A stretch of DNA of 64,000 nucleotides from Candidatus Krumholzibacteriia bacterium (GTDB taxonomy: Bacteria; Krumholzibacteriota; Krumholzibacteriia; JAJRXK01): NCBI GenBank assembly GCA_041484665.1, contig JBGPIA010000001.1, positions 64,001 to 128,000 of the forward strand. Reading direction: 5' to 3'. Positions 1 through 64,000 of the stretch are shown here, in pieces. Within the stretch, counting starts at the first letter, position 1. Each line of letters opens with the position of its first letter. Position numbers and translations under genes: made by a program. The notes under the pieces were generated by a model. That model worked only from the letters and a program-made list of their open reading frames with translations. It was not told the origin of the DNA and searched no databases.

Positions 1-102
1 GAGGTGGGTACCGGGTACTTCGACCAGGTGGCCCAGGTGATCACCGGTGGCCTGGCCTCCACGCTGGCGCTCAACGAGTCCACCGAGGCGCAGCAATTCT
101 AG
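1..102 (+). CDS. aceA: Isocitrate lyase, 3' end (partial)
   Basis: Frame 1 reads EVGTGYFDQVAQVITGGLASTLALNESTEAQQF*, matching the characteristic ICL C-terminus (EVGTGYFD...STEE.QF); not in the ORF track. Confidence 0.9.
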   Translation, partial: EVGTGYFDQVAQVITGGLASTLALNESTEAQQF

Positions 103-106
103 ATTG

Positions 107-134
107 GGCCGGCGCCTCCTGCGAGGCGCCGGCC
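107..134 (+). terminator. GC-rich hairpin after aceA, possible terminator
   Basis: Perfect 12-bp stem GGCCGGCGCCTC-ctgc-GAGGCGCCGGCC just after the stop codon; U-tract weak. Confidence 0.55.
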
Positions 135-272
135 GCTCGATCTTCCTCCACCCGCCCGCGCTGCGGCCGTTCCTCTGTGACGATGGTTGCCCGCGTGCGA
201 GGGATGGCCTAGGCTCGGCAGCGCTTTCCCCCTCGGCCCCGGCACCACCACGCCGGTCCCTCGGAGCGTGCC

Positions 273-1598
273 ATGCAACGGCTCGTGAGCGCTGCGCTCG
301 CCCTGTCGCTCGCGGCGGGCGTCTGCGCCGCCGCGGGCGCGCCCGACGCCTTCGTCGGCGCGACTCTGCTCCCCATCAGCCGTCCTGCCATCGAGCACGG
401 CATCCTGATCGTCCGCGACGGCAAGATCGTGGACGCCGGTCCGGCCGATCGCGTCGCGATCCCCAAGGACGCCACCATCCACGACGTGGCCGGCAAGGTC
501 ATCATGCCGGGGCTCGTCGACAGCCACAGCCACATCGGCGGACCCGCCGGCGGCGACGACTCGGGTCCGATCCAGCCTGAGTGCCGCGTGCTCGACGCCG
601 TGGATGTGCGCGACTGCGGGCTGCAGAAGGCCCAGGCGGGCGGCATCACCACGGTCAACATCATGCCCGGCAGCGGGCACCTGATGAGCGGGCAGACGCT
701 CTATCTGAAGCTGCGCGACGCCAACACGATCGAGGGGCTGCTGCTGCGCGACAAGGACGGCCGCACGCTGGGCGGCGTGAAGATGGCCAACGGGACGAAC
801 TCCCAGAAGGACCCGCCGTTTCCTGGGACGCGCGGCAAGTCAGCGGCGCTGGTGCGCGCCCGCTTCGTGGCCGCGCGCGAGTACCAACGCAAGATCCAGC
901 TGGCCAAGGGCGATCCCTCCAAGCTGCCCGACCGCGATCTCGCCCTGGAGACGATGGTGGAGGTGCTGGAGGGCAAGCGCGTCGTCCACTTCCACACGCA
1001 CCGCCACGACGACATCCTCACCGTGCTGCGGCTGCAGAAGGAGTTCGGCTTCCGTGTCGTTCTGCACCACGTGAGCGAGGGCTGGAAGGTCGCCAACGAG
1101 ATCGCGGCGGCGAAGGTCCCCTGCTCGATCATCCTGCTGGACAGCCCGGGTGGGAAACCGGAGGCCGTCGACATCGACTGGCGGACCGGCAGCGTCCTGG
1201 AGAAGGCCGGGGTGCTGGTGGCCTTCCACACGGACGATCCCATCACCGACAGCCGCCTGCTCTTGCGCTCGGCGGCCTTCGCAGTGCGCGCAGGCATGTC
1301 CCGCGATGGGGCCCTGCGCGGCTTGACCATCGCCCCGGCGCAGATGCTCGACCTGCAAGACCGGATCGGCACGCTGGAGAAGGGCAAGGACGCCGACTTC
1401 GTCGTGCTGTCGGGCGACCCGCTGAGCGCCTACACGCACGTGCTGCAGACCTGGGTGGAGGGAGCGAAGGTGTTCGATCGCGACGACCCGCGCGACCGCC
1501 TGTGGGCCGTCGGCGGCTACGGCGCCAGCCACCCACAGTCGTTCACCTGGTGCTGCGCCGACGACGAGGGCAAGCACGGAGCGGAGGAGGAGCGATGA
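273..1598 (+). CDS. Secreted amidohydrolase family protein
   Basis: Signal peptide; PGLVDSHSH metal motif; GGITTV; HTDDP; GTLEKGKDADFVV. Confidence 0.9.
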   Translation: MQRLVSAALALSLAAGVCAAAGAPDAFVGATLLPISRPAIEHGILIVRDGKIVDAGPADRVAIPKDATIHDVAGKVIMPGLVDSHSHIGGPAGGDDSGPIQPECRVLDAVDVRDCGLQKAQAGGITTVNIMPGSGHLMSGQTLYLKLRDANTIEGLLLRDKDGRTLGGVKMANGTNSQKDPPFPGTRGKSAALVRARFVAAREYQRKIQLAKGDPSKLPDRDLALETMVEVLEGKRVVHFHTHRHDDILTVLRLQKEFGFRVVLHHVSEGWKVANEIAAAKVPCSIILLDSPGGKPEAVDIDWRTGSVLEKAGVLVAFHTDDPITDSRLLLRSAAFAVRAGMSRDGALRGLTIAPAQMLDLQDRIGTLEKGKDADFVVLSGDPLSAYTHVLQTWVEGAKVFDRDDPRDRLWAVGGYGASHPQSFTWCCADDEGKHGAEEER

Positions 1599-2929
1599 GC
1601 GCGATCACGGGGCGGGGGCCGGGGGCACCCAGGGCCGCGGCTGCCGCCGCGCCGGCCGGCGCGGCCACAACACCGGCCGCCGGCACCGCGGCCGCCGCGC
1701 TGCTCGCCGCCGCGGTGTTGGTCGCCATCGTGCTGGGCGCCACGCCCGTCGTGCGGGCGCAGGTTGCCGTGCGCGCGGCCACCGTGCACACCATGGCCGG
1801 GCCGCCGATCCAGGACGGCGTGGTGATCGTGCGCGACGGCCGGATCGCCGCAGTCGGTACAGCGGCGCAGACTCCCATCCCGGAGGGCTTTCGCGTCCTG
1901 CGCGCAGCGGTGGTCACTCCGGGTCTGATCGACGCCCACACGGTGGCCGGACTGTCGGGCCAGCTCAACGTGCCGCCCGATCAGGACCAGCTCGAGCCCG
2001 GCGATCCCATCCAGCCGGAGTTGCGCGCCATCGACGGCTTCAACATCCACGAACGACTCGTGGAGTGGCTACTGGGCTTGGGCGTGACGACGATCCACAC
2101 CGGCTACGGCCCGGGCGCGGTGGTGTCGGGGCAGACGATGGTGGTCAAGACCTACGGCCGCAGCGTGGAGGATGCCGTACTGCTCCCGATGGCCATGGTC
2201 GCGGCGACCCTGGGTGCCGGAGCCACCACCAGCACCCCCGGAAAATCGCCCGGCACCCGCAGCAAGGCCATCGCGCTGTTGCGCATCGAGTTGATCAAGG
2301 CGCGCGAGTACGTCCAGAAGCGCGCCCTGGCCGACGAGAGCAAGCGGCCGGGAACCGACCTGCGTCTGGAGGTACTCGCCCAGGTGCTGCACAAGGAGCT
2401 CCCGCTGCTGGTCACCGTGCACCGCCATCAGGACATCCTGAGCGCGTTGCGCCTGGCCCGGGAGTTCGATCTAAAGCTGGTGCTCGACGGCGTGGCAGAG
2501 GCACCGCTCGTGCTCGAGGAGATCAAGGCCAGCGGCGTTGCGGTGATCGTGCATCCGACGATGTACCGCGCCGGCAGCCCGCGCGGGGGCAGCGAGACCG
2601 AGAATCTCAGCTTTGAGACCGCCGGCAAGCTGCGCGCGGCGGGCGTAACCATCGCGCTGCAGAGCGGCTACGAAGCGTACGTGCCCAAGACGCGCGTCGT
2701 GCTGCTGGAGGCGGCCGTGGCAGCGGCCAATGGGCTGGCCTGGCAGGATGCGCTGGCCGCGATCACGATCGATGCGGCGCGTGTGATCGGCGTGGCCGAC
2801 CGCGTTGGATCCCTCGAGGTGGGCAAGGATGGCGACCTGGCCCTATTCGACGGAGACCCCTTCGAGTACACGACCCACTGCGTGGGCGTGGTCGTGCGCG
2901 GCGTGGTCGCCAGCGACAAGACGATGTGA
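1595..2929 (+). CDS. Amidohydrolase family protein, second subunit with degenerate metal ligands
   Basis: ATGA overlap with upstream stop; PGLIDAHT, GVTTI, GSLEVGKDGDLALF; C-terminal part of ORF 581..2929. Confidence 0.85.
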   Translation: MSAITGRGPGAPRAAAAAAPAGAATTPAAGTAAAALLAAAVLVAIVLGATPVVRAQVAVRAATVHTMAGPPIQDGVVIVRDGRIAAVGTAAQTPIPEGFRVLRAAVVTPGLIDAHTVAGLSGQLNVPPDQDQLEPGDPIQPELRAIDGFNIHERLVEWLLGLGVTTIHTGYGPGAVVSGQTMVVKTYGRSVEDAVLLPMAMVAATLGAGATTSTPGKSPGTRSKAIALLRIELIKAREYVQKRALADESKRPGTDLRLEVLAQVLHKELPLLVTVHRHQDILSALRLAREFDLKLVLDGVAEAPLVLEEIKASGVAVIVHPTMYRAGSPRGGSETENLSFETAGKLRAAGVTIALQSGYEAYVPKTRVVLLEAAVAAANGLAWQDALAAITIDAARVIGVADRVGSLEVGKDGDLALFDGDPFEYTTHCVGVVVRGVVASDKTM

Positions 2930-2959
2930 GCGCGGCGGGCCCCGGGCGCCCGCCTCGGC

Positions 2960-3958
2960 ATGGACACCCCGCACCCGCACCCCATCACGGTAACGCCCCT
3001 GGACCAGGGGCTGCGCCTGGACCAGCTGTTGCTGCGCCACCTCGCCTGCTACTCCCGGGGGCAGATCAAGGCGCTGCTGCGCGAGGGCCAGGTCGAGCTG
3101 AACGGCCGGCGGGTTACGAGCGGCTTGCGGGTAGCGGCCGGCGATCGGGTGGTGGTCCGCTCGCCCCAGGCCCTGGCAGCTGGAACGGGGCCGCTGCCCG
3201 ACGACGCGCTCCCGCTGACCGTCCTGTTCGAGGACGAGGCGCTGCTCATCGTCGACAAGCCGACCGGCATGCCCGTGCATCCGCTGCGCCCCGACGAAGG
3301 CGGCACCCTGGTCAACGCCCTGGTGGCGCGTTACCCCGAGCTGTCGGGCTTTGGCTACCACCCTCTGCAGCCAGGGCTGCTGCACCGCCTCGACAACGAC
3401 ACCTCGGGGATCCTGGTGGTCGCGCGCCGCGCCGACGTCTTCGAGGCGCTGCGCCAGCAGTTCCGCGGCCAGAGCGTCCTGAAGTGCTACCTGGCGCTGG
3501 TCGAGGGCGCCGTGGAGCGCGACGGCGCGGTCGAGCAGCCGATCGGCCACGATCGCTGCGACCGTCGCAAGATGCTGGTGATCGACCCCACCGACTCGCC
3601 CCCGGAGCTGCGCCGGCGCGCGCGGCCGGCGCGCACGCTCTATCGGGTCGCACAGCGGCTGCCGGCGCACACGCTGCTCGCGGTCTCGCTGCGGCAGGGC
3701 ATGCGCCACCAGATCCGCGCGCACCTGGCATGGCTGGGCCACCCCATCGCCGGCGACGCACTCTACGGCGCGCGTACCGTCCAGCCCGTTGCGGGGCTGC
3801 CCGCCCGGTACTTCCTCCACGCTTGCCGGATCGAGTTGGCCCACCCCGTGCGAGGCGGACTGCTGAGCGCCGATGCGCCGCTCCCGCCGGAGTTGCATGC
3901 CTGGCTGGACCGCCTGCGTGAGGCACCGCTGCTTCCGGGCACGGCGGCCGCGCCGTGA
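2960..3958 (+). CDS. RluA/RluD family pseudouridine synthase
   Basis: S4-like N-terminus (RLDQLL), VDKPTGMPVHP, catalytic HRLDNDTSG, GMRHQIRAHL, HPIAGDALYG. Confidence 0.93.
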   Translation: MDTPHPHPITVTPLDQGLRLDQLLLRHLACYSRGQIKALLREGQVELNGRRVTSGLRVAAGDRVVVRSPQALAAGTGPLPDDALPLTVLFEDEALLIVDKPTGMPVHPLRPDEGGTLVNALVARYPELSGFGYHPLQPGLLHRLDNDTSGILVVARRADVFEALRQQFRGQSVLKCYLALVEGAVERDGAVEQPIGHDRCDRRKMLVIDPTDSPPELRRRARPARTLYRVAQRLPAHTLLAVSLRQGMRHQIRAHLAWLGHPIAGDALYGARTVQPVAGLPARYFLHACRIELAHPVRGGLLSADAPLPPELHAWLDRLREAPLLPGTAAAP

Positions 3959-4109
3959 GGCGACGCGGTCGGTCCAGTGCGCGTCCGCGCGCGCTAGCCG
4001 CGGCGTGCTCGTCCCGGCCGCTGGGCCGCTCGCCCCGGTCGCGGGAGTGCGCAACTTCGCCGCCCCCGCCTGCGTCTACTCTGCGTCCGCACCTTTCAGG
4101 GAGGTGTCC

Positions 4110-5048
4110 ATGCTGGCCGTCGCCGACCTCGTGAAGGTCTACCCCGGCCCGGTGGCCGCATTGCAGGGCATCAGCCTGGAGGTCCCCAAGGGAATGTTCG
4201 GCCTGCTGGGGCCCAACGGTGCCGGCAAGTCCACCTTCATGCGGATCCTCGCCGGGCTGTTGGAGCCGACCTCCGGCAGCGTGAGGCTGGACGGTGTCGA
4301 CGTGCTGGGGAATCCGCTGCGGCTGTGGAGCCAGCTCGGCTATCTGCCGCAGGAGTTCGGCTTCTACCCCCACCTCTCAGGGCAGTCGATGCTGGAGTAC
4401 CTGCTCAAGCTCAAGGGCGTCGATGCGCCGGCCGGCCGCAAGGCGCTCGCCGCGCAGCTGCTGGAGCGCGTCAATCTCTCCTTCGCCGCGCGGCGCAGAC
4501 TGAAGAGCTACTCGGGGGGCATGCGGCAGCGCCTGGGGATCGCCCAGGCGATCGCGGGCGATCCGCGCCTCATTATCGTAGACGAACCGACGGCGGGGCT
4601 GGACCCCGAGGAGCGCCTGCGCCTCTACCGCATCCTGGCCGAGCTTGCGGAGGACCGCACAGTCCTGCTCTCGACGCACATCGTCGAGGACGTGGCGGTG
4701 CTGTGCCCCCGCTTCGCCGTGATCCGCAATGGCAAGCTGCTGGCGGTCACCAGCCCCAGCGAAGCCCGCGCCGGTCTGGAGGGCACCATCTACGAGGGGC
4801 AGGTGGGTGCCGGCGACCTCGACGAGTTGCGCGCCACGCGCCGCGTCACCCAGGCCATCCTGGTCGAAGGTCGCAACCGCGTCCGCATCCACGAGCAGGA
4901 CGGCAGCCCGCCGGCCGGCTTCACGTGCGTCGCGCCCACCCTGGAGGACGCCTATCTGCTCTTGATGCGCGAGGCGCAAGCGCGCGAAGGGACCGCGGCC
5001 CGTGCCGCCCCGCCCTCGGCGGTCGCCGCCGGGCAGGGGACGCCATGA
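4110..5048 (+). CDS. ABC transporter ATP-binding protein
   Basis: GGAGG RBS; Walker A GPNGAGKST, YSGGMRQR signature, IIVDEPT, LSTH. Confidence 0.93.
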   Translation: MLAVADLVKVYPGPVAALQGISLEVPKGMFGLLGPNGAGKSTFMRILAGLLEPTSGSVRLDGVDVLGNPLRLWSQLGYLPQEFGFYPHLSGQSMLEYLLKLKGVDAPAGRKALAAQLLERVNLSFAARRRLKSYSGGMRQRLGIAQAIAGDPRLIIVDEPTAGLDPEERLRLYRILAELAEDRTVLLSTHIVEDVAVLCPRFAVIRNGKLLAVTSPSEARAGLEGTIYEGQVGAGDLDELRATRRVTQAILVEGRNRVRIHEQDGSPPAGFTCVAPTLEDAYLLLMREAQAREGTAARAAPPSAVAAGQGTP

Positions 5049-8000
5049 GCCTGGCGCGCATGCTGATGGTCGCGCGCGAGGACCTCAAGGAGCTGCGCGG
5101 GCGCCCGTTGTTGTGGATCTGGCTCTTCATCCTGGGCCTGACCGCCTTCGGGCTCTCCCACGGCGAGGTGCGCATCTCGTCGGGCGACGCCGCCGTCGGA
5201 GGGACGAAGGCCTGGATCACCTCCGAGTTCGCCCAGGGCCAGACCTTCGCCATGGTGGGGCTCTTGCTCTACGCGTTCTTCGTGTCGGTGCTCGCGGGCA
5301 TGGCGGTCATCCGCGACGACGAGCTCAAGGTGGGAGAGGTCCTGCACGCGACGCCGCTGTTGCCCGGCGAGTACGTATGGGGCAAGTACCTCGCGACGCT
5401 CGTGGGGTCGTTCGCCGTGCTGGCAGCACACCTGGCCGTCACGATGCTCATCTACCAGCTGCTGCCGCTGGACAACGCCGACGAGCTGCGCGGTCCCTTC
5501 GCGCTGGCGCACTACGTCCGGCCGGCCCTCATCTTCGCCGTTCCGTTGATCCTGGTGGTCTCCGGCGCGGCGTTCCTGGTGGGTACATGGTCCCGCCGCC
5601 CGCTGCTGGTGTTCGTCCTGCCCGTGGCACTGCTCTTGTTCGGGGCGATGTTCCTATGGAACTGGTCGCCGTCGTGGCTGGATCCGCGGATCAATCGCCT
5701 CCTGATGCTGATCGAGCCCGCAGGATTCCGGTGGCTCAACGAGACGTGGCTCAAGGTGGACCAGGGGGTGGACTTCTACAACAAGTCGCCGATCCCCCTC
5801 GACTCCGGCTTCATCGTCAGCCGCGGCATCCTGGGGGTGCTGGCGCTCTCGTGCGTCGCCATCGCGCAGCGGCACTTTCAACGCACCTTGCGCGGAGTGC
5901 ACGCAGTGCGCGCCGCGGGGCGTGCGCGGCAGGCGCCGGGTGCGGCGCGTCTCGCGCGCCTTAGGTGGCCGGCGGGCCTGATGCGGCCGCGCGCCAGGCG
6001 CCCTGCGTCGGACACCGCGGGGCCAGGCACCGGCTACGTCGCGGGATCGCTGCGCGCACTGCGGATGCAAAGCCACGCACCCGGCCTGATCACCGGGATC
6101 GTGGATGTGGCCCGCTTCGAGCTCAAGGAGCTGGGCAGCAGCCCGGGCCTTTACCTCTTCGTCCCCATCATTCTGCTGCAAATCCTGGGTACCAGCCTGC
6201 TGGCGCTGGGTGCCTTCGACACGCCGGTGCTCATCACTTCGGGGACCGCCGCGGTGCGCTCCATGAATACGATCGCGCTGTTGGTGGCGTTCCTGCTGCT
6301 GTTCTACACGGTGGAGTCGCTGCAACGCGAGTGGTCCACCGGGCTGGCCCCCATCTACCACACCACCGCGGCGCGCACGGCCTCGATGCTGTTCGGCAAG
6401 GCGGTGGCCAACACTCTCGTGGGGGTGGTGATCGTCTTCGCGACCTTCCTCGGCTGCGCGGTCGCGATCCTGATCCAGGGCAAGGTCGCGGTGCAGCCCG
6501 GGCCGTTCCTGCTGGTGTGGGGCCTGCTGCTGATCCCCACCTTCCTGGTGTGGAGCTCGTTCGTCGGCGCGGTGTTCGCCCTCACGCGCAACCGCTACAC
6601 GGCCTACGGAATCGGCCTGGGCGCGCTGGCGCTCACCGGCTACCTCCAGACGACCGGACGCATGAGCTGGGCCGGCAATTGGGACCTGTGGGGTACGCTG
6701 TTGTGGAGCGACATGGGGCCGCTACAGCTGGACCGCCCAGCTCTGGCGTGGAACCGCGTGCTGGCCCTGGCGCTGACGGTGCTGTTCACCGCGATCACAG
6801 TGCGCGCTTTTCCGCGGCGCGAGGAGGATGCGACGCGCATCGTGCACCGCATCGCCCCTGGCCGCGCCGCGCGCTCAGCCCTGCGGCTGTTGCCGTACGC
6901 CGTCGTGCCCCTGGTGGCGATCGTCGTGCTGGTCGTGCAGGTACGCTCGGGCTTCCAGGGCCCCGCGGTGCGCAAGAAGGAGCACGACTACTGGAAGCAG
7001 AACCTGGCGACCTGGAAGGACGCTCCGCTGCCGGCGGTGCGGTTCGCGGAGATCGACCTGCAACTCGAGCCGCGGCGGCACTGGTTCAAGGTCAGTGGCG
7101 CGTACCACGTCTGGAACCATCGCGACGCGCTGCTGCGCAGTGTGCCGCTGACAGGCGGGCTGCACTGGGAGAGCGTGAGCTGGACCCTGGATGGCGCGGA
7201 CTACACACCGGAGGACCGCACGCACCTCTACGTGTTCACTCCGCCAAGGCCTCTGGCCCACGGCGACAGCTTGACCATCGGATTCTCCTACGAGGGCCGC
7301 GTCCCGCGCGGCGCCACTCGCAACGGTGGCGGTCTGCCCGAGTTCATCCTGCCCTCGGGGGTGGTGCTCACAAGCTTCCGCCCGACGTTCGTGCCGCTGT
7401 TGGGCTACGACGAGGAGGTCGGGATCGAGGAGAAGAAGAACCGCTACGAGCCCAAGGTCTACCCGGACGACTTCTACCAGGCGGTGCTGGAGCCGGCATT
7501 CGGCAGCCAGATCCCCATGCGCACGCGCATCCGCATCAGCGGACCGGCGGAGTACGCATACAACTCCGTCGGGACGCTCACCCACGAGGAGGTGAGCGGC
7601 GGCCGGCGCACCGTCGTCTGGGAGAGCGACCACCCAGTGCGCTTCTTCAATGTTGTGGCCGGAAGGTGGAAGACGCGGGTGGGCAACGGCACGCGCATCT
7701 GCTACGACCCCAGGCATGCCTACAACGTCGAGGAGATGTCCCGCGCACTCGACGCCGCGCGCCTGTACTACTCCCGGTGGTTCCGCCCGTACCCCTGGCA
7801 GGAGCTGAAGCTGAGCGAGTTCCCGGCGCTGGCGTTCTACGCGCAGGGCTTCCCCACCAACATCACCTTCTCCGAGGGCATCGGGTTCCTCACCAAGAGT
7901 GATCCGCGCACGGAGCTAGCGTTCCTCGTCACCGCCCACGAGTCGGCGCACCAGTGGTGGGGCAACCTGCTCACGCCGGGGAAGGGGCCCGGAGGCGACA

Positions 8001-8920
8001 TCCTCTCGGAGGGGATGTCCCACTTCTCCACACTGCTCCTCATGCAGCAGGTGCTCGGGGAGCGCGAGCGCATCGAAATGTGCAAGCGCATCGAGGAGCG
8101 CTATGGCGACCGCCGCCAAGCCGACTCGGAGCGGCCACTGGTGAAGATCGACGGCTCGCGCCCAGGCGACGTGACCGTCACCTATGACAAGGGTGGCTGG
8201 GTGATGTGGATGCTCGACCGGCTCATGGGCCGCGACGCGATGCTGGCGGGTCTGCAGGAGTTCATGACACGCTTCAGCGACGGTCCCGACTATCCCGTGC
8301 TGCAAGACCTGGTCGCGACCTTGCGCCCCCACGCGCCGGATCCCGCGGCGTACGACGCGTTCGTGCAGCAGTGGTTCTTCCAGGTGGTGGTCCCCGAGTA
8401 CCGGATCACGCAGGCGGGGCGCACGAAGCTCGCCGCCCATGATGCGGGCGCGGCTACGCAGGGTCCGCTCTGGGAGGTCACCGCCCGGGTCAAGAACCGC
8501 GGCACGGGCGCGATGCCCGTGCAGATCGCCGCCACCCGGGGCGAGCGCTTTCCCAAGCCTGCAGCCGCGCGCGCGCGGCAGGAGCCCGCGCCGAGTGCGC
8601 CGCCAGCGCAGGGAGCGCAGCCAGGAAGCGGGGAACAGCCGGTGCCTGCGACACTCCCGGCGTCGGGCGTGAGCACCGCCGGAGTCGGCGCGGCGCCCGG
8701 TGCGCCACCTGCGGAGCCGCCCAAAGCCGCGCGCATCGGCCTCACCACCTCCGGTTCCCCAGCAGAGCCCTTCGCCGAACAGCGCGCCACCGTCACGCTC
8801 GGTCCGGGAGAGGAGCAGGAGATCGTCCTGCGCTGCGCCTTCGAGCCGCAGCAGTTGGTCGTCGACCCGGATGCGCTGGTGCTGCAGCTCAAGCGGAAAT
8901 CGGCGGTGCACCGCTTCTAG
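5045..8920 (+). CDS. ABC-2 type permease fused to M1-family (gluzincin) aminopeptidase domain
   Basis: ATGA overlap; two multi-TM halves, then HESAHQWWGN...LSEGMS zinc motif and YDKGGWVMWML. Confidence 0.88.
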   Translation: MSLARMLMVAREDLKELRGRPLLWIWLFILGLTAFGLSHGEVRISSGDAAVGGTKAWITSEFAQGQTFAMVGLLLYAFFVSVLAGMAVIRDDELKVGEVLHATPLLPGEYVWGKYLATLVGSFAVLAAHLAVTMLIYQLLPLDNADELRGPFALAHYVRPALIFAVPLILVVSGAAFLVGTWSRRPLLVFVLPVALLLFGAMFLWNWSPSWLDPRINRLLMLIEPAGFRWLNETWLKVDQGVDFYNKSPIPLDSGFIVSRGILGVLALSCVAIAQRHFQRTLRGVHAVRAAGRARQAPGAARLARLRWPAGLMRPRARRPASDTAGPGTGYVAGSLRALRMQSHAPGLITGIVDVARFELKELGSSPGLYLFVPIILLQILGTSLLALGAFDTPVLITSGTAAVRSMNTIALLVAFLLLFYTVESLQREWSTGLAPIYHTTAARTASMLFGKAVANTLVGVVIVFATFLGCAVAILIQGKVAVQPGPFLLVWGLLLIPTFLVWSSFVGAVFALTRNRYTAYGIGLGALALTGYLQTTGRMSWAGNWDLWGTLLWSDMGPLQLDRPALAWNRVLALALTVLFTAITVRAFPRREEDATRIVHRIAPGRAARSALRLLPYAVVPLVAIVVLVVQVRSGFQGPAVRKKEHDYWKQNLATWKDAPLPAVRFAEIDLQLEPRRHWFKVSGAYHVWNHRDALLRSVPLTGGLHWESVSWTLDGADYTPEDRTHLYVFTPPRPLAHGDSLTIGFSYEGRVPRGATRNGGGLPEFILPSGVVLTSFRPTFVPLLGYDEEVGIEEKKNRYEPKVYPDDFYQAVLEPAFGSQIPMRTRIRISGPAEYAYNSVGTLTHEEVSGGRRTVVWESDHPVRFFNVVAGRWKTRVGNGTRICYDPRHAYNVEEMSRALDAARLYYSRWFRPYPWQELKLSEFPALAFYAQGFPTNITFSEGIGFLTKSDPRTELAFLVTAHESAHQWWGNLLTPGKGPGGDILSEGMSHFSTLLLMQQVLGERERIEMCKRIEERYGDRRQADSERPLVKIDGSRPGDVTVTYDKGGWVMWMLDRLMGRDAMLAGLQEFMTRFSDGPDYPVLQDLVATLRPHAPDPAAYDAFVQQWFFQVVVPEYRITQAGRTKLAAHDAGAATQGPLWEVTARVKNRGTGAMPVQIAATRGERFPKPAAARARQEPAPSAPPAQGAQPGSGEQPVPATLPASGVSTAGVGAAPGAPPAEPPKAARIGLTTSGSPAEPFAEQRATVTLGPGEEQEIVLRCAFEPQQLVVDPDALVLQLKRKSAVHRF

Positions 8921-9125
8921 TCGGGCGATCGCCTGCCGCACGGCCGCAGGGGCGGCCGCGCGCTCGCGCGCCGGCAGCCGTTGTTGGGCGGGCAGCGACG
9001 ATGACCCCTGCGCACCTCCCCGCGTCACGCCGCTGCAGCGCTCACGCTGCGCTGGCCTGCCCCTTGCAAGCCGTCACGCTGCAGATCGTGCCGCGTCTTA
9101 CGCTGCGCCGGCGCGATCCCACGCG

Positions 9126-9790
9126 ATGCGCTGGCTGCTGCGATACCTCCCCGCAAGCCTCCCGGCCTTGGGCGCCGCCCTCCCCGATTTCATTCTGGGG
9201 GGGTGTTCCTCGTCACATGGATCGCGCCGGCGGCGCTCGGCCACGCCATGGTGCGCTCGCTGCTCCTGGTCATGCTGCTGGAGTTCATCATCGTGCACTC
9301 GTCGGCATTCATGGGACAGGTCATGGTGGGTGGGCTCTCGCGGCAGAGCAAGGCGCGCTCCCTGCTGGGCCTGTGCGCCATGTACACGCTGTTCGTCGGC
9401 GGGTTCGCGCTGGCGTTTCGGACCTGGCAGCCACTGCTGAGCTTCTGGCTGCTCACGCTGAACCGCTTGCTCAGCGTCGTCCTCGGTCAGGCGCCCGACG
9501 GTGAGGAGAAGGAGCTGCTGCAGCGGGGCTGGGCGGTCTCGACGCTGGCGTATCTGGGGTTCACGTTCCTGACCATCGTGCTGCCCGTTCCGCGCCTGGG
9601 CATCACGCGGGCGGTGGCGCTCGCGCAACAGCTGCCCAGCAGCGGGCTGTGGGTGGACCAGCCGCATCGCGCCGTTGCGTTGGGATTCCTCTACTTTACC
9701 GCCGTGGGGATCTCCGAGCTTGGCGGGCATCGCTGGCTCAAGGTGCGCGCGAGCGGCTCGGCGAGCGTGCCCCAGGCGCGCGAGGCGTGA
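9126..9790 (+). pseudogene. Integral membrane protein split by a frameshift in a G7 run (9197-9203)
   Basis: MRWLLRYLPASLPALGAALPDFILGG in one frame continues as VFLVTWIAP... in another; one extra G would join them. Confidence 0.6.
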
Positions 9791-9881
9791 ACCCGCGCTC
9801 GCCGGCCCCGTCGGCCAGCCCCCACCAGCGCCTCCCCGCTTTCTCCGAAGGCGTTGGGCCGCTCAAGCGGCCCGGGACCAG

Positions 9882-11852
9882 TCATCGGGCTGGATTTTGC
9901 AGGTCGATCCGCCGGATCCAGATCCCCTCAGCAACCTCGGGCCCGGCGGGCAGCTCGCGTGCGAGCTCGATCAGCGCGCGCACGGGGTCGGCGGCCGCGC
10001 TGGGTGGCCCCTCGAGCACGCCCCCAATGCCGCGCAGCTCGTCCTTGGCGCGGTCGGTCAGCCGCGCGTACTGCAGCGTCCGGCCCTGCTGCGGGCGCTG
10101 CACGGCGAGCATCTCCGTCTCGAACCCCACGAGCCGCTGGGGGCTGGCGAGGATCACCACGTGCTCGCGGCCGCCGGGGCTGGTGACCTGCCAATAGAGC
10201 GTGCGCCCGTCGCGCGCCCCCGGCAGCAGGTGCGCGACTCCGGCCGGCAAGGGATTCCCTGGTCCCACGCCGGTCAGGGGATACAGCAGGTACGACTCCC
10301 CTTGCTCGTCCTCGTCGATCACGTAGACGTAGACGCTCGCCGAGGCCACAAACTCCAGCGAGAGGGAATCCCCCACCCCCAGGCCCGCGCCCCGGGCCAG
10401 GCGCTCCCGCCGCTGCGCGCCGCGATAGAGCGCCGCTTGCGCCGTGTACGGGCCGATCACCGCCGAGACGTCCGCACCGCCCTGCGTCTGCGGTTGCTCG
10501 CCCTGGGTGCCGAGCATCGCAGAGCGGGCTGCGTCCCGCCGATGCCCGCGCACGGCGAACCAGGTCCCCAGCGCGCCGGCAAGCAGCACGACCCCCGCGG
10601 CGGCCGCGATCGCGCGACGCCGCGGCCACAGCAGCTGCCTCCACGCCAACGGCGCGCGAGCCGCGCCGGCGGCGGCGGGCGCGCCCGCCGCCGCGGCGAG
10701 CGCCTGCTCCAGCTCGCCGGCGCTGGAAAAGCGGGCGGTCGGGTCGTGGGCGAGCGCGCGCTCGACGGTCCGCACCAGGGGCGCGGGCAGGTCGGGACGC
10801 GCGTCGCGCAACGGGACGGGCGAGCGCCGCGCATGGGCGACGCGCAGCTCCGCGAGCGTGCTACCGCGCACGGGGTAGGCGGCGGTCGCCAGGAAGTACA
10901 GGAGCACGCCGAGGCTGTAGAGATCGGCGCGCACGGAGGCCGGCGCCCCTTCGAACAGCTCAGGCGCCATGTACATGGGCGTGGCCGCCCCGGGCCCGAA
11001 GTCCATGAGCACGATGCGGCCGCCCTCCTCGCGCATCACGTTGTCGGCCTTGACGTCCTGGTGCAGCAGGCCAGCTCGGTGCACCGCGGCCAGGGCGCGG
11101 CAGAGGTCGCCTCCGATAGCGAGCACCTCGTGGGCGCCCATTCGCCCCTGCTCGCGCACGATCTGGGCTAGCGTGCGTCCGGAGACGAGCTCCATCCAGA
11201 GGGCCACTCCGCCGTCCAGCTCCTGCGCGCCGTGGACGGTGACGACGTTGGGATGCGCGACGCTGGCCAGGCGCTGCGCCTCGCGCAGCAACCCGGCCCC
11301 ACGCCCGGCTGGCGTGGCCGGCTCGTCCACCCCGGGCGCTCCGCGCGGTGCGCGCGCGGTGAGGATCTTCAGCGCCACGTCGCGCTGCAGCTTGAGGTCG
11401 CGCGCCCGGTAGACCTGGCCATGGCTCCCGGCGCCGAGCGGCTCGAGGATCTCCAGCTGGTCGCGCAACGGGGCCAGGTCGGCCCTCGCCACGTCGGGCA
11501 GTCGCAGGTCGGCTGGCGCAGCGTCGGGTAGTGCCGCCCCCAGATCGCGCGAGCGCTCCAGGCGGTGCAGGTGCTCGATGCGCGCGAGCACGTTCAGCGA
11601 CTCGATCAGCGTGCGCTCCTCCCTCGCCGGTGAGTGCAGCGCCTCCTCCGTCCAGTCGACATCCGCTCCGTCGGAGATCGACACTGCGAGGCCAAGGACG
11701 CGGTCCCCGCTACACGGATCGCCGGTGTGTGGGTCGCCGCCGTGTGGATCGGCGCCCCGCGCATCGCCGCCGTGCACGTCGGCGCCGGGCGCATCGCCGC
11801 CGTGCCGGTCGGCGCCGGGCGCATCGCCGCCCCGGCCGTCAGTGGCGCTCAC
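9882..11852 (-). CDS. Hanks-type Ser/Thr protein kinase with TM helix and extracytoplasmic C-terminal domain (DUF4384-like)
   Basis: LGAGSHGQVYRA, VALKIL, HQDVKADNV, DFG, TPMYMAPE, DLYSLG; hydrophobic TM; C-terminal YVYVIDEDEQGESYLLYP. Confidence 0.9.
   Translation of the reverse strand: MSATDGRGGDAPGADRHGGDAPGADVHGGDARGADPHGGDPHTGDPCSGDRVLGLAVSISDGADVDWTEEALHSPAREERTLIESLNVLARIEHLHRLERSRDLGAALPDAAPADLRLPDVARADLAPLRDQLEILEPLGAGSHGQVYRARDLKLQRDVALKILTARAPRGAPGVDEPATPAGRGAGLLREAQRLASVAHPNVVTVHGAQELDGGVALWMELVSGRTLAQIVREQGRMGAHEVLAIGGDLCRALAAVHRAGLLHQDVKADNVMREEGGRIVLMDFGPGAATPMYMAPELFEGAPASVRADLYSLGVLLYFLATAAYPVRGSTLAELRVAHARRSPVPLRDARPDLPAPLVRTVERALAHDPTARFSSAGELEQALAAAAGAPAAAGAARAPLAWRQLLWPRRRAIAAAAGVVLLAGALGTWFAVRGHRRDAARSAMLGTQGEQPQTQGGADVSAVIGPYTAQAALYRGAQRRERLARGAGLGVGDSLSLEFVASASVYVYVIDEDEQGESYLLYPLTGVGPGNPLPAGVAHLLPGARDGRTLYWQVTSPGGREHVVILASPQRLVGFETEMLAVQRPQQGRTLQYARLTDRAKDELRGIGGVLEGPPSAAADPVRALIELARELPAGPEVAEGIWIRRIDLQNPAR
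11701..11831. repeat. 30-bp degenerate tandem repeat (about 4 copies) in kinase N-terminus
   Basis: GCATCGCCGCCGTG...GGCGCCGGGC units at 11761, 11791 and 11821, with diverged copies at 11731 and 11701; encodes GGDAPGADxH. Confidence 0.85.
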
Positions 11853-12462
11853 GGCTCATCTCCTCCGCCAACCGCACGAGCGCCCGCCCGACGGCCATGC
11901 GCGCCGCGTCGGCCGAAGGCTTGCCCAGTGTATCGGCGACCTCCGGATAGCTGCAGCCCAGCTCGATGCGTGCGATGATCGCCTCGCGATCGTGGGGATT
12001 CAGGCGCGTCAGCGCCTCCTCGTAGCGCTGCACCTGTTCGCGTCCGACGAGATCCTCCAGGGCTGACGGAGCGTGATCGGGCTCCTGCTCGGTCAGCGCG
12101 TTCACGCGCGGCGAGCGGCCCGCACGCCGGATCTCGTCGCGGATGCGGTTGGTCAGCCCCCGACGCAGATAGGCGTGGAACCCGCCGGTGGAGCGATGCT
12201 CGAAGGTGTCCAGCCGCCTGATGCTGCGCAGCAGCACCTCCTGCACCATGTCGCCGGTGTCGAGCAATCCGCGCGCGGAGGCGGGCAAGCGTCCGCTCGC
12301 CCAGCTCAGCAGGCGCGGGAGGTAGCGGGCGCAAAGGCGATCCAACGCGCCCGCGTCGCCGGCGCGCGCCAGCTCCAGCAGTTCGATGGAGGATTCGACC
12401 GGGGACGCGCGAGCCCGGTCCGAACGATCCGGCTCGCTCGCCCCGGCGTCGCTTGTGGCCAT
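11839..12462 (-). CDS. ECF RNA polymerase sigma factor
   Basis: ARAGDAGALDRL, DTGDMVQEV, NRIRDEIRR; region 4 SYPEVADTLGKPSADAARMAVGRA; overlaps kinase start. Confidence 0.9.
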   Translation of the reverse strand: MATSDAGASEPDRSDRARASPVESSIELLELARAGDAGALDRLCARYLPRLLSWASGRLPASARGLLDTGDMVQEVLLRSIRRLDTFEHRSTGGFHAYLRRGLTNRIRDEIRRAGRSPRVNALTEQEPDHAPSALEDLVGREQVQRYEEALTRLNPHDREAIIARIELGCSYPEVADTLGKPSADAARMAVGRALVRLAEEMSRERH

Positions 12463-12755
12463 GCAGTCCCACCACGCCGTTGGCACCAGCGTCCAGCATA
12501 TCGAAGCCCTCCGCCGAACAGAAGAGGCGAGGCGGACCGACCGCCTGCGCGGGGTCGCCACTTGGCGGACCGCCGCACTCCCCGAGAACGCTGGAATCGG
12601 TCAAGGCGAACGCGCCGCCCGCGCATGCTGCGAGCCGGTGCCTTGCCAGACCGCGGGGCCCCCGGCATATTGGGGCGTCGTCCCAGGAGGCTGCAGTGGC
12701 TTGGTTGCGCCGGCGTGGGCCCGCGGGCGAAGGTGGGGCGAGCCGTTCCCTTCTG

Positions 12756-13679
12756 GTGCGCCTTCTCGTCTACACCCTGATCCTCATGGTGCTGTTCGTG
12801 TGGCGTGTCCTGCCGGGGCTGCGGGCGCACTTTCCGGGCGGATCGCCCACCCCGGCCAACGACCGCGCGCTGGTGCTCACCGGCGGCGCGCTGGCGCCCG
12901 ACCTCGCGGCGCGACTGATCGCCCACTATCGGGAACTCTACCCCCTGATCGACGTTCACCTGCGGGGGGGAGGCACGCGCCAGGCCCTGGAAGAGCTGAT
13001 CAACGGGGACGCCGACGTGGCATTCCTCAGCCGCGAGCCCACCGCCGCCGAGACGGCGGCAATCCGGGCCGCCGGTGACTCGGCGATGACCTTCCCGATC
13101 GCATTGGGGGGAATCGCCGTGCTGACTTCCAAGCGGACGGACATCGACTCCCTCGCGGTGGACGCGATCCGCGAGCTGGCGCGCGGGGCCGGCCCGGCTG
13201 CGGGGAGCCGCGTGCGTGGCCGGCGTCTCTACGCGACCGAGCCCAATTCAGGGTTGTGGACGGCCCTGACCGCCCAGCTCGGGCTCCCCGACGCGCCCCC
13301 GTCCACCCTGGCCTGGGTCGGCGCCGACAGTGACGTGGTCGACGCCGTGGCGCGTGACGCCTCGGGCCTCGGCTTCGCCAGCACCCTGGATCTCCCGGCC
13401 GACCTGGAAGCGCGTGGGGTCAAGGCACTGTGGGTCTACCAGGGTGAGCGCGGGGCACGCGGCACCGACGCGCGTTCGTTGGCCGCAGGGGACTATCCCC
13501 TGATCCACTATTTCTATGTATCATGTCGTCCAAGCAGTGGTGCTCTCGCCTCTGGCTTCGTGACCTACTACTACAGCGGACAGGGACAGCGCCTGATCGC
13601 CCGGGAAGGATTCCTCCCGGCGCGCGAGGTGGGGCGCGACATCATCCTCACCCGCAAGCCGCTGGGCGAGCGGAGCTGA
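12756..13679 (+). CDS. PstS-like substrate-binding protein (start uncertain)
   Basis: N-terminal TM; GGGTRQALEELINGDADVAFLSR, PIALGGIAV, GDYPL...YYSGQGQRLI...GFLP. Confidence 0.8.
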   Translation: MRLLVYTLILMVLFVWRVLPGLRAHFPGGSPTPANDRALVLTGGALAPDLAARLIAHYRELYPLIDVHLRGGGTRQALEELINGDADVAFLSREPTAAETAAIRAAGDSAMTFPIALGGIAVLTSKRTDIDSLAVDAIRELARGAGPAAGSRVRGRRLYATEPNSGLWTALTAQLGLPDAPPSTLAWVGADSDVVDAVARDASGLGFASTLDLPADLEARGVKALWVYQGERGARGTDARSLAAGDYPLIHYFYVSCRPSSGALASGFVTYYYSGQGQRLIAREGFLPAREVGRDIILTRKPLGERS

Positions 13680-13708
13680 ACGATGACGGCCGCAAAGGAG
13701 AGCTGTTG

Positions 13709-15547
13709 ATGGTTCGTCGAGTTGCGTCGCAGGGGAGCGCTGCTAGCCGCACGGTCCGATTTGCTGCCTCTCTCTGGATGGGGTTCTCGCTCTTGGTGCC
13801 CGCCACGGCCCTGTGCGCAAAGAAGGAGTATCCGCCAGAGGCCAACCCCAACCGGCGCGGGATGGCCGCCATCGAGCAAGGCCGGCTGCCGGAGGCCCAC
13901 CAGCTCTTCGAGGAAGCCATCAGCAACGAGTTCGAGCCCATGAAGGCGAACTACGGCCTGGGGCTGGTCCACATGCGCCAAGGCGAGTTCCGTGAGGCCG
14001 AGCCGCTCTTCCGCAAGGCACTCTCCTTCCAGCTCACCGACGACGAGTTCCCCGACGGGCGAGCCTGGCTGGGCGTGGCACTGCTCCGGATGGGCCGCGT
14101 GCGCGAGGCGAAGCAGCAGCTGGAGCAGGCGCGACGTGCGGGTGACCTGTGGGTCGCCGCGTACGGGCTGGCGCGGCTGGCGATCCTCGAGAAGCGCTAT
14201 CCCGACGCCGAGCAGCTGCTGGCCAAGGGCGCCCAGGCCAAGGGGCTCAAGGAAGGCGAGGACCTCTACGACAGCGGGATGGCGCTCCTGCACTACGCCC
14301 AGTCGGACTACTCCGCCGCGGAAAAGCCGGCGATGGCGGCGATGAAGCTGAATCCCTCCGAGCCAGAGGTCGCCGCCCTGCTGTCGGACATCTACGTGAA
14401 GCTGGGTGCCCCGGAGCTTGCCGTGGAAGCCTACCGCGCTGCGCTGGACGCGCCGGGCACGATCCGCACGGCCCCCATGCTACAGGCCCTGGGCGCGGCC
14501 TACGAGAAGACGGGCAAGTACCAGGAGGCGCTGAAGACCTACGCCGAAGCCGCCCAGTTGGACTCACTCTACGCTCCTGCATACAAGAGCATCGGGAAGC
14601 TGTACGTGCGCGCGAAGAAGGAGGAGACGGCGGTCCCGTACTTGCTTCGCTATACGAAGCTGATCCAGAGCGACGCGGACGGCTACGCGGAGCTGTCGAA
14701 GGCCTGCTTGGCCATCCGCAAATACCGCACGGCGATCGATGCGGCGAAGCAGGCCTTCACGCTGGACAGCACGCAGGTGGACACCCGCCTCGCGCTTGCC
14801 CGCGCCTCGTTCTACGACCGCGGGAAGGGCCGTTCGGCCCAGCTCTACGCCACCGTCAAGGACACGTCGCTGTTCGACGCCGCCGACTACACGCGGCGGG
14901 GGCAGATCGCCTTGGACCGGGGCGATGTTGCGACGGCAAGCAAGCTGGTCGACAAGGCCGTGGCGATGGACCCCACCCTGCCCGATGCGTACGCGGCGCG
15001 CGGCTACATCGCCATGAAGGAGAGCAAGCTGGACGAGGCCGTGGGGCACCTCCAGAAAGCCGCCGAGCTCGCCGCGAAGACACCGGCGATCGCAGCGCGC
15101 TTCCAGCTCAACGTGGGGGTGGCTCTGCTGCAGATGAAGCGTACCAGTGAGGGGATCGCGGTCCTGCGCAAGGCGAAGTCGGTAGCGCCCGACGACGCAC
15201 AGATTCGCATCGCGCTGGGCCAGGCCCTGGTGGCCGTGGACTCGGTGGCGGTGGCGGCCAGCGAGTTCAAGGCGGCCGTCGAGCGGGAGCCCAAGAACGG
15301 CAAGGCCCTGCGCTTCCTGGCCTCGTGCCAGCTCAAGCAGTCCGCCTTTGCGGAAGCCGCGACGTCCCTGGAGGCAGCGACCGTCGTGGAGCCGGACAAT
15401 GCCGACGCCTGGGCGTTGCTGGGTCAGGTGTATCAGAACCTCAAGGAGGACGCCAAGGCGCAGGCCGCTCTGGACAAGGTCCGCGCCCTCAATCCGAATC
15501 ACAGTTCCTTGAAAGGCGGGGCGCAAACGGCCAAGCAGGCCCCCTGA
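13709..15547 (+). CDS. Secreted tetratricopeptide repeat protein
   Basis: AAAGGAG RBS; signal peptide; many TPR units (e.g. LGAAYEKTGKYQEALKTY, AWALLGQVY). Confidence 0.88.
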   Translation: MVRRVASQGSAASRTVRFAASLWMGFSLLVPATALCAKKEYPPEANPNRRGMAAIEQGRLPEAHQLFEEAISNEFEPMKANYGLGLVHMRQGEFREAEPLFRKALSFQLTDDEFPDGRAWLGVALLRMGRVREAKQQLEQARRAGDLWVAAYGLARLAILEKRYPDAEQLLAKGAQAKGLKEGEDLYDSGMALLHYAQSDYSAAEKPAMAAMKLNPSEPEVAALLSDIYVKLGAPELAVEAYRAALDAPGTIRTAPMLQALGAAYEKTGKYQEALKTYAEAAQLDSLYAPAYKSIGKLYVRAKKEETAVPYLLRYTKLIQSDADGYAELSKACLAIRKYRTAIDAAKQAFTLDSTQVDTRLALARASFYDRGKGRSAQLYATVKDTSLFDAADYTRRGQIALDRGDVATASKLVDKAVAMDPTLPDAYAARGYIAMKESKLDEAVGHLQKAAELAAKTPAIAARFQLNVGVALLQMKRTSEGIAVLRKAKSVAPDDAQIRIALGQALVAVDSVAVAASEFKAAVEREPKNGKALRFLASCQLKQSAFAEAATSLEAATVVEPDNADAWALLGQVYQNLKEDAKAQAALDKVRALNPNHSSLKGGAQTAKQAP

Positions 15548-15611
15548 GCGGCTTGCGGTGTTCGCCCGGATGCCCCGCCGCGAACCGGTCGAACCCGTGC
15601 AGGGTTGAACC

Positions 15612-15641
15612 TTGACAGAAAGGCAGCCAAAAACGTACATT
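15612..15641 (+). promoter_or_regulatory. Putative sigma70 promoter for the STAS-exbBDD-tonB operon
   Basis: TTGACA-18 nt-TACATT in an A-rich patch of the intergenic region. Confidence 0.55.
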
Positions 15642-16083
15642 GCCCCGCGCTTCGCGTGAGTCTTGTGGGCGGCACTTGCCCCGACCTGCAACAGGCTGTC
15701 TGCGAGTTCGCTCGCCAAGGCGCGCCGGAAATCGTGACTCGGGCAGGTCGCACATCCCCACTTCGACAGCCTCGGGCCCCCCAGGGCTGGTGACCGCCGA
15801 CGCCAGCCGCGGTGATGGGTGCGCGGGGTCCACAGCGTAGCGCCGGTCGTCGGCGCAGTGCAGCTGCGGCGCGCGAGCGTCGGTGAAAGCGATGGCTGGG
15901 CTTGCGGTGCACGGCGCCCAGACGGAGGACGACGCGGTAGTGACCTCCCTGGCTCGTGAGAACCCCGGGAAGCGGCCGCTGGCCCGTTGCAAGCACCCCA
16001 CCCGCGATCCCGGTGAGCCTGGGCAGGCAACCCCCTGCACCGGGCCGGCCGGGTGCTCCTAGCCGGTTAAGGAGGACACGCCC

Positions 16084-16434
16084 ATGAGCCTGGACCGCTC
16101 CACGGTCGGTGATGTGCACGTGCTCACGCCCAAGAAGAACCTGCTCGGAGGTCAGGAGACCCAGGCGCTGCTGGCGGCAGTCGACGAGGTCGCCGGGAAA
16201 GGCGACCCCCGGATCGTGGTCGACCTGGGCAAGATCTCGTATCTGAACAGCGTGGGTCTGGGCTCCCTGGTGAAGGCCAACACGAGCTGCATCAACCGCC
16301 AGGGATGGCTGCGGATCGCCCGTGTGGGGACCAAGATCAAGAACCTGTTCATCGTGACCAAGCTGACCTTCGTCTTCGACACCTACGACAGCGTCGAGGA
16401 AGCGGTCGCAGGGGCGAACAAGAACGGCTCGTAG
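16084..16434 (+). CDS. STAS-domain anti-sigma factor antagonist
   Basis: AAGGAGG RBS; IVVDLGKISYLNSVGLGSLV motif; 116 aa. Confidence 0.9.
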   Translation: MSLDRSTVGDVHVLTPKKNLLGGQETQALLAAVDEVAGKGDPRIVVDLGKISYLNSVGLGSLVKANTSCINRQGWLRIARVGTKIKNLFIVTKLTFVFDTYDSVEEAVAGANKNGS

Positions 16435-16473
16435 CCGCAACCCCCGGATTGTGGAGAGCAACGGAGGAGTTCC

Positions 16474-17196
16474 ATGAAGCGTATCGTGTTCCTCCCGATC
16501 CTGTTCCTGGCGGTCGGGATCTCGTACTTCGTGTACAAGTCGCTGCCTACGTTCATCCAGAACGGTGGGCCGCTGATCATCCTGTTGTTCACGCTCTCGA
16601 TCCTGGTGTTCACCTTCATCACCGAGCGCTTGTGGACCCTCCACAAGGCCGAGGGCAAGGGCAACATCACCGGCTTCATCCGGCAGCTGAAGAACACGGT
16701 CCATGGCGGACAGCTCGATCAGGCTGTGGAGGCCTGCCGCAAACAGGGTGGCTGCCTGGGCAACGTGGTGGGGTCGGGCCTGGAGTTCTACCACCTCAAG
16801 AAGGACGCCATCCAGGACCACGACGAGCTCATCGAGGAGACCCGGCGGGCCATCGAGGAGGCCAACGCGCTGGAGACGCCGCTCCTGGAGCGCAATCTGA
16901 TCGCGCTGTCGACCATCGCCTCCATTGCCACGATGGTGGGTTTGCTGGGCACGACGATCGGGATGATCCGCTGCTTCCACGCCATGGCCCGAGCCGGCGC
17001 GCCCGACGCGATCGGCCTCGCGCTGGGGATCTCCGAGGCCTTGATCAACACGGCCGGAGGGCTGTTCATCGCGATCCTCTCCATTGTGATGTACAACTAC
17101 TTCACCAACCGCGTCGACTCGTTCAACTACTCGCTCGACGAGACGACCTACGAGGTCCTCACGCTGCTCGAGCACCAGGCGTACAAGGGCGCCTAG
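16474..17196 (+). CDS. exbB: MotA/TolQ/ExbB proton channel protein
   Basis: IASIATMVGLLGTTIGMI, GISEALINTAGGL. Confidence 0.92.
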   Translation: MKRIVFLPILFLAVGISYFVYKSLPTFIQNGGPLIILLFTLSILVFTFITERLWTLHKAEGKGNITGFIRQLKNTVHGGQLDQAVEACRKQGGCLGNVVGSGLEFYHLKKDAIQDHDELIEETRRAIEEANALETPLLERNLIALSTIASIATMVGLLGTTIGMIRCFHAMARAGAPDAIGLALGISEALINTAGGLFIAILSIVMYNYFTNRVDSFNYSLDETTYEVLTLLEHQAYKGA

Positions 17197-17217
17197 CCCG
17201 GCGTCGAGGAGGCGGCA

Positions 17218-17658
17218 GTGGCCAAGGGCAAGCACCGGGTCGGGATCAAGATCGACATGACCCCCATGGTCGATGTCGCGTTCCTGCTCCTGATCTTCTT
17301 CATGTCGACGACGCAATTCAAACCGCCCGAGGAAGTCTCGGTCAGCCTCCCCTTTTCCAGCTCCGAGATCAAGGTGCCGGAGATCAACACGATCATCCTC
17401 ACCGTGAACAAGGACGGCCGCGTCTTCATCGGCGGCGAGCGGGGCGACGCGCGGGAGGTTCAGAAGGACAGCGACGGCGTGCTCAAGGCCATCACCGATG
17501 CGCGCACCAAGCGGCCGGGAGCTTACGTGGTCGTCAAGGCCGACAAAGGGGCCAACTACGGCCAGATGTGGGAGGTCATGGACGCCCTGGCCAGGAGCAA
17601 TACCCTGCGCTTCAACCTGATGACCGAGCTGCGAACCGACCGGGAGCGCGGCAAGTAA
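17218..17658 (+). CDS. exbD: ExbD/TolR biopolymer transporter
   Basis: IDMTPMVDVAFLLLIFFM, VVKADKGANYG. Confidence 0.92.
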   Translation: MAKGKHRVGIKIDMTPMVDVAFLLLIFFMSTTQFKPPEEVSVSLPFSSSEIKVPEINTIILTVNKDGRVFIGGERGDAREVQKDSDGVLKAITDARTKRPGAYVVVKADKGANYGQMWEVMDALARSNTLRFNLMTELRTDRERGK

Positions 17659-17669
17659 GGAGGTGAGCG

Positions 17670-18170
17670 ATGGGAGCACTGGACGCCGGTGAAGGCCGGC
17701 AACAGCCACAGAAAAAGGGAGGCGGCCTCCACCACATCAAGCGTCGTGCGGGCGTCCGCATCGACATGACGCCGATGGTGGACATCGCATTCCTGCTGCT
17801 CATCTTCTTCATGGTCACCACGGTGTTCCGCAAGCCGCAGGCCATGGAGATGAACCTGCCGCCGCACGACGTCAAGGTGAAGGTGGCGGAATCCTCCGTG
17901 ATGACGGTCTTCGTCGACCAGAACGACCGTGTCTTCTATCGGTACGCCAATGACCCGCTGGCTCCCGTGGAGCGCAAACAGCTCGTGCCGTTCTTCAAGA
18001 CGGAAGCGGCCAAGAGCGACAAGCTCATCATCCTCGTCAAGCTGGACCGTGCCGCGAAGTACGAGACGATGGTGAACGTGTTGGACGACCTCGAGTTCGC
18101 CGACATGAAGCGTTTCAGCCTGATCCCGATGACCGAGGAGGACCTCAACCTGGTCATGGCGCAGCCGTGA
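17670..18170 (+). CDS. exbD: ExbD/TolR biopolymer transporter, second copy
   Basis: IDMTPMVDIAFLLLIFFMVTT. Confidence 0.92.
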   Translation: MGALDAGEGRQQPQKKGGGLHHIKRRAGVRIDMTPMVDIAFLLLIFFMVTTVFRKPQAMEMNLPPHDVKVKVAESSVMTVFVDQNDRVFYRYANDPLAPVERKQLVPFFKTEAAKSDKLIILVKLDRAAKYETMVNVLDDLEFADMKRFSLIPMTEEDLNLVMAQP

Positions 18171-18229
18171 CACTGGCTGCGCGCCCCGGACGTGCGGCGG
18201 CTGCATCTTGAGGAAAGGCGAGGCGACCC

Positions 18230-19360
18230 GTGGCTCGCAAGATTCTCTTCCACATTGCGGCGCTGGGCGTTGCGGCCGCCCTGTCGGGCGCGGCGGTTCT
18301 CGTCGTGTCCGCCCAGGAAGGCGCGCAGGGTTCGCCACCGCCCGCCGCAGCCGCGGGTCAGGATCTCAACATCGAGGCGATCCTCAACACGAATGACTCG
18401 CTGTCGTTCTCCGCCTCGAAGATCGACGACGAGACGGTCGTCGAGCCGGACAAGGGCGAGGGATTCGTGCGGTCGATCCTCGATACCCCGTTCGGCGAGA
18501 CCAAGGCCGCCGACTTCCTCTTCCGCCGCAACGGCATCCTCTATCTCCTGATCGCCTCGGGAATCGCCGCGATCGGGCTCATGTACCACTACGGCGCCCG
18601 CGGGCCCACCGAGTTGCCCGTGCCCAGCCTGACCGTCGCCACCGGGCATACGCTGCCGGTGGTCGGCGAGGCGCACCCCGTTGAGCGCATGTCCATGAGT
18701 TTGTCGCAGCGGGCCGCTGCGATCGCGATCCTCGGCCACGTCATGATCTTCGGGGCATGGTTGGTGGGGCGCAACCTGCCCAAGACGGCTCCACCGCGCC
18801 GTATGCTGCGCTTCGTCACCATCTCCGAGCTGGCTGCCCCGCCCTCCCTCAGCGGAAACGACGCGCCACCCCCGGTGAACGTCCAGCAGGAGATCACGCA
18901 GCCTACCATCGGGCTCCCGGAGCCCGTTCCCGACTGGCAGGCCCCCGACGTGCAGCTCGCCACCCAGCAGGAGATGGCCAATTTCCAGACCCCCGGCCTC
19001 GAGGGCGTGGGCGAGGGCGGCGATGTGGTGGTGGTGCAGAACTCGGGCGACGTCCTCAATCTCGGGCGCGGGGGAGGGATCGTCGATGTGGACATGGGCG
19101 AAGTGCCGGTCCTGCTCAACATGCCCAAGCCCGTCTACCCGGAGATTGCGCGCACGGCCGAGGTCGAGGGTGTGGTCACGCTGCAGATCCTGGTGGGCGA
19201 GGACGGCCATGTGAAGGAGGTCAAGGTCGCCAAGGGCCACCCGATGCTCAACGAAGCGGCGATCGCCGCCGCGCGCGGCGCGACCTTCAAGCCGGCCACG
19301 CAGCAGAAGCACCCGGTACCGGTCTGGGTCGAGTTCCCGATGCGCTTCACGCTCTACTAG
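18230..19360 (+). CDS. tonB: TonB family energy transducer with N-terminal extension
   Basis: TM with His (AILGHVMIF), Pro-rich linker, C-terminal PVYPEIARTAEVEGVV...FKPA...PMRFTL. Confidence 0.88.
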   Translation: MARKILFHIAALGVAAALSGAAVLVVSAQEGAQGSPPPAAAAGQDLNIEAILNTNDSLSFSASKIDDETVVEPDKGEGFVRSILDTPFGETKAADFLFRRNGILYLLIASGIAAIGLMYHYGARGPTELPVPSLTVATGHTLPVVGEAHPVERMSMSLSQRAAAIAILGHVMIFGAWLVGRNLPKTAPPRRMLRFVTISELAAPPSLSGNDAPPPVNVQQEITQPTIGLPEPVPDWQAPDVQLATQQEMANFQTPGLEGVGEGGDVVVVQNSGDVLNLGRGGGIVDVDMGEVPVLLNMPKPVYPEIARTAEVEGVVTLQILVGEDGHVKEVKVAKGHPMLNEAAIAAARGATFKPATQQKHPVPVWVEFPMRFTLY

Positions 19361-19621
19361 GAGCGCGCCGCCCCACCCTCAGGGCCGCCGCCACGATCAC
19401 GATGGCCAGCCCCACGATACCGGTCGGCAACAGCGGGATCGCGGGCCGCCGGCGCAGCGCACTGCGCACGTCCCCGTCACCCACGAGCACGAACCCGGCC
19501 CAGTACCAGGGCTGTGACGTCTGCGGCTGCGCGCGGATCGCCAGGCTGGCCTCGCGCACTGCGGCGGCGGCCACGCGCGCGCCGCAAGCGTGGCGACGCC
19601 TCCGCCGCCCCACTGCGGCAT
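19347..19621 (-). pseudogene. Remnant of a CHAT-domain protein (C-terminal ~75 aa plus TM tail)
   Basis: AAVREASLAIRAQPQTSQPWYWAGFVLVGDG resembles the CHAT C-terminal motif; RBS-ATG at 19621 is out of frame. Confidence 0.65.
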
Positions 19622-19776
19622 ACCCTCCCCCCCGCGCGTCCGATATGCTGGCGCCCGCGGCGTCGGGCGCGAAGGGCTGGACGCTCCGGCCGCCCCGCCG
19701 CCGGGGCCGCCCCACGGCGTACCCCCGCCCCGCGGCGCTCGACCGCTGCTGCCGAAGGGACCAGCCTGTGTGTTCC

Positions 19777-20430
19777 ATGCACTGGGACGGATCCAACGCG
19801 CAAGGCGCGCAACGCAGCGACGACGAGCTCCTCGCCGTCCTGCGGGCGCCTGGGCCCGAGGGACGAAGCAGCGACGACGACGCGCAGGCGCGCCGGAGCG
19901 CGCTCGAAACGCTCTTCGCGCGGTACCACCGCAAGGTCTACCACTGGTGCAACAAGCTGCTGGGCGATGCGGATCTCGCGGCCGACATGGTGCAGGAGGT
20001 GTTCCTCGAGCTGCTCGAGCGTCCGCGGCCCTACGTGGCCCGCCAACGCTTCGGCGCGTGGCTCTACGTCGCCACCCGCAACCGCTGCCTGAACGCCTTG
20101 AGGCGGCGCGGCCGGGAGCAGGGCGGCGACGAGAGAGTGGAGCTCGCGCTTAGCGCCGTTGTCGACGGGAGCGACCCGCATCGCGAGGCGGAGCAGGCCG
20201 AGCTCGCCCGCCGTCTCGACGACGCGTGCCGGCGTCTGCTGAGCCCAAGGGAGCAGGAGGTCTTCCACCTGCGCTACGTCCTGGGCCTGCGGGTCGCAGA
20301 AATCACCGCGGTCCTGGGATTGAGCAATGCCTCCGGCGCCCGGACGCACCTGCGATCCGCCGAGCAGAAGCTGCGGCGGGCGCTGGAGGATCTGCGGACC
20401 GGGCCGAGACCAGGGCAGCAGGAGGAATGA
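19777..20430 (+). CDS. ECF RNA polymerase sigma factor
   Basis: SDDELL, LFARYHRKVY, AADMVQEVFL, WLYVATRNRCLN, region 4 REQEVFHLRY. Confidence 0.9.
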   Translation: MHWDGSNAQGAQRSDDELLAVLRAPGPEGRSSDDDAQARRSALETLFARYHRKVYHWCNKLLGDADLAADMVQEVFLELLERPRPYVARQRFGAWLYVATRNRCLNALRRRGREQGGDERVELALSAVVDGSDPHREAEQAELARRLDDACRRLLSPREQEVFHLRYVLGLRVAEITAVLGLSNASGARTHLRSAEQKLRRALEDLRTGPRPGQQEE

Positions 20431-20433
20431 GGA

Positions 20434-21219
20434 ATGACGGGACAGGAAGCGATCGACCACCTGGAGCCAGCCACGCTGTTCGAGCTGTGCGCGGGCACCC
20501 TCGAGGCCGGCTCTGCCGCTCTCGCCCGCGCGCACCTGGCAACGTGTGGCGTGTGTCAGGCCGAGCTGGCGCTGGCGCTGGGGTTCGTGGACGCCAAGGA
20601 CGGGCCGCTCGCCCAGGACGTCGAGGACGCTCTGCGCGATCGGTTTGCGCGGGGGCTCGCGGACTCTCCCCGTGCCACACCCGGACGCGAGACGGGCGCA
20701 CCGGCCGTGCCGCCGCGCACCGCGGCCCGTCGTCGGCAGCGTCCCTTGGCGTGGCGCCCGGCCACGGCATGGCTGGTCGCGGCGTCGCTGGTCGTGGCCG
20801 GACTAGGCATCTGGAGGGTGACGCAAGACAGTGCGCTGCTCCACCCCAGCGGGCAGGTCCGTGCGCTGGGCGTGCCCGCGGCCTGGGACCTGACGGTCGA
20901 CACGGTGGCGGCGCAGGGCTGGCGCCTGCGCTGGACATCCCTGCCGCAGGCCACGACCTATCAGCTGCGCGTGCTCTCGGTGTCCGGCGAGGTGCTCCTG
21001 GAGCGCCCTGCTTCGCCGACCGGGGCGGAGATCCGTCGAGCAGAGCTGCCCGTGGCCTCAGGCGATCGTCCTGGGCTGCTCGTCCGCGCGGTCGCAACCG
21101 GCCCCGGTGGCTTCCGGCGGGAGAGCCCCCTGCACGAGCTCACAGCGCAGGCAGCCCCCGAGCATCCTGCCGTCCATCCGGACGAGCGCCCGGGAGTGGC
21201 CCCGGGCGGAGCTCGGTGA
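20434..21219 (+). CDS. Zinc-finger (zf-HC2) anti-sigma factor with TM helix
   Basis: HLATCGVC (HxxxCxxC), TM WLVAASLVVAGLGIW; directly after sigma. Confidence 0.82.
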   Translation: MTGQEAIDHLEPATLFELCAGTLEAGSAALARAHLATCGVCQAELALALGFVDAKDGPLAQDVEDALRDRFARGLADSPRATPGRETGAPAVPPRTAARRRQRPLAWRPATAWLVAASLVVAGLGIWRVTQDSALLHPSGQVRALGVPAAWDLTVDTVAAQGWRLRWTSLPQATTYQLRVLSVSGEVLLERPASPTGAEIRRAELPVASGDRPGLLVRAVATGPGGFRRESPLHELTAQAAPEHPAVHPDERPGVAPGGAR

Positions 21220-21297
21220 AATCGGAGGCGCTGGCTTCCCCCCGGTGCCGGGTGCGTGGGGACTGCGAGCGCGGGGCCCGCGCCGGCCGGTGGCGGG

Positions 21298-22341
21298 TCA
21301 ACGCCGGGCGCCGGCCCCCACGGACGCGTAGCGACGGCGCATGTCCTCCAGGGTCAGCTTGGGGACCTTGTCACCCCAACCGGCCTGGCCGAAGGCGATC
21401 ATGCGCTCCTTCACGACTTCCTTCATCGCCGCGCGGGCGGGCTTGAGGTAGGTGCGCGGATCGAACTCCTCGGGGTGCTCGGCGAAGACCTTGCGGATCG
21501 CTCCGGTGATCGCGAGCCGGTTGTCGGTGTCGACGTTGACCTTGCGCACGCCGTGCTGGATGCCGCGTCGGATCTCCTCGAGCGGCACGCCGTAGGTCTC
21601 GCCGATCTTCCCGCCGTGGCGGTTGATGACGTCGAGTAACTCCTTGGGCACGGAGCTGCTGCCGTGCATCACCATGTGGCAGTTGGGCAGGCGGCGGTGG
21701 ATCTCGGCGATGATGTCCATCTTGAGCACCTCGCCGGTGGGCTTGCGCTTGAACTTGTAGGCTCCGTGACTGGTGCCGATCGCGACGGCCAGCGCGTCGC
21801 AACCGGTCTCGGCCACGAACTGCTCCGCCTGCGCCGGATCGGTCAGGTGCGCCAGTGCCTGGTCCCCGGTGAGGCCCGCTCCGTGGCCGTCCTCGATGCC
21901 TCCCAGGCAGCCCAGCTCCGCCTCCACGGTCACACCGCGCGCGTGGGCGTGGTCCACGACCTGGCGTGTGACCTTGACGTTGTGCTCGTAGCTGGCCGGC
22001 GTCTTGGCATCCTCCATCAGCGAGCCGTCCATCATGCACGAGGTGAAGCCCTGCTCGATGGCGCTGAAGCAGGTCTGGGGGTTGTTGCCGTGGTCCTGGT
22101 GCATGGCCACAGGAATCTGCGGGTACAGCTCCACCGCCGCCAGCATCAGGTGGCGTAGGTAGTTGTCCTGGCTATAGCTCCGCGCGCCACGGCTGGCCTG
22201 GACGATCACGGCGGAATTGGTCTCGTGGGCCGCCTCCATGATCGACTGGATCTGCTCCATGTTGTTGACGTTGAACGCGCCGACCCCGTAGTCGTGCTCC
22301 GCCGCGTGATCGAGGAGGACGCGCATGGGAACGAGGGCCAT
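21298..22341 (-). CDS. fba: Fructose-bisphosphate aldolase class II
   Basis: [47 protein letters not shown]. Confidence 0.96.
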
Positions 22342-22708
22342 CGATGTCACCTCTCCGTCTGCCTGAGGCTCTGCCTGCCAGCTGCTCGCCGGCCGCCGGT
22401 CCCGGGTCCCGGCTGCGGGACGCGGCCGGGGCGGCGGACGACCATTCTAGACGATGGCGTCCCGGGTGCCCTTGCGCAAACTCAAGCCGGGCCGCGTCCG
22501 GGGCGCCCTGCACTCCGATCCGCCACCGCGGGCCAAAATCGTGCGTGACAACATACTCCTGCCCGCAGTAGCATGGAATCCGCTGCCGGGGTGATGTCCC
22601 CCGTCCCGGGTCCTCTCTCCTCCCCGAGCGGGTTTGCCTGGCCCCAGGCCCTCCGTCGGCAGCTTGGACGCGTCCCCCTGCAACACCTCGAACCACAGGA
22701 AGCATCCC

Positions 22709-23203
22709 ATGCCCAATCGCTCTCGTATCGCATTCGCTCTGGTTGCGATCGCTCTCATGTCCGTGCTCGGCGCCGGAATGGCAGGCGCAACCCTCTACCT
22801 GCTCCACGCGCAGGCCGATGGGCCCCACGAGACTCCCGCCAACGCCTCCCCCGCAGTCGCGTCGGCGGATTTCACGCTCGATGACGTAACCTACCAGCTC
22901 ACCTGGGACATCACGTACGGGGGCCTGCTGGCTGCACCGACGGCCTCGCACGTTCACTCGGGCGCGCCGGGCATCCCCGGCCCCGTCATCCAGGGCATCG
23001 GCCTCCCGACGGGAGGACACTACTTCGGCTCGGTCATCACCACACTCAGCGTGGCCGCGCAGATGCTCGGCGGCGGCACCTACTTCAACCTGCACACCCA
23101 GGTGTACCCTGGGGGCGAGATCCGCGGGCAGATCGCCATCGTGCCGGTACCGGTCGAGTCGCCGAGCTGGGGCGCGGTGAAGGCTCTCTACGACGCGAAG
23201 TAA
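22709..23203 (+). CDS. Secreted CHRD-domain protein with SWGAVKALY tail
   Basis: Signal peptide; PTASHVHSG, YFNLHTQVYPGGEIRGQI CHRD motif. Confidence 0.88.
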   Translation: MPNRSRIAFALVAIALMSVLGAGMAGATLYLLHAQADGPHETPANASPAVASADFTLDDVTYQLTWDITYGGLLAAPTASHVHSGAPGIPGPVIQGIGLPTGGHYFGSVITTLSVAAQMLGGGTYFNLHTQVYPGGEIRGQIAIVPVPVESPSWGAVKALYDAK

Positions 23204-23411
23204 TACCAGGCGGCGGACGCCCGCATCTGGGCGTGCCGTGCAATCGCTTCGGCCGCCGATCCACATGGATCGGCGGCTGCCGAACGCTCGCCCTCGCAGC
23301 CCCCGCCGCCTCGCTCTCGCGCTCCCTCGCCCCCATCGGCCGCCGCCGCTGCGGCCGCGCGAAGCGTGAGGCTGCGGCAAGGTCGGGCTGCGCGCGGCGC
23401 GGTCCGTGGGA

Positions 23412-24308
23412 TCAGCCTGCAGGTGACGCCGCTCCCACGTGACGGCGGGCGTGGTAGCTGCTGCGCACGAACGGACCGCTTTCCACGTGCAGGAAGCCCT
23501 GGGCTCGCGCGTGCTCGCCAAGCCGCTCGAACTCTTGCGGACTGTAGTAGCGCTCGATGGGCAGATGTCGCGCAGTCGGCTGGAGGTACTGGCCGACGGT
23601 GAGAACGTCGACCCCCGCCTCCCGCAGCCGGCGGAAGGTGTCGAGCAGCTCGGGCTCGGTTTCGCCGAGCCCCACCATCACGCCGCTCTTGGTGCGTTGG
23701 ATGCGCGCCGGGCGGGCGGCCGCCGCGCGCCGCAGCAGTTGCACGGAGCGCGCGAATTCGCTGCCATGGCGGGCGCGCGCGTAGAGCCTTGGCACGGTCT
23801 CCACGTTGTGGTTGAGCACTTCGGGACGCGCATCCAACACCACTTCCAGAGCGTCCCAGTTCCCGCCGAAGTCGGGCACGAGCACCTCCACTGCGCAGTC
23901 CGGGTTGCGACGGCGGATCGCCGCGATGGTGCGGGCGAACTGCGCCGCGCCACCATCGGGCAGATCGTCGCGGTCCACGCTGGTGACGACGGCATGGCGC
24001 AACTCGAGACGCGCCACGGCCTCGGCAACATGTTCGGGCTCGAGGGGGTCTAGCGCGGTGGTCACCCCCTTGCCCACGGCGCAAAAGCCGCAGTGCCGCG
24101 TGCACACCGCGCCCAGGAGCATGAAGGTGGCCGTGCGCTGCGCCCAGCATTCGAAGAGGTTCGGGCAGCGCGCCTCTTCGCACACGGTGTGCAGGCGCAG
24201 CTCGCGCATCATCTCCGTGACGCCGGCTTGAGCTTGCGCGTCGTGCAAGCGGACCTTCAGCCACGGCGGGCGCACTGCGGCGCGCTCGGCCAGGGTCCTA
24301 CGCGGCAT
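23412..24308 (-). CDS. lipA: Lipoyl synthase
   Basis: CEEARCPNLFEC, CTRHCGFC, NHNVETV, RSSYHA. Confidence 0.96.
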   Translation of the reverse strand: MPRRTLAERAAVRPPWLKVRLHDAQAQAGVTEMMRELRLHTVCEEARCPNLFECWAQRTATFMLLGAVCTRHCGFCAVGKGVTTALDPLEPEHVAEAVARLELRHAVVTSVDRDDLPDGGAAQFARTIAAIRRRNPDCAVEVLVPDFGGNWDALEVVLDARPEVLNHNVETVPRLYARARHGSEFARSVQLLRRAAAARPARIQRTKSGVMVGLGETEPELLDTFRRLREAGVDVLTVGQYLQPTARHLPIERYYSPQEFERLGEHARAQGFLHVESGPFVRSSYHARRHVGAASPAG

Positions 24309-25002
24309 CGCTCCTCCGGTTGTCTTTGGCTCCGCCCTCCACCATGCGGCGCTGGAACACCGCCCCGAAACGGACAATCAGCCGCTCCTCGACCGCCTCC
24401 AGCGCGAGGTTGTGCCCCAGCAGGCGCTGCATCGAGGTCACACCTTTGTCCGGGATCCCGCAAGGGACGATCGTCTGGAAATACGAGAGATCCGGCGCGA
24501 CGTTCAGCGCGAAGCCGTGGCTGGTGATCCAGCGGCTCAGCCGCACCCCGATCGCCGCGATCTTCTCGTCCCCCACCCACACTCCGGTGTAGTCGGGTAG
24601 GCGCCCAGCGCGGATCCCGAAATCGGCCAGCGTCAGCACCAGCACCTCCTCCAGGTCGCGCAGGTAGCGATGCGCATCGCGCCGTCCCTCCTGCAGAAGC
24701 AGGATCGGGTAGCCCACGACCTGCCCTGGGCCGTGGTAGGTGACGTCGCCCCCACGCGAGGTGGGCACGAGGTCGAGGCCGCGCCGAGCGCGCTCCTGCT
24801 CGTCGAGCAGGACGTGCGCGTCACTCGCCGCGCTACCCAGCGTGACCACGTGCGGGTGCTCGAGCAGCAACAGCATGTCGGGGATCGTCCCCTCGCGGCG
24901 CAGCCGGACCATCCCGTCCTGCATCGCAAGGGCGTCTCGGTACTCGATGCGGCCCAGCCGCCGCACCTTGCACACCGGCAGATCCGGTTGCGACTGCGGC
25001 AT
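24298..25002 (-). CDS. lipB: Lipoyl(octanoyl) transferase
   Basis: LLEHPHVVTLG, RGGDVTYHGPGQ, KIAAIG, HGFALNV, IVPCG. Confidence 0.95.
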   Translation of the reverse strand: MPQSQPDLPVCKVRRLGRIEYRDALAMQDGMVRLRREGTIPDMLLLLEHPHVVTLGSAASDAHVLLDEQERARRGLDLVPTSRGGDVTYHGPGQVVGYPILLLQEGRRDAHRYLRDLEEVLVLTLADFGIRAGRLPDYTGVWVGDEKIAAIGVRLSRWITSHGFALNVAPDLSYFQTIVPCGIPDKGVTSMQRLLGHNLALEAVEERLIVRFGAVFQRRMVEGGAKDNRRSDAA

Positions 25003-25004
25003 GG

Positions 25005-26492
25005 CTACAGCGCCGTCTCGTCGAAGCCCTCCAGGCTGCGCGTCAGCGTGCTCAGGAACTGCTCCGCCGTCGCGCCATCCACCAGACGGTGATCGTAACC
25101 GAGCGAGACGTACATTTTGGGCCGGATGGCGATCATGTCGTCGACGACGCACACGCGCTTCTCCACCTTGCCCATCCCCAGGATCGCCACGTTGGGCTGG
25201 TTGATGACGGGCATCCCGATCAGCCCGCCGTAACTTCCCGGATTGGTTACCGAGAAGGTCGCGCCCTGGACCTCCTCGGGGCGCAGTTTCTTCGCTCGCG
25301 CCCGCGCCGCCAGATCGCCGATCGCCTTGGCGATGCCGGTCATGGACAGATCCTGGGCGCGGTGGATGACCGGCACGATCAGCCCCCACTCCAACGAAAC
25401 CGCCAGTCCGATGTTCACGTCGCCGTGATAGATGACCTCGGCGCCGCGCACCGAGGCATTGACCAGGGGAACGGCGCGCAGCGCGTCCACCACAGCCTTG
25501 AGCATGAACACCGTGTACGTGAGCTTCGCCCCGCCAGACGACTCTAGGAAGCGCTCCTTGTGCGCTCTGCGGAGCGCCTCTACGCGACTCATGTCCACCT
25601 CGTAGAGCGTGTGAACGTGGGGAGAGGTATGCTTGGAGAACACCATGTGGTCGGCGATGCGCTGGCGCATCACGCTCATGGGCTCCACGCGGTCGTTGGG
25701 CCCCACCTGCGCGATCCAGGCCGCAGACACGCTCAAGGGCGGCGCGAGCGGCGCCACTCCCGCAGCGGCGGGCCCCGCAGCAGGCGCCACGGCGCCCAAC
25801 GCCCCGGTCGCGCCGCCCGCCGCAGCCATCGGCTGTGCGCTCGCGCCGGCGGTCTTCTGGCGCTCGAGGTATTGGAGTATGTCCTCCTTGGTCACGCGCC
25901 CGTGGATGCCCGTTCCAGTGACCCGGGTAATGTCGACGCCCTGCTCGGCGGCGATCTTGCGCACCACGGGGGAGCTGAGCCGGCGGATCCGTTCCTCACG
26001 CGACAGTTCCCCGGCTGCGCCAGCGGCCGGCGCCGGCGCGGGCAACGTGGCGGCCACAGCAGCGCGTGCGGCCGAGGGCGTCGGCGCGGCTGACGCCGCA
26101 GCGCGCGCCGCAGGCGGGGGAGCGGGTGACGCCGCAGACGGGGGCACAGGCCCCGCAGCAGGGCGAGCCGCCGCACCCGAGACCGCAGCGGACAGCGTGC
26201 CCGGCGACGGCGATGGCGGCGCGGCGGCGGCCGGCCGCGCGGCGCCCGCCTCAGCAGCGGCGCCGATGCGCGCGACCACCGTGTTGATGCCGACCGTCTG
26301 GCCCTCGGGGACGATGATCTCCAGCAACGTGCCCGCTGCCGGCGAGGGGATCTCGGCATCGACCTTGTCCGTGGAGATCTCGAACAGCGGCTCATCGCGC
26401 TCGACCAGGTCGCCGAGCTTCTTGAGCCACTTGGTGACGGTGCCCTCGGCGATGCTCTCCCCCATTTGCGGCATGATAACGTCGGTTGCCAT
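25005..26492 (-). CDS. Dihydrolipoamide acyltransferase (E2) of a 2-oxoacid dehydrogenase
   Basis: Lipoyl domain STDKVDAE, E3-binding GTGIHGRVTKED, catalytic DHRLVDG. Confidence 0.94.
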   Translation of the reverse strand: MATDVIMPQMGESIAEGTVTKWLKKLGDLVERDEPLFEISTDKVDAEIPSPAAGTLLEIIVPEGQTVGINTVVARIGAAAEAGAARPAAAAPPSPSPGTLSAAVSGAAARPAAGPVPPSAASPAPPPAARAAASAAPTPSAARAAVAATLPAPAPAAGAAGELSREERIRRLSSPVVRKIAAEQGVDITRVTGTGIHGRVTKEDILQYLERQKTAGASAQPMAAAGGATGALGAVAPAAGPAAAGVAPLAPPLSVSAAWIAQVGPNDRVEPMSVMRQRIADHMVFSKHTSPHVHTLYEVDMSRVEALRRAHKERFLESSGGAKLTYTVFMLKAVVDALRAVPLVNASVRGAEVIYHGDVNIGLAVSLEWGLIVPVIHRAQDLSMTGIAKAIGDLAARARAKKLRPEEVQGATFSVTNPGSYGGLIGMPVINQPNVAILGMGKVEKRVCVVDDMIAIRPKMYVSLGYDHRLVDGATAEQFLSTLTRSLEGFDETAL

Positions 26493-26551
26493 GTATCCTC
26501 CTGGTCCGGGCCGGCCCCGCGCGCCCGCGGCGGCTTGGGCCTGCTGGGTCG

Positions 26552-27532
26552 CTAGTAGGCGGCGAGTCTGCGCGCCGCGTCGAGCACCTTGTCCGCCGAC
26601 GGCAGGAAGGCGTCCTCCAGCGGCGGGCTGTACGGAACGGGGGTGTCGGGCGCAGTCACCCGGAGCACGGGAGCGTCGAGCCACTCAAAGGCCGACTCGC
26701 AGACGCGCGCCGCCAGCTCGCCGGCCAGCCCGCCGGTCCGCGTGTCCTCGTGCACGAGCAGGATCCGCCCGGTCCGGCGCGCCGCGCCCAGGATCGCCTC
26801 GTCGTCGAGCGGGCTGAGCGTGCGCAGGTCGATCACCTCGGCCTCCGCGCCATCCTCACGCGACAGACGCTCGGCGGCCTCCAGCGCCACGTGCACCATC
26901 GCGCCGTAGGTGAGGATCGCCAGATCGTCGCCGGCGCGGCGCGAGGCCGCCCGCCCGATCGGCGTGAGGATCTCCTCATCCTCGCCCAGATCCTCCTTGA
27001 GGCGCCGGTAGAGGAACTTGTGCTCCAGGTAGATCACCGGGTCCGGATCGCGGACGGCAGACTTGAGCAGCCCCTTGGCGTCGCGCACGGTGGCCGGCTG
27101 CACGATTTTCAGCCCCGGCGTGTGGGCGAACCAGGCCTCGACATTCTGGCTGTGGAAGGGTCCGCCGTGCACGCCCCCCCCGCTGGGGCCGCGGATCACC
27201 AGGGAAACCCCGGCGCCCCAGCGGTAGCGCGCCTTGGCGGCGAAGTTCGTGATCATGTTGAATGCCAGGCCGATGAAGTCGATGAACTGCATCTCGACGA
27301 TCGGGCGCATGCCCAGCAGCGCGGCGCCGATCGCGCAGCCGACGATGGCCGACTCGCTGATCGGCGTGTCGCGGACGCGCTCCGGGCCGAAACGCTCGAG
27401 CATCCCCGCGGACACGCGGAACGCGCCGCCGTAGGTCCCTACGTCCTGCCCAAGCAGGAACACCGCCGGGTCGCGCTCCAGCTCTTCCCAGATGGCCTGG
27501 CGGATCGCTTCGACGTAGGTCACGACAGCCAT
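26552..27532 (-). CDS. 2-oxoacid dehydrogenase E1 beta subunit
   Basis: DTPISESAIVG, EMQFIDF, HSQNVEAWF, DLRTLSPLD. Confidence 0.94.
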   Translation of the reverse strand: MAVVTYVEAIRQAIWEELERDPAVFLLGQDVGTYGGAFRVSAGMLERFGPERVRDTPISESAIVGCAIGAALLGMRPIVEMQFIDFIGLAFNMITNFAAKARYRWGAGVSLVIRGPSGGGVHGGPFHSQNVEAWFAHTPGLKIVQPATVRDAKGLLKSAVRDPDPVIYLEHKFLYRRLKEDLGEDEEILTPIGRAASRRAGDDLAILTYGAMVHVALEAAERLSREDGAEAEVIDLRTLSPLDDEAILGAARRTGRILLVHEDTRTGGLAGELAARVCESAFEWLDAPVLRVTAPDTPVPYSPPLEDAFLPSADKVLDAARRLAAY

Positions 27533-28575
27533 CCACTGCTCCCCTGCGCGAGCCGCGCCGCGCCGCGCGGGTCGCCATCGCCCGCGACCACGCCGCCCCG
27601 GGCCAGGGCTGCGTCCGGGAACGGGCTGCTCAGCGCGAACTCGGCGTCGGCTTCGAGCTCGGCGCGAATGGGCTCGGTCATGGCGTCCAATTGCTGCTCG
27701 CTGGCGAAGCCGTTGACCACCAGATAGCGGCGCAGGCGCGCGATCGGGTCGCGCGCGCGCCAGTACTCCACCAGCTCGAGAGGCACGTAGCCCGCGTCGT
27801 CATGCTCGGCGTGCCCCCTCATCCGGAAGGTCACCGCCTCGATCAGTGTCGGCCCCTCGCCGCGCCGCGCCCGGTGCACCGCGCGCGCCGTGGCGTGGTA
27901 CACCGCGATCACGTCGTTGCCGTCGACACGGTCGCCGCGCACGCCGTAGCCCTGCGCCCGGTCGACGATCCGGGAGTTGGCCATCTGCATCCCGGTGGGC
28001 GTGCTGTAGGCGTAGCCGTTGTTCTCCACGACCAGGATGAACGGCAGCTTCCACGCCGCCGCGAGATTGAGCCCCTCGTGGAAGTCACCGGTGGAAGTGC
28101 CGCCGTCGCCGATCCAGGTGAGGGCGACGTGATCCTCGCCGCGCATCTTCGCCGCCAGCGCCATTCCGGCGAGGACGGGAATGAGCGCGCCAAGCATGCT
28201 GATGGGCGCCACACAGTCGCGCTGCAGGTCACCGAAATGGAGGTTCACGTCGCGGCCGAATGTCGGCCCGGCGGCGCGCGCCATGTACTGGCAGAAGATC
28301 TCCCGCGGGCGGATCCCCTTGACCAGCAGGCTGCCGAGATTGCGGATCATCGGGCCGATCTTGTCCCCAGGACGGAGCGCGTAGGCGCTGCCGACGGAGG
28401 TCGCCTCCTGCCCGAAGCTGCTGTAGAGGCCGCCCACGATCTTGCCCTGGCGGTACAGCTTGCCGAGGCGATCTTCGACCAGGCGGTTCATGAGCATGAA
28501 CCGGTAGAGCTCTAGCAGCTGCTTCTCGCTGAGGCGGGCGGTGGTGTGTCGCAGCAGGTCGGGCGGGGCGTCCAT
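27520..28575 (-). CDS. 2-oxoacid dehydrogenase E1 alpha subunit (TPP-dependent)
   Basis: GQEA, GDGGTSTGDFHEGLN...ENN TPP motif, RMRGHAEHDD. Confidence 0.93.
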   Translation of the reverse strand: MDAPPDLLRHTTARLSEKQLLELYRFMLMNRLVEDRLGKLYRQGKIVGGLYSSFGQEATSVGSAYALRPGDKIGPMIRNLGSLLVKGIRPREIFCQYMARAAGPTFGRDVNLHFGDLQRDCVAPISMLGALIPVLAGMALAAKMRGEDHVALTWIGDGGTSTGDFHEGLNLAAAWKLPFILVVENNGYAYSTPTGMQMANSRIVDRAQGYGVRGDRVDGNDVIAVYHATARAVHRARRGEGPTLIEAVTFRMRGHAEHDDAGYVPLELVEYWRARDPIARLRRYLVVNGFASEQQLDAMTEPIRAELEADAEFALSSPFPDAALARGGVVAGDGDPRGAARLAQGSSGWLS

Positions 28576-28598
28576 GGGCTCGTGCGGGTCCCGGCCGC

Positions 28599-29999
28599 TC
28601 AGAAGGCCAGCGGATGCCCAGCGGCAGCATGGCTCGCCTCGGCCATCCCCTCCGCGAGCGTGGGGTGCGGGTGCACGATGCGCGAGAGCTCCTCGTTGGT
28701 GGCCTCCAGGCCCAGCAGCGCGCACGCCTCGCCGATCAGATCGGTGGCGTGCGGCCCGATGATGTGCACGCCCAGCAGCTCGTCATACCTGCACTCCCTG
28801 ACCAGCTTGATGAAACCGCCCGCCTCGCCCAGGATGCGCGCCTTGCCGCTGGCGGCCCACGGGAAGCTGGCGGCCACGACGTCGTAGCCCCGGGCTTTCG
28901 CCGCCGCTTCGGTGAGCCCAATGCTGGCCACCTCGGGGTGGCAGTACGTGCAACCGGGGATCTTGTCGTAGTCCAGCGGCCGCGTGGGAACGCCGGCGAT
29001 GGTCTCGGCCGCGACGATCCCTTCGGCCGACGCCACGTGGGCCAGCCACGGGGTGTTGACGAGATCGCCGATGGCGTAGACCCCCGGGAGACTGGCGCGC
29101 ATGTTGCCGTCGACCATGACGTAGCCCTTCTCGAGCGCCACCCCGGTCTCCTCCAACCCACAGTTCTCGCTGTTGGGGGCGCGCCCCACCGCCACCAGCA
29201 GCACGTCGACTGCCAGCGCCTGCTCCTGCTTGCCCTGCTCGAGCAGCAGCTGCACGGCGTTGCCTTCGACCGTCGCGGACTTCAGAGTCGCGTTGGTGCG
29301 CACCTCGATGCCCTGCTTCTTGAAGGCGCGCGCCAGCTCCGCGCTCACGTCCTCGTCCTCGATGGGCAGTACGCGCGGGAGCATCTCGATCAAGGTCGTC
29401 TTGCTGCCGAAGCGCGCGAAGATCGAGGCGAACTCGGTGCCTACGGCACCCGCGCCGAGCACCGCCAGCCGCCGCGGGACGTCCTGGATCTGCAGGATGT
29501 GATCGCTGGAGAGGATGCGGCGGCCATCCGTAGGGAACGCGCGCATCTCACGCGGGCGGCTGCCCATCGCCAGGATGATGCCCTTGCGTGACCGGAGGCT
29601 GCGCGCCTTGCCGCTCTCGGTCACCTCCACCGTGGAGGGGCCGGTGAGCCGCCCGCGACCGCGCTCCACGCTGATCTTGTGCTTCTTGAAGAGGAACTCC
29701 ACGCCCTTGGCGTTCTTGCTGACGGCGTCGTCCTTGCTGCGCATCACGGCGGGGAAGTCGATTGTGGCGTCGCCGACGCGCACGCCGCACCGCCCAGCGT
29801 CCCGGATCTGTGTCAGCAGGTCGGCGGCGTGCAGCATCACTTTGGTGGGGATGCAACCCCTCAGCAGGCAAGTGCCCCCCAGACGATCGTCGAACTCGAC
29901 GACCGCCGTGCTGAGACCCAATTGCGCACCCCGGATCGCCGCCACGTAACCGCCGGGTCCGCTTCCGATCACGACCAGGTCGTACTCGCGGTCTGCCAC
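28599..29999 (-). CDS. lpdA: Dihydrolipoyl dehydrogenase (E3)
   Basis: GSGPGGYVAAIR, GGTCLLRGCIPTK, HPHPTLAE; GTG start with AAGGAG upstream. Confidence 0.96.
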   Translation of the reverse strand: MADREYDLVVIGSGPGGYVAAIRGAQLGLSTAVVEFDDRLGGTCLLRGCIPTKVMLHAADLLTQIRDAGRCGVRVGDATIDFPAVMRSKDDAVSKNAKGVEFLFKKHKISVERGRGRLTGPSTVEVTESGKARSLRSRKGIILAMGSRPREMRAFPTDGRRILSSDHILQIQDVPRRLAVLGAGAVGTEFASIFARFGSKTTLIEMLPRVLPIEDEDVSAELARAFKKQGIEVRTNATLKSATVEGNAVQLLLEQGKQEQALAVDVLLVAVGRAPNSENCGLEETGVALEKGYVMVDGNMRASLPGVYAIGDLVNTPWLAHVASAEGIVAAETIAGVPTRPLDYDKIPGCTYCHPEVASIGLTEAAAKARGYDVVAASFPWAASGKARILGEAGGFIKLVRECRYDELLGVHIIGPHATDLIGEACALLGLEATNEELSRIVHPHPTLAEGMAEASHAAAGHPLAF

Positions 30000-30310
30000 C
30001 TCAGTGCTCCTTCTACCGCGCGTAGAGGGATTTCCAGCCGACCCGCCCGCGTTGGACGACCGCAGGCGGCTGGCCGGGCCTAAGGTATCACGAAATCGGC
30101 ACCTGCCAATGGCTGGAGGGGCTATTGGTTCCGACCAGTACGATCCGGATCTTGTCTTGATTGGTGCCAGGGGACGCACCGGCAGGACTCCGCCCCGGCC
30201 ACGCGCGCCACGGGAATGCCGTCGATTGACCGCTGCGCTGCGTGGGCCTAAACTGTCCCCCGCCTCTGCCTCCCCCGACCGCCGCTCCCCACCGCCTCGA
30301 AGGAGATGCC

Positions 30311-30607
30311 TTGCAAGGAGATGCCCGGCCAATGCGGGCCGAGCAGGTGAAGTGGCAGGAGATCGAGGGGGAAGGCATCCTCGTGAACCTCGAGACGGGC
30401 TACTATTTCAGCCTCAACCCGGTCGGCCTCTTCATCTGGAGCCACTGCGACGGTCAGCAGACCTGCCGGCAGATCGCCGCGGGTCTGGTCGAGCACTTCG
30501 ACGTGGACGAGGTGACGGCCTACCGGGATGTGGAGAGCTTCCTCGCGCAGATGGACGCCGAGGGCTTGCTTCGCGTGCTCCCTCCCCGCACGCCCGCGGA
30601 GCGCTGA
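30311..30607 (+). CDS. PqqD-family RiPP recognition element (lasso B1-like); start 30311 (TTG) or 30332 (ATG)
   Basis: EIEGEGILVNLETGYYFSLNPVGLFIW...IAAGLVEHFDV...DVESFLAQMDAEGLL, typical RRE pattern. Confidence 0.9.
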   Translation: MQGDARPMRAEQVKWQEIEGEGILVNLETGYYFSLNPVGLFIWSHCDGQQTCRQIAAGLVEHFDVDEVTAYRDVESFLAQMDAEGLLRVLPPRTPAER

Positions 30608-30621
30608 GTCCGAGGGCTCTC

Positions 30622-31044
30622 GTGCGGCTTGCGCGCTATTCATCTCCCGCTACCTGGCGCCGCTGTTGGCGCATGTTGCGAACCTGGTGGACGATGCCCA
30701 GCCGCATCCGCCGGCTGCCGTTGGATCAGCTGTTGGCCACCCTCGATCCACGCGGGCCGGTTCCGGCGGAGCGACCGGACACCGCCATAGAGATCGCCGA
30801 GATGGCTCGGTTCCTCCTGTACCGCACACCGCTGCCGCTACATAACACCTGCATGGTGCGCAGCCTCACCCTGTATCACTGCCTGCGCGCCGAGGGTGCC
30901 CCGGCCTCGGTCGTTTTCGGCGTGAAGCCGGGGAAGGAGATCCGCGAGGGACATGCCTGGCTTGAGCTTCGGGGAGAGCCTTACCTCGAGCCGGATGCGC
31001 GCCGCCGCGGATTTTCTCCGATTTTTCGCTATCCGCAGGACTGA
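30622..31044 (+). CDS. Lasso peptide B2-type transglutaminase-like leader peptidase
   Basis: CMVRSL (catalytic Cys), VVFGV, GHAWLE (His, Glu); C-terminal part of ORF 30004..31044. Confidence 0.88.
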   Translation: MRLARYSSPATWRRCWRMLRTWWTMPSRIRRLPLDQLLATLDPRGPVPAERPDTAIEIAEMARFLLYRTPLPLHNTCMVRSLTLYHCLRAEGAPASVVFGVKPGKEIREGHAWLELRGEPYLEPDARRRGFSPIFRYPQD

Positions 31045-31063
31045 TCGGGATGGCCGGCTTGCC

Positions 31064-32053
31064 GTGAGCATCGTCCGGAGCTTCCAACTCCACGGGGAGC
31101 GGATCCGCATCGAGGCGCAAAGCGAGCCGTGGGCGGACTCCGTCGACGAGATCCTCGGCGCCTACCGCACGGTCGAGGAGGCCCGGGACGAGGCGACGAT
31201 TCGCGTCGCGCTCGCGGGAGAGCAACATCCCGCGCGCCTTCCCGCAGACCTTGAGCTGCGGTCCCGCTTCGAGGATCTGGAGTTTTGGTCCACCCGGGAC
31301 CACAGCGTTGTGTGGATCGATGTCCACGGCCGCGGGTGGGTCCGCGTCCAACCTGAGGCGGGAGAGATCGACGCCCGGCTGGCTCTCGACCCGCAGGCGG
31401 ACGGCTGGCTGGTGGCACACCACGCGTTCTATCCAGCGCTCCTGGAGGTCCTCAAGGAACGCGGGATGTTTCCCCTTCACGCCGGATTGGTCGCGCAGGG
31501 GGCAGGTGAGGGAGCGGAAGGTCTGCTCGTCTGCGGCGCCTCCGGCGCCGGCAAGACGACGCTCACGCTGGCACTGGCAGGGAAAGGCTGGTCGCTGCTG
31601 GGGGACGACACCTGCTTCCTGCGCAGTCGGGCAGGCGGCGTGGAGGGATTGGCCTTCTGGGAGGATCTCCACGTGACCGAGTCCACCCTGGATCGGTTCC
31701 CCGCGCTGTCGTTCCTGCGCCGCCAGCCGGTCCGGCGCGGTAACTGGAAGCGGCACTTCGGAATCCACGAGCTTTCTCAGCTCAAGGTGGCGGAGCGGGC
31801 ACCCCTGCGCTGGCTCTTGTTCCCCAGGGTCTGTGGCGTGCCCGCGACCGTGATCGATCCGCTCACTGGGGCGGAGGCGGTCCGCCGACTGGCACCGCAG
31901 AGCATGATCCCGATCCGGCCGGCCGTGGTGGCCGCCCAGCTGGCGGTGCTTGCGCAATTGGGGCGCACCGTCCGGGCGGCCGAGGTGCGGATGGGCACCG
32001 ATCTCGATGAGGTGGTTGGCGTTGTACACACTTTTCTGGCGCTCAGAGATTGA
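31064..32053 (+). CDS. HPr kinase-related P-loop kinase (RiPP tailoring type)
   Basis: PLHAG, Walker A GASGAGKTT, LLGDD, like kinases of phosphorylated lasso peptide clusters. Confidence 0.82.
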   Translation: MSIVRSFQLHGERIRIEAQSEPWADSVDEILGAYRTVEEARDEATIRVALAGEQHPARLPADLELRSRFEDLEFWSTRDHSVVWIDVHGRGWVRVQPEAGEIDARLALDPQADGWLVAHHAFYPALLEVLKERGMFPLHAGLVAQGAGEGAEGLLVCGASGAGKTTLTLALAGKGWSLLGDDTCFLRSRAGGVEGLAFWEDLHVTESTLDRFPALSFLRRQPVRRGNWKRHFGIHELSQLKVAERAPLRWLLFPRVCGVPATVIDPLTGAEAVRRLAPQSMIPIRPAVVAAQLAVLAQLGRTVRAAEVRMGTDLDEVVGVVHTFLALRD

Positions 32054-32218
32054 ACTTCTACCCCGGCTTGTGATAACCTCGTGAACAGGAACTCTCTCTG
32101 AACCGGGTTGATCATCCAACCTGAGTGACGGCTCCCCGACAACCCGGGCGCCTATCCAACTCTCGACAACTTCGTCCGCGCTGCCGCAAGCAGCACGCGG
32201 CGCACCCAAGGAGGATCC

Positions 32219-35200
32219 ATGCGATTGGCAAGAGCTAAGTGGCTTGCTGGCGCGTTGCTGCTGGTTCCTGCGCTGGCGAGCGGGGCCCAGTCCCCGACCA
32301 GCCGGCCGCCCGTGACACCGGCTGCGGCAGGCGACGGCGCGCAGATCGTGCGTGACGCGCTGGCTTCCTGGGACGGCTGGAGGCCCGGGGCCTCGCCGCA
32401 AGCGGCTCTGCGCGTCAACGCGATGCCGAGCACCTATGGCGCGGACACTGGCTCGCCCCAGCCCGCCTCGTGGATCGGCCGAGACAATATTCTCTGGGGA
32501 AACGTGACGGGCGGGACGGCCCCCTACACCTACACGGTCGCGTTCGATGACGGCAGCCCGGCTGCCTCCGGCGCCGTCGCCGACCGGCGCTACATCGTCG
32601 TGCACCACTCGTACACGACGCTGGGTCCCAAGTTCGTGACGTTGACCGTGCAGGACAACGTGGGAGCGACCGACACGGAGACCTTTCGCATCGACGTCGG
32701 CCCCTACGGCATCCAGTCGCGCGTCCAGGCCGCCATCGAGGACGGCCTGCGCTACCTGTACCTGACGCAGCTGTCCAGCGGCCGCTGGAACGCGCCGGCC
32801 TCCGAAGGCATCCACGCGCTGGCGTTCCAATTGCGCAATCACGACAAGAGCGCCAACCCGACGAACGACATCTACGCGGAGACGCTCCAGGCCTTCTGGA
32901 ACAACATCTTCTCCAGCATGACCCGGTTCCCCATCGGCGCCCAACCCGCTGGCAATCCGGACACCAACGGCAATGGCTACTCCCTCTACGCCAACGGATT
33001 CACGCAGTGCTACAACCACGGAATCCTGATGCTGGCCATGGCCGGGATCAAGGACCTCAACGAGGTCGTCACCGTGGGTAGCGAGGCGGGCCGCACGATC
33101 AAGGATGTCCTGCAGGACATGATCGACCTCGCGGCGTACTCGCAGACCGAGACCGGCGTGGAGCGCGGCGGCTGGCGCTACACCCTGGTCACGTCCAACT
33201 CCGGCAGCGACAACTCGGCCGTCCAATGGGTCGTCCTGGGTATGGTGGCCAGCGAGGGCAGGGGCCTGACGATCCCGGCGTTCGTGAAAACCGAGCTGGA
33301 GATCTGGACGCTCTACAGCCAGGGGGCCGACGGTGGCTTTGGCTATACCGACAAGAACTTCTGGAACAACATCGCCAAGACCGGCTCGGGGCTCATGCAG
33401 CTGGCGTGGCTGCACTACGCACCGACCTCCGCGCAGGTGCTGGCCGCCGCCAACTTCCTGAACGCCCACTGGACGCTCCAGTCCGATAACTTCGGCTACG
33501 CGGAGATGTTCTACACCAACGAGTACGCGATGTACGCCGTGAAGAAGGGGCTCGAGTCGTTCTCGCCGCCCATCTCGTTCATCGCCGCGCACGACTGGCA
33601 GGACGAGTTCAACAAGACACTCGTCTACGACGCGCTCAGCGACTACGACGGCGTGGGCGGGATCGCGTACAACAACGACTTCAACGAGCAGATCTACGGC
33701 ACCGGCGACCTGGTCGACGGACGCTGGACCTCGTCCTACTGGCTCGGCTCCAACGACTACAGCCTGGTGACGGCGGCCCGCGTCCTGACGCTGACCGCTG
33801 GGGTCAGCAGCCTCGTGCCCGTGGCGAACTGCACGGTCACGCCGCCCTCGGCAGGGCCGGGCGTCACCATCACCCTGGACGGCACCGGCTCCTTCCATCA
33901 GGACCCCAACCACGAGATCGTGCAGTACCTCTGGGACTTCGACGCGTCCAACGGAGTCAATTTCGCTCCGCCGGACGGCGTGGGTTCCGTCGTCACCACC
34001 AGCTACTCGCTGGGAGTGGGCGAGCTGTCGCGCACCTTCACGGTGACGCTGCTCGTGCGCGACAACGCGGTGCCGCCCGTGGAGCGCCAGACCACCTGCC
34101 GGGTGGTGATCAGCCGGGAGAACCACCCGCCGGTGGCCGTGCCCGGCGGGCCGTACGCCGCCTGCGTCGGACAGCGGATCTGCGTCGACGGCAGCGGCAG
34201 CTACGACCCCGATGCCGGTGACTTCGTCGCCGAGTACCACTGGGACCTCGACGGAGACGGCCAGTTCGACGATTTCGACGGACCGGCCACCTGCGTGACC
34301 TTCCCGGGGCTCTACGACGGATTCATCGGCTTGCAAGTCGTGGACAGCTTCGGCGTCCCCAGCCAGAACAGCGGCGCCGTAGTCCGGATCTTCACCGCGC
34401 TCGGTGACCTGAGCACTGCGGACTCCGACCTGGTCGTCGACAGCGATGCCGGCTGCGTCCAGGGAGGCCAGACGTGCGTCACGGGCACCTACCGCGTGCT
34501 CAGCGACGATCCCACGTACGTGGTGGCGGCAGCGCGCGTGGACTTCTTCCTGGACGACCCGACCAATCCGGTGAACCGCATCGCGACGTTCACGGACAAC
34601 AACCTGGTGGGCGGCATGACGCTGAGCCATCAGGCCTGCTTCAACCGGCCGGACAACCTGGCGCACGCCGTATTCATGGTGCTCGATCCCAATCAGGTCC
34701 TCAACGAGTGCGTCGAGACCGACAACGTCGCCGTGCACCGTTTCGCGTGCGGGTGCGACGCGCAGCTCGCCGACCTTGCGCTGGTCGGATACGAGACCGT
34801 GTCGTGGGATCCCGGCACTCTCATCTGGGAGGTCCGGGTCAGCATCAAGAACAACGGCCCGGGCACGGCGCACGACGTCAACGCCACGCTCATGGAGGAC
34901 ATCCCCTGGGTGACTCCCGTGGACGGAGCCAGCAGCTACGGGGACATCGCGTCGGGCGACACCAAGTTCGGGGACAGCTTCACGCTGGACCTGACCGGCC
35001 GTCCGGGCGCGGGTGGCTTCAACGTGTTCTTCGACGTATTCTACACGGACAACTGCCAGACGGCCCACGAGGTCCGTCTCGACCCCGAGGCCGTCACCCC
35101 TGGTGAGAATGGCCGCAGCGCGCTGCGGACGTACGCGCTGAGCCAGAACTCCCCCAATCCCTTCAACCCGCGGACGATGATCTCCTTCACGCTGGCCAAT

Positions 35201-35404
35201 CCCGGCCACGTGAAGCTGGAGGTCTTCGACTTGCGTGGCCGTCTGGTCAAGACCCTGGTCGACGCCAATCTCGCGGCGACGCAGCACAGCGTCGACTGGG
35301 ACGGCACCGACCTCACCGGACAGCCCGTGAGCTCTGGCCTGTACTACTACCGCCTGAACGCGGCTGACTTCTCGCAGACTCTCAAGATGACGCTCGTGAA
35401 ATAG
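32219..35404 (+). CDS. Large secreted multidomain protein: PKD-like, alpha/alpha-barrel (prenyltransferase/terpene cyclase-like), two PKD, CARDB-like, FlgD-Ig C-terminal domain
   Basis: AAGGAGG RBS; signal peptide; AIEDGLRYL..TQLSSGRW, GGWRY, DNSAVQW, SQGADGGFGY; LDGTGS..YLWDFD and YHWDLDGDGQFDD; SQNSPNPFNPRT...SGLYYYRL. Confidence 0.8.
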   Translation: MRLARAKWLAGALLLVPALASGAQSPTSRPPVTPAAAGDGAQIVRDALASWDGWRPGASPQAALRVNAMPSTYGADTGSPQPASWIGRDNILWGNVTGGTAPYTYTVAFDDGSPAASGAVADRRYIVVHHSYTTLGPKFVTLTVQDNVGATDTETFRIDVGPYGIQSRVQAAIEDGLRYLYLTQLSSGRWNAPASEGIHALAFQLRNHDKSANPTNDIYAETLQAFWNNIFSSMTRFPIGAQPAGNPDTNGNGYSLYANGFTQCYNHGILMLAMAGIKDLNEVVTVGSEAGRTIKDVLQDMIDLAAYSQTETGVERGGWRYTLVTSNSGSDNSAVQWVVLGMVASEGRGLTIPAFVKTELEIWTLYSQGADGGFGYTDKNFWNNIAKTGSGLMQLAWLHYAPTSAQVLAAANFLNAHWTLQSDNFGYAEMFYTNEYAMYAVKKGLESFSPPISFIAAHDWQDEFNKTLVYDALSDYDGVGGIAYNNDFNEQIYGTGDLVDGRWTSSYWLGSNDYSLVTAARVLTLTAGVSSLVPVANCTVTPPSAGPGVTITLDGTGSFHQDPNHEIVQYLWDFDASNGVNFAPPDGVGSVVTTSYSLGVGELSRTFTVTLLVRDNAVPPVERQTTCRVVISRENHPPVAVPGGPYAACVGQRICVDGSGSYDPDAGDFVAEYHWDLDGDGQFDDFDGPATCVTFPGLYDGFIGLQVVDSFGVPSQNSGAVVRIFTALGDLSTADSDLVVDSDAGCVQGGQTCVTGTYRVLSDDPTYVVAAARVDFFLDDPTNPVNRIATFTDNNLVGGMTLSHQACFNRPDNLAHAVFMVLDPNQVLNECVETDNVAVHRFACGCDAQLADLALVGYETVSWDPGTLIWEVRVSIKNNGPGTAHDVNATLMEDIPWVTPVDGASSYGDIASGDTKFGDSFTLDLTGRPGAGGFNVFFDVFYTDNCQTAHEVRLDPEAVTPGENGRSALRTYALSQNSPNPFNPRTMISFTLANPGHVKLEVFDLRGRLVKTLVDANLAATQHSVDWDGTDLTGQPVSSGLYYYRLNAADFSQTLKMTLVK

Positions 35405-35477
35405 TCGACACCCGCGTGGGGTCGCCCCCAGGGCGGCCCCGCCTGACACGTACGAACTCGGAGGAAAGATCTCAACG

Positions 35478-35588
35478 ATGGAAACGCCCAGCAGGGAGCG
35501 CCGTCCCTACGAGTCCCCGGTGGTCACCAAGCACCAGAGCCTCGCGGACATCACGCTCTTCACGAACTTCGGTCCGCCGGGCAGCTGA
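35478..35588 (+). CDS. RiPP precursor 1 (36 aa) METPSRERRPYESPVVTKHQSLADITLFTNFGPPGS
   Basis: GGAGG RBS; YxxPxVxxxQxxxxxT lasso-type leader; paralog 390 bp downstream; below ORF-track cutoff. Confidence 0.85.
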   Translation: METPSRERRPYESPVVTKHQSLADITLFTNFGPPGS

Positions 35589-35609
35589 GCCCGCGGCACA
35601 TCGGAGACG

Positions 35610-35646
35610 AGGCCCTCAGCCCGCCGGGCAGAGGGCCTTTCGTTTT
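35610..35646 (+). terminator. Rho-independent terminator after precursor 1
   Basis: AGGCCCTCaGCCC-gcc-GGGCaGAGGGCCT followed by TTCGTTTT. Confidence 0.8.
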
Positions 35647-35783
35647 CCCCCCGGCCCCGTCGGCAAGCGTCCGGCCGTGCGCAGTGCGCGGGCAGCCCGC
35701 GGCGCGGGTCGTCCGCAGCGGGAGCAATCGGGAATCTGGGGGCATGACCGGTCGCGGGGGCGGGGGCCGCCGGGGGGGCCGGG

Positions 35784-35813
35784 TTGTCCGCGCGGTGCGC
35801 GCCGTGGTAGAAT
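35784..35813 (+). promoter_or_regulatory. Putative sigma70 promoter for precursor 2
   Basis: TTGTCC-18 nt-TAGAAT with extended -10 TG. Confidence 0.5.
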
Positions 35814-35868
35814 GGATGCCATGGATGAGAGGGGGCGCCCAACCGCAGCATCCCGTAGAGGAGTCCCG

Positions 35869-35994
35869 ATGTCGGCAGATATTTCGGCCAGCCAGGGGTC
35901 CCCGGACCGTCGACCGTACGAGTCACCGGCGATCACCAAGCACCAGAGCCTCAAGGAAATCACCCTCTTCACGAACTTCGGGCCGCCGAGCTGA
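35869..35994 (+). CDS. RiPP precursor 2 (41 aa) MSADISASQGSPDRRPYESPAITKHQSLKEITLFTNFGPPS
   Basis: AGAGGAG RBS; same leader motif and near-identical core as precursor 1; 3' end of ORF 35416..35994. Confidence 0.85.
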   Translation: MSADISASQGSPDRRPYESPAITKHQSLKEITLFTNFGPPS

Positions 35995-36068
35995 GAGCCG
36001 GCGACTCTCCCGAACGAGCAGTCGCGTCTCAAACCTCCGTCGCTCTCGCATGATCGGGTGAATCGGAC

Positions 36069-38378
36069 GTGGGGCGCCCTTCCCCGGGCGCCCCCGGTCG
36101 TCTGTGCCCTGCGCCGTTGCGCTGGTTGGAGAGGCTCGTGCCAGAATCCGTGCGTCGCATCCTCCGTTCCCCGGCCGACTGGGCGCGGGACTCTGCCCGC
36201 TGGCTGGTGGCGATCGTGGCGCTGGTCGTGCCAGCACGGCCCGCCATCGCGCCTGCCGGAAGCAACGCGTGGACCCAGGACGCCGGCCCGTACGGCGGCC
36301 GCATCCTGTGCCTGTTGGTCCACTCCAGCAGTCCATCGAAACTCGTGGCGGGGACGGAGGCTGGTGGCCTGTACGTGAGCGGGGACGGCGGCCAGACCTG
36401 GCAATCGCGCAGCCAGGGCCTCGGCCTGCTCACGGTCAACGACGTGCAAGCCGTTCCGCTGGGCACCAGCACCATCTGCGTGGCGACCAACAACGGTGTG
36501 TACCGCTCGGACAACCTCGGCCAGAGCTGGACGCAGCGCAGCGGCGGGCTGGGATCGCTGCTCACCACCTGCCTGGCGATCCACCCAACCAATGTCGCGC
36601 GGATGCTGTGCGGCACGGTGAACGGGCTCTACGCCACTGCCGATGCCGGCGTGTCGTGGACTCCGGTCAACGCCGGCCTCACCAACAGTTCGGTCGAGCG
36701 CATCCTCTGGGACGTCGGTGGCAACGCGATCTACGCGTGCACCGACGGCGGCGCGTTCCTCAACACCGATCCCCCGGGCACGTGGCTGCCGCGCAGCAAC
36801 GGGCTCAGTGGTCTGGCGCTGTTCACGCGCCAGCTCGTCACCAACCCGGCCGCATCGAGCGAGCTCTACCTTGCCACCTACGGCGGCGTGTTCCACAGCT
36901 TCAGCGGGGGCGGGAGCTGGGAGCTGCACAGCGCGGGCCTGACCGATACCCGGGCGCAAGCACTCTGGATCGACCCCGCCGATGGCATGCACCTGCTGGT
37001 GGGCACCGAGAGCGGAGTGTTCGAGACCTTTGACGGCGCGCTGCACTGGGCCGCGGCCAGTGCGGGCCTCACCGATCGGGTCGTGCGCAGCCTGGCCTAC
37101 GACGGCACGTCGATGCTATGCGGCACGTTTTATCGCGGCGTGCAGCGCCGGACCGGGTCCACCTGGGCGCCGATCAACCAGGGACTGGCCAATACGTTCC
37201 TGCAGGAGATCGCCGTCGACAGCTCGGGGAGCCTGATCGCCGCAGCCGGCTACGGCGGTGTCTATCGCAGCGCGGACGTCGGGAGCAGCTTTGCGCTGGG
37301 CGACGCCGGAATCACCGTGCCCGATGTGCGCACGGTCTGCTTCGATCCCACCAATCCGCAGGTTGTCTTCGCCGGCGCGAACTACGGTGGCGTGTACAAG
37401 TCGACCAACGGTGGCACGACATTCTCGCTGGTGGGGCTGGCCGGGGAGACCGTGCGGGCGATCCGCGTGCACCCGACCAACTCGCTGATCGTCTACGCCG
37501 GGACCTACGATGGCGTCTTCCGCAGCGACAACGGCGGCGGGCTGTGGGTGGCGCGCAGCGCGGGCATGACCGCGGACAACGTCAACGACCTGGAGCTGGA
37601 TCCCACCAACCCCGAGGTCATCTACGCCGGGATCTACCTGGGCTACGTGTACAAGACCAGCAACGGCGGGTTGAGCTGGACGCAGAAGACCAACGGGCTG
37701 GGCGCCAGTATCGTGTTCGACCTGGCCGTCGATCCCGCCGATCCGCAGGTCGTGCTGGCCGCCGGCTTCGAGGGCAAGGGGATCTGGCGCAGCGCGGACG
37801 GCGGCGACACCTGGCACGACGCCAGCACGGGGCTGCCCAACAAGAGCATCTGGAAAGTGAAATTCGACCCGTTCGACGCCTCGCGCGCGTACGCGGCCAC
37901 CCAGGACGGCGTCGCGCGCAGCCTCGACGGGGGCGCCACCTGGGCGGACCTGAGCAACGGACTGCTCGTGAAGGACGTCCGCGACATCGCAGTGGATCCG
38001 CTGAGCTTCCGGACGCTGCGCGCGGCGACCTTCGGCGGTGGCCTCTACACGTTCACGGACATGGCCACGGCGGCCCCCCCCGTCCGGCCGGCGGCGGCCG
38101 AGCTGCATCCCGGCTTTCCCAACCCCTTCAATCCCAGCACGACGCTGGCCTTCGAGCTGCGCGGGGCGGACGCCCGGCGCGTACGCCTGGACGTCTTCGA
38201 CGCGCGCGGGCGCCGCGTGCGTACGCTGCTGGATGCGCCAGCCGATCCGGGCGTGCACCGGGTGACGTGGGATGGGCGCGACGACACCGGCTCGGGTGTC
38301 GCGGGTGGCGTCTACCTGGCGCGGCTGGCCGTCGACGGCCAGGGTGCGGGAGTTCAAAAGCTGACGCTGCTCAAATGA
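36069..38378 (+). CDS. Secreted BNR/VPS10-like beta-propeller repeat protein with FlgD-Ig C-terminal domain (start may be 36138)
   Basis: Repeated Asp-box SxDGGxTW and GVYKS motifs; PNPFNPST...GVYLARL tail. Confidence 0.85.
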   Translation: MGRPSPGAPGRLCPAPLRWLERLVPESVRRILRSPADWARDSARWLVAIVALVVPARPAIAPAGSNAWTQDAGPYGGRILCLLVHSSSPSKLVAGTEAGGLYVSGDGGQTWQSRSQGLGLLTVNDVQAVPLGTSTICVATNNGVYRSDNLGQSWTQRSGGLGSLLTTCLAIHPTNVARMLCGTVNGLYATADAGVSWTPVNAGLTNSSVERILWDVGGNAIYACTDGGAFLNTDPPGTWLPRSNGLSGLALFTRQLVTNPAASSELYLATYGGVFHSFSGGGSWELHSAGLTDTRAQALWIDPADGMHLLVGTESGVFETFDGALHWAAASAGLTDRVVRSLAYDGTSMLCGTFYRGVQRRTGSTWAPINQGLANTFLQEIAVDSSGSLIAAAGYGGVYRSADVGSSFALGDAGITVPDVRTVCFDPTNPQVVFAGANYGGVYKSTNGGTTFSLVGLAGETVRAIRVHPTNSLIVYAGTYDGVFRSDNGGGLWVARSAGMTADNVNDLELDPTNPEVIYAGIYLGYVYKTSNGGLSWTQKTNGLGASIVFDLAVDPADPQVVLAAGFEGKGIWRSADGGDTWHDASTGLPNKSIWKVKFDPFDASRAYAATQDGVARSLDGGATWADLSNGLLVKDVRDIAVDPLSFRTLRAATFGGGLYTFTDMATAAPPVRPAAAELHPGFPNPFNPSTTLAFELRGADARRVRLDVFDARGRRVRTLLDAPADPGVHRVTWDGRDDTGSGVAGGVYLARLAVDGQGAGVQKLTLLK

Positions 38379-38543
38379 CTGGCGCAACCGCCAGGGCGGC
38401 AGCGCCCGGCGTCAAGCCTGGAAGCTGCGGGCGCGCACGCGTGGATGGGCAGCGAGTGGCCGCGAGCACGACCCAGGGAGCCGCCTGCGCGTTGGGCGAG
38501 CGCTTGAAGCCCGGCAGTCGATCCGCCGGTGCACGAGCGGGGG

Positions 38544-41500
38544 TCACGAGCGCGCACGTGCTGGAACGGAACCTGGGGCGTGGCGCGAACCTGCGTCCCG
38601 GGAGATCGCCAGGCCGGCGAGCAGCCACAGCAAGGCCGCGGCCAAGAGCGGCGTACCGCGTGTCGGGTCACGGCTCGCCAGAGAGCCCTCCGCAGGCTGC
38701 GCGGCTCCTGCGTGCCCCCAACCGGCCGCCGAGAGAGCCGCCAGCCGCACGGCATCCACGCCGCGCGCGCGCAACTCTGCGGCCGGATCGTCGGCGAACG
38801 CCACGTCCAGCCCTGTGGCGCCCGTGCTGTCGATGACGCGCACGGGGTCCGCCAGCGACGGGCCCACTGGACGTAACACGCCGGGCACGACGGCCTCCAG
38901 CGCGACGGTGTCGCCCAGTGCGTCCACCAGCGCCAGTCCGCTCGCATGTCCATCCGCGAGCCCTCCCGCCGTCGTCAGGCCTGGCTCGTTCGCCGGGACG
39001 AGCGACCAGGGTGGTGTCGACGACTCTACGCGCAATCGGGGAGCGCTCCCTCCCTCCCAGCGCACGCGCGGTTGCTCCTGTCGCGTGAGCCACGCCAAGA
39101 GCTGCGCCACCGCCGCGGGCCAGCGCGCGTCCTCTGGATTCCACGGCGGGCCCGCTGTGCTGGCCAGCACGGCCATACGGCCGGGGCCAAACGAACCCAG
39201 CGCCAGCAGCGGGTCGCGCTGCAACCCCGCGCTCCAGGCCACCTGCGCCAGTTGCGGCGTCAGAGCCACATAGCGTACTGCCCCCGCCGGCAGCAGCGCG
39301 CTCCACGCCGCCAGCTCCGCGCGCGCGGGCTGCGGCGCGGCGACGAATCGATCGCGTGGTGCCGAGTCCACCGTGCGCGCCAGTACCTCACCGAGCTCCT
39401 GGAAGCGGCGCAGCACCAGATGGCGCCCGCCGGTGCGCGCGGCCAGCTCGCGCAACGCCGGCGTGCCCCGCGTTCCGACCTCGATCGCCGTCACCGGCAG
39501 GTCGCCGACGGCGTCGAGCCAGGACTGCAGCGACTCGTCGCCGGTCACACCATCGCTGAGGACGACGATGCGCCGCGCGCGCGGGGGCTTTGCCGCGACG
39601 CCGGCGCTCCCATCGCCAGCAGCGGCGGCCTGCAGGAGACCGGCGGCTTCCTGCAGCGCCGGGCGCAGCACCGTGCCGCCCGAGGCGTGCACGCCCCGCA
39701 GTGCCTCCTGCACCTGGGTCAGCGTGCGCCGCGGCTGCGGCGGGAGCGTGCGCAGCACCCGGTCGGCGAAGGCGACCAGCCCGACGCGCTCGCTGGCCTC
39801 GGCGGCGCGCAGCGCGCCGGAGAGGGCGAGCAGAGCGCGGTCGAGCTGCGAGACGCCGTCCTCCAGCGTCGCCATGCTGCCGGAGACGTCCAACAGGAAG
39901 ACCCAGTCCCCACGCGAGGGATCGCGCTCCTCGCGCACCTGCAGGCGGACGGGAAGCCGTTCCTCCAGCGCCAGACGGCCGCTCTCACCCCGCTGCAGCC
40001 AGTCGCCCGGGCCCGCGAGCAGCAGGAGCCCCGTGCCCAGGTCCATGGCGCGCAAGACCTGGACCTGCAGCGCTGCCACCAGCGATTCCGGACACGCGTC
40101 GAGCACCCAGACGTCGGGACGGCCGCCGGCGGGCGGCTGTGGCAAGGAGGTCGTGCGCTCGCCCGAGGCGGCGGTCCAGCGAACCGTCGGCAGTGGCCCC
40201 GTGCTCCAGCCGTAGGCGAGGATGTCGTCCTGCGGCCAGACGTCGCGAGGCCCCGCAGCCTCCGGCTGCAGCTCGGCGGTGATGGTGTGGGCGCCCGTGG
40301 CCAGCGGTGGCAGCGGCAAGGCCAGCCGCACGAGCGCTCCGTTCGCTTGCGGGTCGCGCTGCGCCACGCCGTCGCGCACCAGCGCGGCGAGATCGCGGTC
40401 CAGCAGGACGCGCCCGTCGAGCGTCACGGCGAGCCGGCGCTCGGCGTCGCCCGGATCGAGCGCCAGCGTCAGCGTGCGACCCGCCCCGGCGGCCTGCTGC
40501 TCGACGCGCAGCTGCGTGACGGACGCGTCGCCGCTGCGCCCCGCCGGCGCTGCTGCGATGGAGCATTCACCGACGGGCAGTGACGCAGCAAGCGCTTGGG
40601 GCGTGTCCTCGAAGCGGCCGTCGCTGACGAGCAGCACCCGCGGCGCACGCAGGCGCGTGGCGCCCATCAGCCGGCGCAACGGCGCCGCCAAGCGCGTGTG
40701 CGGTGGCGTGGGGAGATCCCGCAGGCCCGCCTGCAGCCAGCGTTCGAGCTCCACGGGAGTGAACGGCCAGGCCCGGCGAGGGGTGGGTGGGAGCAGCCAC
40801 CGACCGTCCTCCCCGTCGAGCGCCGCCACGGCCAGCCGCTGCCCGGGCCCGGCCGCGCCCAGGAACTCCCGCAGCGCCGCAGCGGCGGCCGCAGGGGCCA
40901 GCGCGCGGCAGCTGGGAGATGCGTCGACGATGAGCACGCAGTCCCCGGCCGACGGCCGCAGCGCCAGGGCCAGCAGGGCCAGCAGCGCGATGCCCAGGCC
41001 CGCGCGGCGACGGCGCGGCCACCTGGCCAGCGCCAGCGCCGCGGCCGAGACCAACCAGGCGGCCGCAGCGAGCCAGGGCGAGAGGGCAAGGTCCGTCCCC
41101 GCTCCGCCGGTGCGGCCTCCTGTGGCGGCGGCCGCCAGCGCGCCCGGCGACACAGGCTCGCTGCCGGCGGCCGGCAGTTCGCCGGGACGCGTCAGAGCCG
41201 CGGGCCAGTTGAACCGCGGGGAGGAGAGGCCAGGCCCCGCGCACACGTCCTGGGCGGGCAGCAGCGCCCGCGCCACGCGCAGGGCCGCCAGGGCCGGGCC
41301 GAGCGATCCATCGGGGGCTGCGGGGTCGGGCAGGTTCACGACCGCGGCACGGGACTCCCAGAGCAGGATCCTGCCCCCGGCCATCGCGGCCCACTGCACA
41401 CCCAAGTCGAGTACGCCGCAGGCGCGGGACACGCCCGCAAGGTCTAGCCCCGCCGCCGGCCCCGCGAACTCCAGCGCGCCCGACCCGTCGTCCAGCTGGG

Positions 41501-42728
41501 GGCCCGTACGGCTGGAACGGAGCTCCTCCAGCCGGAGGCCGGGAGCTGCGCCGGCCCGCGGCGCGATCCACTCCCAGCACAGGCTATCTGGGAAGGCCGG
41601 TGGCGCGTCGCCGACCACCACCAGGAGCTCGTGCTGGGCGCTGCCGGTCCGCCCGCGTTGGGCGCGCCACCGCGCCCACTCCGCCGCGTCGGGCCGCGGG
41701 GGCAGGCGCGCGCGGTCGACCCTGCGCAGGTCGATGGCCGGCCAGGCCTCCACGGCCGTTGCCCAGGGGGAGCCGGCTGCGGACACGAGCCAGACCAGAG
41801 GCGGCGCAGGCAACTCCAGCACCTGACGCTCGGCAGACGATTGCGTGAGCGGCGCAGCTCCCGGCAGAACGTGCGGTAGCGGGCCGTGCCGCGTGGCGCG
41901 GGACTCGAGCTCGACGGTGATCCGTCGTCGCGCACGGCGCCCGGGGTCCGCACCCGGCTCCGGCGGGCTGGGCGGCGTCGGCACGAGCGCCGGATCGATC
42001 TCGACTGCGCCGCGCCCCTGCGCATCGAGCGGGATCTCCTGCGAGGCACCGGCGGTCTCGGCCACGACGCTCGTGGTGGGGCCGGCACCCTCGACCGCCA
42101 CGCAGAGTCGACCGGCCAGGTCGAGATGCGCGAGCGACAATCGCGGGCCGGCCTCGCCGCCGGGCGCAGCGAGCCGGTGCGCTCGCCAGCGGCCCCGCGT
42201 TGCAGGCGGCTCTCGCCAGCAGAACACCTCCACTGCGCGCAGGGGATCGGGGGCGAGCGCGCACAGGAGCTCGCCCAGCGTCGGCCCGGCGGGGTCCACG
42301 GAGCTCTCCCGCGCCGAGGCCAGGTCCGGGAACGGACCGGTGGGCGACCGGCCCGCGCAGTAGATCTCCACCCCCGCCGCAGCGGCCGCCAACGCGGCGA
42401 TGGTCTCCTCCACGGGGCGGCGCGTCGCGTCAGGGGCCTCCAGCGTACCGGCGTCCAACAGCACCACCGCGCGCGACGGCAAGGCGGGCGAAGGGCGCAG
42501 CGGCGCCGCGAGCGCGCCGATCCAAAGCACCCCTGCTACCAGCGTCAGCCACGCCCGCGGATCGCGCCAATGGATGCGGCGGCGCGCCGGTGCGCGCCCG
42601 GGCTCGTCGGCGAACAGCCAGACGGGAGCGAATCGCTGCCGCAGCGCGCCGCCCCGTCGCAGCAGCAAGGCCACGACCAAGAGGAGTGGCACGAGCAACA
42701 ACAAGGAGACTGGACGCAACAAGCTCAT
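38544..42728 (-). CDS. Membrane-anchored VWA-domain protein (BatA-like N-terminus)
   Basis: N-terminal TMs; MIDAS-like DASPS...VSDG and DVSGSM...GGT...LSDG; C-terminal TM; next to DUF58/MoxR. Confidence 0.72.
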   Translation of the reverse strand: MSLLRPVSLLLLVPLLLVVALLLRRGGALRQRFAPVWLFADEPGRAPARRRIHWRDPRAWLTLVAGVLWIGALAAPLRPSPALPSRAVVLLDAGTLEAPDATRRPVEETIAALAAAAAGVEIYCAGRSPTGPFPDLASARESSVDPAGPTLGELLCALAPDPLRAVEVFCWREPPATRGRWRAHRLAAPGGEAGPRLSLAHLDLAGRLCVAVEGAGPTTSVVAETAGASQEIPLDAQGRGAVEIDPALVPTPPSPPEPGADPGRRARRRITVELESRATRHGPLPHVLPGAAPLTQSSAERQVLELPAPPLVWLVSAAGSPWATAVEAWPAIDLRRVDRARLPPRPDAAEWARWRAQRGRTGSAQHELLVVVGDAPPAFPDSLCWEWIAPRAGAAPGLRLEELRSSRTGPQLDDGSGALEFAGPAAGLDLAGVSRACGVLDLGVQWAAMAGGRILLWESRAAVVNLPDPAAPDGSLGPALAALRVARALLPAQDVCAGPGLSSPRFNWPAALTRPGELPAAGSEPVSPGALAAAATGGRTGGAGTDLALSPWLAAAAWLVSAAALALARWPRRRRAGLGIALLALLALALRPSAGDCVLIVDASPSCRALAPAAAAAALREFLGAAGPGQRLAVAALDGEDGRWLLPPTPRRAWPFTPVELERWLQAGLRDLPTPPHTRLAAPLRRLMGATRLRAPRVLLVSDGRFEDTPQALAASLPVGECSIAAAPAGRSGDASVTQLRVEQQAAGAGRTLTLALDPGDAERRLAVTLDGRVLLDRDLAALVRDGVAQRDPQANGALVRLALPLPPLATGAHTITAELQPEAAGPRDVWPQDDILAYGWSTGPLPTVRWTAASGERTTSLPQPPAGGRPDVWVLDACPESLVAALQVQVLRAMDLGTGLLLLAGPGDWLQRGESGRLALEERLPVRLQVREERDPSRGDWVFLLDVSGSMATLEDGVSQLDRALLALSGALRAAEASERVGLVAFADRVLRTLPPQPRRTLTQVQEALRGVHASGGTVLRPALQEAAGLLQAAAAGDGSAGVAAKPPRARRIVVLSDGVTGDESLQSWLDAVGDLPVTAIEVGTRGTPALRELAARTGGRHLVLRRFQELGEVLARTVDSAPRDRFVAAPQPARAELAAWSALLPAGAVRYVALTPQLAQVAWSAGLQRDPLLALGSFGPGRMAVLASTAGPPWNPEDARWPAAVAQLLAWLTRQEQPRVRWEGGSAPRLRVESSTPPWSLVPANEPGLTTAGGLADGHASGLALVDALGDTVALEAVVPGVLRPVGPSLADPVRVIDSTGATGLDVAFADDPAAELRARGVDAVRLAALSAAGWGHAGAAQPAEGSLASRDPTRGTPLLAAALLWLLAGLAISRDAGSRHAPGSVPARARS

Positions 42729-42765
42729 GGATCTCGCCGCAGGATCGTAGACGCGCACCGAGCGC

Positions 42766-43629
42766 TCAGGAGGTCACGACGAGGCCTGCGGCGCGCAGTG
42801 GGCCCATCAGCGCCGCCTCCCAGGATTGCGCGGCGTCCACGTCCACCACGCGCACGCCCGCCGCACGCAACGCCGCCGTACGCCGAGTCCGGTGGTGGAG
42901 CAAGCGCGCGCGTGCCGCGGCGACGGTCGGCGGGTCGAGGACCGTTTGCCGGCGCCCACGCCCCTCCGCGTCGAGCAACTCCACGGCCTCCCCCGTCGCC
43001 ACCAGCGGGTCGTCGGGATGGGTGAGCACGATCACCCAGCCCGGCGAGGGGCCCGCCAGCGCTGCGACCCAGCCCCCGGCGGGAGCGTCATCGAGGAAGT
43101 CGGTCAGCACGACACTCACCCCGCGTGGCGCGCCGCGCAGCAGCGACGCGAGCGCTGCGGCCGGTGCGCGACCGCCGCAGGCGAGCCCGCGCAGCCTTGC
43201 TGCAAGCATGGCGCTGCTGCTGCGGCCATGGGCCACCGTCACGAGCGTTCGAGGCGGGTCGGCCAGCGCCGAGAGGCGCACGTCCTCCAGCCCGGCCAGG
43301 CCGATCGCCGCGAGCGCGGTGGCGATCTCGCGCGCGCGGTCGTAGCGCTCTGGAAAGGCTGCGCCCATGGACCCGCTCGTATCCAGGATCAGGTGCAGGC
43401 GCTGCTCGCGATCGCGGCGGTAGGTGCGGACGACCGGGCGATCCAGTCGCGCCCACGCGCGGTGATCGATGCGCCTTGGATCGTCGCCGAGAGCGTAAGG
43501 GCGGTGCCCGGCCAGCGTCTGCCCCTGGCCGGTGAGCGCCGTCGAGACGCTGCCGGGACGTTCGCCGAGGGCGAGCTTCTCGGAGGCCAGCGCCAGCCGG
43601 TCGAGCAGCGGCCCTCCCACCTCACGCAT
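42766..43629 (-). CDS. DUF58 domain protein
   Basis: HRPYALGDDPRRIDHRAWAR, LILDTSGSM, VVLTDFL. Confidence 0.88.
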   Translation of the reverse strand: MREVGGPLLDRLALASEKLALGERPGSVSTALTGQGQTLAGHRPYALGDDPRRIDHRAWARLDRPVVRTYRRDREQRLHLILDTSGSMGAAFPERYDRAREIATALAAIGLAGLEDVRLSALADPPRTLVTVAHGRSSSAMLAARLRGLACGGRAPAAALASLLRGAPRGVSVVLTDFLDDAPAGGWVAALAGPSPGWVIVLTHPDDPLVATGEAVELLDAEGRGRRQTVLDPPTVAAARARLLHHRTRRTAALRAAGVRVVDVDAAQSWEAALMGPLRAAGLVVTS

Positions 43630-44644
43630 CGGCTTGGACCTCGGACAACAGCCGCACGATCGCCTGCTCGATGGTGTCGCCCTCGGCCTCGCGCTCGTAG
43701 CGCAGCCGCAGCCTGTGTCGCAGCGCCGCAGGCGCGGCGGCCCGCACGTCCTCGAAGGCGATGTGCTCGCGGCCCGCGGCGAGCGCACGCACGCGCCCGC
43801 AGCGCAGCAGCGCCAGCATCGCGCGCGGCCCGGCGCCCTGGCGCAGCCCCCCGGCCACGCCGCGCGCTGCGCTCTGCGGGTGAGTGGCAAGCACCAGCCG
43901 CGCCGCGTAGCGCGCGACCGCGTCGGCGACGGGAACCTGCGCGGCCGCGGCAATCGCCTGCACCGTGCCCGCGGGCTCGAGCACGGCGCTCGGCAGCGCT
44001 GCTGTGCCCGCACCGTGCCGGCGGAAGATGTCCACCAGCGCGGCCTCGCCCGGGGACTCGATGCGCGCCTGTAACAGGAAGCGGTCCAGCTGCGCCTCGG
44101 GCAGCGGGTAGGTGCCTTCCAGGTCGAGGGGATTCTGCGTGGCCACGACGAAGAAGGGGCGCGGCAGCGCGAAGGTCGCGCGGCCGATGGTAACCGTCCC
44201 CTCCTCCATGGCCTCCAGCAGCCCCGCTTGCGTGCGCGGGGTGGCGCGATTGATCTCATCGGCCAGGATCACGTTGGCAAAGACGGGCCCTTGGTGGACG
44301 TCGAAGCGCACGCTCCCGTCGGCGCCGCGCGCGAGCACCTCGCTTCCGGTGATGTCGGTGGGCATCAGATCCGGCGTGAACTGCACGCGCGAGAATCGGC
44401 CGCCCAACAACGATCCGAGCGTACGCACCAACAGCGTCTTGCCCAGACCGGGCACGCCCTCGATCAGGATGTGCCCGCCGCCGAGCAAAGCCCACAGCAC
44501 CTCGTCGATGAGCGGCTCCTGCGAGACGATGATCTGCGCGAGCCCGCTGCGCAGCGCCGCGTGGGCCCGGGCGAACGTGTCGAGGGCCGCGTCGGACGCC
44601 GCCTTGGAGCGTAGGTTGCTGGTAGGCCCGCTGGATTGGGTCAT
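43622..44644 (-). CDS. moxR: MoxR family AAA+ ATPase
   Basis: GVPGLGKT, RVQFTPDLMPTD, DEINRA, ATQNP.EGTYPLPEAQLDRF. Confidence 0.95.
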   Translation of the reverse strand: MTQSSGPTSNLRSKAASDAALDTFARAHAALRSGLAQIIVSQEPLIDEVLWALLGGGHILIEGVPGLGKTLLVRTLGSLLGGRFSRVQFTPDLMPTDITGSEVLARGADGSVRFDVHQGPVFANVILADEINRATPRTQAGLLEAMEEGTVTIGRATFALPRPFFVVATQNPLDLEGTYPLPEAQLDRFLLQARIESPGEAALVDIFRRHGAGTAALPSAVLEPAGTVQAIAAAAQVPVADAVARYAARLVLATHPQSAARGVAGGLRQGAGPRAMLALLRCGRVRALAAGREHIAFEDVRAAAPAALRHRLRLRYEREAEGDTIEQAIVRLLSEVQADA

Positions 44645-45963
44645 GGCTTGCCTCCAGGCGAGGTGGTGTCGGCTTGCGCTTGAGAGTTCCGCGGCTGTGG
44701 ACTGTCGGGCGCGCCCCGCGCGGCGCGCAGCGCGCGCAACGCGTGCTCCGCGCGGAGCAGGTAGTCGCGCTCCAGGCGCGAGAACGCGCGCCCCTGGCCG
44801 TCCCTCAGGAGGAGCGTGCGGTCCGCGCGCGCAGCGTCACCGGAGGGCGCGCCGGCCAAAGGCCCTGGCCGCGCGCGCGCGATCAGGTCAGGCGCCAAGG
44901 CGGGGGTGGAGCGCGAGCGGTCGCCGCCAGGCACGAGCGCCCGATCCAGAGTCGGCGCCTGCGGCAGCGTCAGCGCCCGTCCGTCCGGAGCCCGCGCTGG
45001 AGCGCGGCCCGTGCCTTCTCCCTGCGGCGAACCCTCGGGCGCCTGCGCACCGGCCGGCGTTCGTGTCCGCACGGTCATGCCCAAGGCCTCCGCGCGTTGC
45101 GCGCCGTCGCGCAGCAGCGCAGAGGCGTCGACGGCGAGCGTCTCGCCGGGCGCGTGACCACTGCGCTGCGACGCGCCGGCGCGCTGGGCGGACGGCAGCT
45201 GCGCACCCGGCGGCGCGGGCAGGATCTGCGGCACGGTCAGGGTCGCTTTGGGCGGTGACGCGGGCGCTGGTTGCGGGCGCTGCGCCGTGTGGCTGGATCC
45301 CGCCGCGCGCGTCAGCTGCGCCGCGGAGGTGTCGACCGCAGCGGGGGCCACACGCCACCCGGCCGCGGACTGGGCGCGGGAGCCAGCGCGCGGCGCCGGG
45401 ACCATCGCAAGACCTACCGCGCCGGCCAGCACGAGCGCGCAGGCAGGATGCAGTCGCGCTGGTAGCGGCCCAGGGACCGCAGCGCCGGTGCGGCGCGCCA
45501 GCCGCGTCCGGAACGGCTCCTGCGGCGCCCGCAGGAAGCTGCGCCAGATCAGATCGGCACCGTCGAGCCCGGCACCAGCGGAAGCAGGCGCTGCGAAGGA
45601 CCGCCGCGCGTCGCGGGCGCCGGTGTGGCGGTCGAGCCATCGCGCCGCGGACTCCAGCCGAGGTCCCGGTCCGCTGGCCAGCCCCGCCAGCGCGCACGCG
45701 CCAAGCGCGCCCTGGAGCAGACAGGCGCCGATCGTGACGCCCCAGCGCCACGCGACGACCCCCAGCAGCGCTCCGGCCGCTATCAGCGCCACAGAGTGGG
45801 CGCGGCGGCGCTGTCGGAGTCGCCCGAGCACCTCGGCGAGCCGCTGCCGAGCGACCGCCAGCTCTGCGGACTCCGCGGCCGACCCCGCAGTCGAATCCGC
45901 GGCCGACCGCTGCGCCGGCGCTGCACGGGCGGGTCCGCGCTGCGCGCCACGGTCAGAACCCAC
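44641..45963 (-). CDS. Hypothetical membrane protein with low-complexity C-terminus
   Basis: TM pair then AARWLD motif; stop overlaps moxR start; start inferred from overlap with upstream gene. Confidence 0.55.
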   Translation of the reverse strand: MGSDRGAQRGPARAAPAQRSAADSTAGSAAESAELAVARQRLAEVLGRLRQRRRAHSVALIAAGALLGVVAWRWGVTIGACLLQGALGACALAGLASGPGPRLESAARWLDRHTGARDARRSFAAPASAGAGLDGADLIWRSFLRAPQEPFRTRLARRTGAAVPGPLPARLHPACALVLAGAVGLAMVPAPRAGSRAQSAAGWRVAPAAVDTSAAQLTRAAGSSHTAQRPQPAPASPPKATLTVPQILPAPPGAQLPSAQRAGASQRSGHAPGETLAVDASALLRDGAQRAEALGMTVRTRTPAGAQAPEGSPQGEGTGRAPARAPDGRALTLPQAPTLDRALVPGGDRSRSTPALAPDLIARARPGPLAGAPSGDAARADRTLLLRDGQGRAFSRLERDYLLRAEHALRALRAARGAPDSPQPRNSQAQADTTSPGGKP

Positions 45964-46813
45964 GATCGACCTCCACCAGCCAGCGCGAGCGCGCGGCGGC
46001 ACCCGTCGCGCCCGCGAGCGCCACGCCCCACAGCGCGACGGCGATGAGGGCCCAGGCCGTGACAGCTGCGAGCGCGACGGGCGGGACGAGCGCCCTCGGC
46101 GCCGAGGGGCCCTCGGCCCACGCCGGGCGTAGCGCGCCCAGCGGTGTGGCGCGTGCCAGCGCGCGGCACAGCCAGCTCGCGAGGTCGGTGGGCCACACCA
46201 GTTGGGTGCCACGCACCGCGAGCAGGGCGCACGGTAACGTGAGCAGCGCCACCATCAAGATCCCCATCGCAGGACGCTCGCGGCCGGGGCCCTCGGTCCA
46301 CGCGCCGAGCACCCCGCAGGCTACGGCCGCGGCGCCGTACAGCACCCCCATCACCACCAGCGCCCCCGATTCGGCGGGCACCCACCCCCCCAACCCGATC
46401 AGCAGGAAGGGGAGGAGCCACCATGACGCGGTGAGCTCCCCGAGCTGCGCCCCGGCACGCCGCCCCACCAACAGCACCACGTGCCGGCGCCCGGCTCCGC
46501 GCAGCAGGGCCTCCTGCACGAGACCCGACGCCGCCAGCGCGCGCCAACTTCCGCGCCCCATCACGGGGCCGAGCAGCCCAAGTGCGAGCAGCCAGAGCCC
46601 CGCGGCCACGGCCCCGGCGTGGCGTGCCTCCAGCAGCTCACCGCGCCCCGACGCCTCAATGACCCCCGCGAGGGCGACCAGCGGCACGATGGCGAGCCCC
46701 GTGTGGGTCAGGAGCGCCCCGGCGGCAGCAGCGCGGCTCCTTCCCCGCCCGTGCACGACGCGAACCGCCTGACCGCCGGCGTCTGCACCCATCCTTTCCA
46801 CTGCACGACTCAC
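45953..46813 (-). CDS. Hypothetical multi-pass membrane protein (ABC permease-like)
   Basis: About 6 hydrophobic segments; GTGA overlap with upstream ATPase-like gene. Confidence 0.55.
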   Translation of the reverse strand: MSRAVERMGADAGGQAVRVVHGRGRSRAAAAGALLTHTGLAIVPLVALAGVIEASGRGELLEARHAGAVAAGLWLLALGLLGPVMGRGSWRALAASGLVQEALLRGAGRRHVVLLVGRRAGAQLGELTASWWLLPFLLIGLGGWVPAESGALVVMGVLYGAAAVACGVLGAWTEGPGRERPAMGILMVALLTLPCALLAVRGTQLVWPTDLASWLCRALARATPLGALRPAWAEGPSAPRALVPPVALAAVTAWALIAVALWGVALAGATGAAARSRWLVEVDRGF

Positions 46814-47679
46814 AGTGTCTCTTCTCCGTCCTGCAGCCAGACGCTCGCCGGGGGCGGCGTGCTCGCCAGCAGCCAGCGTGCGGCCTCGCGTGCCTGCTCG
46901 GCTGACGAGAATGGGCCCAGCCGGCAGGCACCGCCGCGCAGGCCGACCCGCCAGCGTCCGGCCAGTCCGCGCGCGGATGCTTCGCGCTGCAACGTGGCCA
47001 CCGACCCGCAGAAGCGCGCCCAGACCCACGGGCTGCGTCCGTTGGCAGGCGGGACACAACGATCGGCCAGCATGGCGGCCTCGGCGCTGCCATCGCAGAG
47101 CACGATCGCCACGCCGTCGGCGGCGGCCTGCGCCAGGGCCGCTGCCAAGATCGTGCGATCGTCGGCCTCCAGCCCATCCAGCGGGTGAGCGGCCAAGAGC
47201 ACCGCGGGGCGGTGCAACAGGGCGACGGCCAGACGTACGCCGTGCCGCATCCGCGCCGGCAGAGCGCCCATCGGCGTGCGCGGCCAGGGCTCTGGCAGCC
47301 AGAGCTCGAAGCGGCTGCGGGCTTGCGCCAGGGCGTCGGGCGGCGTCCGTCGCCAGCGCGCGACGCGCCGCAGGATCTGCTCGGGCGTCTCCTCCCGCTC
47401 GTAGCCGCCCTCCTGCGGTAGGAATGCCAGCGCGCGGCGCGCCGCGTCCAGGGCGGTGGCAGTGTCGTGTCCTGCGACCATCAGGCGGCCCGCCAGCGGC
47501 GCGTCCAGGGTGCAAAGCACGTGGAGCAGCGCACTCGGGAACTCTGCGCCCGGCATGCGCAGGCAGACGATCTCGCCGGCAGCCACGGCCAGGTCCACCG
47601 GCCCGCGTTCGCCTGCGGGGGTCCGGTAGCGCACACCGGCCGCCGCAAGCTGCGCCTCGCCCATCGGCCTCTCCGGCAT
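46810..47679 (-). CDS. Degenerate ABC ATPase-like protein
   Basis: VDLAVAAGEIV, LAFLPQE, LAVALLHRPAVLL..HPLDGLE follow the ABC fold, but Walker A, signature and Walker B are altered. Confidence 0.65.
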   Translation of the reverse strand: MPERPMGEAQLAAAGVRYRTPAGERGPVDLAVAAGEIVCLRMPGAEFPSALLHVLCTLDAPLAGRLMVAGHDTATALDAARRALAFLPQEGGYEREETPEQILRRVARWRRTPPDALAQARSRFELWLPEPWPRTPMGALPARMRHGVRLAVALLHRPAVLLAAHPLDGLEADDRTILAAALAQAAADGVAIVLCDGSAEAAMLADRCVPPANGRSPWVWARFCGSVATLQREASARGLAGRWRVGLRGGACRLGPFSSAEQAREAARWLLASTPPPASVWLQDGEETL

Positions 47680-47777
47680 TAGTTTAGCACCTCGTCGGGG
47701 CCGGCCGGTCCAGAGCGGCACGGGCATGGCGGCAGGCCGCAGGGGCCGGCTTGGAGCGGCAGCGAAAGGCGGACACG

Positions 47778-48641
47778 ATGATGCTCGGCTTCTGCAGCAA
47801 CGCGTATACGCGCCACAGCCTCGAGGAGGCGATCGACCGCGTCGCGCGCGCGGGCTACGCCGGGATCGAGCTGTTGTGCGATACGCCCCACTACTGGCCG
47901 CCCGATGAACCCCCCGACCGGGCGCGCCGTCTGGCCGAGCGGCTGCGCCACGCCGGCATCGCCGCCTCCAATATCAACGCGAATACAGCGATTGGCGCGT
48001 ACGGCGCCGCCATCCCCGAGAACGTGTTCGGCCCCTCGCTGGCCAGCCCCGACCCGCAGGTGCGCGCGTTCCGCCTGGACCATGTGCGAGCGGCGATCGA
48101 CCTGGCCGTCGCCGTCGGCGCCCCCTGCGTTTGCGTCAGCAGCGGCTGCACGGAGTCGGACCATCCACCCGAGGCCGCCCTCGACGTGTTGCGGCGGTCC
48201 CTGGAGGAGTTGCTCGCGTACGCGCAGCCTCGGGGCATCCGCATCGGCGTCGAGTCCGAGCCTGGCCTGCTGCTGGAGCGCAGCGACGAGGTGGCCGCGC
48301 TGATCGCGAAAGTGGGGCATCCGCTCCTCGGTTTCAATCTCGATGTCGGACACGCGGTCGTGATGGAGGAGGACCCAGCGGCAGTGATCGCCGACCACGG
48401 CGCGCGCATCTGGCACCTCCATCTGGAGGACATCGCAGGTGGCAAACACTACCACCGGACCCCCGGTGAGGGGGATGTGGACTTTGCTGCGATCGCGCGC
48501 GCGCTGCGCGCGGCGCGCTTTGGCGGGTACGCATCCGTAGAGCTCTACGCCCACAAGGCCGATCCTGACGCGGCGGCGCGCGGGGCGCTGGCCCACCTCG
48601 CACCATTGTTCGCGCCGCCCGCGCCCGATCGGGCGCGTTGA
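47778..48641 (+). CDS. Sugar phosphate isomerase/epimerase (xylose isomerase-like TIM barrel)
   Basis: GYAGIEL, VESEPG, NLDVGH, HLHLED, H..PGEGDVDF, SVELY. Confidence 0.88.
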   Translation: MMLGFCSNAYTRHSLEEAIDRVARAGYAGIELLCDTPHYWPPDEPPDRARRLAERLRHAGIAASNINANTAIGAYGAAIPENVFGPSLASPDPQVRAFRLDHVRAAIDLAVAVGAPCVCVSSGCTESDHPPEAALDVLRRSLEELLAYAQPRGIRIGVESEPGLLLERSDEVAALIAKVGHPLLGFNLDVGHAVVMEEDPAAVIADHGARIWHLHLEDIAGGKHYHRTPGEGDVDFAAIARALRAARFGGYASVELYAHKADPDAAARGALAHLAPLFAPPAPDRAR

Positions 48642-48666
48642 CCGCAGCTCGGGCGGCCCCTATCCT
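48638..48666 (+). promoter_or_regulatory. Putative sigma70 promoter of the nucleotide-sugar operon
   Basis: TTGACC-17 nt-TATCCT. Confidence 0.45.
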
Positions 48667-48776
48667 GGCAGTTCAGCGCAGGCGCGCCGCCGGGCTGCGC
48701 CACGCGCGGCGTCACGGTCGCGCAGCAGCGCGCACCCCCGCCGCGCTCGAGTGTGCCCCCAGCAGAGGGAGCGAGC

Positions 48777-49841
48777 ATGCGCGTCCTCATTACCGGCTTC
48801 ACCGGTTTCGTCGGCAGCCACCTGGCGGACCACCTGCTCACGCGCCCCGGTGTGGAGGTCTTCGGCCTCTACCGATGGCGCAGTCGTTTCGAGAACGTGG
48901 AGCACCTGCGCGGCAAGGTGACCTTCCTCGAAGGCGACATCGCAGACGCGGCCGCCATGCGCCATGTGCTGGAGATCGCGCGCCCGGACTGGATCTTCCA
49001 CCTCGCCGCCCAATCGTTCGTGCCCACCAGCTGGACCAGCCCGGGTGAGACCCTCGACGTCAATATCCAGGGACAGCTCAACGTGTTCGAGGCGGTGCGG
49101 GCGCTGGGCCTAGATCCGCGCATCCAAATCGCGTGCAGCAGCGAGGAGTACGGTCTGGTGCTGCCCGAGGAGGTCCCGATCAAGGAGGAGAACCCGCTGC
49201 GACCGCTGTCGCCGTACGCGGTGAGCAAGGTTGCCCAGGACATGCTCGCCTACCAGTACCACCGCAGCTACGGAATCGACGTGGTGCGCACGCGCGGCTT
49301 CAACCACACGGGCCCGCGCCGCGGCTCGGTGTTCGTTTGCAGCAACTTCGCATTCCAGGTAGCGCAGATCGCGGCCGGGCTGCGCGAGCCGGTGATCTAC
49401 GTGGGGAATCTGGAGGCCAGCCGAGACTTCACCGACGTGCGCGACATGGTGCGTGGATACGTGCTGGCGCTGGAGCGCGGCACCAAGGGTGAGGTGTACA
49501 ACATTTGCAGTGGGCGCAGCTGGAAGATCTCCGCCATGCTGGACATGCTCGTGGAGCTCGGGAAGATCAAGGTCAGAATCCAGCCCGACCCAAGCCGCAT
49601 GCGCCCCAGCGATGTGGAGACCCTGCAGGGGGATCCGAGCCGATTCATGGCGGCCACCGGCTGGAAGCCCACGATCGAGTTCCGCCAGACGTTGACCGAC
49701 CTGCTCGAGCACTGGCGCGACGTGCTGCGACGCTCGCCCCGGGGTTTACATGACCCCCAGGACGTCATGCGCCCGGCGGGTGTCACCGCCGGCACGACTG
49801 GCGGCACGGCCGGCGGCGGGCGCGCGCGCGGCGGCCGGTAG
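48777..49841 (+). CDS. GDP-mannose 4,6-dehydratase / Rmd-like SDR enzyme
   Basis: ITGFTGFVGSHL, HLAAQSFV, SSEEYG, PYAVSK, FNHTGP, RDFTDVRD. Confidence 0.9.
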   Translation: MRVLITGFTGFVGSHLADHLLTRPGVEVFGLYRWRSRFENVEHLRGKVTFLEGDIADAAAMRHVLEIARPDWIFHLAAQSFVPTSWTSPGETLDVNIQGQLNVFEAVRALGLDPRIQIACSSEEYGLVLPEEVPIKEENPLRPLSPYAVSKVAQDMLAYQYHRSYGIDVVRTRGFNHTGPRRGSVFVCSNFAFQVAQIAAGLREPVIYVGNLEASRDFTDVRDMVRGYVLALERGTKGEVYNICSGRSWKISAMLDMLVELGKIKVRIQPDPSRMRPSDVETLQGDPSRFMAATGWKPTIEFRQTLTDLLEHWRDVLRRSPRGLHDPQDVMRPAGVTAGTTGGTAGGGRARGGR

Positions 49842-49846
49842 CGCGC

Positions 49847-50851
49847 GTGGCCGGCGTGGGCGACTCGCCCTTGAGGACCGCGTGGGTCACGGGCTGCTTC
49901 GGCTTCGCGGGGCGCCACCTCACCGCAGAGCTGAATCGGCGCGGGACGCGCGTGATCGCCATCGACCGCCCCGGCAAGGAGCCGCCCGCCTGGCTCGCGC
50001 AGGCGCAGGCCGAGCCCCTGGAGCTCGATCTGCTCGACGCGCAGGCCGTCGTTGCGCAGCTGCATCGCTCTGCGCCCTCCCAGGTCTATCATCTGGCCGC
50101 CCTCAGCAGCGCCGCGGAGTCGTTCCAGTCACCTGGGGCGACCCTGCGCGTCAACGTGGAAGGAACCGCCGGATTGCTGGAGGGCCTGCGCGCCCATGCG
50201 CTCAGCAGCCCCCCACCACGGCTGCTGGCCGTGGGCAGCTGTGAGGAGTACGGTACCCCCGACGACCTTGGCGAGCGCCCGATCGCCGAGGACCATCCCC
50301 TGCGCCCTGCCAGTCCCTACGCGGTCAGCAAGGCGGCGCAGACCTTGCTGTGCCTGCAGTACCATCGGGCCTACGGGCTCCCGGTGGTGTGCACGCGCAG
50401 CTTCACCCACACCGGGCCCGGGCAGAGCGACCGGTTCGTCTTCTCCAGTTTCGCCCGCCAGGTGGCGGAGCTGGAAGTGCAGCCGCCCCAGGCGGGCGGG
50501 CGCATCCGGGTGGGCAACCTGGAGGCGGTGCGCGACGTGAGCGACGTACGGGACGTGGTGCGCGCCTACGTCGAGCTGCTCGACTTGGCCGAGGCGGGCA
50601 CGGTGGTCAACGTGTGCTCGGGGCGCGGGCTGCGCATCCGCGAGGGGCTGGAGCTACTCCTGCGACGGGCGGCCCGGCCGATCCCGGTGGAGATGGACCC
50701 GACCCGGCTGCGCCCGCTGGATGTTCCTGTGTTCGTCGGCAACGCGGCGCGGCTGCGGTCGATCTTGGGGTGGATCCCGCAGATACCGATCGAACGGACC
50801 CTGGACGATCTGCTGGCCAGCTGGCGCCAGCAGCTGCGGGCGGGCTCCTAG
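49847..50851 (+). CDS. GDP-4-keto-6-deoxymannose reductase-like SDR enzyme (paralog)
   Basis: VTGCFGFAGRHL, HLAA, PYAVSK, HTGPGQ, RDVSDVRDVVRAY. Confidence 0.88.
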   Translation: MAGVGDSPLRTAWVTGCFGFAGRHLTAELNRRGTRVIAIDRPGKEPPAWLAQAQAEPLELDLLDAQAVVAQLHRSAPSQVYHLAALSSAAESFQSPGATLRVNVEGTAGLLEGLRAHALSSPPPRLLAVGSCEEYGTPDDLGERPIAEDHPLRPASPYAVSKAAQTLLCLQYHRAYGLPVVCTRSFTHTGPGQSDRFVFSSFARQVAELEVQPPQAGGRIRVGNLEAVRDVSDVRDVVRAYVELLDLAEAGTVVNVCSGRGLRIREGLELLLRRAARPIPVEMDPTRLRPLDVPVFVGNAARLRSILGWIPQIPIERTLDDLLASWRQQLRAGS

Positions 50852-50916
50852 CAGAACCAGGCAGCGGCGCGCGGCGGCGCCGGGCGGCCAAGCGGGCGAG
50901 CGCGGGAGGAGGAGAC

Positions 50917-52224
50917 GTGGCACGGATCTGCATCGTGGGCAGCGGATACGTCGGGCTGGTCACTGGCGCCTGCTTCGCCGACTTTGGGCACGAGGTGGCG
51001 TGCGTCGACATCAACGCACAGCGCATCGCGACCCTCCAGCGCGGCGACGTCCCGTTCTACGAGCCTGGCCTGGACGTGCTGGTGCGCCGAAACCAAGCCG
51101 CACGCCGGCTGCGCTTCACGACCACCCTGGAGGAGGACGTCGCAGGCGCCGACGTGATCATGATCGCCGTCCAGACGCCCAGCGGCGAGCAGGGTGAGGC
51201 CGATCTCAGCCACGTGCTGTCCGTTGGCCGCCAGGTTGGAACGCTGCTGCCGCCGGACGGTTACCGCGTGATCGTGACCAAGAGCACCGTGCCCGTAGGC
51301 ACCTCGCGCACGCTGGAGCAGGCGGTGCGCGCGGCGGCGCCCCCTGGGGCCGAATTCGACGTGGCGAGCAATCCGGAGTTCCTGCGCGAGGGCAGCGCGA
51401 TCGAGGACTTCATGCGCCCCGACCGCGTCGTGATCGGCGTGCAAACCGAGCGCGCCGGCGACCTGATGCGTGAGCTCTACCGCCCACTCTTCCTGCTCGA
51501 GACGCCCATCGTGGTGACCTCAATCCAGTCGGCAGAGCTCGTCAAGTACGCCAGCAATGCCTTCCTGGCGGTGAAGATCAGCTTCATCAATGAGATCGCC
51601 AATCTCTGCGAGCGGGTGGGCGCCGATGTGGGCGTGGTCGCCCGCACCATGGGGCTGGACCGGCGGATCGGGTCCAAGTTCCTCCACGCAGGGTTGGGCT
51701 TCGGCGGCTCCTGCCTGCCCAAGGACACCCGCGCCATCACGTATATGGCGCAGGAGCACGGCGAGCAGATGGGGCTCGTCGAGGCGGCGATCCGCGTGAA
51801 CGAGCAGCGCGTGGTCCGCGCCGTGCAGAAGTTGGAGGAGCTGGGCGGCGACCTGAAGGGCCGCACCGTGGCCCTGCTCGGGCTGGCCTTCAAGCCCAAC
51901 ACCGACGATCTGCGCGAGGCCCCCAGCCTGCGTCTGATCCCCATGCTGCGCGAGCGTGGCGCGCGCGTGCGCGCCTGCGATCCCGAGGCGACGCAGTCGG
52001 CGCTGCGCATCTTCCCAGACCTGGAGACTTGCGACGATGTCTACGAGTGCGCGCGCGCAGCGGATGCGTGCATGCTCGTGACCGAATGGAATCCCTACCG
52101 CGAGATCGATCTGGCACGGCTGAAGGCCGTCATGCGCGGCAACGTGTTCGTCGACTGCCGCAATGTCTACCCACCTCACCGCATGCGTGCCCTGGGCTTC
52201 CACTACGAGAGCTTCGGGCGCTGA
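50917..52224 (+). CDS. ugd: UDP-glucose/GDP-mannose dehydrogenase
   Basis: GSGYVGL, KSTVPVG, NPEFLREG, GFGGSCLPKD, FKPNTDDLRE. Confidence 0.94.
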   Translation: MARICIVGSGYVGLVTGACFADFGHEVACVDINAQRIATLQRGDVPFYEPGLDVLVRRNQAARRLRFTTTLEEDVAGADVIMIAVQTPSGEQGEADLSHVLSVGRQVGTLLPPDGYRVIVTKSTVPVGTSRTLEQAVRAAAPPGAEFDVASNPEFLREGSAIEDFMRPDRVVIGVQTERAGDLMRELYRPLFLLETPIVVTSIQSAELVKYASNAFLAVKISFINEIANLCERVGADVGVVARTMGLDRRIGSKFLHAGLGFGGSCLPKDTRAITYMAQEHGEQMGLVEAAIRVNEQRVVRAVQKLEELGGDLKGRTVALLGLAFKPNTDDLREAPSLRLIPMLRERGARVRACDPEATQSALRIFPDLETCDDVYECARAADACMLVTEWNPYREIDLARLKAVMRGNVFVDCRNVYPPHRMRALGFHYESFGR

Positions 52225-52328
52225 CCCCACCGCCCCGTATCCGGCGCGGGGCGCCGCTGGGGCCCCGGCTCAAAGCGACTCCGCGCCCGGCGCGCCCGCC
52301 GGGGCGGCGCAGCGACCGGCGGAAATCC

Positions 52329-52357
52329 TTGACCGGCCGGTGGGCCAGGGGTACACC
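52329..52357 (+). promoter_or_regulatory. Putative sigma70 promoter upstream of the wecA-like gene
   Basis: TTGACC-17 nt-TACACC. Confidence 0.4.
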
Positions 52358-52429
52358 CTTGGCGGCTTGTCGCGCGGCCCGCGCGTTCCTCGCGGGTAGG
52401 CCTGTGGCGCCCCAAGGGATGGTCGACGC

Positions 52430-53668
52430 TTGCACGTCTCCGCCGCCGTCTTCGGGTTCAGCCTGGCTTGCATTTTCTCGCTGGCGCTGACTCCCCTGGT
52501 GAGGCTGCTGGCGGTGCGCCGGCAGCTCCAGGATCTCCCTGGCCCCCACAAGATCCACCGTGTGGCGCGACCGCTCGTGGGAGGGCTGGCGATCTACGCC
52601 GCGCTGGCCCTCTCGCTGCTGGCCACGGCCTATGCCTTTCCGCACCTCGAAGAGAGCTTCCGCGCGCTGGCCCGCGCCGTGGTCGTGGCTGGCGGCCTGG
52701 TGGTCGTCCTGGGGCTGATCGATGATCTGCAGGGCAGCCGCCCGTGGAAGAAGCTGCTCACGCAGGCGCTGGCTGTCGGCGTGGTCCAGGTCCACGTGGA
52801 CGTCCTCGGGCTGGGCTGGACAACTTCGGCCGGACCGCTCCCGATGCTGGTCGCCATCGCATTGGTCGTTCCTTGGGTGGTGGGCGTGACCAACGCCATG
52901 AACCTGATCGACGGCCTCGACGGGCTCGCCTCGGGCGTGGCGGCAGCCAGCGGGTTGGGGCTCTTGGCGCTGGGGTGGGCCCTGGGCCAGCCGGTGCCGG
53001 CGGTGGTGGCGGCGGTCGTGGTCGGCGCGGCCCTGGGCTTCCTGCGCAGCAACGCCCACCCCGCGAAGATCTTCATGGGCGACACGGGCAGCATGTTCCT
53101 GGGCTTCGTGCTCGCGATCCTGGGCGCCCGCCTCTTCCACAGTCGCCCCCAGCCTCTGACGCTGCTGGCGCTGATCCTGATCTTGTGGGTTCCCTGCATT
53201 GACGCCGTCTACGCGGTCCTACGGCGCTGGGCGGGCCGGCGCAGCATCTTCCGACCGGATCGTGGCCACATCCACCATCGCCTGCTGGACGCCGGTCTCT
53301 CGCAGCGCAGCGCAGGCCTCGCGCTGTGCTGCCTGTCGGCGCTGGGCGCGCTGGCCGGAGTGCAGGTCGGCCGCGGGCAGAGCCCGCTGCCCTGGACCGG
53401 CTCGGTGCTGCTGGCCACGCTGCCGCTGGCCATCGTGCTGCGGACACGGCGCGCCCAGCCAGCGCTGGCGCCGGGCGCGGCGCTCGGGGCCACGCTGGGT
53501 CCCGCCGCGGCGGCGCGGGTCGCGGGCGCCGCCGTCCGCACTGCCAGCGCGGGGCGCACGGCGGGCAGCCCGGTGCGCGTGCCAGGCGCCACGCCGCCCG
53601 CGGACCAGCAGGCGCTCGAGCCCGCGGCCCTGGCTCCCCAAGCCGTCTCCCAGGATCGGGCCGCCTAG
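52430..53668 (+). CDS. WecA/TagO-like undecaprenyl-phosphate GlcNAc-1-phosphate transferase (MraY family)
   Basis: GLIDD, NAMNLIDGLDGL, FMGDTGS, DRGHIHHRL. Confidence 0.92.
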   Translation: MHVSAAVFGFSLACIFSLALTPLVRLLAVRRQLQDLPGPHKIHRVARPLVGGLAIYAALALSLLATAYAFPHLEESFRALARAVVVAGGLVVVLGLIDDLQGSRPWKKLLTQALAVGVVQVHVDVLGLGWTTSAGPLPMLVAIALVVPWVVGVTNAMNLIDGLDGLASGVAAASGLGLLALGWALGQPVPAVVAAVVVGAALGFLRSNAHPAKIFMGDTGSMFLGFVLAILGARLFHSRPQPLTLLALILILWVPCIDAVYAVLRRWAGRRSIFRPDRGHIHHRLLDAGLSQRSAGLALCCLSALGALAGVQVGRGQSPLPWTGSVLLATLPLAIVLRTRRAQPALAPGAALGATLGPAAAARVAGAAVRTASAGRTAGSPVRVPGATPPADQQALEPAALAPQAVSQDRAA

Positions 53669-53765
53669 CCGCTCTTGCGCAAGTGCCCTCCAGCCTGCAA
53701 GGTTGGAGGCGCCACGCTCCCACCGGAGCTCTGCTCGACCCGCGCTTCACATCCGCGCCAGAGGC

Positions 53766-54827
53766 ATGGACGACCGCCCCCTCACCATCGGAGCCCACGA
53801 GGGAGGCCTGGCGCGCGCGCAGGCCGACCGGCTCGTCCACCTGCTGCGCAGGACGCGGCCGAAATACCCCATCCACCTCGAGGTGGTGAGCACCCGCAGG
53901 CCCAAGCCGGAGCACGTCCATTTCGAGCACATCGCCGAGCACCACGGCGCGCAGCGCACGCTGCACAAGCTGCTGCGCGACGGCGAGGTCGACGTGGTGA
54001 TCCACCGCGGCTTCGACCTGAGGGCCCAGTACATGGAGGATCTACAGGTCTCCTCGGTCCTGCAGCGCAGCTCCCCCTACGACGCCCTGCTGTCGGCGGA
54101 CGGGCTCACCCTCGACGAGCTGGAGACCGGCACGCGCGTGGGCATCACGCAGCTGCGCACGCGGGTCCAGCTCATGGAGCACCGCGACGACCTGGAGCTG
54201 GTGCAGCTCTCCGGTGACGTGGGGTCGTGGCTGACAGAGCTGATCGAGAGCCGCATCGAGGCGCTGGTGATGCCCAACGCGGCCCTGGAGCACCTCGGCT
54301 TGCAGGAGCGCGTTTGCGAGATCTTCCCGCCCGAGTTGCTGCTACCGGCACCGGGAGCGGGCGTGTTGGTGTGCGTCACGCGCCGCGACGACCGGACGAC
54401 GGCCGCGCGCCTGACCCCGCTCAATGACGAGGCCACCGCCGCCGAGTACACGGCCGAGGTGGCGGTGATCGAGGCGCTCGCCTGCCGGTGGGAGTCGGCG
54501 ACCGCGGTGCTGGCACAGACGCTCGGCGAGCGGATGCGGGTGTTGGCCATGGTCGCCGGCACGGACGGCGCGCAGATCCTCAGGCAAGGCGTCGAAAGCC
54601 GGGCGGACGATCCACTGGGTCTGGGACGACGGCTGGCGGAGCTGTTGTTCGAGGCGGGTGCCGGCGCGCTGCTGCGTCCGCAGGAGGACGCGCAGGAGAG
54701 CGGCAGCTCGACTGCGATCCTGGTGGCAGCGAGCCAGGGCTTCCGGTGCGGCGAGCTGGACCGCGAGGAATCGGCGCAGCTCGACGAGAGCGACGAATCA
54801 TTTCGCAAGCCGGATGAGGAGGACTGA
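53766..54827 (+). CDS. Divergent hydroxymethylbilane synthase (HemC)-like protein, likely non-catalytic
   Basis: HemC framework (LARAQA, GEVDVVIH, PYDAL, LLPAPGAGVL, LGRRLAELL) with key residues replaced. Confidence 0.75.
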   Translation: MDDRPLTIGAHEGGLARAQADRLVHLLRRTRPKYPIHLEVVSTRRPKPEHVHFEHIAEHHGAQRTLHKLLRDGEVDVVIHRGFDLRAQYMEDLQVSSVLQRSSPYDALLSADGLTLDELETGTRVGITQLRTRVQLMEHRDDLELVQLSGDVGSWLTELIESRIEALVMPNAALEHLGLQERVCEIFPPELLLPAPGAGVLVCVTRRDDRTTAARLTPLNDEATAAEYTAEVAVIEALACRWESATAVLAQTLGERMRVLAMVAGTDGAQILRQGVESRADDPLGLGRRLAELLFEAGAGALLRPQEDAQESGSSTAILVAASQGFRCGELDREESAQLDESDESFRKPDEED

Positions 54828-54829
54828 CC

Positions 54830-55819
54830 GTGGAGGAGATCCTGGACGTCGTGCTGCTGCTGGCCCTGCCCGCCTCCGGCAAGTCCGAGGTGCGCACGTA
54901 CCTCGCCCACGTGCCAGCCGCGCAGGCCCGCCGCGATTTCCACATGGGCGTGACCCTGCAGCTGGATGACTATCCGTACGTCCACATGATGCGCCGTATC
55001 TCCGAAGAGTTGCGCCGGGGCGGTCACGACGGCGTCTTCTTCGCCAGCCACGACGAGCCGTTCCTGGAGCCGCGTGATTGGGGCACGCTGATCGAGCTGC
55101 TCAACGAGGACTTCGAGGACCTGAAGGCGCTGCGGCGCATCGAGGTGGCATCGGCAGCGGCGTGGTTGTTCGAACGATTTGACGCGTCGCGACGGAAGGT
55201 GGGAGCGAATCCGGAGCTGGGACTGTTGCCGGCACGGTTGCGCGCTGCGTTGGTCGATGCCCTCGAGCCGGAGGCGCGCAGACTCCTGGCGGACAAACTG
55301 GCGGCGTACCCGCCCCATCCGGCGGACTTGCAGGGCAGTACGATCGTCGCCGAGTTCGCCCGCGGCGGCCCGCAGGGAACCAGCATGCCGCTGCCGGCGC
55401 CCCTGGGCTATCAGTACTCACTCGCGCGGCTGTCGGACGCGATCCTCGCGCGGGCGTCGATCCTGTACGTGTGGGTGACGCCGGAAGAGTCCCGCCGCAA
55501 GAACGAGCAGCGCGCCCGCCCGGGCCGCGCGGGCGATGCCTCGATCCTCCACCATGGCGTACCCATCAAGGTGATGCTGGGCGACTACGGAGTGGACGAC
55601 CTGGCGTATCTGATCGATACGAGCGACCGGGCGGGGACCGTCCGGGTGGAGACGCGCGGGCGGACGTTTCACCTGCCCGTGGCGCGCTTCGACAACCGGG
55701 TGGACAAGACCTCGTTCATCCGCGAGGACCCCGGCCGGTGGACGCCGGAGCACATTGACGCGGTCCACGCCGGGCTGCAGGGGGCCCTCGAAGAACTCGC
55801 GAAGGCGCGCCGCACGTAA
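54830..55819 (+). CDS. Hypothetical P-loop protein
   Basis: N-terminal LLALPASGKSE Walker A-like motif; GAGGAGG RBS; coding-like codon usage. Confidence 0.75.
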   Translation: MEEILDVVLLLALPASGKSEVRTYLAHVPAAQARRDFHMGVTLQLDDYPYVHMMRRISEELRRGGHDGVFFASHDEPFLEPRDWGTLIELLNEDFEDLKALRRIEVASAAAWLFERFDASRRKVGANPELGLLPARLRAALVDALEPEARRLLADKLAAYPPHPADLQGSTIVAEFARGGPQGTSMPLPAPLGYQYSLARLSDAILARASILYVWVTPEESRRKNEQRARPGRAGDASILHHGVPIKVMLGDYGVDDLAYLIDTSDRAGTVRVETRGRTFHLPVARFDNRVDKTSFIREDPGRWTPEHIDAVHAGLQGALEELAKARRT

Positions 55820-56236
55820 CCGGTGTGACGGGTGTGACGGACGCTGCCGCAGGGGCGTGGCCCCAGCGCCCCGTATCCGTCTGCGAGCCAGAGTCGTCTC
55901 CACGGTGTGACGGCAACAGCAGGCGGCCGGTGCTTCACCGCAACGTTGATCTTCCGGACGATGGCCGCATGGGTGGAGCAGGCCCGCGCTTCGGATCGAT
56001 CGTAAGCAGCGCAGCGCCAGCTCGACCTGCCGCCGATCGCTTGCGATCCGCCGCTTCGCCTTCCCAGCCCAGTCCAACTCAAGCGCAGCCAGGCGCGGGC
56101 GGCTGGCCACCACCGATCTGCTGAGCTGGGGCCTGGGGCGGGGGGCCCCCGCGGGGTACGGGTACCTCCACGGCAACCCCTGGCGCCGGCGCCCCGGCCG
56201 GCCGGGTGCAACCTGTCGGGCCCCTTGTCCGTTTAC

Positions 56237-56263
56237 ACTGACCGGAAGGACAAATCGGTCAGT
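56237..56263. promoter_or_regulatory. Putative TetR operator palindrome
   Basis: ACTGACCG-11 nt-CGGTCAGT perfect inverted repeat 14 nt before the TetR start. Confidence 0.7.
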
Positions 56264-56277
56264 ATTCCGGAGACCCC

Positions 56278-56925
56278 ATGCCCGGTCCGATTCCCGACCC
56301 CACAGTCCGTTCGCGTCTGTTGGACGTGGCCGACCGCCTGCTCGCGCGGGACGGCTATCGATGCATGACCATCGACGCGGTGGCCGCGGAATCGGGCGTC
56401 GGCAAGGGCTCGGTCTACCTGCATTTCCGCAGCAAAGAGGACCTGGCGCTGTCCTGCATCGACCGCATGGCCGGACGCATCGTCGCTCGGCTCGAGGCGA
56501 TCGCCGCGCGACGCGCCTCGGCGACCGCCCGCCTGCGCGCCATGCTCACGGCGCGAGTGCTCGAGCGCTTCGATTACGCCTGCAAGCACGCGGCGAGCCT
56601 CGATGCGCTGTTGGCGGCAGTACGTCCCCGGCTGCTGGCGCACCGGGCGGAGCACTTCGGCGCCGAGGCCGACGTTTTCGCGCGCGTGCTGGCCGAAGGT
56701 GGCCGTGACGGCACGCTGCGGGCCGTGCCGGCGGCGTCCACCGCCTGGGCACTGGTCACCGCGACCAACGCCCTGCTGCCATACAGCCTCAGCGCCGCCG
56801 AGTTGGGACGGCGCCCGCAACTGCAACGCCGCACCGCCGCGCTGGCGGCGTTGCTCTTGCGCGGTTTGCTGGCCCCGACGTCTTCACGCACCACTCCATC
56901 CCCACTCCGACGGAGGTCGTCATGA
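56278..56925 (+). CDS. TetR/AcrR family transcriptional regulator
   Basis: TIDAVAAESGVGKGSVYLHFRSKEDL HTH. Confidence 0.93.
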   Translation: MPGPIPDPTVRSRLLDVADRLLARDGYRCMTIDAVAAESGVGKGSVYLHFRSKEDLALSCIDRMAGRIVARLEAIAARRASATARLRAMLTARVLERFDYACKHAASLDALLAAVRPRLLAHRAEHFGAEADVFARVLAEGGRDGTLRAVPAASTAWALVTATNALLPYSLSAAELGRRPQLQRRTAALAALLLRGLLAPTSSRTTPSPLRRRSS

Positions 56926-58055
56926 AGTTCCGGATGCTCTCGTTGCTTCCCATGGCCCTGCTCGGCGCGGCACCCGCGTACGCTCAGTTCGCCCCCCCAG
57001 GCCCTGCGCAGGCCGATATGGCCATCGACGCCGAGGTGCGGACGGCGGTCGTCGATACGCTCACGGAGCGGCTCACCCGCCTCTACCTGTTCCCAGACCA
57101 GGGCAAGACCATCGCCCGGGCGCTCCACAAGCGCCTGGCAGCGCACGAGTACGACCGCGTGACCAGCGCCCGGGAGTTCGCCGACTCGCTCACACAGCAC
57201 CTGCGCGCCGCAAACCACGATCTCCACCTGCGGGTGGGCTACCGGCAGCAAACGTTGCCGATGCTCGATGCGCAAGGCGTGCCCAACGAGGAGGAGCGGC
57301 GCAAGGAGCACGAGCTGGAGCGGCGACTCAACTTCGGCTTCGAGCAGCTGCGCCGCATGCCCGGCAACGTCGGCTATCTCGACCTGCGCATGTTCTCGGG
57401 CGATCCGGCCGCACAGGAGGTTGCCGTCGCGACGATGAACTGGCTGGCGAACACCGACGCGCTGATCATCGACCTGCGACGCAACGGAGGCGGTGACCCC
57501 GTGCTGCTCAACACGATCGTCACGTACCTTACGCCCACCGGCTCCCGGCTGCACATTAACGACTTCTACCAACGGGACGGTGACCGCATTGAGCAGTTCT
57601 ACACCTCCCCCTACCTGCCCGGCCCACGCTATACCGGCAAGCCGGTCTACGTACTGACCAGTCACTTGACGGGTTCGTGCGCCGAGGAGTTCGCGTACGA
57701 CGTGCAGAACATGAAGCTCGCCACTCTCATGGGGACGACGACCGCCGGTGCGGCGCATCCGGGCGGAATGGTCCGCCTGAGCGAGCACTTCGCGGCGTTC
57801 ATCCCCACCGGGCGGCCGATCAACCCGGTCACGAAGACCGACTGGGAAGGCGTCGGCGTGAAGCCGGAACTGCAGGTGCCGCCGGCAGACGCGCTGCGCG
57901 AAGCGCACGTGGCGTTGCTGAAGGTGCTGCGCGAGAAGGCGGGCGCCGATGTCGAGCGGGTTGCGCGCTACGACCGGGCAATGGAGGAGGCCAAGCAGGC
58001 GCCAGCAGAGCCGGCGGACGACTTCGAGCGCCATGGTCCGCACGCGCCGCGTTGA
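56922..58055 (+). CDS. Secreted S41 family peptidase (IRBP-like)
   Basis: Signal peptide; GNVGYLDL, IIDLRRNGGG, TGSCAEEF, GTTTAG, WEGVGVKP. Confidence 0.92.
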   Translation: MKFRMLSLLPMALLGAAPAYAQFAPPGPAQADMAIDAEVRTAVVDTLTERLTRLYLFPDQGKTIARALHKRLAAHEYDRVTSAREFADSLTQHLRAANHDLHLRVGYRQQTLPMLDAQGVPNEEERRKEHELERRLNFGFEQLRRMPGNVGYLDLRMFSGDPAAQEVAVATMNWLANTDALIIDLRRNGGGDPVLLNTIVTYLTPTGSRLHINDFYQRDGDRIEQFYTSPYLPGPRYTGKPVYVLTSHLTGSCAEEFAYDVQNMKLATLMGTTTAGAAHPGGMVRLSEHFAAFIPTGRPINPVTKTDWEGVGVKPELQVPPADALREAHVALLKVLREKAGADVERVARYDRAMEEAKQAPAEPADDFERHGPHAPR

Positions 58056-58219
58056 TGCCGAGGTGGCATGCACGCGTCCCGCCTTCCGCGAGCCGGGGGG
58101 ACGGCGCTCCAGTTCGGCCGGTAAGGGGCTGCGTCGGCGGCGTCCAGTGCGGTCACCGGCGGCGCGTACGTGGCCTGCAGCGAAGGAGAGGTGAAGGGCC
58201 TGGCAGGGCAGAGCCTGTG

Positions 58220-59254
58220 TCATGCGTCGGTCGCGCGCTGCGACATGCGCATCGCCGCGACGCTGCTGGCGCCATGCCCAGAGAAGGCGGCGGCCAGCTC
58301 ACCGACGAGCCGATTCCCCAGATCCGGCTCCGCGAACAACTGCGTCCCGACCTGCACACCGCTGGCGCCTACCACGAGGAACGAGAGGACGTCGTCCACG
58401 CACGTGATCCCGCCCACGCCGATGATCGGGAGCGAGACGGCCTGGGCAACCTCCCACACCTTGGCCAGGGCGATGGGCAGGATCGCCGGGCCGCTGTAGC
58501 CGGCGGTGCCGCGTGGAAAAACCGGCCGGCGCTCCTTCAGATCGACCGCCAGCCCGAGCACGGTGTTGATGCAGGTCACCGCGTCGGCGCCGGCACGCTC
58601 GGCAGCCTGGGCGAGCTGCGCGATCGACGTGACGTTGGGCGTCAGCTTCACCCACAGCGCCTTGTCCGTGGGCAGAGCCGTGCGCGAAAGCTGGGTGATG
58701 CGAGCGACGCAGTCGCGGTCGGTGCCGAAGTCCAGCCCGCCGTGGGCGACGTTGGGGCAGCTCAGGTTCAGCTCGACGGCGTCCCAGCCGCCGTGGCGGG
58801 AGAGCTCGCGGATCATGGTGGCGAACTCCACCTCCTCGCGCCCGGCCAGGCTCACGATCACGCGCACACGTCGCTCGCGCAGCTGGGGTAGCTTCTCGCG
58901 CACGAACGCAGCCAGTCCCACGTTCTCCAGGCCGATCGAGTTGAGCATCCCGTGGGGCAGCTCGCGCACGCGCGGCTGGGGATTGCCGGCGCGCGGTTCG
59001 ACGGTGATGGTCTTGGTGACGACTCCGCCCAGCTCAGCGGGATCGACGAGGTCGAGGAAGTCCAGCCCGTAGCCCCAAGTGCCCGAAGCGGTGAAGATCG
59101 GGTTGGCGAACGTCACCGGACCAGTGCGGACGCTCAGGTCGACGCGCGAAGGGTCGCCGGACCCGCCCGGCGTCGCCCCGGCCGCAGGCGCAGCCGGCGG
59201 AGTCACGGAACGCGCCCCCCAGGTGCCTTCGCGATCGCGCGGAAGCTCAGCCAT
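58220..59254 (-). CDS. pyrD: Dihydroorotate dehydrogenase B, catalytic subunit
   Basis: NPIFTASGT, NSIGLEN, ELNLSCPN, KLTPN, INT, IIGVGGI. Confidence 0.94.
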   Translation of the reverse strand: MAELPRDREGTWGARSVTPPAAPAAGATPGGSGDPSRVDLSVRTGPVTFANPIFTASGTWGYGLDFLDLVDPAELGGVVTKTITVEPRAGNPQPRVRELPHGMLNSIGLENVGLAAFVREKLPQLRERRVRVIVSLAGREEVEFATMIRELSRHGGWDAVELNLSCPNVAHGGLDFGTDRDCVARITQLSRTALPTDKALWVKLTPNVTSIAQLAQAAERAGADAVTCINTVLGLAVDLKERRPVFPRGTAGYSGPAILPIALAKVWEVAQAVSLPIIGVGGITCVDDVLSFLVVGASGVQVGTQLFAEPDLGNRLVGELAAAFSGHGASSVAAMRMSQRATDA

Positions 59255-60170
59255 AGGCGATCTCCTCGAGGCGGAATACCGGGCCCTCCTTGCAGACGGT
59301 ACGCATGCGACTCTCGCAGGCGTCGGGCACGACGCACGCGCGGCAAACGCCGGCGCCGCACCCCATCTGCGCTTCCAGGCAGAGCCACAGCGGCACGTTG
59401 CTCTGCCGGCAGGTGCGCGCCACCTCACGCATCATGGGCGTTGGTCCGCAGGTGGCCACGACCGCGTCGGGCTGCTGCTCGAGCGCCTCACGCAGACCGT
59501 CGGTGACCATGCCCTGGCGCATGCCCGCGGCACGGTCGGGCTCCCGTTCGACCCACAGCCGCCAGTTGTCGCTGCGGCGGTCGAACAGCTCCGTGGGGAT
59601 ATCGGAGGGAGTGCGCGCGCCAAACAGGCCCAGCGGCGCTGGGGTGCTGGCGGAGGCAAGCCGCTCGGCTGCGAGCTCGCGTGCCAACAGGTGCAACGGC
59701 ACGATCCCGACGCCGCCCGCCACCATCACGAGGGGGCCCGCGCGCAACTGTGGGTCGTCGAACGGGCGCCCCAACGGCGCGAACACCCGCACCCGGTCGC
59801 CGGCCGACAGCTTCGCGAGCGCGCGCGAGCCCCGGCCAACGGCCTTGACCAGGATCTCCATGGCGCCCGGCCCGGCCCGCTCGCTCAGCTCGCCCGTCCC
59901 GGCCATCGCCCTGGGTCCGCCGGGTCGGCCCAGGCGGCCCGGGGCCGGCGGCTTGTAGTCGAGGATGCTGAATGGCCGTCCGAGCAGACAGCCGGCGCGC
60001 AGCGGGTGCACCATGGCGAACTGGCCGGCGCGCGGCATCTGCTGCAGGTCGACGTCGATGGTGAGGATGACGGTGTCGTGCGCCACCGTGCGATTGCCGC
60101 GCACCGCGCAGATGCCCAGCGTGCGCCGCGGGGCCAGCTCAGCGGAGGCCGTCGCGCCGGGATCGCTCAC
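59247..60170 (-). CDS. pyrK: Dihydroorotate dehydrogenase electron transfer subunit
   Basis: GQFAMV, RPFSI, VAGGVGIVP, CGPTPMM, EAQMGCGAGVCRAC, CKEGPVF. Confidence 0.92.
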   Translation of the reverse strand: MSDPGATASAELAPRRTLGICAVRGNRTVAHDTVILTIDVDLQQMPRAGQFAMVHPLRAGCLLGRPFSILDYKPPAPGRLGRPGGPRAMAGTGELSERAGPGAMEILVKAVGRGSRALAKLSAGDRVRVFAPLGRPFDDPQLRAGPLVMVAGGVGIVPLHLLARELAAERLASASTPAPLGLFGARTPSDIPTELFDRRSDNWRLWVEREPDRAAGMRQGMVTDGLREALEQQPDAVVATCGPTPMMREVARTCRQSNVPLWLCLEAQMGCGAGVCRACVVPDACESRMRTVCKEGPVFRLEEIAYG

Positions 60171-60189
60171 GGGTCGCCCATCGGCCCAC

Positions 60190-61848
60190 TCACGGCCTGC
60201 GCTGCGGCTTGGCGGAGCCCGGGCCCCCCAGGCGCAGAGCGCGCCATGACTGCTCCGCCGGCGGGATGTCGCGATCGGTGAGCCACGCTTTGTCATGTCC
60301 CTCGTGGCCGTGCCGGCGCGCCGTCTCGTCGCCAGCGCCGGGGGTCGCCCCGGATCCGGCTCCCGCGCCCGGTTGTGCTTCCACCTCGCCGGAGGCAGCG
60401 CCGGCGCCTGGCGCTCCCGGTCTGCCCGCGCCGGCCTCGCTGTCGCCCGCTTTGGGCTTGGGGCGCGGCCGGGGATCGAGGAAGACTGCGCCGTCCAGCG
60501 CGAGCGCTTGCGGTGACTGCGGGTACTTCTCACGCAACAGCGTGTACATGACCTGCGCCGAGTCGGGGCGAGCCACCAGCTCGCTCTCGATGTAGCCGAT
60601 GGCGTACGCCGAGCGCGGCGCGAGCGGGCTGTCGGGATGCTCCTGGAGCAGCTTGCGGTAGCACTCCAGCGCGCGCTCCGGCTGCTCCAGCTCCACCAGC
60701 AGCAGCTCGGCCAGCTGGAAGGCGGCCCGCGGGGCGCTCGCGGAGTCCGCCTTCGCCAGCTGTTCCTTGAGCTGACTGTAGCGCGCGAGCTGGCGCTGCA
60801 GCGCCTGGACCTGCTTGCCGAAGTCGCCGCCCCCCTTGTCGTCGATCGCGGTCTGCAGCTGGTCGGCGACCCGCTTCTCGTCGGGCCCGTGCGTCTTGAG
60901 TAGGTGCTCGGCGATGGCGTAACGCGCTTCGGACTCGAAGGGCTTGCCCTTGAACTCGGTGGCCGCCGCCTCCAGGATGCTGATCCCCTGGTCAGCCTGG
61001 CCCTGGTCCAGGCGGAGCTCCCCCTGCAGCACGAGCGTTTCGCCCCGCTTCTTGTAGAAGTCCGCGTCCTTCTCGAGATTAGCCAGCAAGTCGGCCGCCT
61101 CCTTCGCGCGCGCCAGGCCGCGCAGCGCCTGCACCCGCATGAAGTCAGCCGTGAATTGCTGCTCGCCCGTGGCCTTCTTGCGATCGATGCCGGAAAGGAC
61201 CGGCTCGGCATCAGCAAACCGCTCCTGATCGATGTAGAGCTGCCCGAGCTCCAGCTGCACCTGGGTTCGCGCAGCGTGCTTGGGGTAGTTCTTCAGATAC
61301 TGCGCGTAGTAGTCGGTGGCCTGGTCGTAGCGCTTCTCGCGTGCGTGGATCTGGCCCAGGCGGTAGAGCGCCTCCACGCCGAAGCGGCTGTTGGGGTAGT
61401 CACGGCTCAGTTGGCCCAGCAGGTCCATGCTCGGCTGCTGCTCCCCCACCTCCAAGTGCGCGACACTCTTGAGGTAGACCGCTTCCTCGACGAACTCCGA
61501 CTTGGGAAAGTTGGCGAGCAGGTTGTCGAAGCCGTGGATGGCCTTGCGGTAGTCCTTGAGGCCGAAATAGGAGCGGCCCATGTAGAACAGGGCGTCGTCG
61601 ATCAGCCCGCTGTCAGGATACTCGTCGAGCACTCCCTGGCACTTCTGGATGCAGACCTGGTACTTGCTGCGCTGCTGCCCGGTAGGCTGGCTGCGTGGAT
61701 CGACGTTCTTGCCCAAATCGAGCGCATCGGAGTAGGCCTTCTTCGCGTTGTAGAAGGTGTTGTAGTACGCGCAGCCAACCAGCAGCGTGGCGCCGCAGGT
61801 CAGCGCGGCGAAAAGGGCACGCAGCGTCGCGTGCCTGGCCAACCGCAC
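60190..61848 (-). CDS. TPR lipoprotein (BamD/CpoB-like repeats); start uncertain
   Basis: Lipobox LVGC followed by AYYNTFYNAKK; repeated YPxS...A.Y TPR units. Confidence 0.8.
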   Translation of the reverse strand: MRLARHATLRALFAALTCGATLLVGCAYYNTFYNAKKAYSDALDLGKNVDPRSQPTGQQRSKYQVCIQKCQGVLDEYPDSGLIDDALFYMGRSYFGLKDYRKAIHGFDNLLANFPKSEFVEEAVYLKSVAHLEVGEQQPSMDLLGQLSRDYPNSRFGVEALYRLGQIHAREKRYDQATDYYAQYLKNYPKHAARTQVQLELGQLYIDQERFADAEPVLSGIDRKKATGEQQFTADFMRVQALRGLARAKEAADLLANLEKDADFYKKRGETLVLQGELRLDQGQADQGISILEAAATEFKGKPFESEARYAIAEHLLKTHGPDEKRVADQLQTAIDDKGGGDFGKQVQALQRQLARYSQLKEQLAKADSASAPRAAFQLAELLLVELEQPERALECYRKLLQEHPDSPLAPRSAYAIGYIESELVARPDSAQVMYTLLREKYPQSPQALALDGAVFLDPRPRPKPKAGDSEAGAGRPGAPGAGAASGEVEAQPGAGAGSGATPGAGDETARRHGHEGHDKAWLTDRDIPPAEQSWRALRLGGPGSAKPQRRP

Positions 61849-61879
61849 GTCCGCCGATTCCGCGCCGCGATTGCGGCCC

Positions 61880-63244
61880 TCAGGCAATGGCCGCCTCTTC
61901 CAGTCTGCCGCGGAGCGCATACGTCGTCTTCCCCTCCAGGCAGGTGCCGATCACCCGCCCCGTGAGCGAACGTCCCAGCCAAGGACAATTGCGGGACTTG
62001 CTCTTGAGGTCACCCTCACGGGGGGTCCACTGCTCACCGGGGTCGATCAGGGTAAAATCGGCAGGGGTGCCCGGCGCGAGCGACGCGCCCGGCAGGCCCA
62101 AGATACGTGCGGGGCCGGTCGTCAACAACTCCACCAGGCGCGGCAACGTCAGGGGGCCCCGGCGCACCAGACGGTCGTGGCAGGCTGCGAAGCTGGTCTC
62201 CAGCCCGATCACGCCGAACGGCGCCTCTCCGAACGGCCGCTCCTTCTCGGTAACGGTGTGCGGCGCGTGGTCGGTGGCGATCGCTTCGAGCGTGCCGTCC
62301 ACGAGCCCTTCGATCAGCGCCTCCTGGTCGTGCATGGCGCGCAGCGGCGGATTCATCTTGAAGCGGGTGTCGTAACCCGCGCACTCGGCGTCGGTGAAGT
62401 CGAGGAAATGCGGCGCCGTCTCGGCGGTCACGGCCAGCCCCTCGTGCTTGGCGCGGCGCACTAGCTCCACTACGTCCTTGCTGCTGACGTGTGCCACGTG
62501 CAGGCGCGCGCCGGTCAGGCGCGCCAGCTCGATGTCGCGCGCGACCGCCACCGTCTCGGCGGCCCTGGGGATCCCACGCAGCCCCAGGCGGGTGCTCCAG
62601 GCTCCCTCATTCATCGCGCCGCCGCGGGAGAGGCTGCGGTCCTGCGCGTGGGTGATCAGGGGAACGCCGAGCATCCGGCTGTACTCCATGGCGCGGCGCA
62701 TGATGGCGCCGTCGGCGACCCAGCGTCCGTCATCGGTGAAGGCCACGGCGCCCGCCGCGATCAGCTCGTCGTACTCGCACATCTGGGTGCCGTCCAGGCC
62801 CTGCGTGATGGCGGCCGCGGGATGCACCCGGCAGAGACCCGCGGCGCGGGCGCGCTCGAGCACCAGGCATACCCCGCCGGCATTATCGATGGGCGGGCTG
62901 GTGTTGGGCATGGTCACGACGCGGGTGAACCCACCGGCGGCGGCCGCGGCGCAGCCGGTGGCCACGGTCTCCTTGTCCTCCTGCCCCGGCTCGCGGAAGT
63001 GGACGTGGATGTCCCACAGCCCGGGCGCCAGCACGGCGCCCAGGACGTCGACCCGTCGGACGGCAGCTTGCCCCTGCTGCGCCAGTGACTGCGGCACCGG
63101 ACCCGCGCCGCAGGAGACGACCACCCCGTCGTCGGCCACCAAGTGGCCAGCGGCGTCGACGCCACGGGCGGGATCGACGACGCGCGCGTTGAGCACGACC
63201 AGACGGCCTGGGGCCGGGCGGCCGGCGCGATCGCTCATGGACAT
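61880..63244 (-). CDS. pyrC: Dihydroorotase
   Basis: DIHVHFREPG, MPNT, HVAHVS, KMNPPLR, ATDHAPH. Confidence 0.95.
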   Translation of the reverse strand: MSMSDRAGRPAPGRLVVLNARVVDPARGVDAAGHLVADDGVVVSCGAGPVPQSLAQQGQAAVRRVDVLGAVLAPGLWDIHVHFREPGQEDKETVATGCAAAAAGGFTRVVTMPNTSPPIDNAGGVCLVLERARAAGLCRVHPAAAITQGLDGTQMCEYDELIAAGAVAFTDDGRWVADGAIMRRAMEYSRMLGVPLITHAQDRSLSRGGAMNEGAWSTRLGLRGIPRAAETVAVARDIELARLTGARLHVAHVSSKDVVELVRRAKHEGLAVTAETAPHFLDFTDAECAGYDTRFKMNPPLRAMHDQEALIEGLVDGTLEAIATDHAPHTVTEKERPFGEAPFGVIGLETSFAACHDRLVRRGPLTLPRLVELLTTGPARILGLPGASLAPGTPADFTLIDPGEQWTPREGDLKSKSRNCPWLGRSLTGRVIGTCLEGKTTYALRGRLEEAAIA

Positions 63245-63292
63245 GGGCTCCTCCTGTGGCCTGGTGCCGGGCGGCCGGCCCGGCGCGCCGAT

Positions 63293-64000
63293 CTACTCGA
63301 AGCTGTCGCCCACACCCTCCAGCGCGCCACCCGACACCAGGTAGAGCACCGCCATGCGGACCGCCACCCCGTTGACTACCTGCTCCAGGATCACCTGGCG
63401 CTCGCCGTCGGCCACCTGGCTGCTGATCTCCACGTCGCGGTTGATGGGGCCGGGGTGCATGACGAAGCACTCCGGGCGGGTGGCTGACAACAGCTCGTCG
63501 TCGACTCGAAAACGCCGCACGTACTCGCGCTGGCTGGGAAAGATCTGCTCCTCGATGCGCTCGAACTGGATGCGCAGGACGTTGATGCAGTCGGCGTCGC
63601 GCACGGCCTTGCGCAGGTCGTGCTCCACCGCGCAGCCCATCGCCTCGATCCCGGCCGGGATCATGGGCGGCGGACCGCAGACGACGACCTTGGCGCCCAG
63701 CTTCGTGAGCCCCCAGATGTTGCTGCGTGCCACGCGGGAATGGGCAATGTCGCCGACGATCACGACCTTCCTGCCGGAGACCGTCCCGAGCTTCTGACGC
63801 ATCGTCATGATGTCGAGCAGCCCCTGCGTGGGGTGCTCGTGCATGCCGTCACCGGCGTTGATCACGCTGGCGTGGACACGGTCGGCCAGGTAGCGCGCCG
63901 CCCCGCTCTGACCGTGACGGATCACGATCATGTCCACCTTCATGGCCAGGATGTTCTCGGCGGTGTCCTTGAGGGTCTCCCCTTTCACCACCGAGCTGGT
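63293..64000 (-). CDS. pyrB: Aspartate carbamoyltransferase catalytic subunit (5' part outside window)
   Basis: KGETLKDT, INAGDG.HEHPTQGLLD, GDIAHSRVARSN, MHPGPINR. Confidence 0.96.
   Translation of the reverse strand, partial: TSSVVKGETLKDTAENILAMKVDMIVIRHGQSGAARYLADRVHASVINAGDGMHEHPTQGLLDIMTMRQKLGTVSGRKVVIVGDIAHSRVARSNIWGLTKLGAKVVVCGPPPMIPAGIEAMGCAVEHDLRKAVRDADCINVLRIQFERIEEQIFPSQREYVRRFRVDDELLSATRPECFVMHPGPINRDVEISSQVADGERQVILEQVVNGVAVRMAVLYLVSGGALEGVGDSFE

Follow-up and report, generated by a model that had tools for sequence, protein, structure and literature searches.

What does a lasso-type leader-processing cassette make when no lasso cyclase accompanies it? The question is raised by a 64,000-nt stretch of a Candidatus Krumholzibacteriia bacterium (GCA_041484665.1, contig JBGPIA010000001.1, positions 64,001-128,000, forward strand), hereafter the window, to which all coordinates refer. 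The source genome is labelled G000, other G numbers are genomes compared with it, and C10 and C16 are further G000 contigs. A first-pass annotation had described a same-strand block of seven ORFs between lpdA and a VWA cluster, and the ORF list bears this out. All seven lie on the + strand within 30311..38378, with lpdA (28599-29999, -) to the left and VWA/MoxR genes (38544-44644, -) to the right; the latter do not adjoin the cassette in the relatives fetched. We consider it probable that the block encodes a cyclase-less pathway derived from lasso peptide biosynthesis, likely yielding linear phosphopeptides, F-pT-NFGPP(G)S, that likely act extracellularly with a co-inherited propeller. The genes, catalytic motifs, missing cyclase, leader register and synteny were observed directly, and the chemistry is argued from two published systems, LPP (linear polyphosphorylated peptides) and Bsf. 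The features are listed below.

30311..30607, +, RRE / PqqD-family leader-binding protein (PF05402, 1.3e-21; TTG start, alternative ATG at 30332)
30622..31044, +, lasso-type B2 leader peptidase, 140 aa (PF13471, NF033537, Cys/His/Glu motifs)
31064..32053, +, HprK-like peptide kinase, 329 aa (catalytic motifs, HprK structure match)
32219..35404, +, 1061-aa protein with PKD, (alpha/alpha)6 barrel, Ig-like domains, domain X and FlgD tail (Pfam and AlphaFold)
34754..35098, +, domain X (residues 846-960 of the 1061-aa protein), a CARDB/Ig-like module directly before the FlgD tail
35478..35588, +, precursor 1, 36 aa, predicted core FTNFGPPGS
35605..35648, +, terminator-like GC-rich hairpin, then a T-rich run, 3' of precursor 1
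35784..35813, +, sigma-70-like site upstream of precursor 2 (consensus match)
35869..35994, +, precursor 2, 41 aa, predicted core FTNFGPPS
36138..38378, +, 746-aa protein with signal-peptide-like start, double 7-bladed beta-propeller and FlgD tail
G000:C16:59758-59925, -, third precursor
G000:C10:24650-~25750, -, NTP_transf_5 nucleotidyltransferase gene

The hairpin has a predicted energy of -35 kcal/mol (z -3.1 against mononucleotide shuffles) and was not called by the terminator scan. Two sigma-70-like sites occur in the region, against 0.4 +/- 0.6 expected, the one at 35784..35813 being a consensus match only.

Processing enzymes and the missing cyclase

A genome search found the RRE to be the only one in G000. 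It matches TbiB1, PbaB1 and the 9x8z RRE in the PDB and is 57-58% identical to its orthologues in G001 and G008. The B2 peptidase, likewise the only one in the genome, is 50-55% identical to those of the same two relatives and is well supported by profile (PF13471, 5.7e-14; NF033537, 50.5 bits against a cut-off of 33), with the catalytic Cys (NTCMVRS), His (GHAW) and subsequent Glu intact. The kinase profile matches HprK structures. His139, the Walker A Lys164 and Asp181 are invariant among 13 aligned kinases, the DD motif is present and identity to the G001 and G008 orthologues is 50-51%.

It had been noted at first pass that the block contains no cyclase, nucleotidyltransferase, radical SAM enzyme or exporter, and for the block itself this holds. 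Beyond it, other G000 contigs carry a third precursor (C16) and an orthologous NTP_transf_5 gene (C10; 42% identical to the G001 and G008 copies). The absence of a nucleotidyltransferase is not supported as a trait of the system: the gene lies inside the B2 locus in 9/9 other genomes with B2 and precursor, and in trans in G000. An ABC-2 pair (PF01061) is present in 6/9 fetched relative loci. Loci of family f2, from the same class, carry a gene without a Pfam match which, from its SGSM motif, we take to be an S24/S26-like peptidase. When G000 was probed for an SpI-like leader peptidase with two such f2 queries, tblastn gave no match; its block carries B2.

Could the cassette be a decaying remnant, its nucleotidyltransferase displaced, its ABC pair lost and its peptides no longer matured? 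The lpdA site in G003, G006 and G009 keeps only the RRE, or the RRE and nucleotidyltransferase, and G000 lacks the ABC pair, the permease of the relatives giving no tblastn match there. However, the RRE, B2 and kinase of G000 are intact with their catalytic residues, and its three precursors are identical over the first seven core residues. Moreover, the precursors carry a coding signal: across T-L-F-T-N-F-G-P-P, the four copies compared differ by 2-5 codons per pair, all synonymously. We regard decay of this kind as very improbable.

The search for a lasso cyclase was extended to 15 genomes, and none contained a gene over the NF033535 cut-off, near a cluster or elsewhere. G008, which is 97% complete, had no match at all. 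At 16 loci only matches to the PurF glutaminase domain were seen, in 3/16, and no orthologous locus carries a cyclase, the presence of which the first-pass annotation would have taken, together with Asp/Glu-containing cores, as the mark of a decayed lasso cluster. The one-by-one inspection was confined to genomes outside a set of 37 with weaker PF13471 matches. A true lasso pathway served by a cyclase in trans might be suspected from the lasso-type leader, RRE and B2 and from the six Asn-synthase-family genes of G000. We rejected this candidate since all six score much better as amidotransferases (the N-terminal glutaminase Cys is kept in the four checked) and none passes NF033535 in the 15 genomes. 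Furthermore, the window cores, of 8-9 residues, contain no Asp or Glu; core residue 1 is F, L or Y in 37/37 family cores. An Asp/Glu at position 7-9 with a tail of at least 5 is present in 9/37 of the family. A cyclase in trans is thus extremely improbable. Because no cyclase exceeds the cut-off and a ring Asp/Glu is missing from the cores, the cassette is, as judged from sequence, not a decayed lasso cluster. The earlier proposal that lasso leader machinery here makes a linear, probably phosphorylated peptide is supported by the cyclase count (0/15) and by the leader register described next, its chemistry resting on analogy.

Leader register and predicted phosphosite

When the cut is placed after Leu, the leader shows YxxPx(L/V/I), its Tyr falling at -17 and its Thr at -2, and discrete RRE and B2 genes lie alongside. 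Its register, Y1-P4-[VI]6-H9-Q10-T16-T19, aligns with the LppA consensus YxxPxVLxHQxIxFETxxS, in which phosphorylation was mapped to the Ser, core Ser3 (PMC13381572). The residues Y, P, V/I, H, Q and T fit, as does the last hydroxyl, here that of a Thr; L7, F14 and E15 differ.

In 22/22 intact genome-derived precursors, core position 2, which lies 19 residues past the leader Tyr, is Ser or Thr, a count partly biased by the search profile, as the sequences behind it all had S/T in that column. Twelve metagenome-only precursors, whose search pattern demanded S/T, were kept out of this count. Four of 25 matches to that pattern (L091, L103, L107, L113) were dropped as chance; weak precursor matches in G022, G098 and G050 (E 0.02-0.04) were set aside for want of a precursor-like ORF at those places. 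Thr(-2) is lost in three precursors from genomes without B2 or kinase; G006 and G009, also without B2 or kinase, each retain one intact-looking precursor. No B2 was found in G087 (90% complete).

The first-pass annotation had placed the phosphate at the end of FTNFGPP(G)S, on the C-terminal Ser, as in paeninodin. Ser does end both window cores, and the FTNFGPPS terminus is identical in four database homologues. Kinases acting on a C-terminal Ser are documented for lasso precursors (PMC10368454), and LppK rejects Thr, leaving an S3T variant unphosphorylated (PMC13381572). However, a C-terminal Ser is found in only 6/22 intact genome-derived precursors, which rules it out as the family-wide site. 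The closest kinases, from G001 (50% identical), serve cores whose final residue is His or Ala, and the single precursors of G005 and G007 end in Pro, as does the C16 core. We therefore judge phosphorylation of the paeninodin type to be improbable here. Since S/T occupies the position of the LppA phospho-Ser3 throughout, the likely site, predicted from sequence, is core Thr2. The failure of LppK on the S3T variant speaks against this, as the window cores have Thr; moreover, a second or alternative site is possible in the window cores, as both end in Ser.

By analogy with LPP and Bsf, the RRE would bind the leader at YxxPxV/I, the kinase would add one or more phosphates to core Thr2 and B2 would cleave after Thr(-2)-Leu(-1). 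The C10 nucleotidyltransferase might conceivably then decorate the phosphate. Export would proceed through the ABC-2 pair in most relatives and by another route in G000.

Secreted proteins inherited with the peptides

The 1061-aa protein has a signal-peptide-like start (by eye), Pfam matches to PKD and FlgD_ig and an AlphaFold model with pLDDT 77. A Foldseek search with the whole model returned nothing beyond multi-domain noise (TM at most 0.2), and phmmer of the barrel against the PDB found nothing. The barrel is nearest to squalene-hopene cyclase (Z 21.4, rmsd 3.5, 290 aligned), with GH76 hydrolases next (Z 18.6). DxDD is the general-acid motif of type II terpene cyclases; the barrel family conserves SDNS(A) and has no DxDD there, position equivalence being judged by eye and not by superposition. 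The 746-aa protein matches BNR/Sortilin-Vps10 and FlgD_ig in Pfam; its start is that of database entry P0049 and its model has pLDDT 93. The fold, whose propeller part spans 36258-38063, is a GH74-like double 7-bladed propeller (Z 32.5, rmsd 5.0, 581 aligned), and single WD40 propellers score equally well. A paralogous propeller is encoded on another G000 contig (C7, near 119103). GH74 xyloglucanases use two catalytic aspartates. In an alignment of 19 propeller sequences, not superposed on GH74, no Asp occupies an invariant or 90%-conserved column, and recurrent Tyr-rich loops are seen instead.

Domain X, of 115 residues, gave CARDB-like Atlas leads at 0.85 and below, and in the AlphaFold model part of it has pLDDT under 50. 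It is fused to N-terminal parts that fall into 18 groups among 41 compared, including the barrel, an S8 peptidase, fn3/VWA and a small unknown domain.

FlgD tails are common in G000 (202 tblastn matches, ~3959 called genes, ~5%), so adjacency to a secreted protein means little in itself. The proposed functional link between peptide and secreted proteins is supported by synteny of the cassette with them across three families. Propeller orthologues were found in 6/208 genomes, each time beside the kinase or a precursor, and in none of the 194 genomes without a precursor. Close copies of domain X (12 at E<1e-20) occur in 7/208 genomes, all with precursor and kinase, and 3/12 have no precursor within ~8 kb. 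These carriers include kin and the counts are not independent. Domain X from two genomes without the system sits on a long branch of the tree, in which a single clade is neither shown nor rejected (p-AU 0.32). Of the genomes carrying both B2 and precursor, 5/10 lack the propeller and 4/10 lack domain X.

It may be that the chemistry is as proposed above but the secreted genes are passengers, peptide and FlgD-tailed genes having moved between families as a block without interacting. The ~5% share of FlgD-tailed genes in G000 fits this, as do the four system genomes with neither propeller nor close domain X (G001, G005, G007, G042), barrel copies away from RiPP genes (G124, G126 and two of three in G070) and the weak complex score given below. 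However, the three parts stay together in differing gene orders: domain-X gene, precursors, propeller in G000; precursor, propeller, domain-X gene in G008; and kinase, propeller, precursor in G064. Domain X is also kept while its fused N-terminal part changes, and precursor-less genomes yielded no propeller orthologue. We hold the passenger account to be unlikely. As a coupled part the barrel is a weaker candidate than domain X, which G008 keeps with another N-terminus.

In the three-chain model the peptide score was 0.35, against 0.05 for the best control and 0.05 once the propeller was replaced; runs agreed in at least 35% of contacts, with partner pLDDT at least 37. The benchmark mark was reached by 116/157 solved and 2/215 mismatched pairs. 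Of these, only 18 of the 157 solved pairs, but both mismatches, reached it with a score of 0.60 or under, and model support for a peptide-propeller contact is therefore weak. With the propeller replaced, the model gave no sign of the peptide on domain X, which counts neither way.

Returning to the pathway of secreted linear phosphopeptides, its least certain part is the partner. Tentatively, the double propeller could take the peptide as its ligand, inside a group of secreted proteins with FlgD tails that have domain X in common, and domain X may bind the peptide. A more speculative and doubtful extension is an extracellular docking system with the phosphopeptide as ligand or linker, in which the propeller would read F/L-pT/pS-x(x)-PP and domain X would recruit a wide range of secreted enzymes and adhesins to it in a dockerin-like manner. 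If so, a ribosomal peptide would organise or switch a secreted-protein complex and would not be an antibiotic.

Comparison with known systems

Outside subscription papers and supplements, a literature search found no paper that treats cyclase-less clusters of the B2 type in this bacterial class, or the secreted partners. The earlier suggestion of an undescribed RiPP class is not supported, since a linear family with nearly the same leader, LPP, has been published (lppA-K-B-S-D-N of Paenibacillus alginolyticus; RRE, HprK-kinase and NTP-transferase; Popov et al. 2026, PMC13381572). Its main text does not mention 'secreted', 'propeller' or 'Krumholz'. Both systems have a separate RRE, a kinase of the HprK type, an NTP transferase and no cyclase, with an ABC exporter in most relatives of the cassette, and both share the leader Y..P.V..HQ.....T with a hydroxyl three residues after Thr and 19 from Tyr. 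They differ in the leader peptidase (B2 cysteine type in the cassette, SpI serine type in LPP), in a predicted cut one residue later, which moves the site to core position 2 and to Thr, not Ser, and in core length (8-9 residues against 45). The transporter is an ABC-2 permease in the cassette's relatives, the window block having no exporter, and MsbA-like in LPP; the neighbours are FlgD-tailed secreted proteins in one and capsule genes in the other; and the cassette's host, unlike that of LPP, lies outside Bacillota.

The phosphorylated lasso cluster bsfA-K-B1-B2-N-C-D of Bradymonas sediminis (Duan et al. 2023, PMC10368454) is also similar. BsfK, assisted by the RRE, phosphorylates Ser3 or Thr3 beside a B2 site with Tyr at -17, and the two systems share an RRE, B2 with Tyr -17, a kinase site near the core N-terminus (predicted in the cassette), a nucleotidyltransferase and an ABC transporter, the last two in the cassette family. 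Bsf has a cyclase, Gly1, Asp8, Ile(-2) and its site at 3, whereas the cassette has no cyclase, Phe1, Thr(-2) and a predicted site at 2. Paeninodin and pseudomycoidin share RRE, B2, HprK-like kinase and NTP transferase but are cyclised and phosphorylated on a C-terminal Ser that is not conserved in the cassette family. HPr-rel-A, HPr-rel-B and SynChlorMet (TIGR04352, TIGR04355, TIGR04249) likewise combine a PqqD-family protein with an HprK-related kinase; the block differs in having no radical SAM enzyme, and scores 32.8 of 200, 19.2 of 200 and 22.5 of 125 bits respectively, all well under cut-off (kinase against TIGR04352, 3.8e-8).

By analogy, then, the cassette likely works as LPP does, with B2 in place of the signal peptidase. 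Given the presumed S24/S26-like gene of family f2, B2 and signal-peptidase-like leader proteases would be interchangeable in such cassettes within one class. For LPP, no product of LppN was seen, the nucleotidyltransferase step is unsolved, and what LPPs and phosphorylated lasso peptides do is given as unknown (PMC13381572). The cassette makes the question of function directly testable, with a synthesisable 8-residue core and, encoded beside it, a candidate binding protein.

The peptide block and its relatives across the class

Seven ORFs lie between lpdA and the VWA/MoxR genes in the window, all on the + strand:

30311-30607, +, RRE (PqqD-family leader-binding protein; family scan over cut-off)
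30622-31044, +, B2, lasso-type leader peptidase (family scan over cut-off)
31064-32053, +, HprK-like kinase (family scan, below cut-off)
32219-35404, +, 1061-aa secreted protein
35478-35588, +, precursor 1
35869-35994, +, precursor 2
36138-38378, +, propeller protein

The composition proposed in the first-pass annotation (RRE, B2, kinase, two precursors and two secreted proteins) was recovered in full. The catalytic motifs of the block enzymes are intact, and the source genome (G000, 93.65% complete) carries a single RRE and a single B2. A MoxR AAA ATPase, a DUF58-like gene and a 1400-aa VWA protein occupy 38544-44644 (-), where GC is 75.5% compared with 66-70% in the peptide block.

Among 208 genomes of the class (G-numbered), B2-like matches at E 3.4e-12 or better occur in 11, of which 10 also contain precursors. 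In G001 and G008, RRE, B2 and kinase occupy the same place next to lpdA; an ABC pair comes next, then a nucleotidyltransferase in convergent orientation. The nucleotidyltransferase was found within the B2 locus of all relatives (9/9) and the ABC pair in 6 of 9 fetched loci (L-numbered). An NTP_transf_5 gene on contig C10 of G000 shares 42% identity with the G001 and G008 copies and keeps the KG...R...DxD motif. The relatives' ABC-2 permease had zero tblastn matches in G000, where 11 unrelated ABC-2 matches were found. A 1495-aa FlgD-tailed gene (G000:C10:20104-24591) converges on the displaced nucleotidyltransferase, its product being 35% identical to that of a G001 gene that lies ~3 kb away from a precursor (L118:10027-14001).

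Searching with the precursor profile, 25 matches spread over 14 genomes were judged real; three weak ones were dropped. The leader Y..P.......L..[IVL]TL is intact in 22 of the 25, and core position 2 is Ser or Thr in 22/22 of these, a count partly biased because the profile favours S/T there. Six of the 22 end in Ser. The other three precursors (G004, G006, G009) have lost Thr(-2); B2 was not found in these genomes, nor a kinase orthologue in G006 and G009. However, the loss pattern is not clean, as one precursor that looks intact persists in G006 and G009, and G087 has all parts except B2. Stepwise loss is seen at the lpdA site, with RRE and nucleotidyltransferase only in G006 and G009 and RRE only in G003 (remnants at L058:6524-7860, L059:9895-11165 and L068:6885-7190).

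A six-frame scan revealed a third G000 precursor on contig C16, without maturation genes beside it; its core is 23 residues long and also begins FTNFGPP. Cores of different families share an (S/T)TYD tail motif: the C16 core (L001:14759-14926) ends STYDIFGQP, and the G042 and G101 cores (L021:5325-5456, L038) end in STYDIDKQ and TTYDFDKE.

Parallel cassettes were also observed. Genomes of family f2 carry an RRE, HprK-like kinase, NTP_transf_5 and a peptidase that, from its SGSM motif, we take to be S24/S26-like, without B2 (L060:6617-9702; also L061, L062, L065, L075, L076). RRE and NTP_transf_5 lie ~2 kb apart in many f2 genomes, and in L075 a small ORF contains the leader-like motif YSKPVV. 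A second cassette adjoining uvrA in G070 and G046 (L072:6262-10572; L073:71-4937), with an RRE-containing protein, a kinase-like gene and NTP_transf_5, is apparently separate from the system described here.

Absence of a lasso cyclase

The block had been annotated as cyclase-less, and genome-wide profiles bore this out: none of 15 genomes exceeded the NF033535 cut-off, no match lay near any cluster, and G008 had no match whatsoever. The six full Asn-synthase-family genes of G000 score 209-341 bits as EPS amidotransferases versus 55-77 as lasso cyclase. PurF glutaminase domains were the sole matches in the cyclase search of 16 loci, and 21 real metagenome loci, many < 4 kb, contained no Asn-synthase match. 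With no cyclase and no ring acceptor in the core, the system is not a lasso peptide.

The secreted proteins and a possible peptide partner

FlgD-tailed genes are abundant in G000 (202 matches, about 3959 genes), making adjacency to any one of them cheap, and orthologues were therefore examined instead. With six candidates scored per genome, the core of the propeller protein (746 aa, FlgD-tailed) was found at E 1e-60 or better in 6/208 genomes (G000, G008, G046, G064, G070, G087). In four of these it follows the kinase, whereas in G008 it follows a precursor; no orthologue was found in G001, G005, G007, G042 or G101. The predicted fold is two 7-bladed propellers. Across 19 aligned sequences no Asp is conserved and Tyr-rich loops recur.

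Residues 846-960 of the 1061-aa protein (domain X) are common to several unrelated genes adjoining precursors (41-53% identity). Weak matches occur in 105/208 genomes; 12 copies reach E<1e-20, after which scores fall from 81 to 65 bits, and all seven genomes holding them have precursor and kinase. Of the 12, eight belong to a cluster or adjoin one, another sits where a contig begins, and the remaining three lack any precursor within ~8 kb. In G008 two contig ends share a 37-base overlap; locus L093 runs across both and gives the order precursor, propeller, then a domain-X protein of 384 aa whose N-terminus differs. A FlgD-type tail directly follows domain X in 44 of the 47 best-ranked representatives in a set of 1.84 billion proteins, and 41 N-terminal parts fused to it form 18 groups. 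Mapping the system label onto a 36-copy tree takes 4 changes versus 12 in shuffles, and the tree neither establishes nor rules out a single clade (p-AU 0.32). Two genomes from the genus of G087, namely G054 and G090, fall inside the group without kinase orthologue or precursor (G090 is 81% complete). Their branch of 0.86 (100/100), versus ~0.1 for the G087 sisters, would reflect one apparent event of relaxation. An S8 peptidase lies directly 3′ of a precursor in G046, G070 and one metagenome locus (L114:5310-7895; L116:8181-11141; L112:2-1804); both complete genome copies also bear domain X and a FlgD tail.

The barrel of the 1061-aa protein has matches in 8/208 genomes, with close copies in G070 (1/3 in cluster) and G087 (2/2), and in L101 an N-terminal orthologue fragment is directly 3′ of an FTNFGP precursor. 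Its fold is closest to squalene-hopene cyclase, but the sequences have SDNS, apparently in place of the DxDD of such cyclases, and the barrel is given no activity assignment. A stand-alone squalene-cyclase-type barrel and a gene without Pfam match, which we take to be YdjY-like, are embedded in the G070 and G087 peptide clusters; G000 carries both on another contig (L029:17651-19480; L070:145-2106; L120:11862-13978; G000:C4:71325-73905).

Propeller, domain X and the last 30 residues of unmodified precursor 2 were modelled as three chains. The peptide scored 0.35 versus 0.05 for the best control, and 0.05 with the propeller replaced; agreement between runs was 35% of contacts or more, with partner pLDDT at least 37. 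The model's mark is reached by 116/157 solved and 2/215 mismatched pairs, at 0.60 or under by 18/157 solved pairs and both mismatches, so 0.35 is graded weak, a level at which such calls fail more often than they hold. The model points weakly to the propeller, not domain X, as peptide partner. Direct binding to the propeller is a tentative proposal, and the full docking-system reading is unlikely.

Leader register, predicted chemistry and known systems

As described in PMC13381572, linear polyphosphorylated peptide (LPP) systems comprise an RRE, HprK-like kinase, NTP transferase, exporter and SpI peptidase, without cyclase. The leader consensus there is YxxPxVLxHQxIxFETxxS, the final Ser bears up to four phosphates, the kinase LppK rejects Thr as acceptor, and deletion of the NTP transferase gene lppN caused no change. 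For a B2 system whose leader Tyr is at -17, PMC10368454 shows the kinase modifying Ser3 or Thr3, with the RRE helping. The window precursors read Y-E-S-P-A-I-T-K-H-Q-S-L-K-E-I-T-L-F-T, which against the LPP consensus places Thr19 at the phospho-Ser. Tyr at -17 would put the B2 cut after Leu, giving predicted cores FTNFGPPS and FTNFGPPGS.

The kinase would then phosphorylate core Thr2. A linear phosphopeptide is the highly probable product, and Thr2 the probable site. The window kinase is 31-51% identical to kinases of Thr2 genomes versus 23-25% to those of Ser2 genomes, values that would fit a lineage-wise change of acceptor residue.

What is new is the conserved tie linking the peptide cassette with the propeller and with the modular domain that precedes the FlgD tail, of which the literature searched, judged mostly from listings, held no description. 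The system is not an LPP as defined, because it has B2 instead of the SpI peptidase and ABC-2 instead of an MsbA-like exporter, and sits in another phylum. Nevertheless, it very likely works like an LPP, its chemistry being that of a class reported in 2026, in a B2-type variant.

Follow-up and report, generated by a model that had tools for sequence, protein, structure and literature searches.

Two short lasso-type precursors in a Candidatus Krumholzibacteriia bacterium and their probable role in a cyclase-free pathway to linear phosphopeptides

In a 64,000-nucleotide stretch of DNA from a Candidatus Krumholzibacteriia bacterium (the window, to which positions refer unless stated otherwise), we find two precursor genes, P1 and P2, which, together with an orphan paralogue elsewhere in the same genome, P3, likely encode the substrates of a cyclase-free, lasso-derived RiPP pathway, a reading to which we assign a probability of roughly two in three. 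As judged from sequence and from analogy with characterized systems, this pathway would yield linear phosphopeptides that are phosphorylated on Thr2 of the core and released by a B2 peptidase cutting after a Thr-Leu pair, with a possible sugar cap, export, and action at the cell surface. Because no ring-closing enzyme is found, short linear peptides are the most likely products, and the combination of a kinase, a nucleotidyltransferase and a conserved Ser/Thr at core position +2 points to a linear phosphopeptide. The analogies draw on three systems: a peptide class of Bacillota first described in 2026, the linear polyphosphorylated peptides or LPP, which are encoded by lppA-K-B-S-D-N (Popov et al., PMC13381572); the bsf cluster for a phosphorylated lasso peptide in Bradymonas sediminis, comprising A, B1, B2, C, D, K and N (PMC10368454); and lasso clusters of the paeninodin/pseudomycoidin type (PMC6993621).

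P1 (35478-35588, + strand) encodes 36 amino acids, with the leader at 35478-35558 and a predicted nine-residue core at 35559-35585, and P2 (35869-35994, + strand) encodes 41, with the leader at 35869-35967 and a predicted eight-residue core at 35968-35991. Each is preceded by a ribosome-binding site, as a preliminary description of this DNA had claimed, namely GAGGAG (35858-35863) 5 nt before the ATG of P2 and GGAGG (35460-35464) 13 nt before that of P1, the latter being a long spacing. The leaders share Y-E-S-P-x-[VI]-T-K-H-Q-S-L-x-x-I-T-L, and the lasso-type spacing earlier proposed for them holds, with Tyr at -17, Pro at -14, Val or Ile at -12, Gln at -8 and Thr at -2. The predicted cores, FTNFGPPGS in P1 and FTNFGPPS in P2, contain neither Asp nor Glu, which supports the view, also taken in that description, that they cannot be lassos. 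P3 (G000:C16:59755-59925, equivalent to L001:9756-9926, - strand; G000 denotes the source genome, of 5.45 Mb and 93.65% completeness) has the leader of P1 and P2 and the same first seven core residues, in a core of 23 residues that ends in Pro, while those of P1 and P2 end in Ser; none of the three has Asp or Glu at core positions 7-9. No maturation genes flank P3 for roughly 10 kb in either direction, and a profile search found no fourth precursor in G000.

The leader register of P1 and P2 is not due to chance, because a relaxed form of the pattern matches only four times in a six-frame translation of the genome (10.9 million residues), three of these matches being P1, P2 and P3, and because family members turn up in 14 of 208 genomes; that both are real precursor genes is thus borne out. 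Of the 28 codons shared by P1 and P2, 17 are identical, six differ synonymously and five non-synonymously; the codons quoted earlier for the two copies are correct, and taken alone these differences are only suggestive of selection on the peptide. The genes are not quite as hidden as had been supposed, since public gene catalogues already list both proteins, though without names. No Pfam or NCBIfam family matches P1 or P2, the precursor profile has no match in the PDB, and a scan of viral contigs gave 75 pattern matches, none of which was confirmed. A G+C-rich hairpin (35413-35445, + strand, z -3.1) lies between P1 and the preceding gene, which encodes a 1061-aa protein; a terminator-like hairpin with a U-rich tail follows 3' of P1 (35605-35650, + strand, z -2.7; not flagged by a strict terminator scan), and a sigma-70-like promoter with an extended -10 element, TTGTCC-18-TAGAAT, stands upstream of P2 (35784-35813, + strand; one found, against a mean of 0.0 in shuffles).

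Searched with the precursor profile, 208 genomes of the phylum Ca. Krumholzibacteriota yield 25 genes, spread over 14 of them, and 11 loci were detected in metagenomes as well. A model of the leader alone recovers exactly these 25 genes, so that, at the sensitivity of this search, no variants without the core features were overlooked. Weak matches in G053, G147, G164, G184 and G195 (E 0.002-0.008), which lack the motif and do not recur with the profile that gave the 25 genes or with the leader-only model, were rejected as chance. Precursor homologues adjoin RRE genes, and the first ground for doubt named in the preliminary description, a lack of homologues near such genes, therefore falls away. 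A wider search gave 66 representatives at 50% identity, 64 of them anchored and two left out. In these 64, three leader positions hardly vary, namely Leu -6 (63 members), Lys -5 (61) and Thr -2 (63); core position +1 is Leu, Phe or Tyr in 54, and position +2 is Ser or Thr in 61, a count biased by a search model that included this position. The same preference is seen in 24 of the 25 phylum genes, a less model-biased set, and the residue is Ser, which was absent from the first model, in 11 of those 24; all 20 genes in the 11 genomes that carry the kinase described below keep both Thr -2 and Ser/Thr +2. Core length ranges from 5 to 37 residues in the anchored members, with eight or fewer in 23. 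Gln in place of Gly at -8, to which attention had earlier been drawn, is indeed present in P1 and P2 but is no family trait (Gln in 5, Gly in 13 and Glu in 28 of 64), and we rejected it as a family signature.

The genes around P1 and P2 lie on one strand in the order RRE, B2, kinase, 1061-aa PKD/FlgD protein, P1, P2 and BNR-repeat/FlgD protein. A sigma-70-like promoter (30226-30254, + strand), a consensus match only (one found, against a mean of 0.1 in shuffles), precedes the gene for a discrete RRE, a PqqD/B1-type leader-binding protein of 91 aa (30332-30607, + strand; PF05402, 1e-21) that is the sole PF05402 match in G000. Its relatives in the PDB are TbiB1 (5v1u, 1e-7) and the entries 9x90 (9e-7) and 9x8z (9e-5), which are PbaB1 and LppB, respectively (PMC13381572). 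The next gene encodes a lasso-type B2 leader peptidase of 140 aa (30622-31044, + strand; NF033537 above cut-off, PF13471), likewise the sole PF13471 match in G000, whose Cys77 and His111 are invariant in the alignment. From its spacing, Glu123 is the likely third residue of the triad. A B2 scan of genome_contigs gave no match. The third gene encodes an HprK-like kinase of 329 aa (31064-32053, + strand), which scores 33 bits (3e-8) against the HPr-rel-A family TIGR04352, below the cut-off of 200, and whose His, Walker A and Asp-Asp motifs are invariant in nine homologues. A complex prediction for RRE, B2 and P2 returned scores of 0.19 and 0.22, against a mark of 0.32.

Before these genes, positions 21298-29999 hold what we take, from sequence motifs, to be a run of aldolase, lipoate and 2-oxoacid dehydrogenase genes. 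In G001, G006, G008 and G009 the far end of the run is occupied by a precursor gene; at that end G000 has the gene of what is presumably a small CHRD-like secreted protein (22634-23203), and no precursor. On the other side, positions 38544-47727 (- strand) carry genes for a MoxR-type AAA ATPase, DUF58 and vWA proteins and degenerate ABC genes, a block in whose place the relatives carry an exporter, the nucleotidyltransferase and a Na/Ca exchanger. Sugar-nucleotide genes, from a GDP-mannose dehydratase-like gene onward, border the locus at 48753-52224 (+ strand), as they do in G008, and echo the capsule context of LPP clusters.

The pathway genes tend to occur together. The HprK-like kinase is present in 11 of 208 genomes, all of them among the 14 with precursors, and 10 of these 11 have a strong short B2; as the 14 genomes represent three families, these counts are not independent evidence. 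The loci of relatives contain B2, a PF14907 nucleotidyltransferase, an ABC-2 ATPase and permease, one or more precursors, RRE and kinase, in varying order, and none of these loci holds a lasso cyclase. The cyclase model NF033535 reaches its cut-off in none of 10 genomes (the kinase-bearing genomes with G101 left out), and G008, which is 97% complete, has no match to it whatsoever. G000 has six full-length AsnB-like genes, all outside the locus, and all six begin with Met/Val-Cys-Gly, the glutaminase Cys motif, like glutamine amidotransferases. True lassos made by a cyclase encoded elsewhere might be argued from the canonical leader, the B1 and B2 components, the genome being 93.65% complete, and the 14 of 64 members, perhaps a relic, that have Asp or Glu at positions 7-9 in a core of at least 13 residues. 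We regard this as extremely improbable, given the cyclase result and the many cores of eight residues or fewer, and for P1 and P2 it is effectively refuted by the sequence, since none of the three G000 cores has an acidic residue at 7-9.

Within the linear phosphopeptide pathway, the RRE would, by homology, bind the YxxPx[VI] leader, and the HprK-like kinase would add at least one phosphate to Thr2 of the core, as the conservation of this position and the register of the proven LPP site suggest. The LPP leader motif (YxxPxVLxHQxIxFETxxS) and Ser3 site align without gaps with Tyr, Pro, Val/Ile, His, Gln, Leu, Thr and Thr+2 of P1 and P2, so that Thr+2 falls on the LPP phospho-site (PMC13381572). 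Against phosphorylation of Thr2 stands the fact that all three G000 cores carry Thr, while LppK, which polyphosphorylates Ser3, does not accept the S3T variant (PMC13381572). The B2-coupled precedent is also one residue off, because BsfK, although it accepts Thr at its site, acts at +3 and never on Thr2 (PMC10368454). Furthermore, P1 and P2 both end in Ser, as at a paeninodin-type site, and the same pathway could place its phosphate there, a mode known for ThcoK, SyanK and PsmK (PMC10368454, PMC6993621); we consider this quite improbable, given that only 10 of the 64 anchored members end in Ser, against the 61 with Ser/Thr at +2, and that P3 ends in Pro.

The modified precursor would then be cut by B2 after Thr(-2)-Leu(-1), releasing linear peptides of 8, 9 and 23 residues. 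This site, which the preliminary description had proposed, fits the register in which BsfB2 cleavage was shown experimentally (Tyr -17, Pro -14, Leu -12; PMC10368454), which we adopt because the peptidase here is a B2. Were the cut instead to follow the conserved Thr, as in LPP, whose cleavage after T-1 matches the register exactly (PMC13381572), the cores would be one Leu longer and the phospho-site would become +3. Such a cut is very improbable, since in LPP it is made by a SipW-type peptidase, for which TIGR02228 finds no match in G000, while the locus holds a B2 gene and BsfB2 cuts 17 residues after Tyr (PMC10368454).

A PF14907 nucleotidyltransferase would probably cap the phosphate with a sugar, a weaker step of the proposal that is modelled on PsmN, which is needed for hexose on the phosphate (PMC6993621). 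Its gene lies on another contig of G000 (G000:C10:24650-25650, equivalent to L071, - strand, start codon tentative) and in the locus itself in relatives; the protein is the only PF14907 match in G000, keeps an Asp-x-Asp motif, and shares 42% identity with its counterparts in the G008 and G001 loci. The gene is convergent with that of a 1315-aa protein ending in an FlgD-like tail. Against a sugar cap, the nucleotidyltransferase is unlinked in G000, and deletion of lppN changed nothing in the LPP study (PMC13381572). That the product is exported and works at the cell surface together with the adjacent secreted beta-propeller is probable, but this is the weakest step. The precursor locus of G000 contains no exporter, and for the permease of the relatives' loci tblastn finds no orthologue in G000, the best profile match being 2e-9.

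These gaps might mean that the pathway is decaying in G000, or that the peptides act through their leaders alone, as RRE decoys or regulators, with irrelevant cores. The system does decay elsewhere: G004, G006 and G009 have precursors and no kinase or B2 match, Thr -2 is lost in three of their five precursor genes, and these genomes are in all appearance natural knock-outs with decayed precursor copies. In G000, however, RRE, B2 and kinase are intact with their catalytic motifs, and FTNFGPP is kept in all three paralogues despite synonymous drift, so that we give decay or a decoy role little credence. In the decayed loci of genus g2 (L058 in G009, L061 in G006, and L059, L062 and L070), RRE is kept, the B2/kinase/ABC block is gone, and one precursor copy lacks Thr -2. 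A strong B2-type peptidase also occurs in a genome without the precursor family (G174:C44:2162-2482), where it may belong to a true lasso cluster or to another system.

Two large, probably secreted proteins flank the precursors. The first, of 1061 aa (32219-35404, + strand), has PKD, helical barrel-like, PKD/CARDB-like and FlgD-type C-terminal domains, and its homologues adjoin precursors in G070 and G087. Its model has a pLDDT of 54; the N-terminal half, of low-confidence fold, has no match at E<=0.001, its weak fold matches being alpha-barrels of the GH76, thioester-protein and squalene-cyclase types. A CARDB-like Ig domain of this protein (domain X, 34760-35113, + strand), for which an Atlas search gave only CARDB-like leads below 0.9, belongs to a close subfamily (12 matches, E<1e-20) confined to seven kinase-bearing genomes and seen only in genomes with kinase and precursor; seven of the 12 genes lie in a gene run around a precursor and five far from any. 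Domain X as such is not unique to the system, an idea that we rejected because 104 of the 208 genomes contain distant homologues. Common to the G070 and G087 loci is also a two-gene pair (L069:9007-10980 and L063:1145-3106) encoding a protein of 240-260 aa and a squalene-cyclase-repeat protein, the G000 homologues of which are on contig C4 (G000:C4:71295-73902).

The second protein (36069-38378, + strand, with the true start probably downstream of 36069) combines a tandem beta-propeller of BNR repeats with an FlgD-type C-terminal domain. Its model is a confident tandem propeller (pLDDT 88), and the closest folds are GH74 xyloglucanases and tandem seven-bladed propellers (TM ~0.65, 17-19% identity). 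The double propeller layout recalls, as we assume, that of PorZ of type IX secretion; the NCBIfam match to PorZ is weak, at 33 bits against a cut-off of 260. Orthologues at E<1e-100 occur in six of 208 genomes, and in all six the secreted double propeller stands beside a kinase or precursor, which is particular to this system; a seventh, weaker match (1e-46) is in G094, a genome without a precursor. As five of the 11 kinase-bearing genomes have no orthologue, the propeller is an accessory module. A quick tree of 59 sequences, from which those with fewer than 480 aligned residues were left out, places the seven linked propellers on one side of a branch (SH-aLRT 99), a grouping that also follows phylum. 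In 78 propeller loci from many phyla, pathway genes occur in five, all of this lineage; none of the other 73 held any component, and a general link between BNR propellers and the pathway was rejected.

We further considered that the modified core might be attached covalently to secreted proteins or to a glycan of the surface, where it would serve as a tag or anchor and the linked propeller would handle it. In its fullest form, the product would be a surface tag rather than diffusible: the exported phosphopeptide would be joined via its phosphate to a glycan and captured by the secreted double propeller, docking or anchoring the FlgD-tailed proteins with domain X. The placement of the propeller orthologues in all six genomes and the restriction of the close domain-X subfamily are consistent with a tag, as are the sugar-nucleotide genes bordering the locus in family f1 and the occurrence of LPP clusters in capsule loci (PMC13381572). 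Nevertheless, there is no ligase candidate, the propeller is accessory, and no precursor is near five of the 12 genes of the close domain-X subfamily, and we regard both the tag in general and this fuller form as unlikely. If true, the surface tag would make a RiPP part of a protein-display system.

The linear phosphopeptide pathway that we favor would carry the LPP concept beyond Bacillota, into an uncultured phylum and over to another peptidase, and suggests that the shared core of such pathways is RRE, kinase and nucleotidyltransferase, not ring closure. An eight-residue core with one candidate site would be a very simple substrate for probing the LPP product and role and the PF14907 enzymes, and a concrete candidate for a binding partner is at hand in the secreted propeller that is inherited with the pathway. 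Our literature search, in which subscription journals were mostly outside the scope, turned up neither a report of a B2-type system that lacks a cyclase nor any paper about this phylum. LPP are called restricted to Bacillota (PMC13381572), and no Krumholzibacteriota came up when six of that paper's supplementary files were searched by term; the accessible part of a daptide preprint holds nothing bearing on a cyclase-free B2 system, and PMC11912497, as far as its accessible text goes, concerns another glycosyltransferase.

Compared with lasso peptides, the system has a leader of the YxxPxL...T(-2) type, a B1 (RRE) and a B2 peptidase, and lacks Asp/Glu at 7-9, a tail to thread and a macrolactam synthetase; it is not a lasso system, because the cores have no acidic residue and no cyclase is found. 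With bsf it shares B1, B2, K, N and ABC components, the register with Tyr at -17, Pro at -14 and Leu at -12, and a kinase that would act near the core N-terminus and tolerate Thr, whereas bsf has a cyclase, a ring-forming acid, a Ser3 site instead of +2, and Ile at -2 (PMC10368454). Paeninodin and pseudomycoidin resemble it in an HprK-like kinase and an uncharacterised nucleotidyltransferase, but are cyclised lassos with phosphate on the C-terminal Ser (PMC6993621), and paeninodin-type leaders are mostly WxxP (PMC13381572).

The likeness to LPP extends further. The LPP core genes encode an SpI peptidase, an RRE, a kinase of the HprK-like type, an NTP transferase and a pump resembling MsbA, with no cyclase (PMC13381572); here too, we find a stand-alone RRE, together with an HprK-like kinase and an NTP transferase (on another contig, in the locus in relatives), and no cyclase, with one to three precursors that have a conserved leader and a variable C-terminus, and with a conserved Ser/Thr as far from Tyr as Ser3 of LppA. 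Tyr, Pro, Val/Ile, His, Gln and Thr of the LPP motif are in register in P1 and P2, with Leu in the place of Ile and Thr in that of Ser; the motif's Leu that follows Val and its Phe-Glu that precedes Thr are mismatches. The systems differ in their peptidase (LppS of the SipW type in LPP, a B2 cysteine peptidase here), in their exporter (MsbA-like in LPP, here an ABC-2 pair in relatives), in the frequent use of Thr for Ser, in cores that can be 7-9 aa, against 45 aa in LppA (PMC13381572), in phylum, and in the secreted FlgD-tailed proteins linked here. By analogy, then, the system is a cousin of LPP that probably works like LPP but is not an LPP member, because it has a B2 instead of a SipW-type peptidase and a different exporter.
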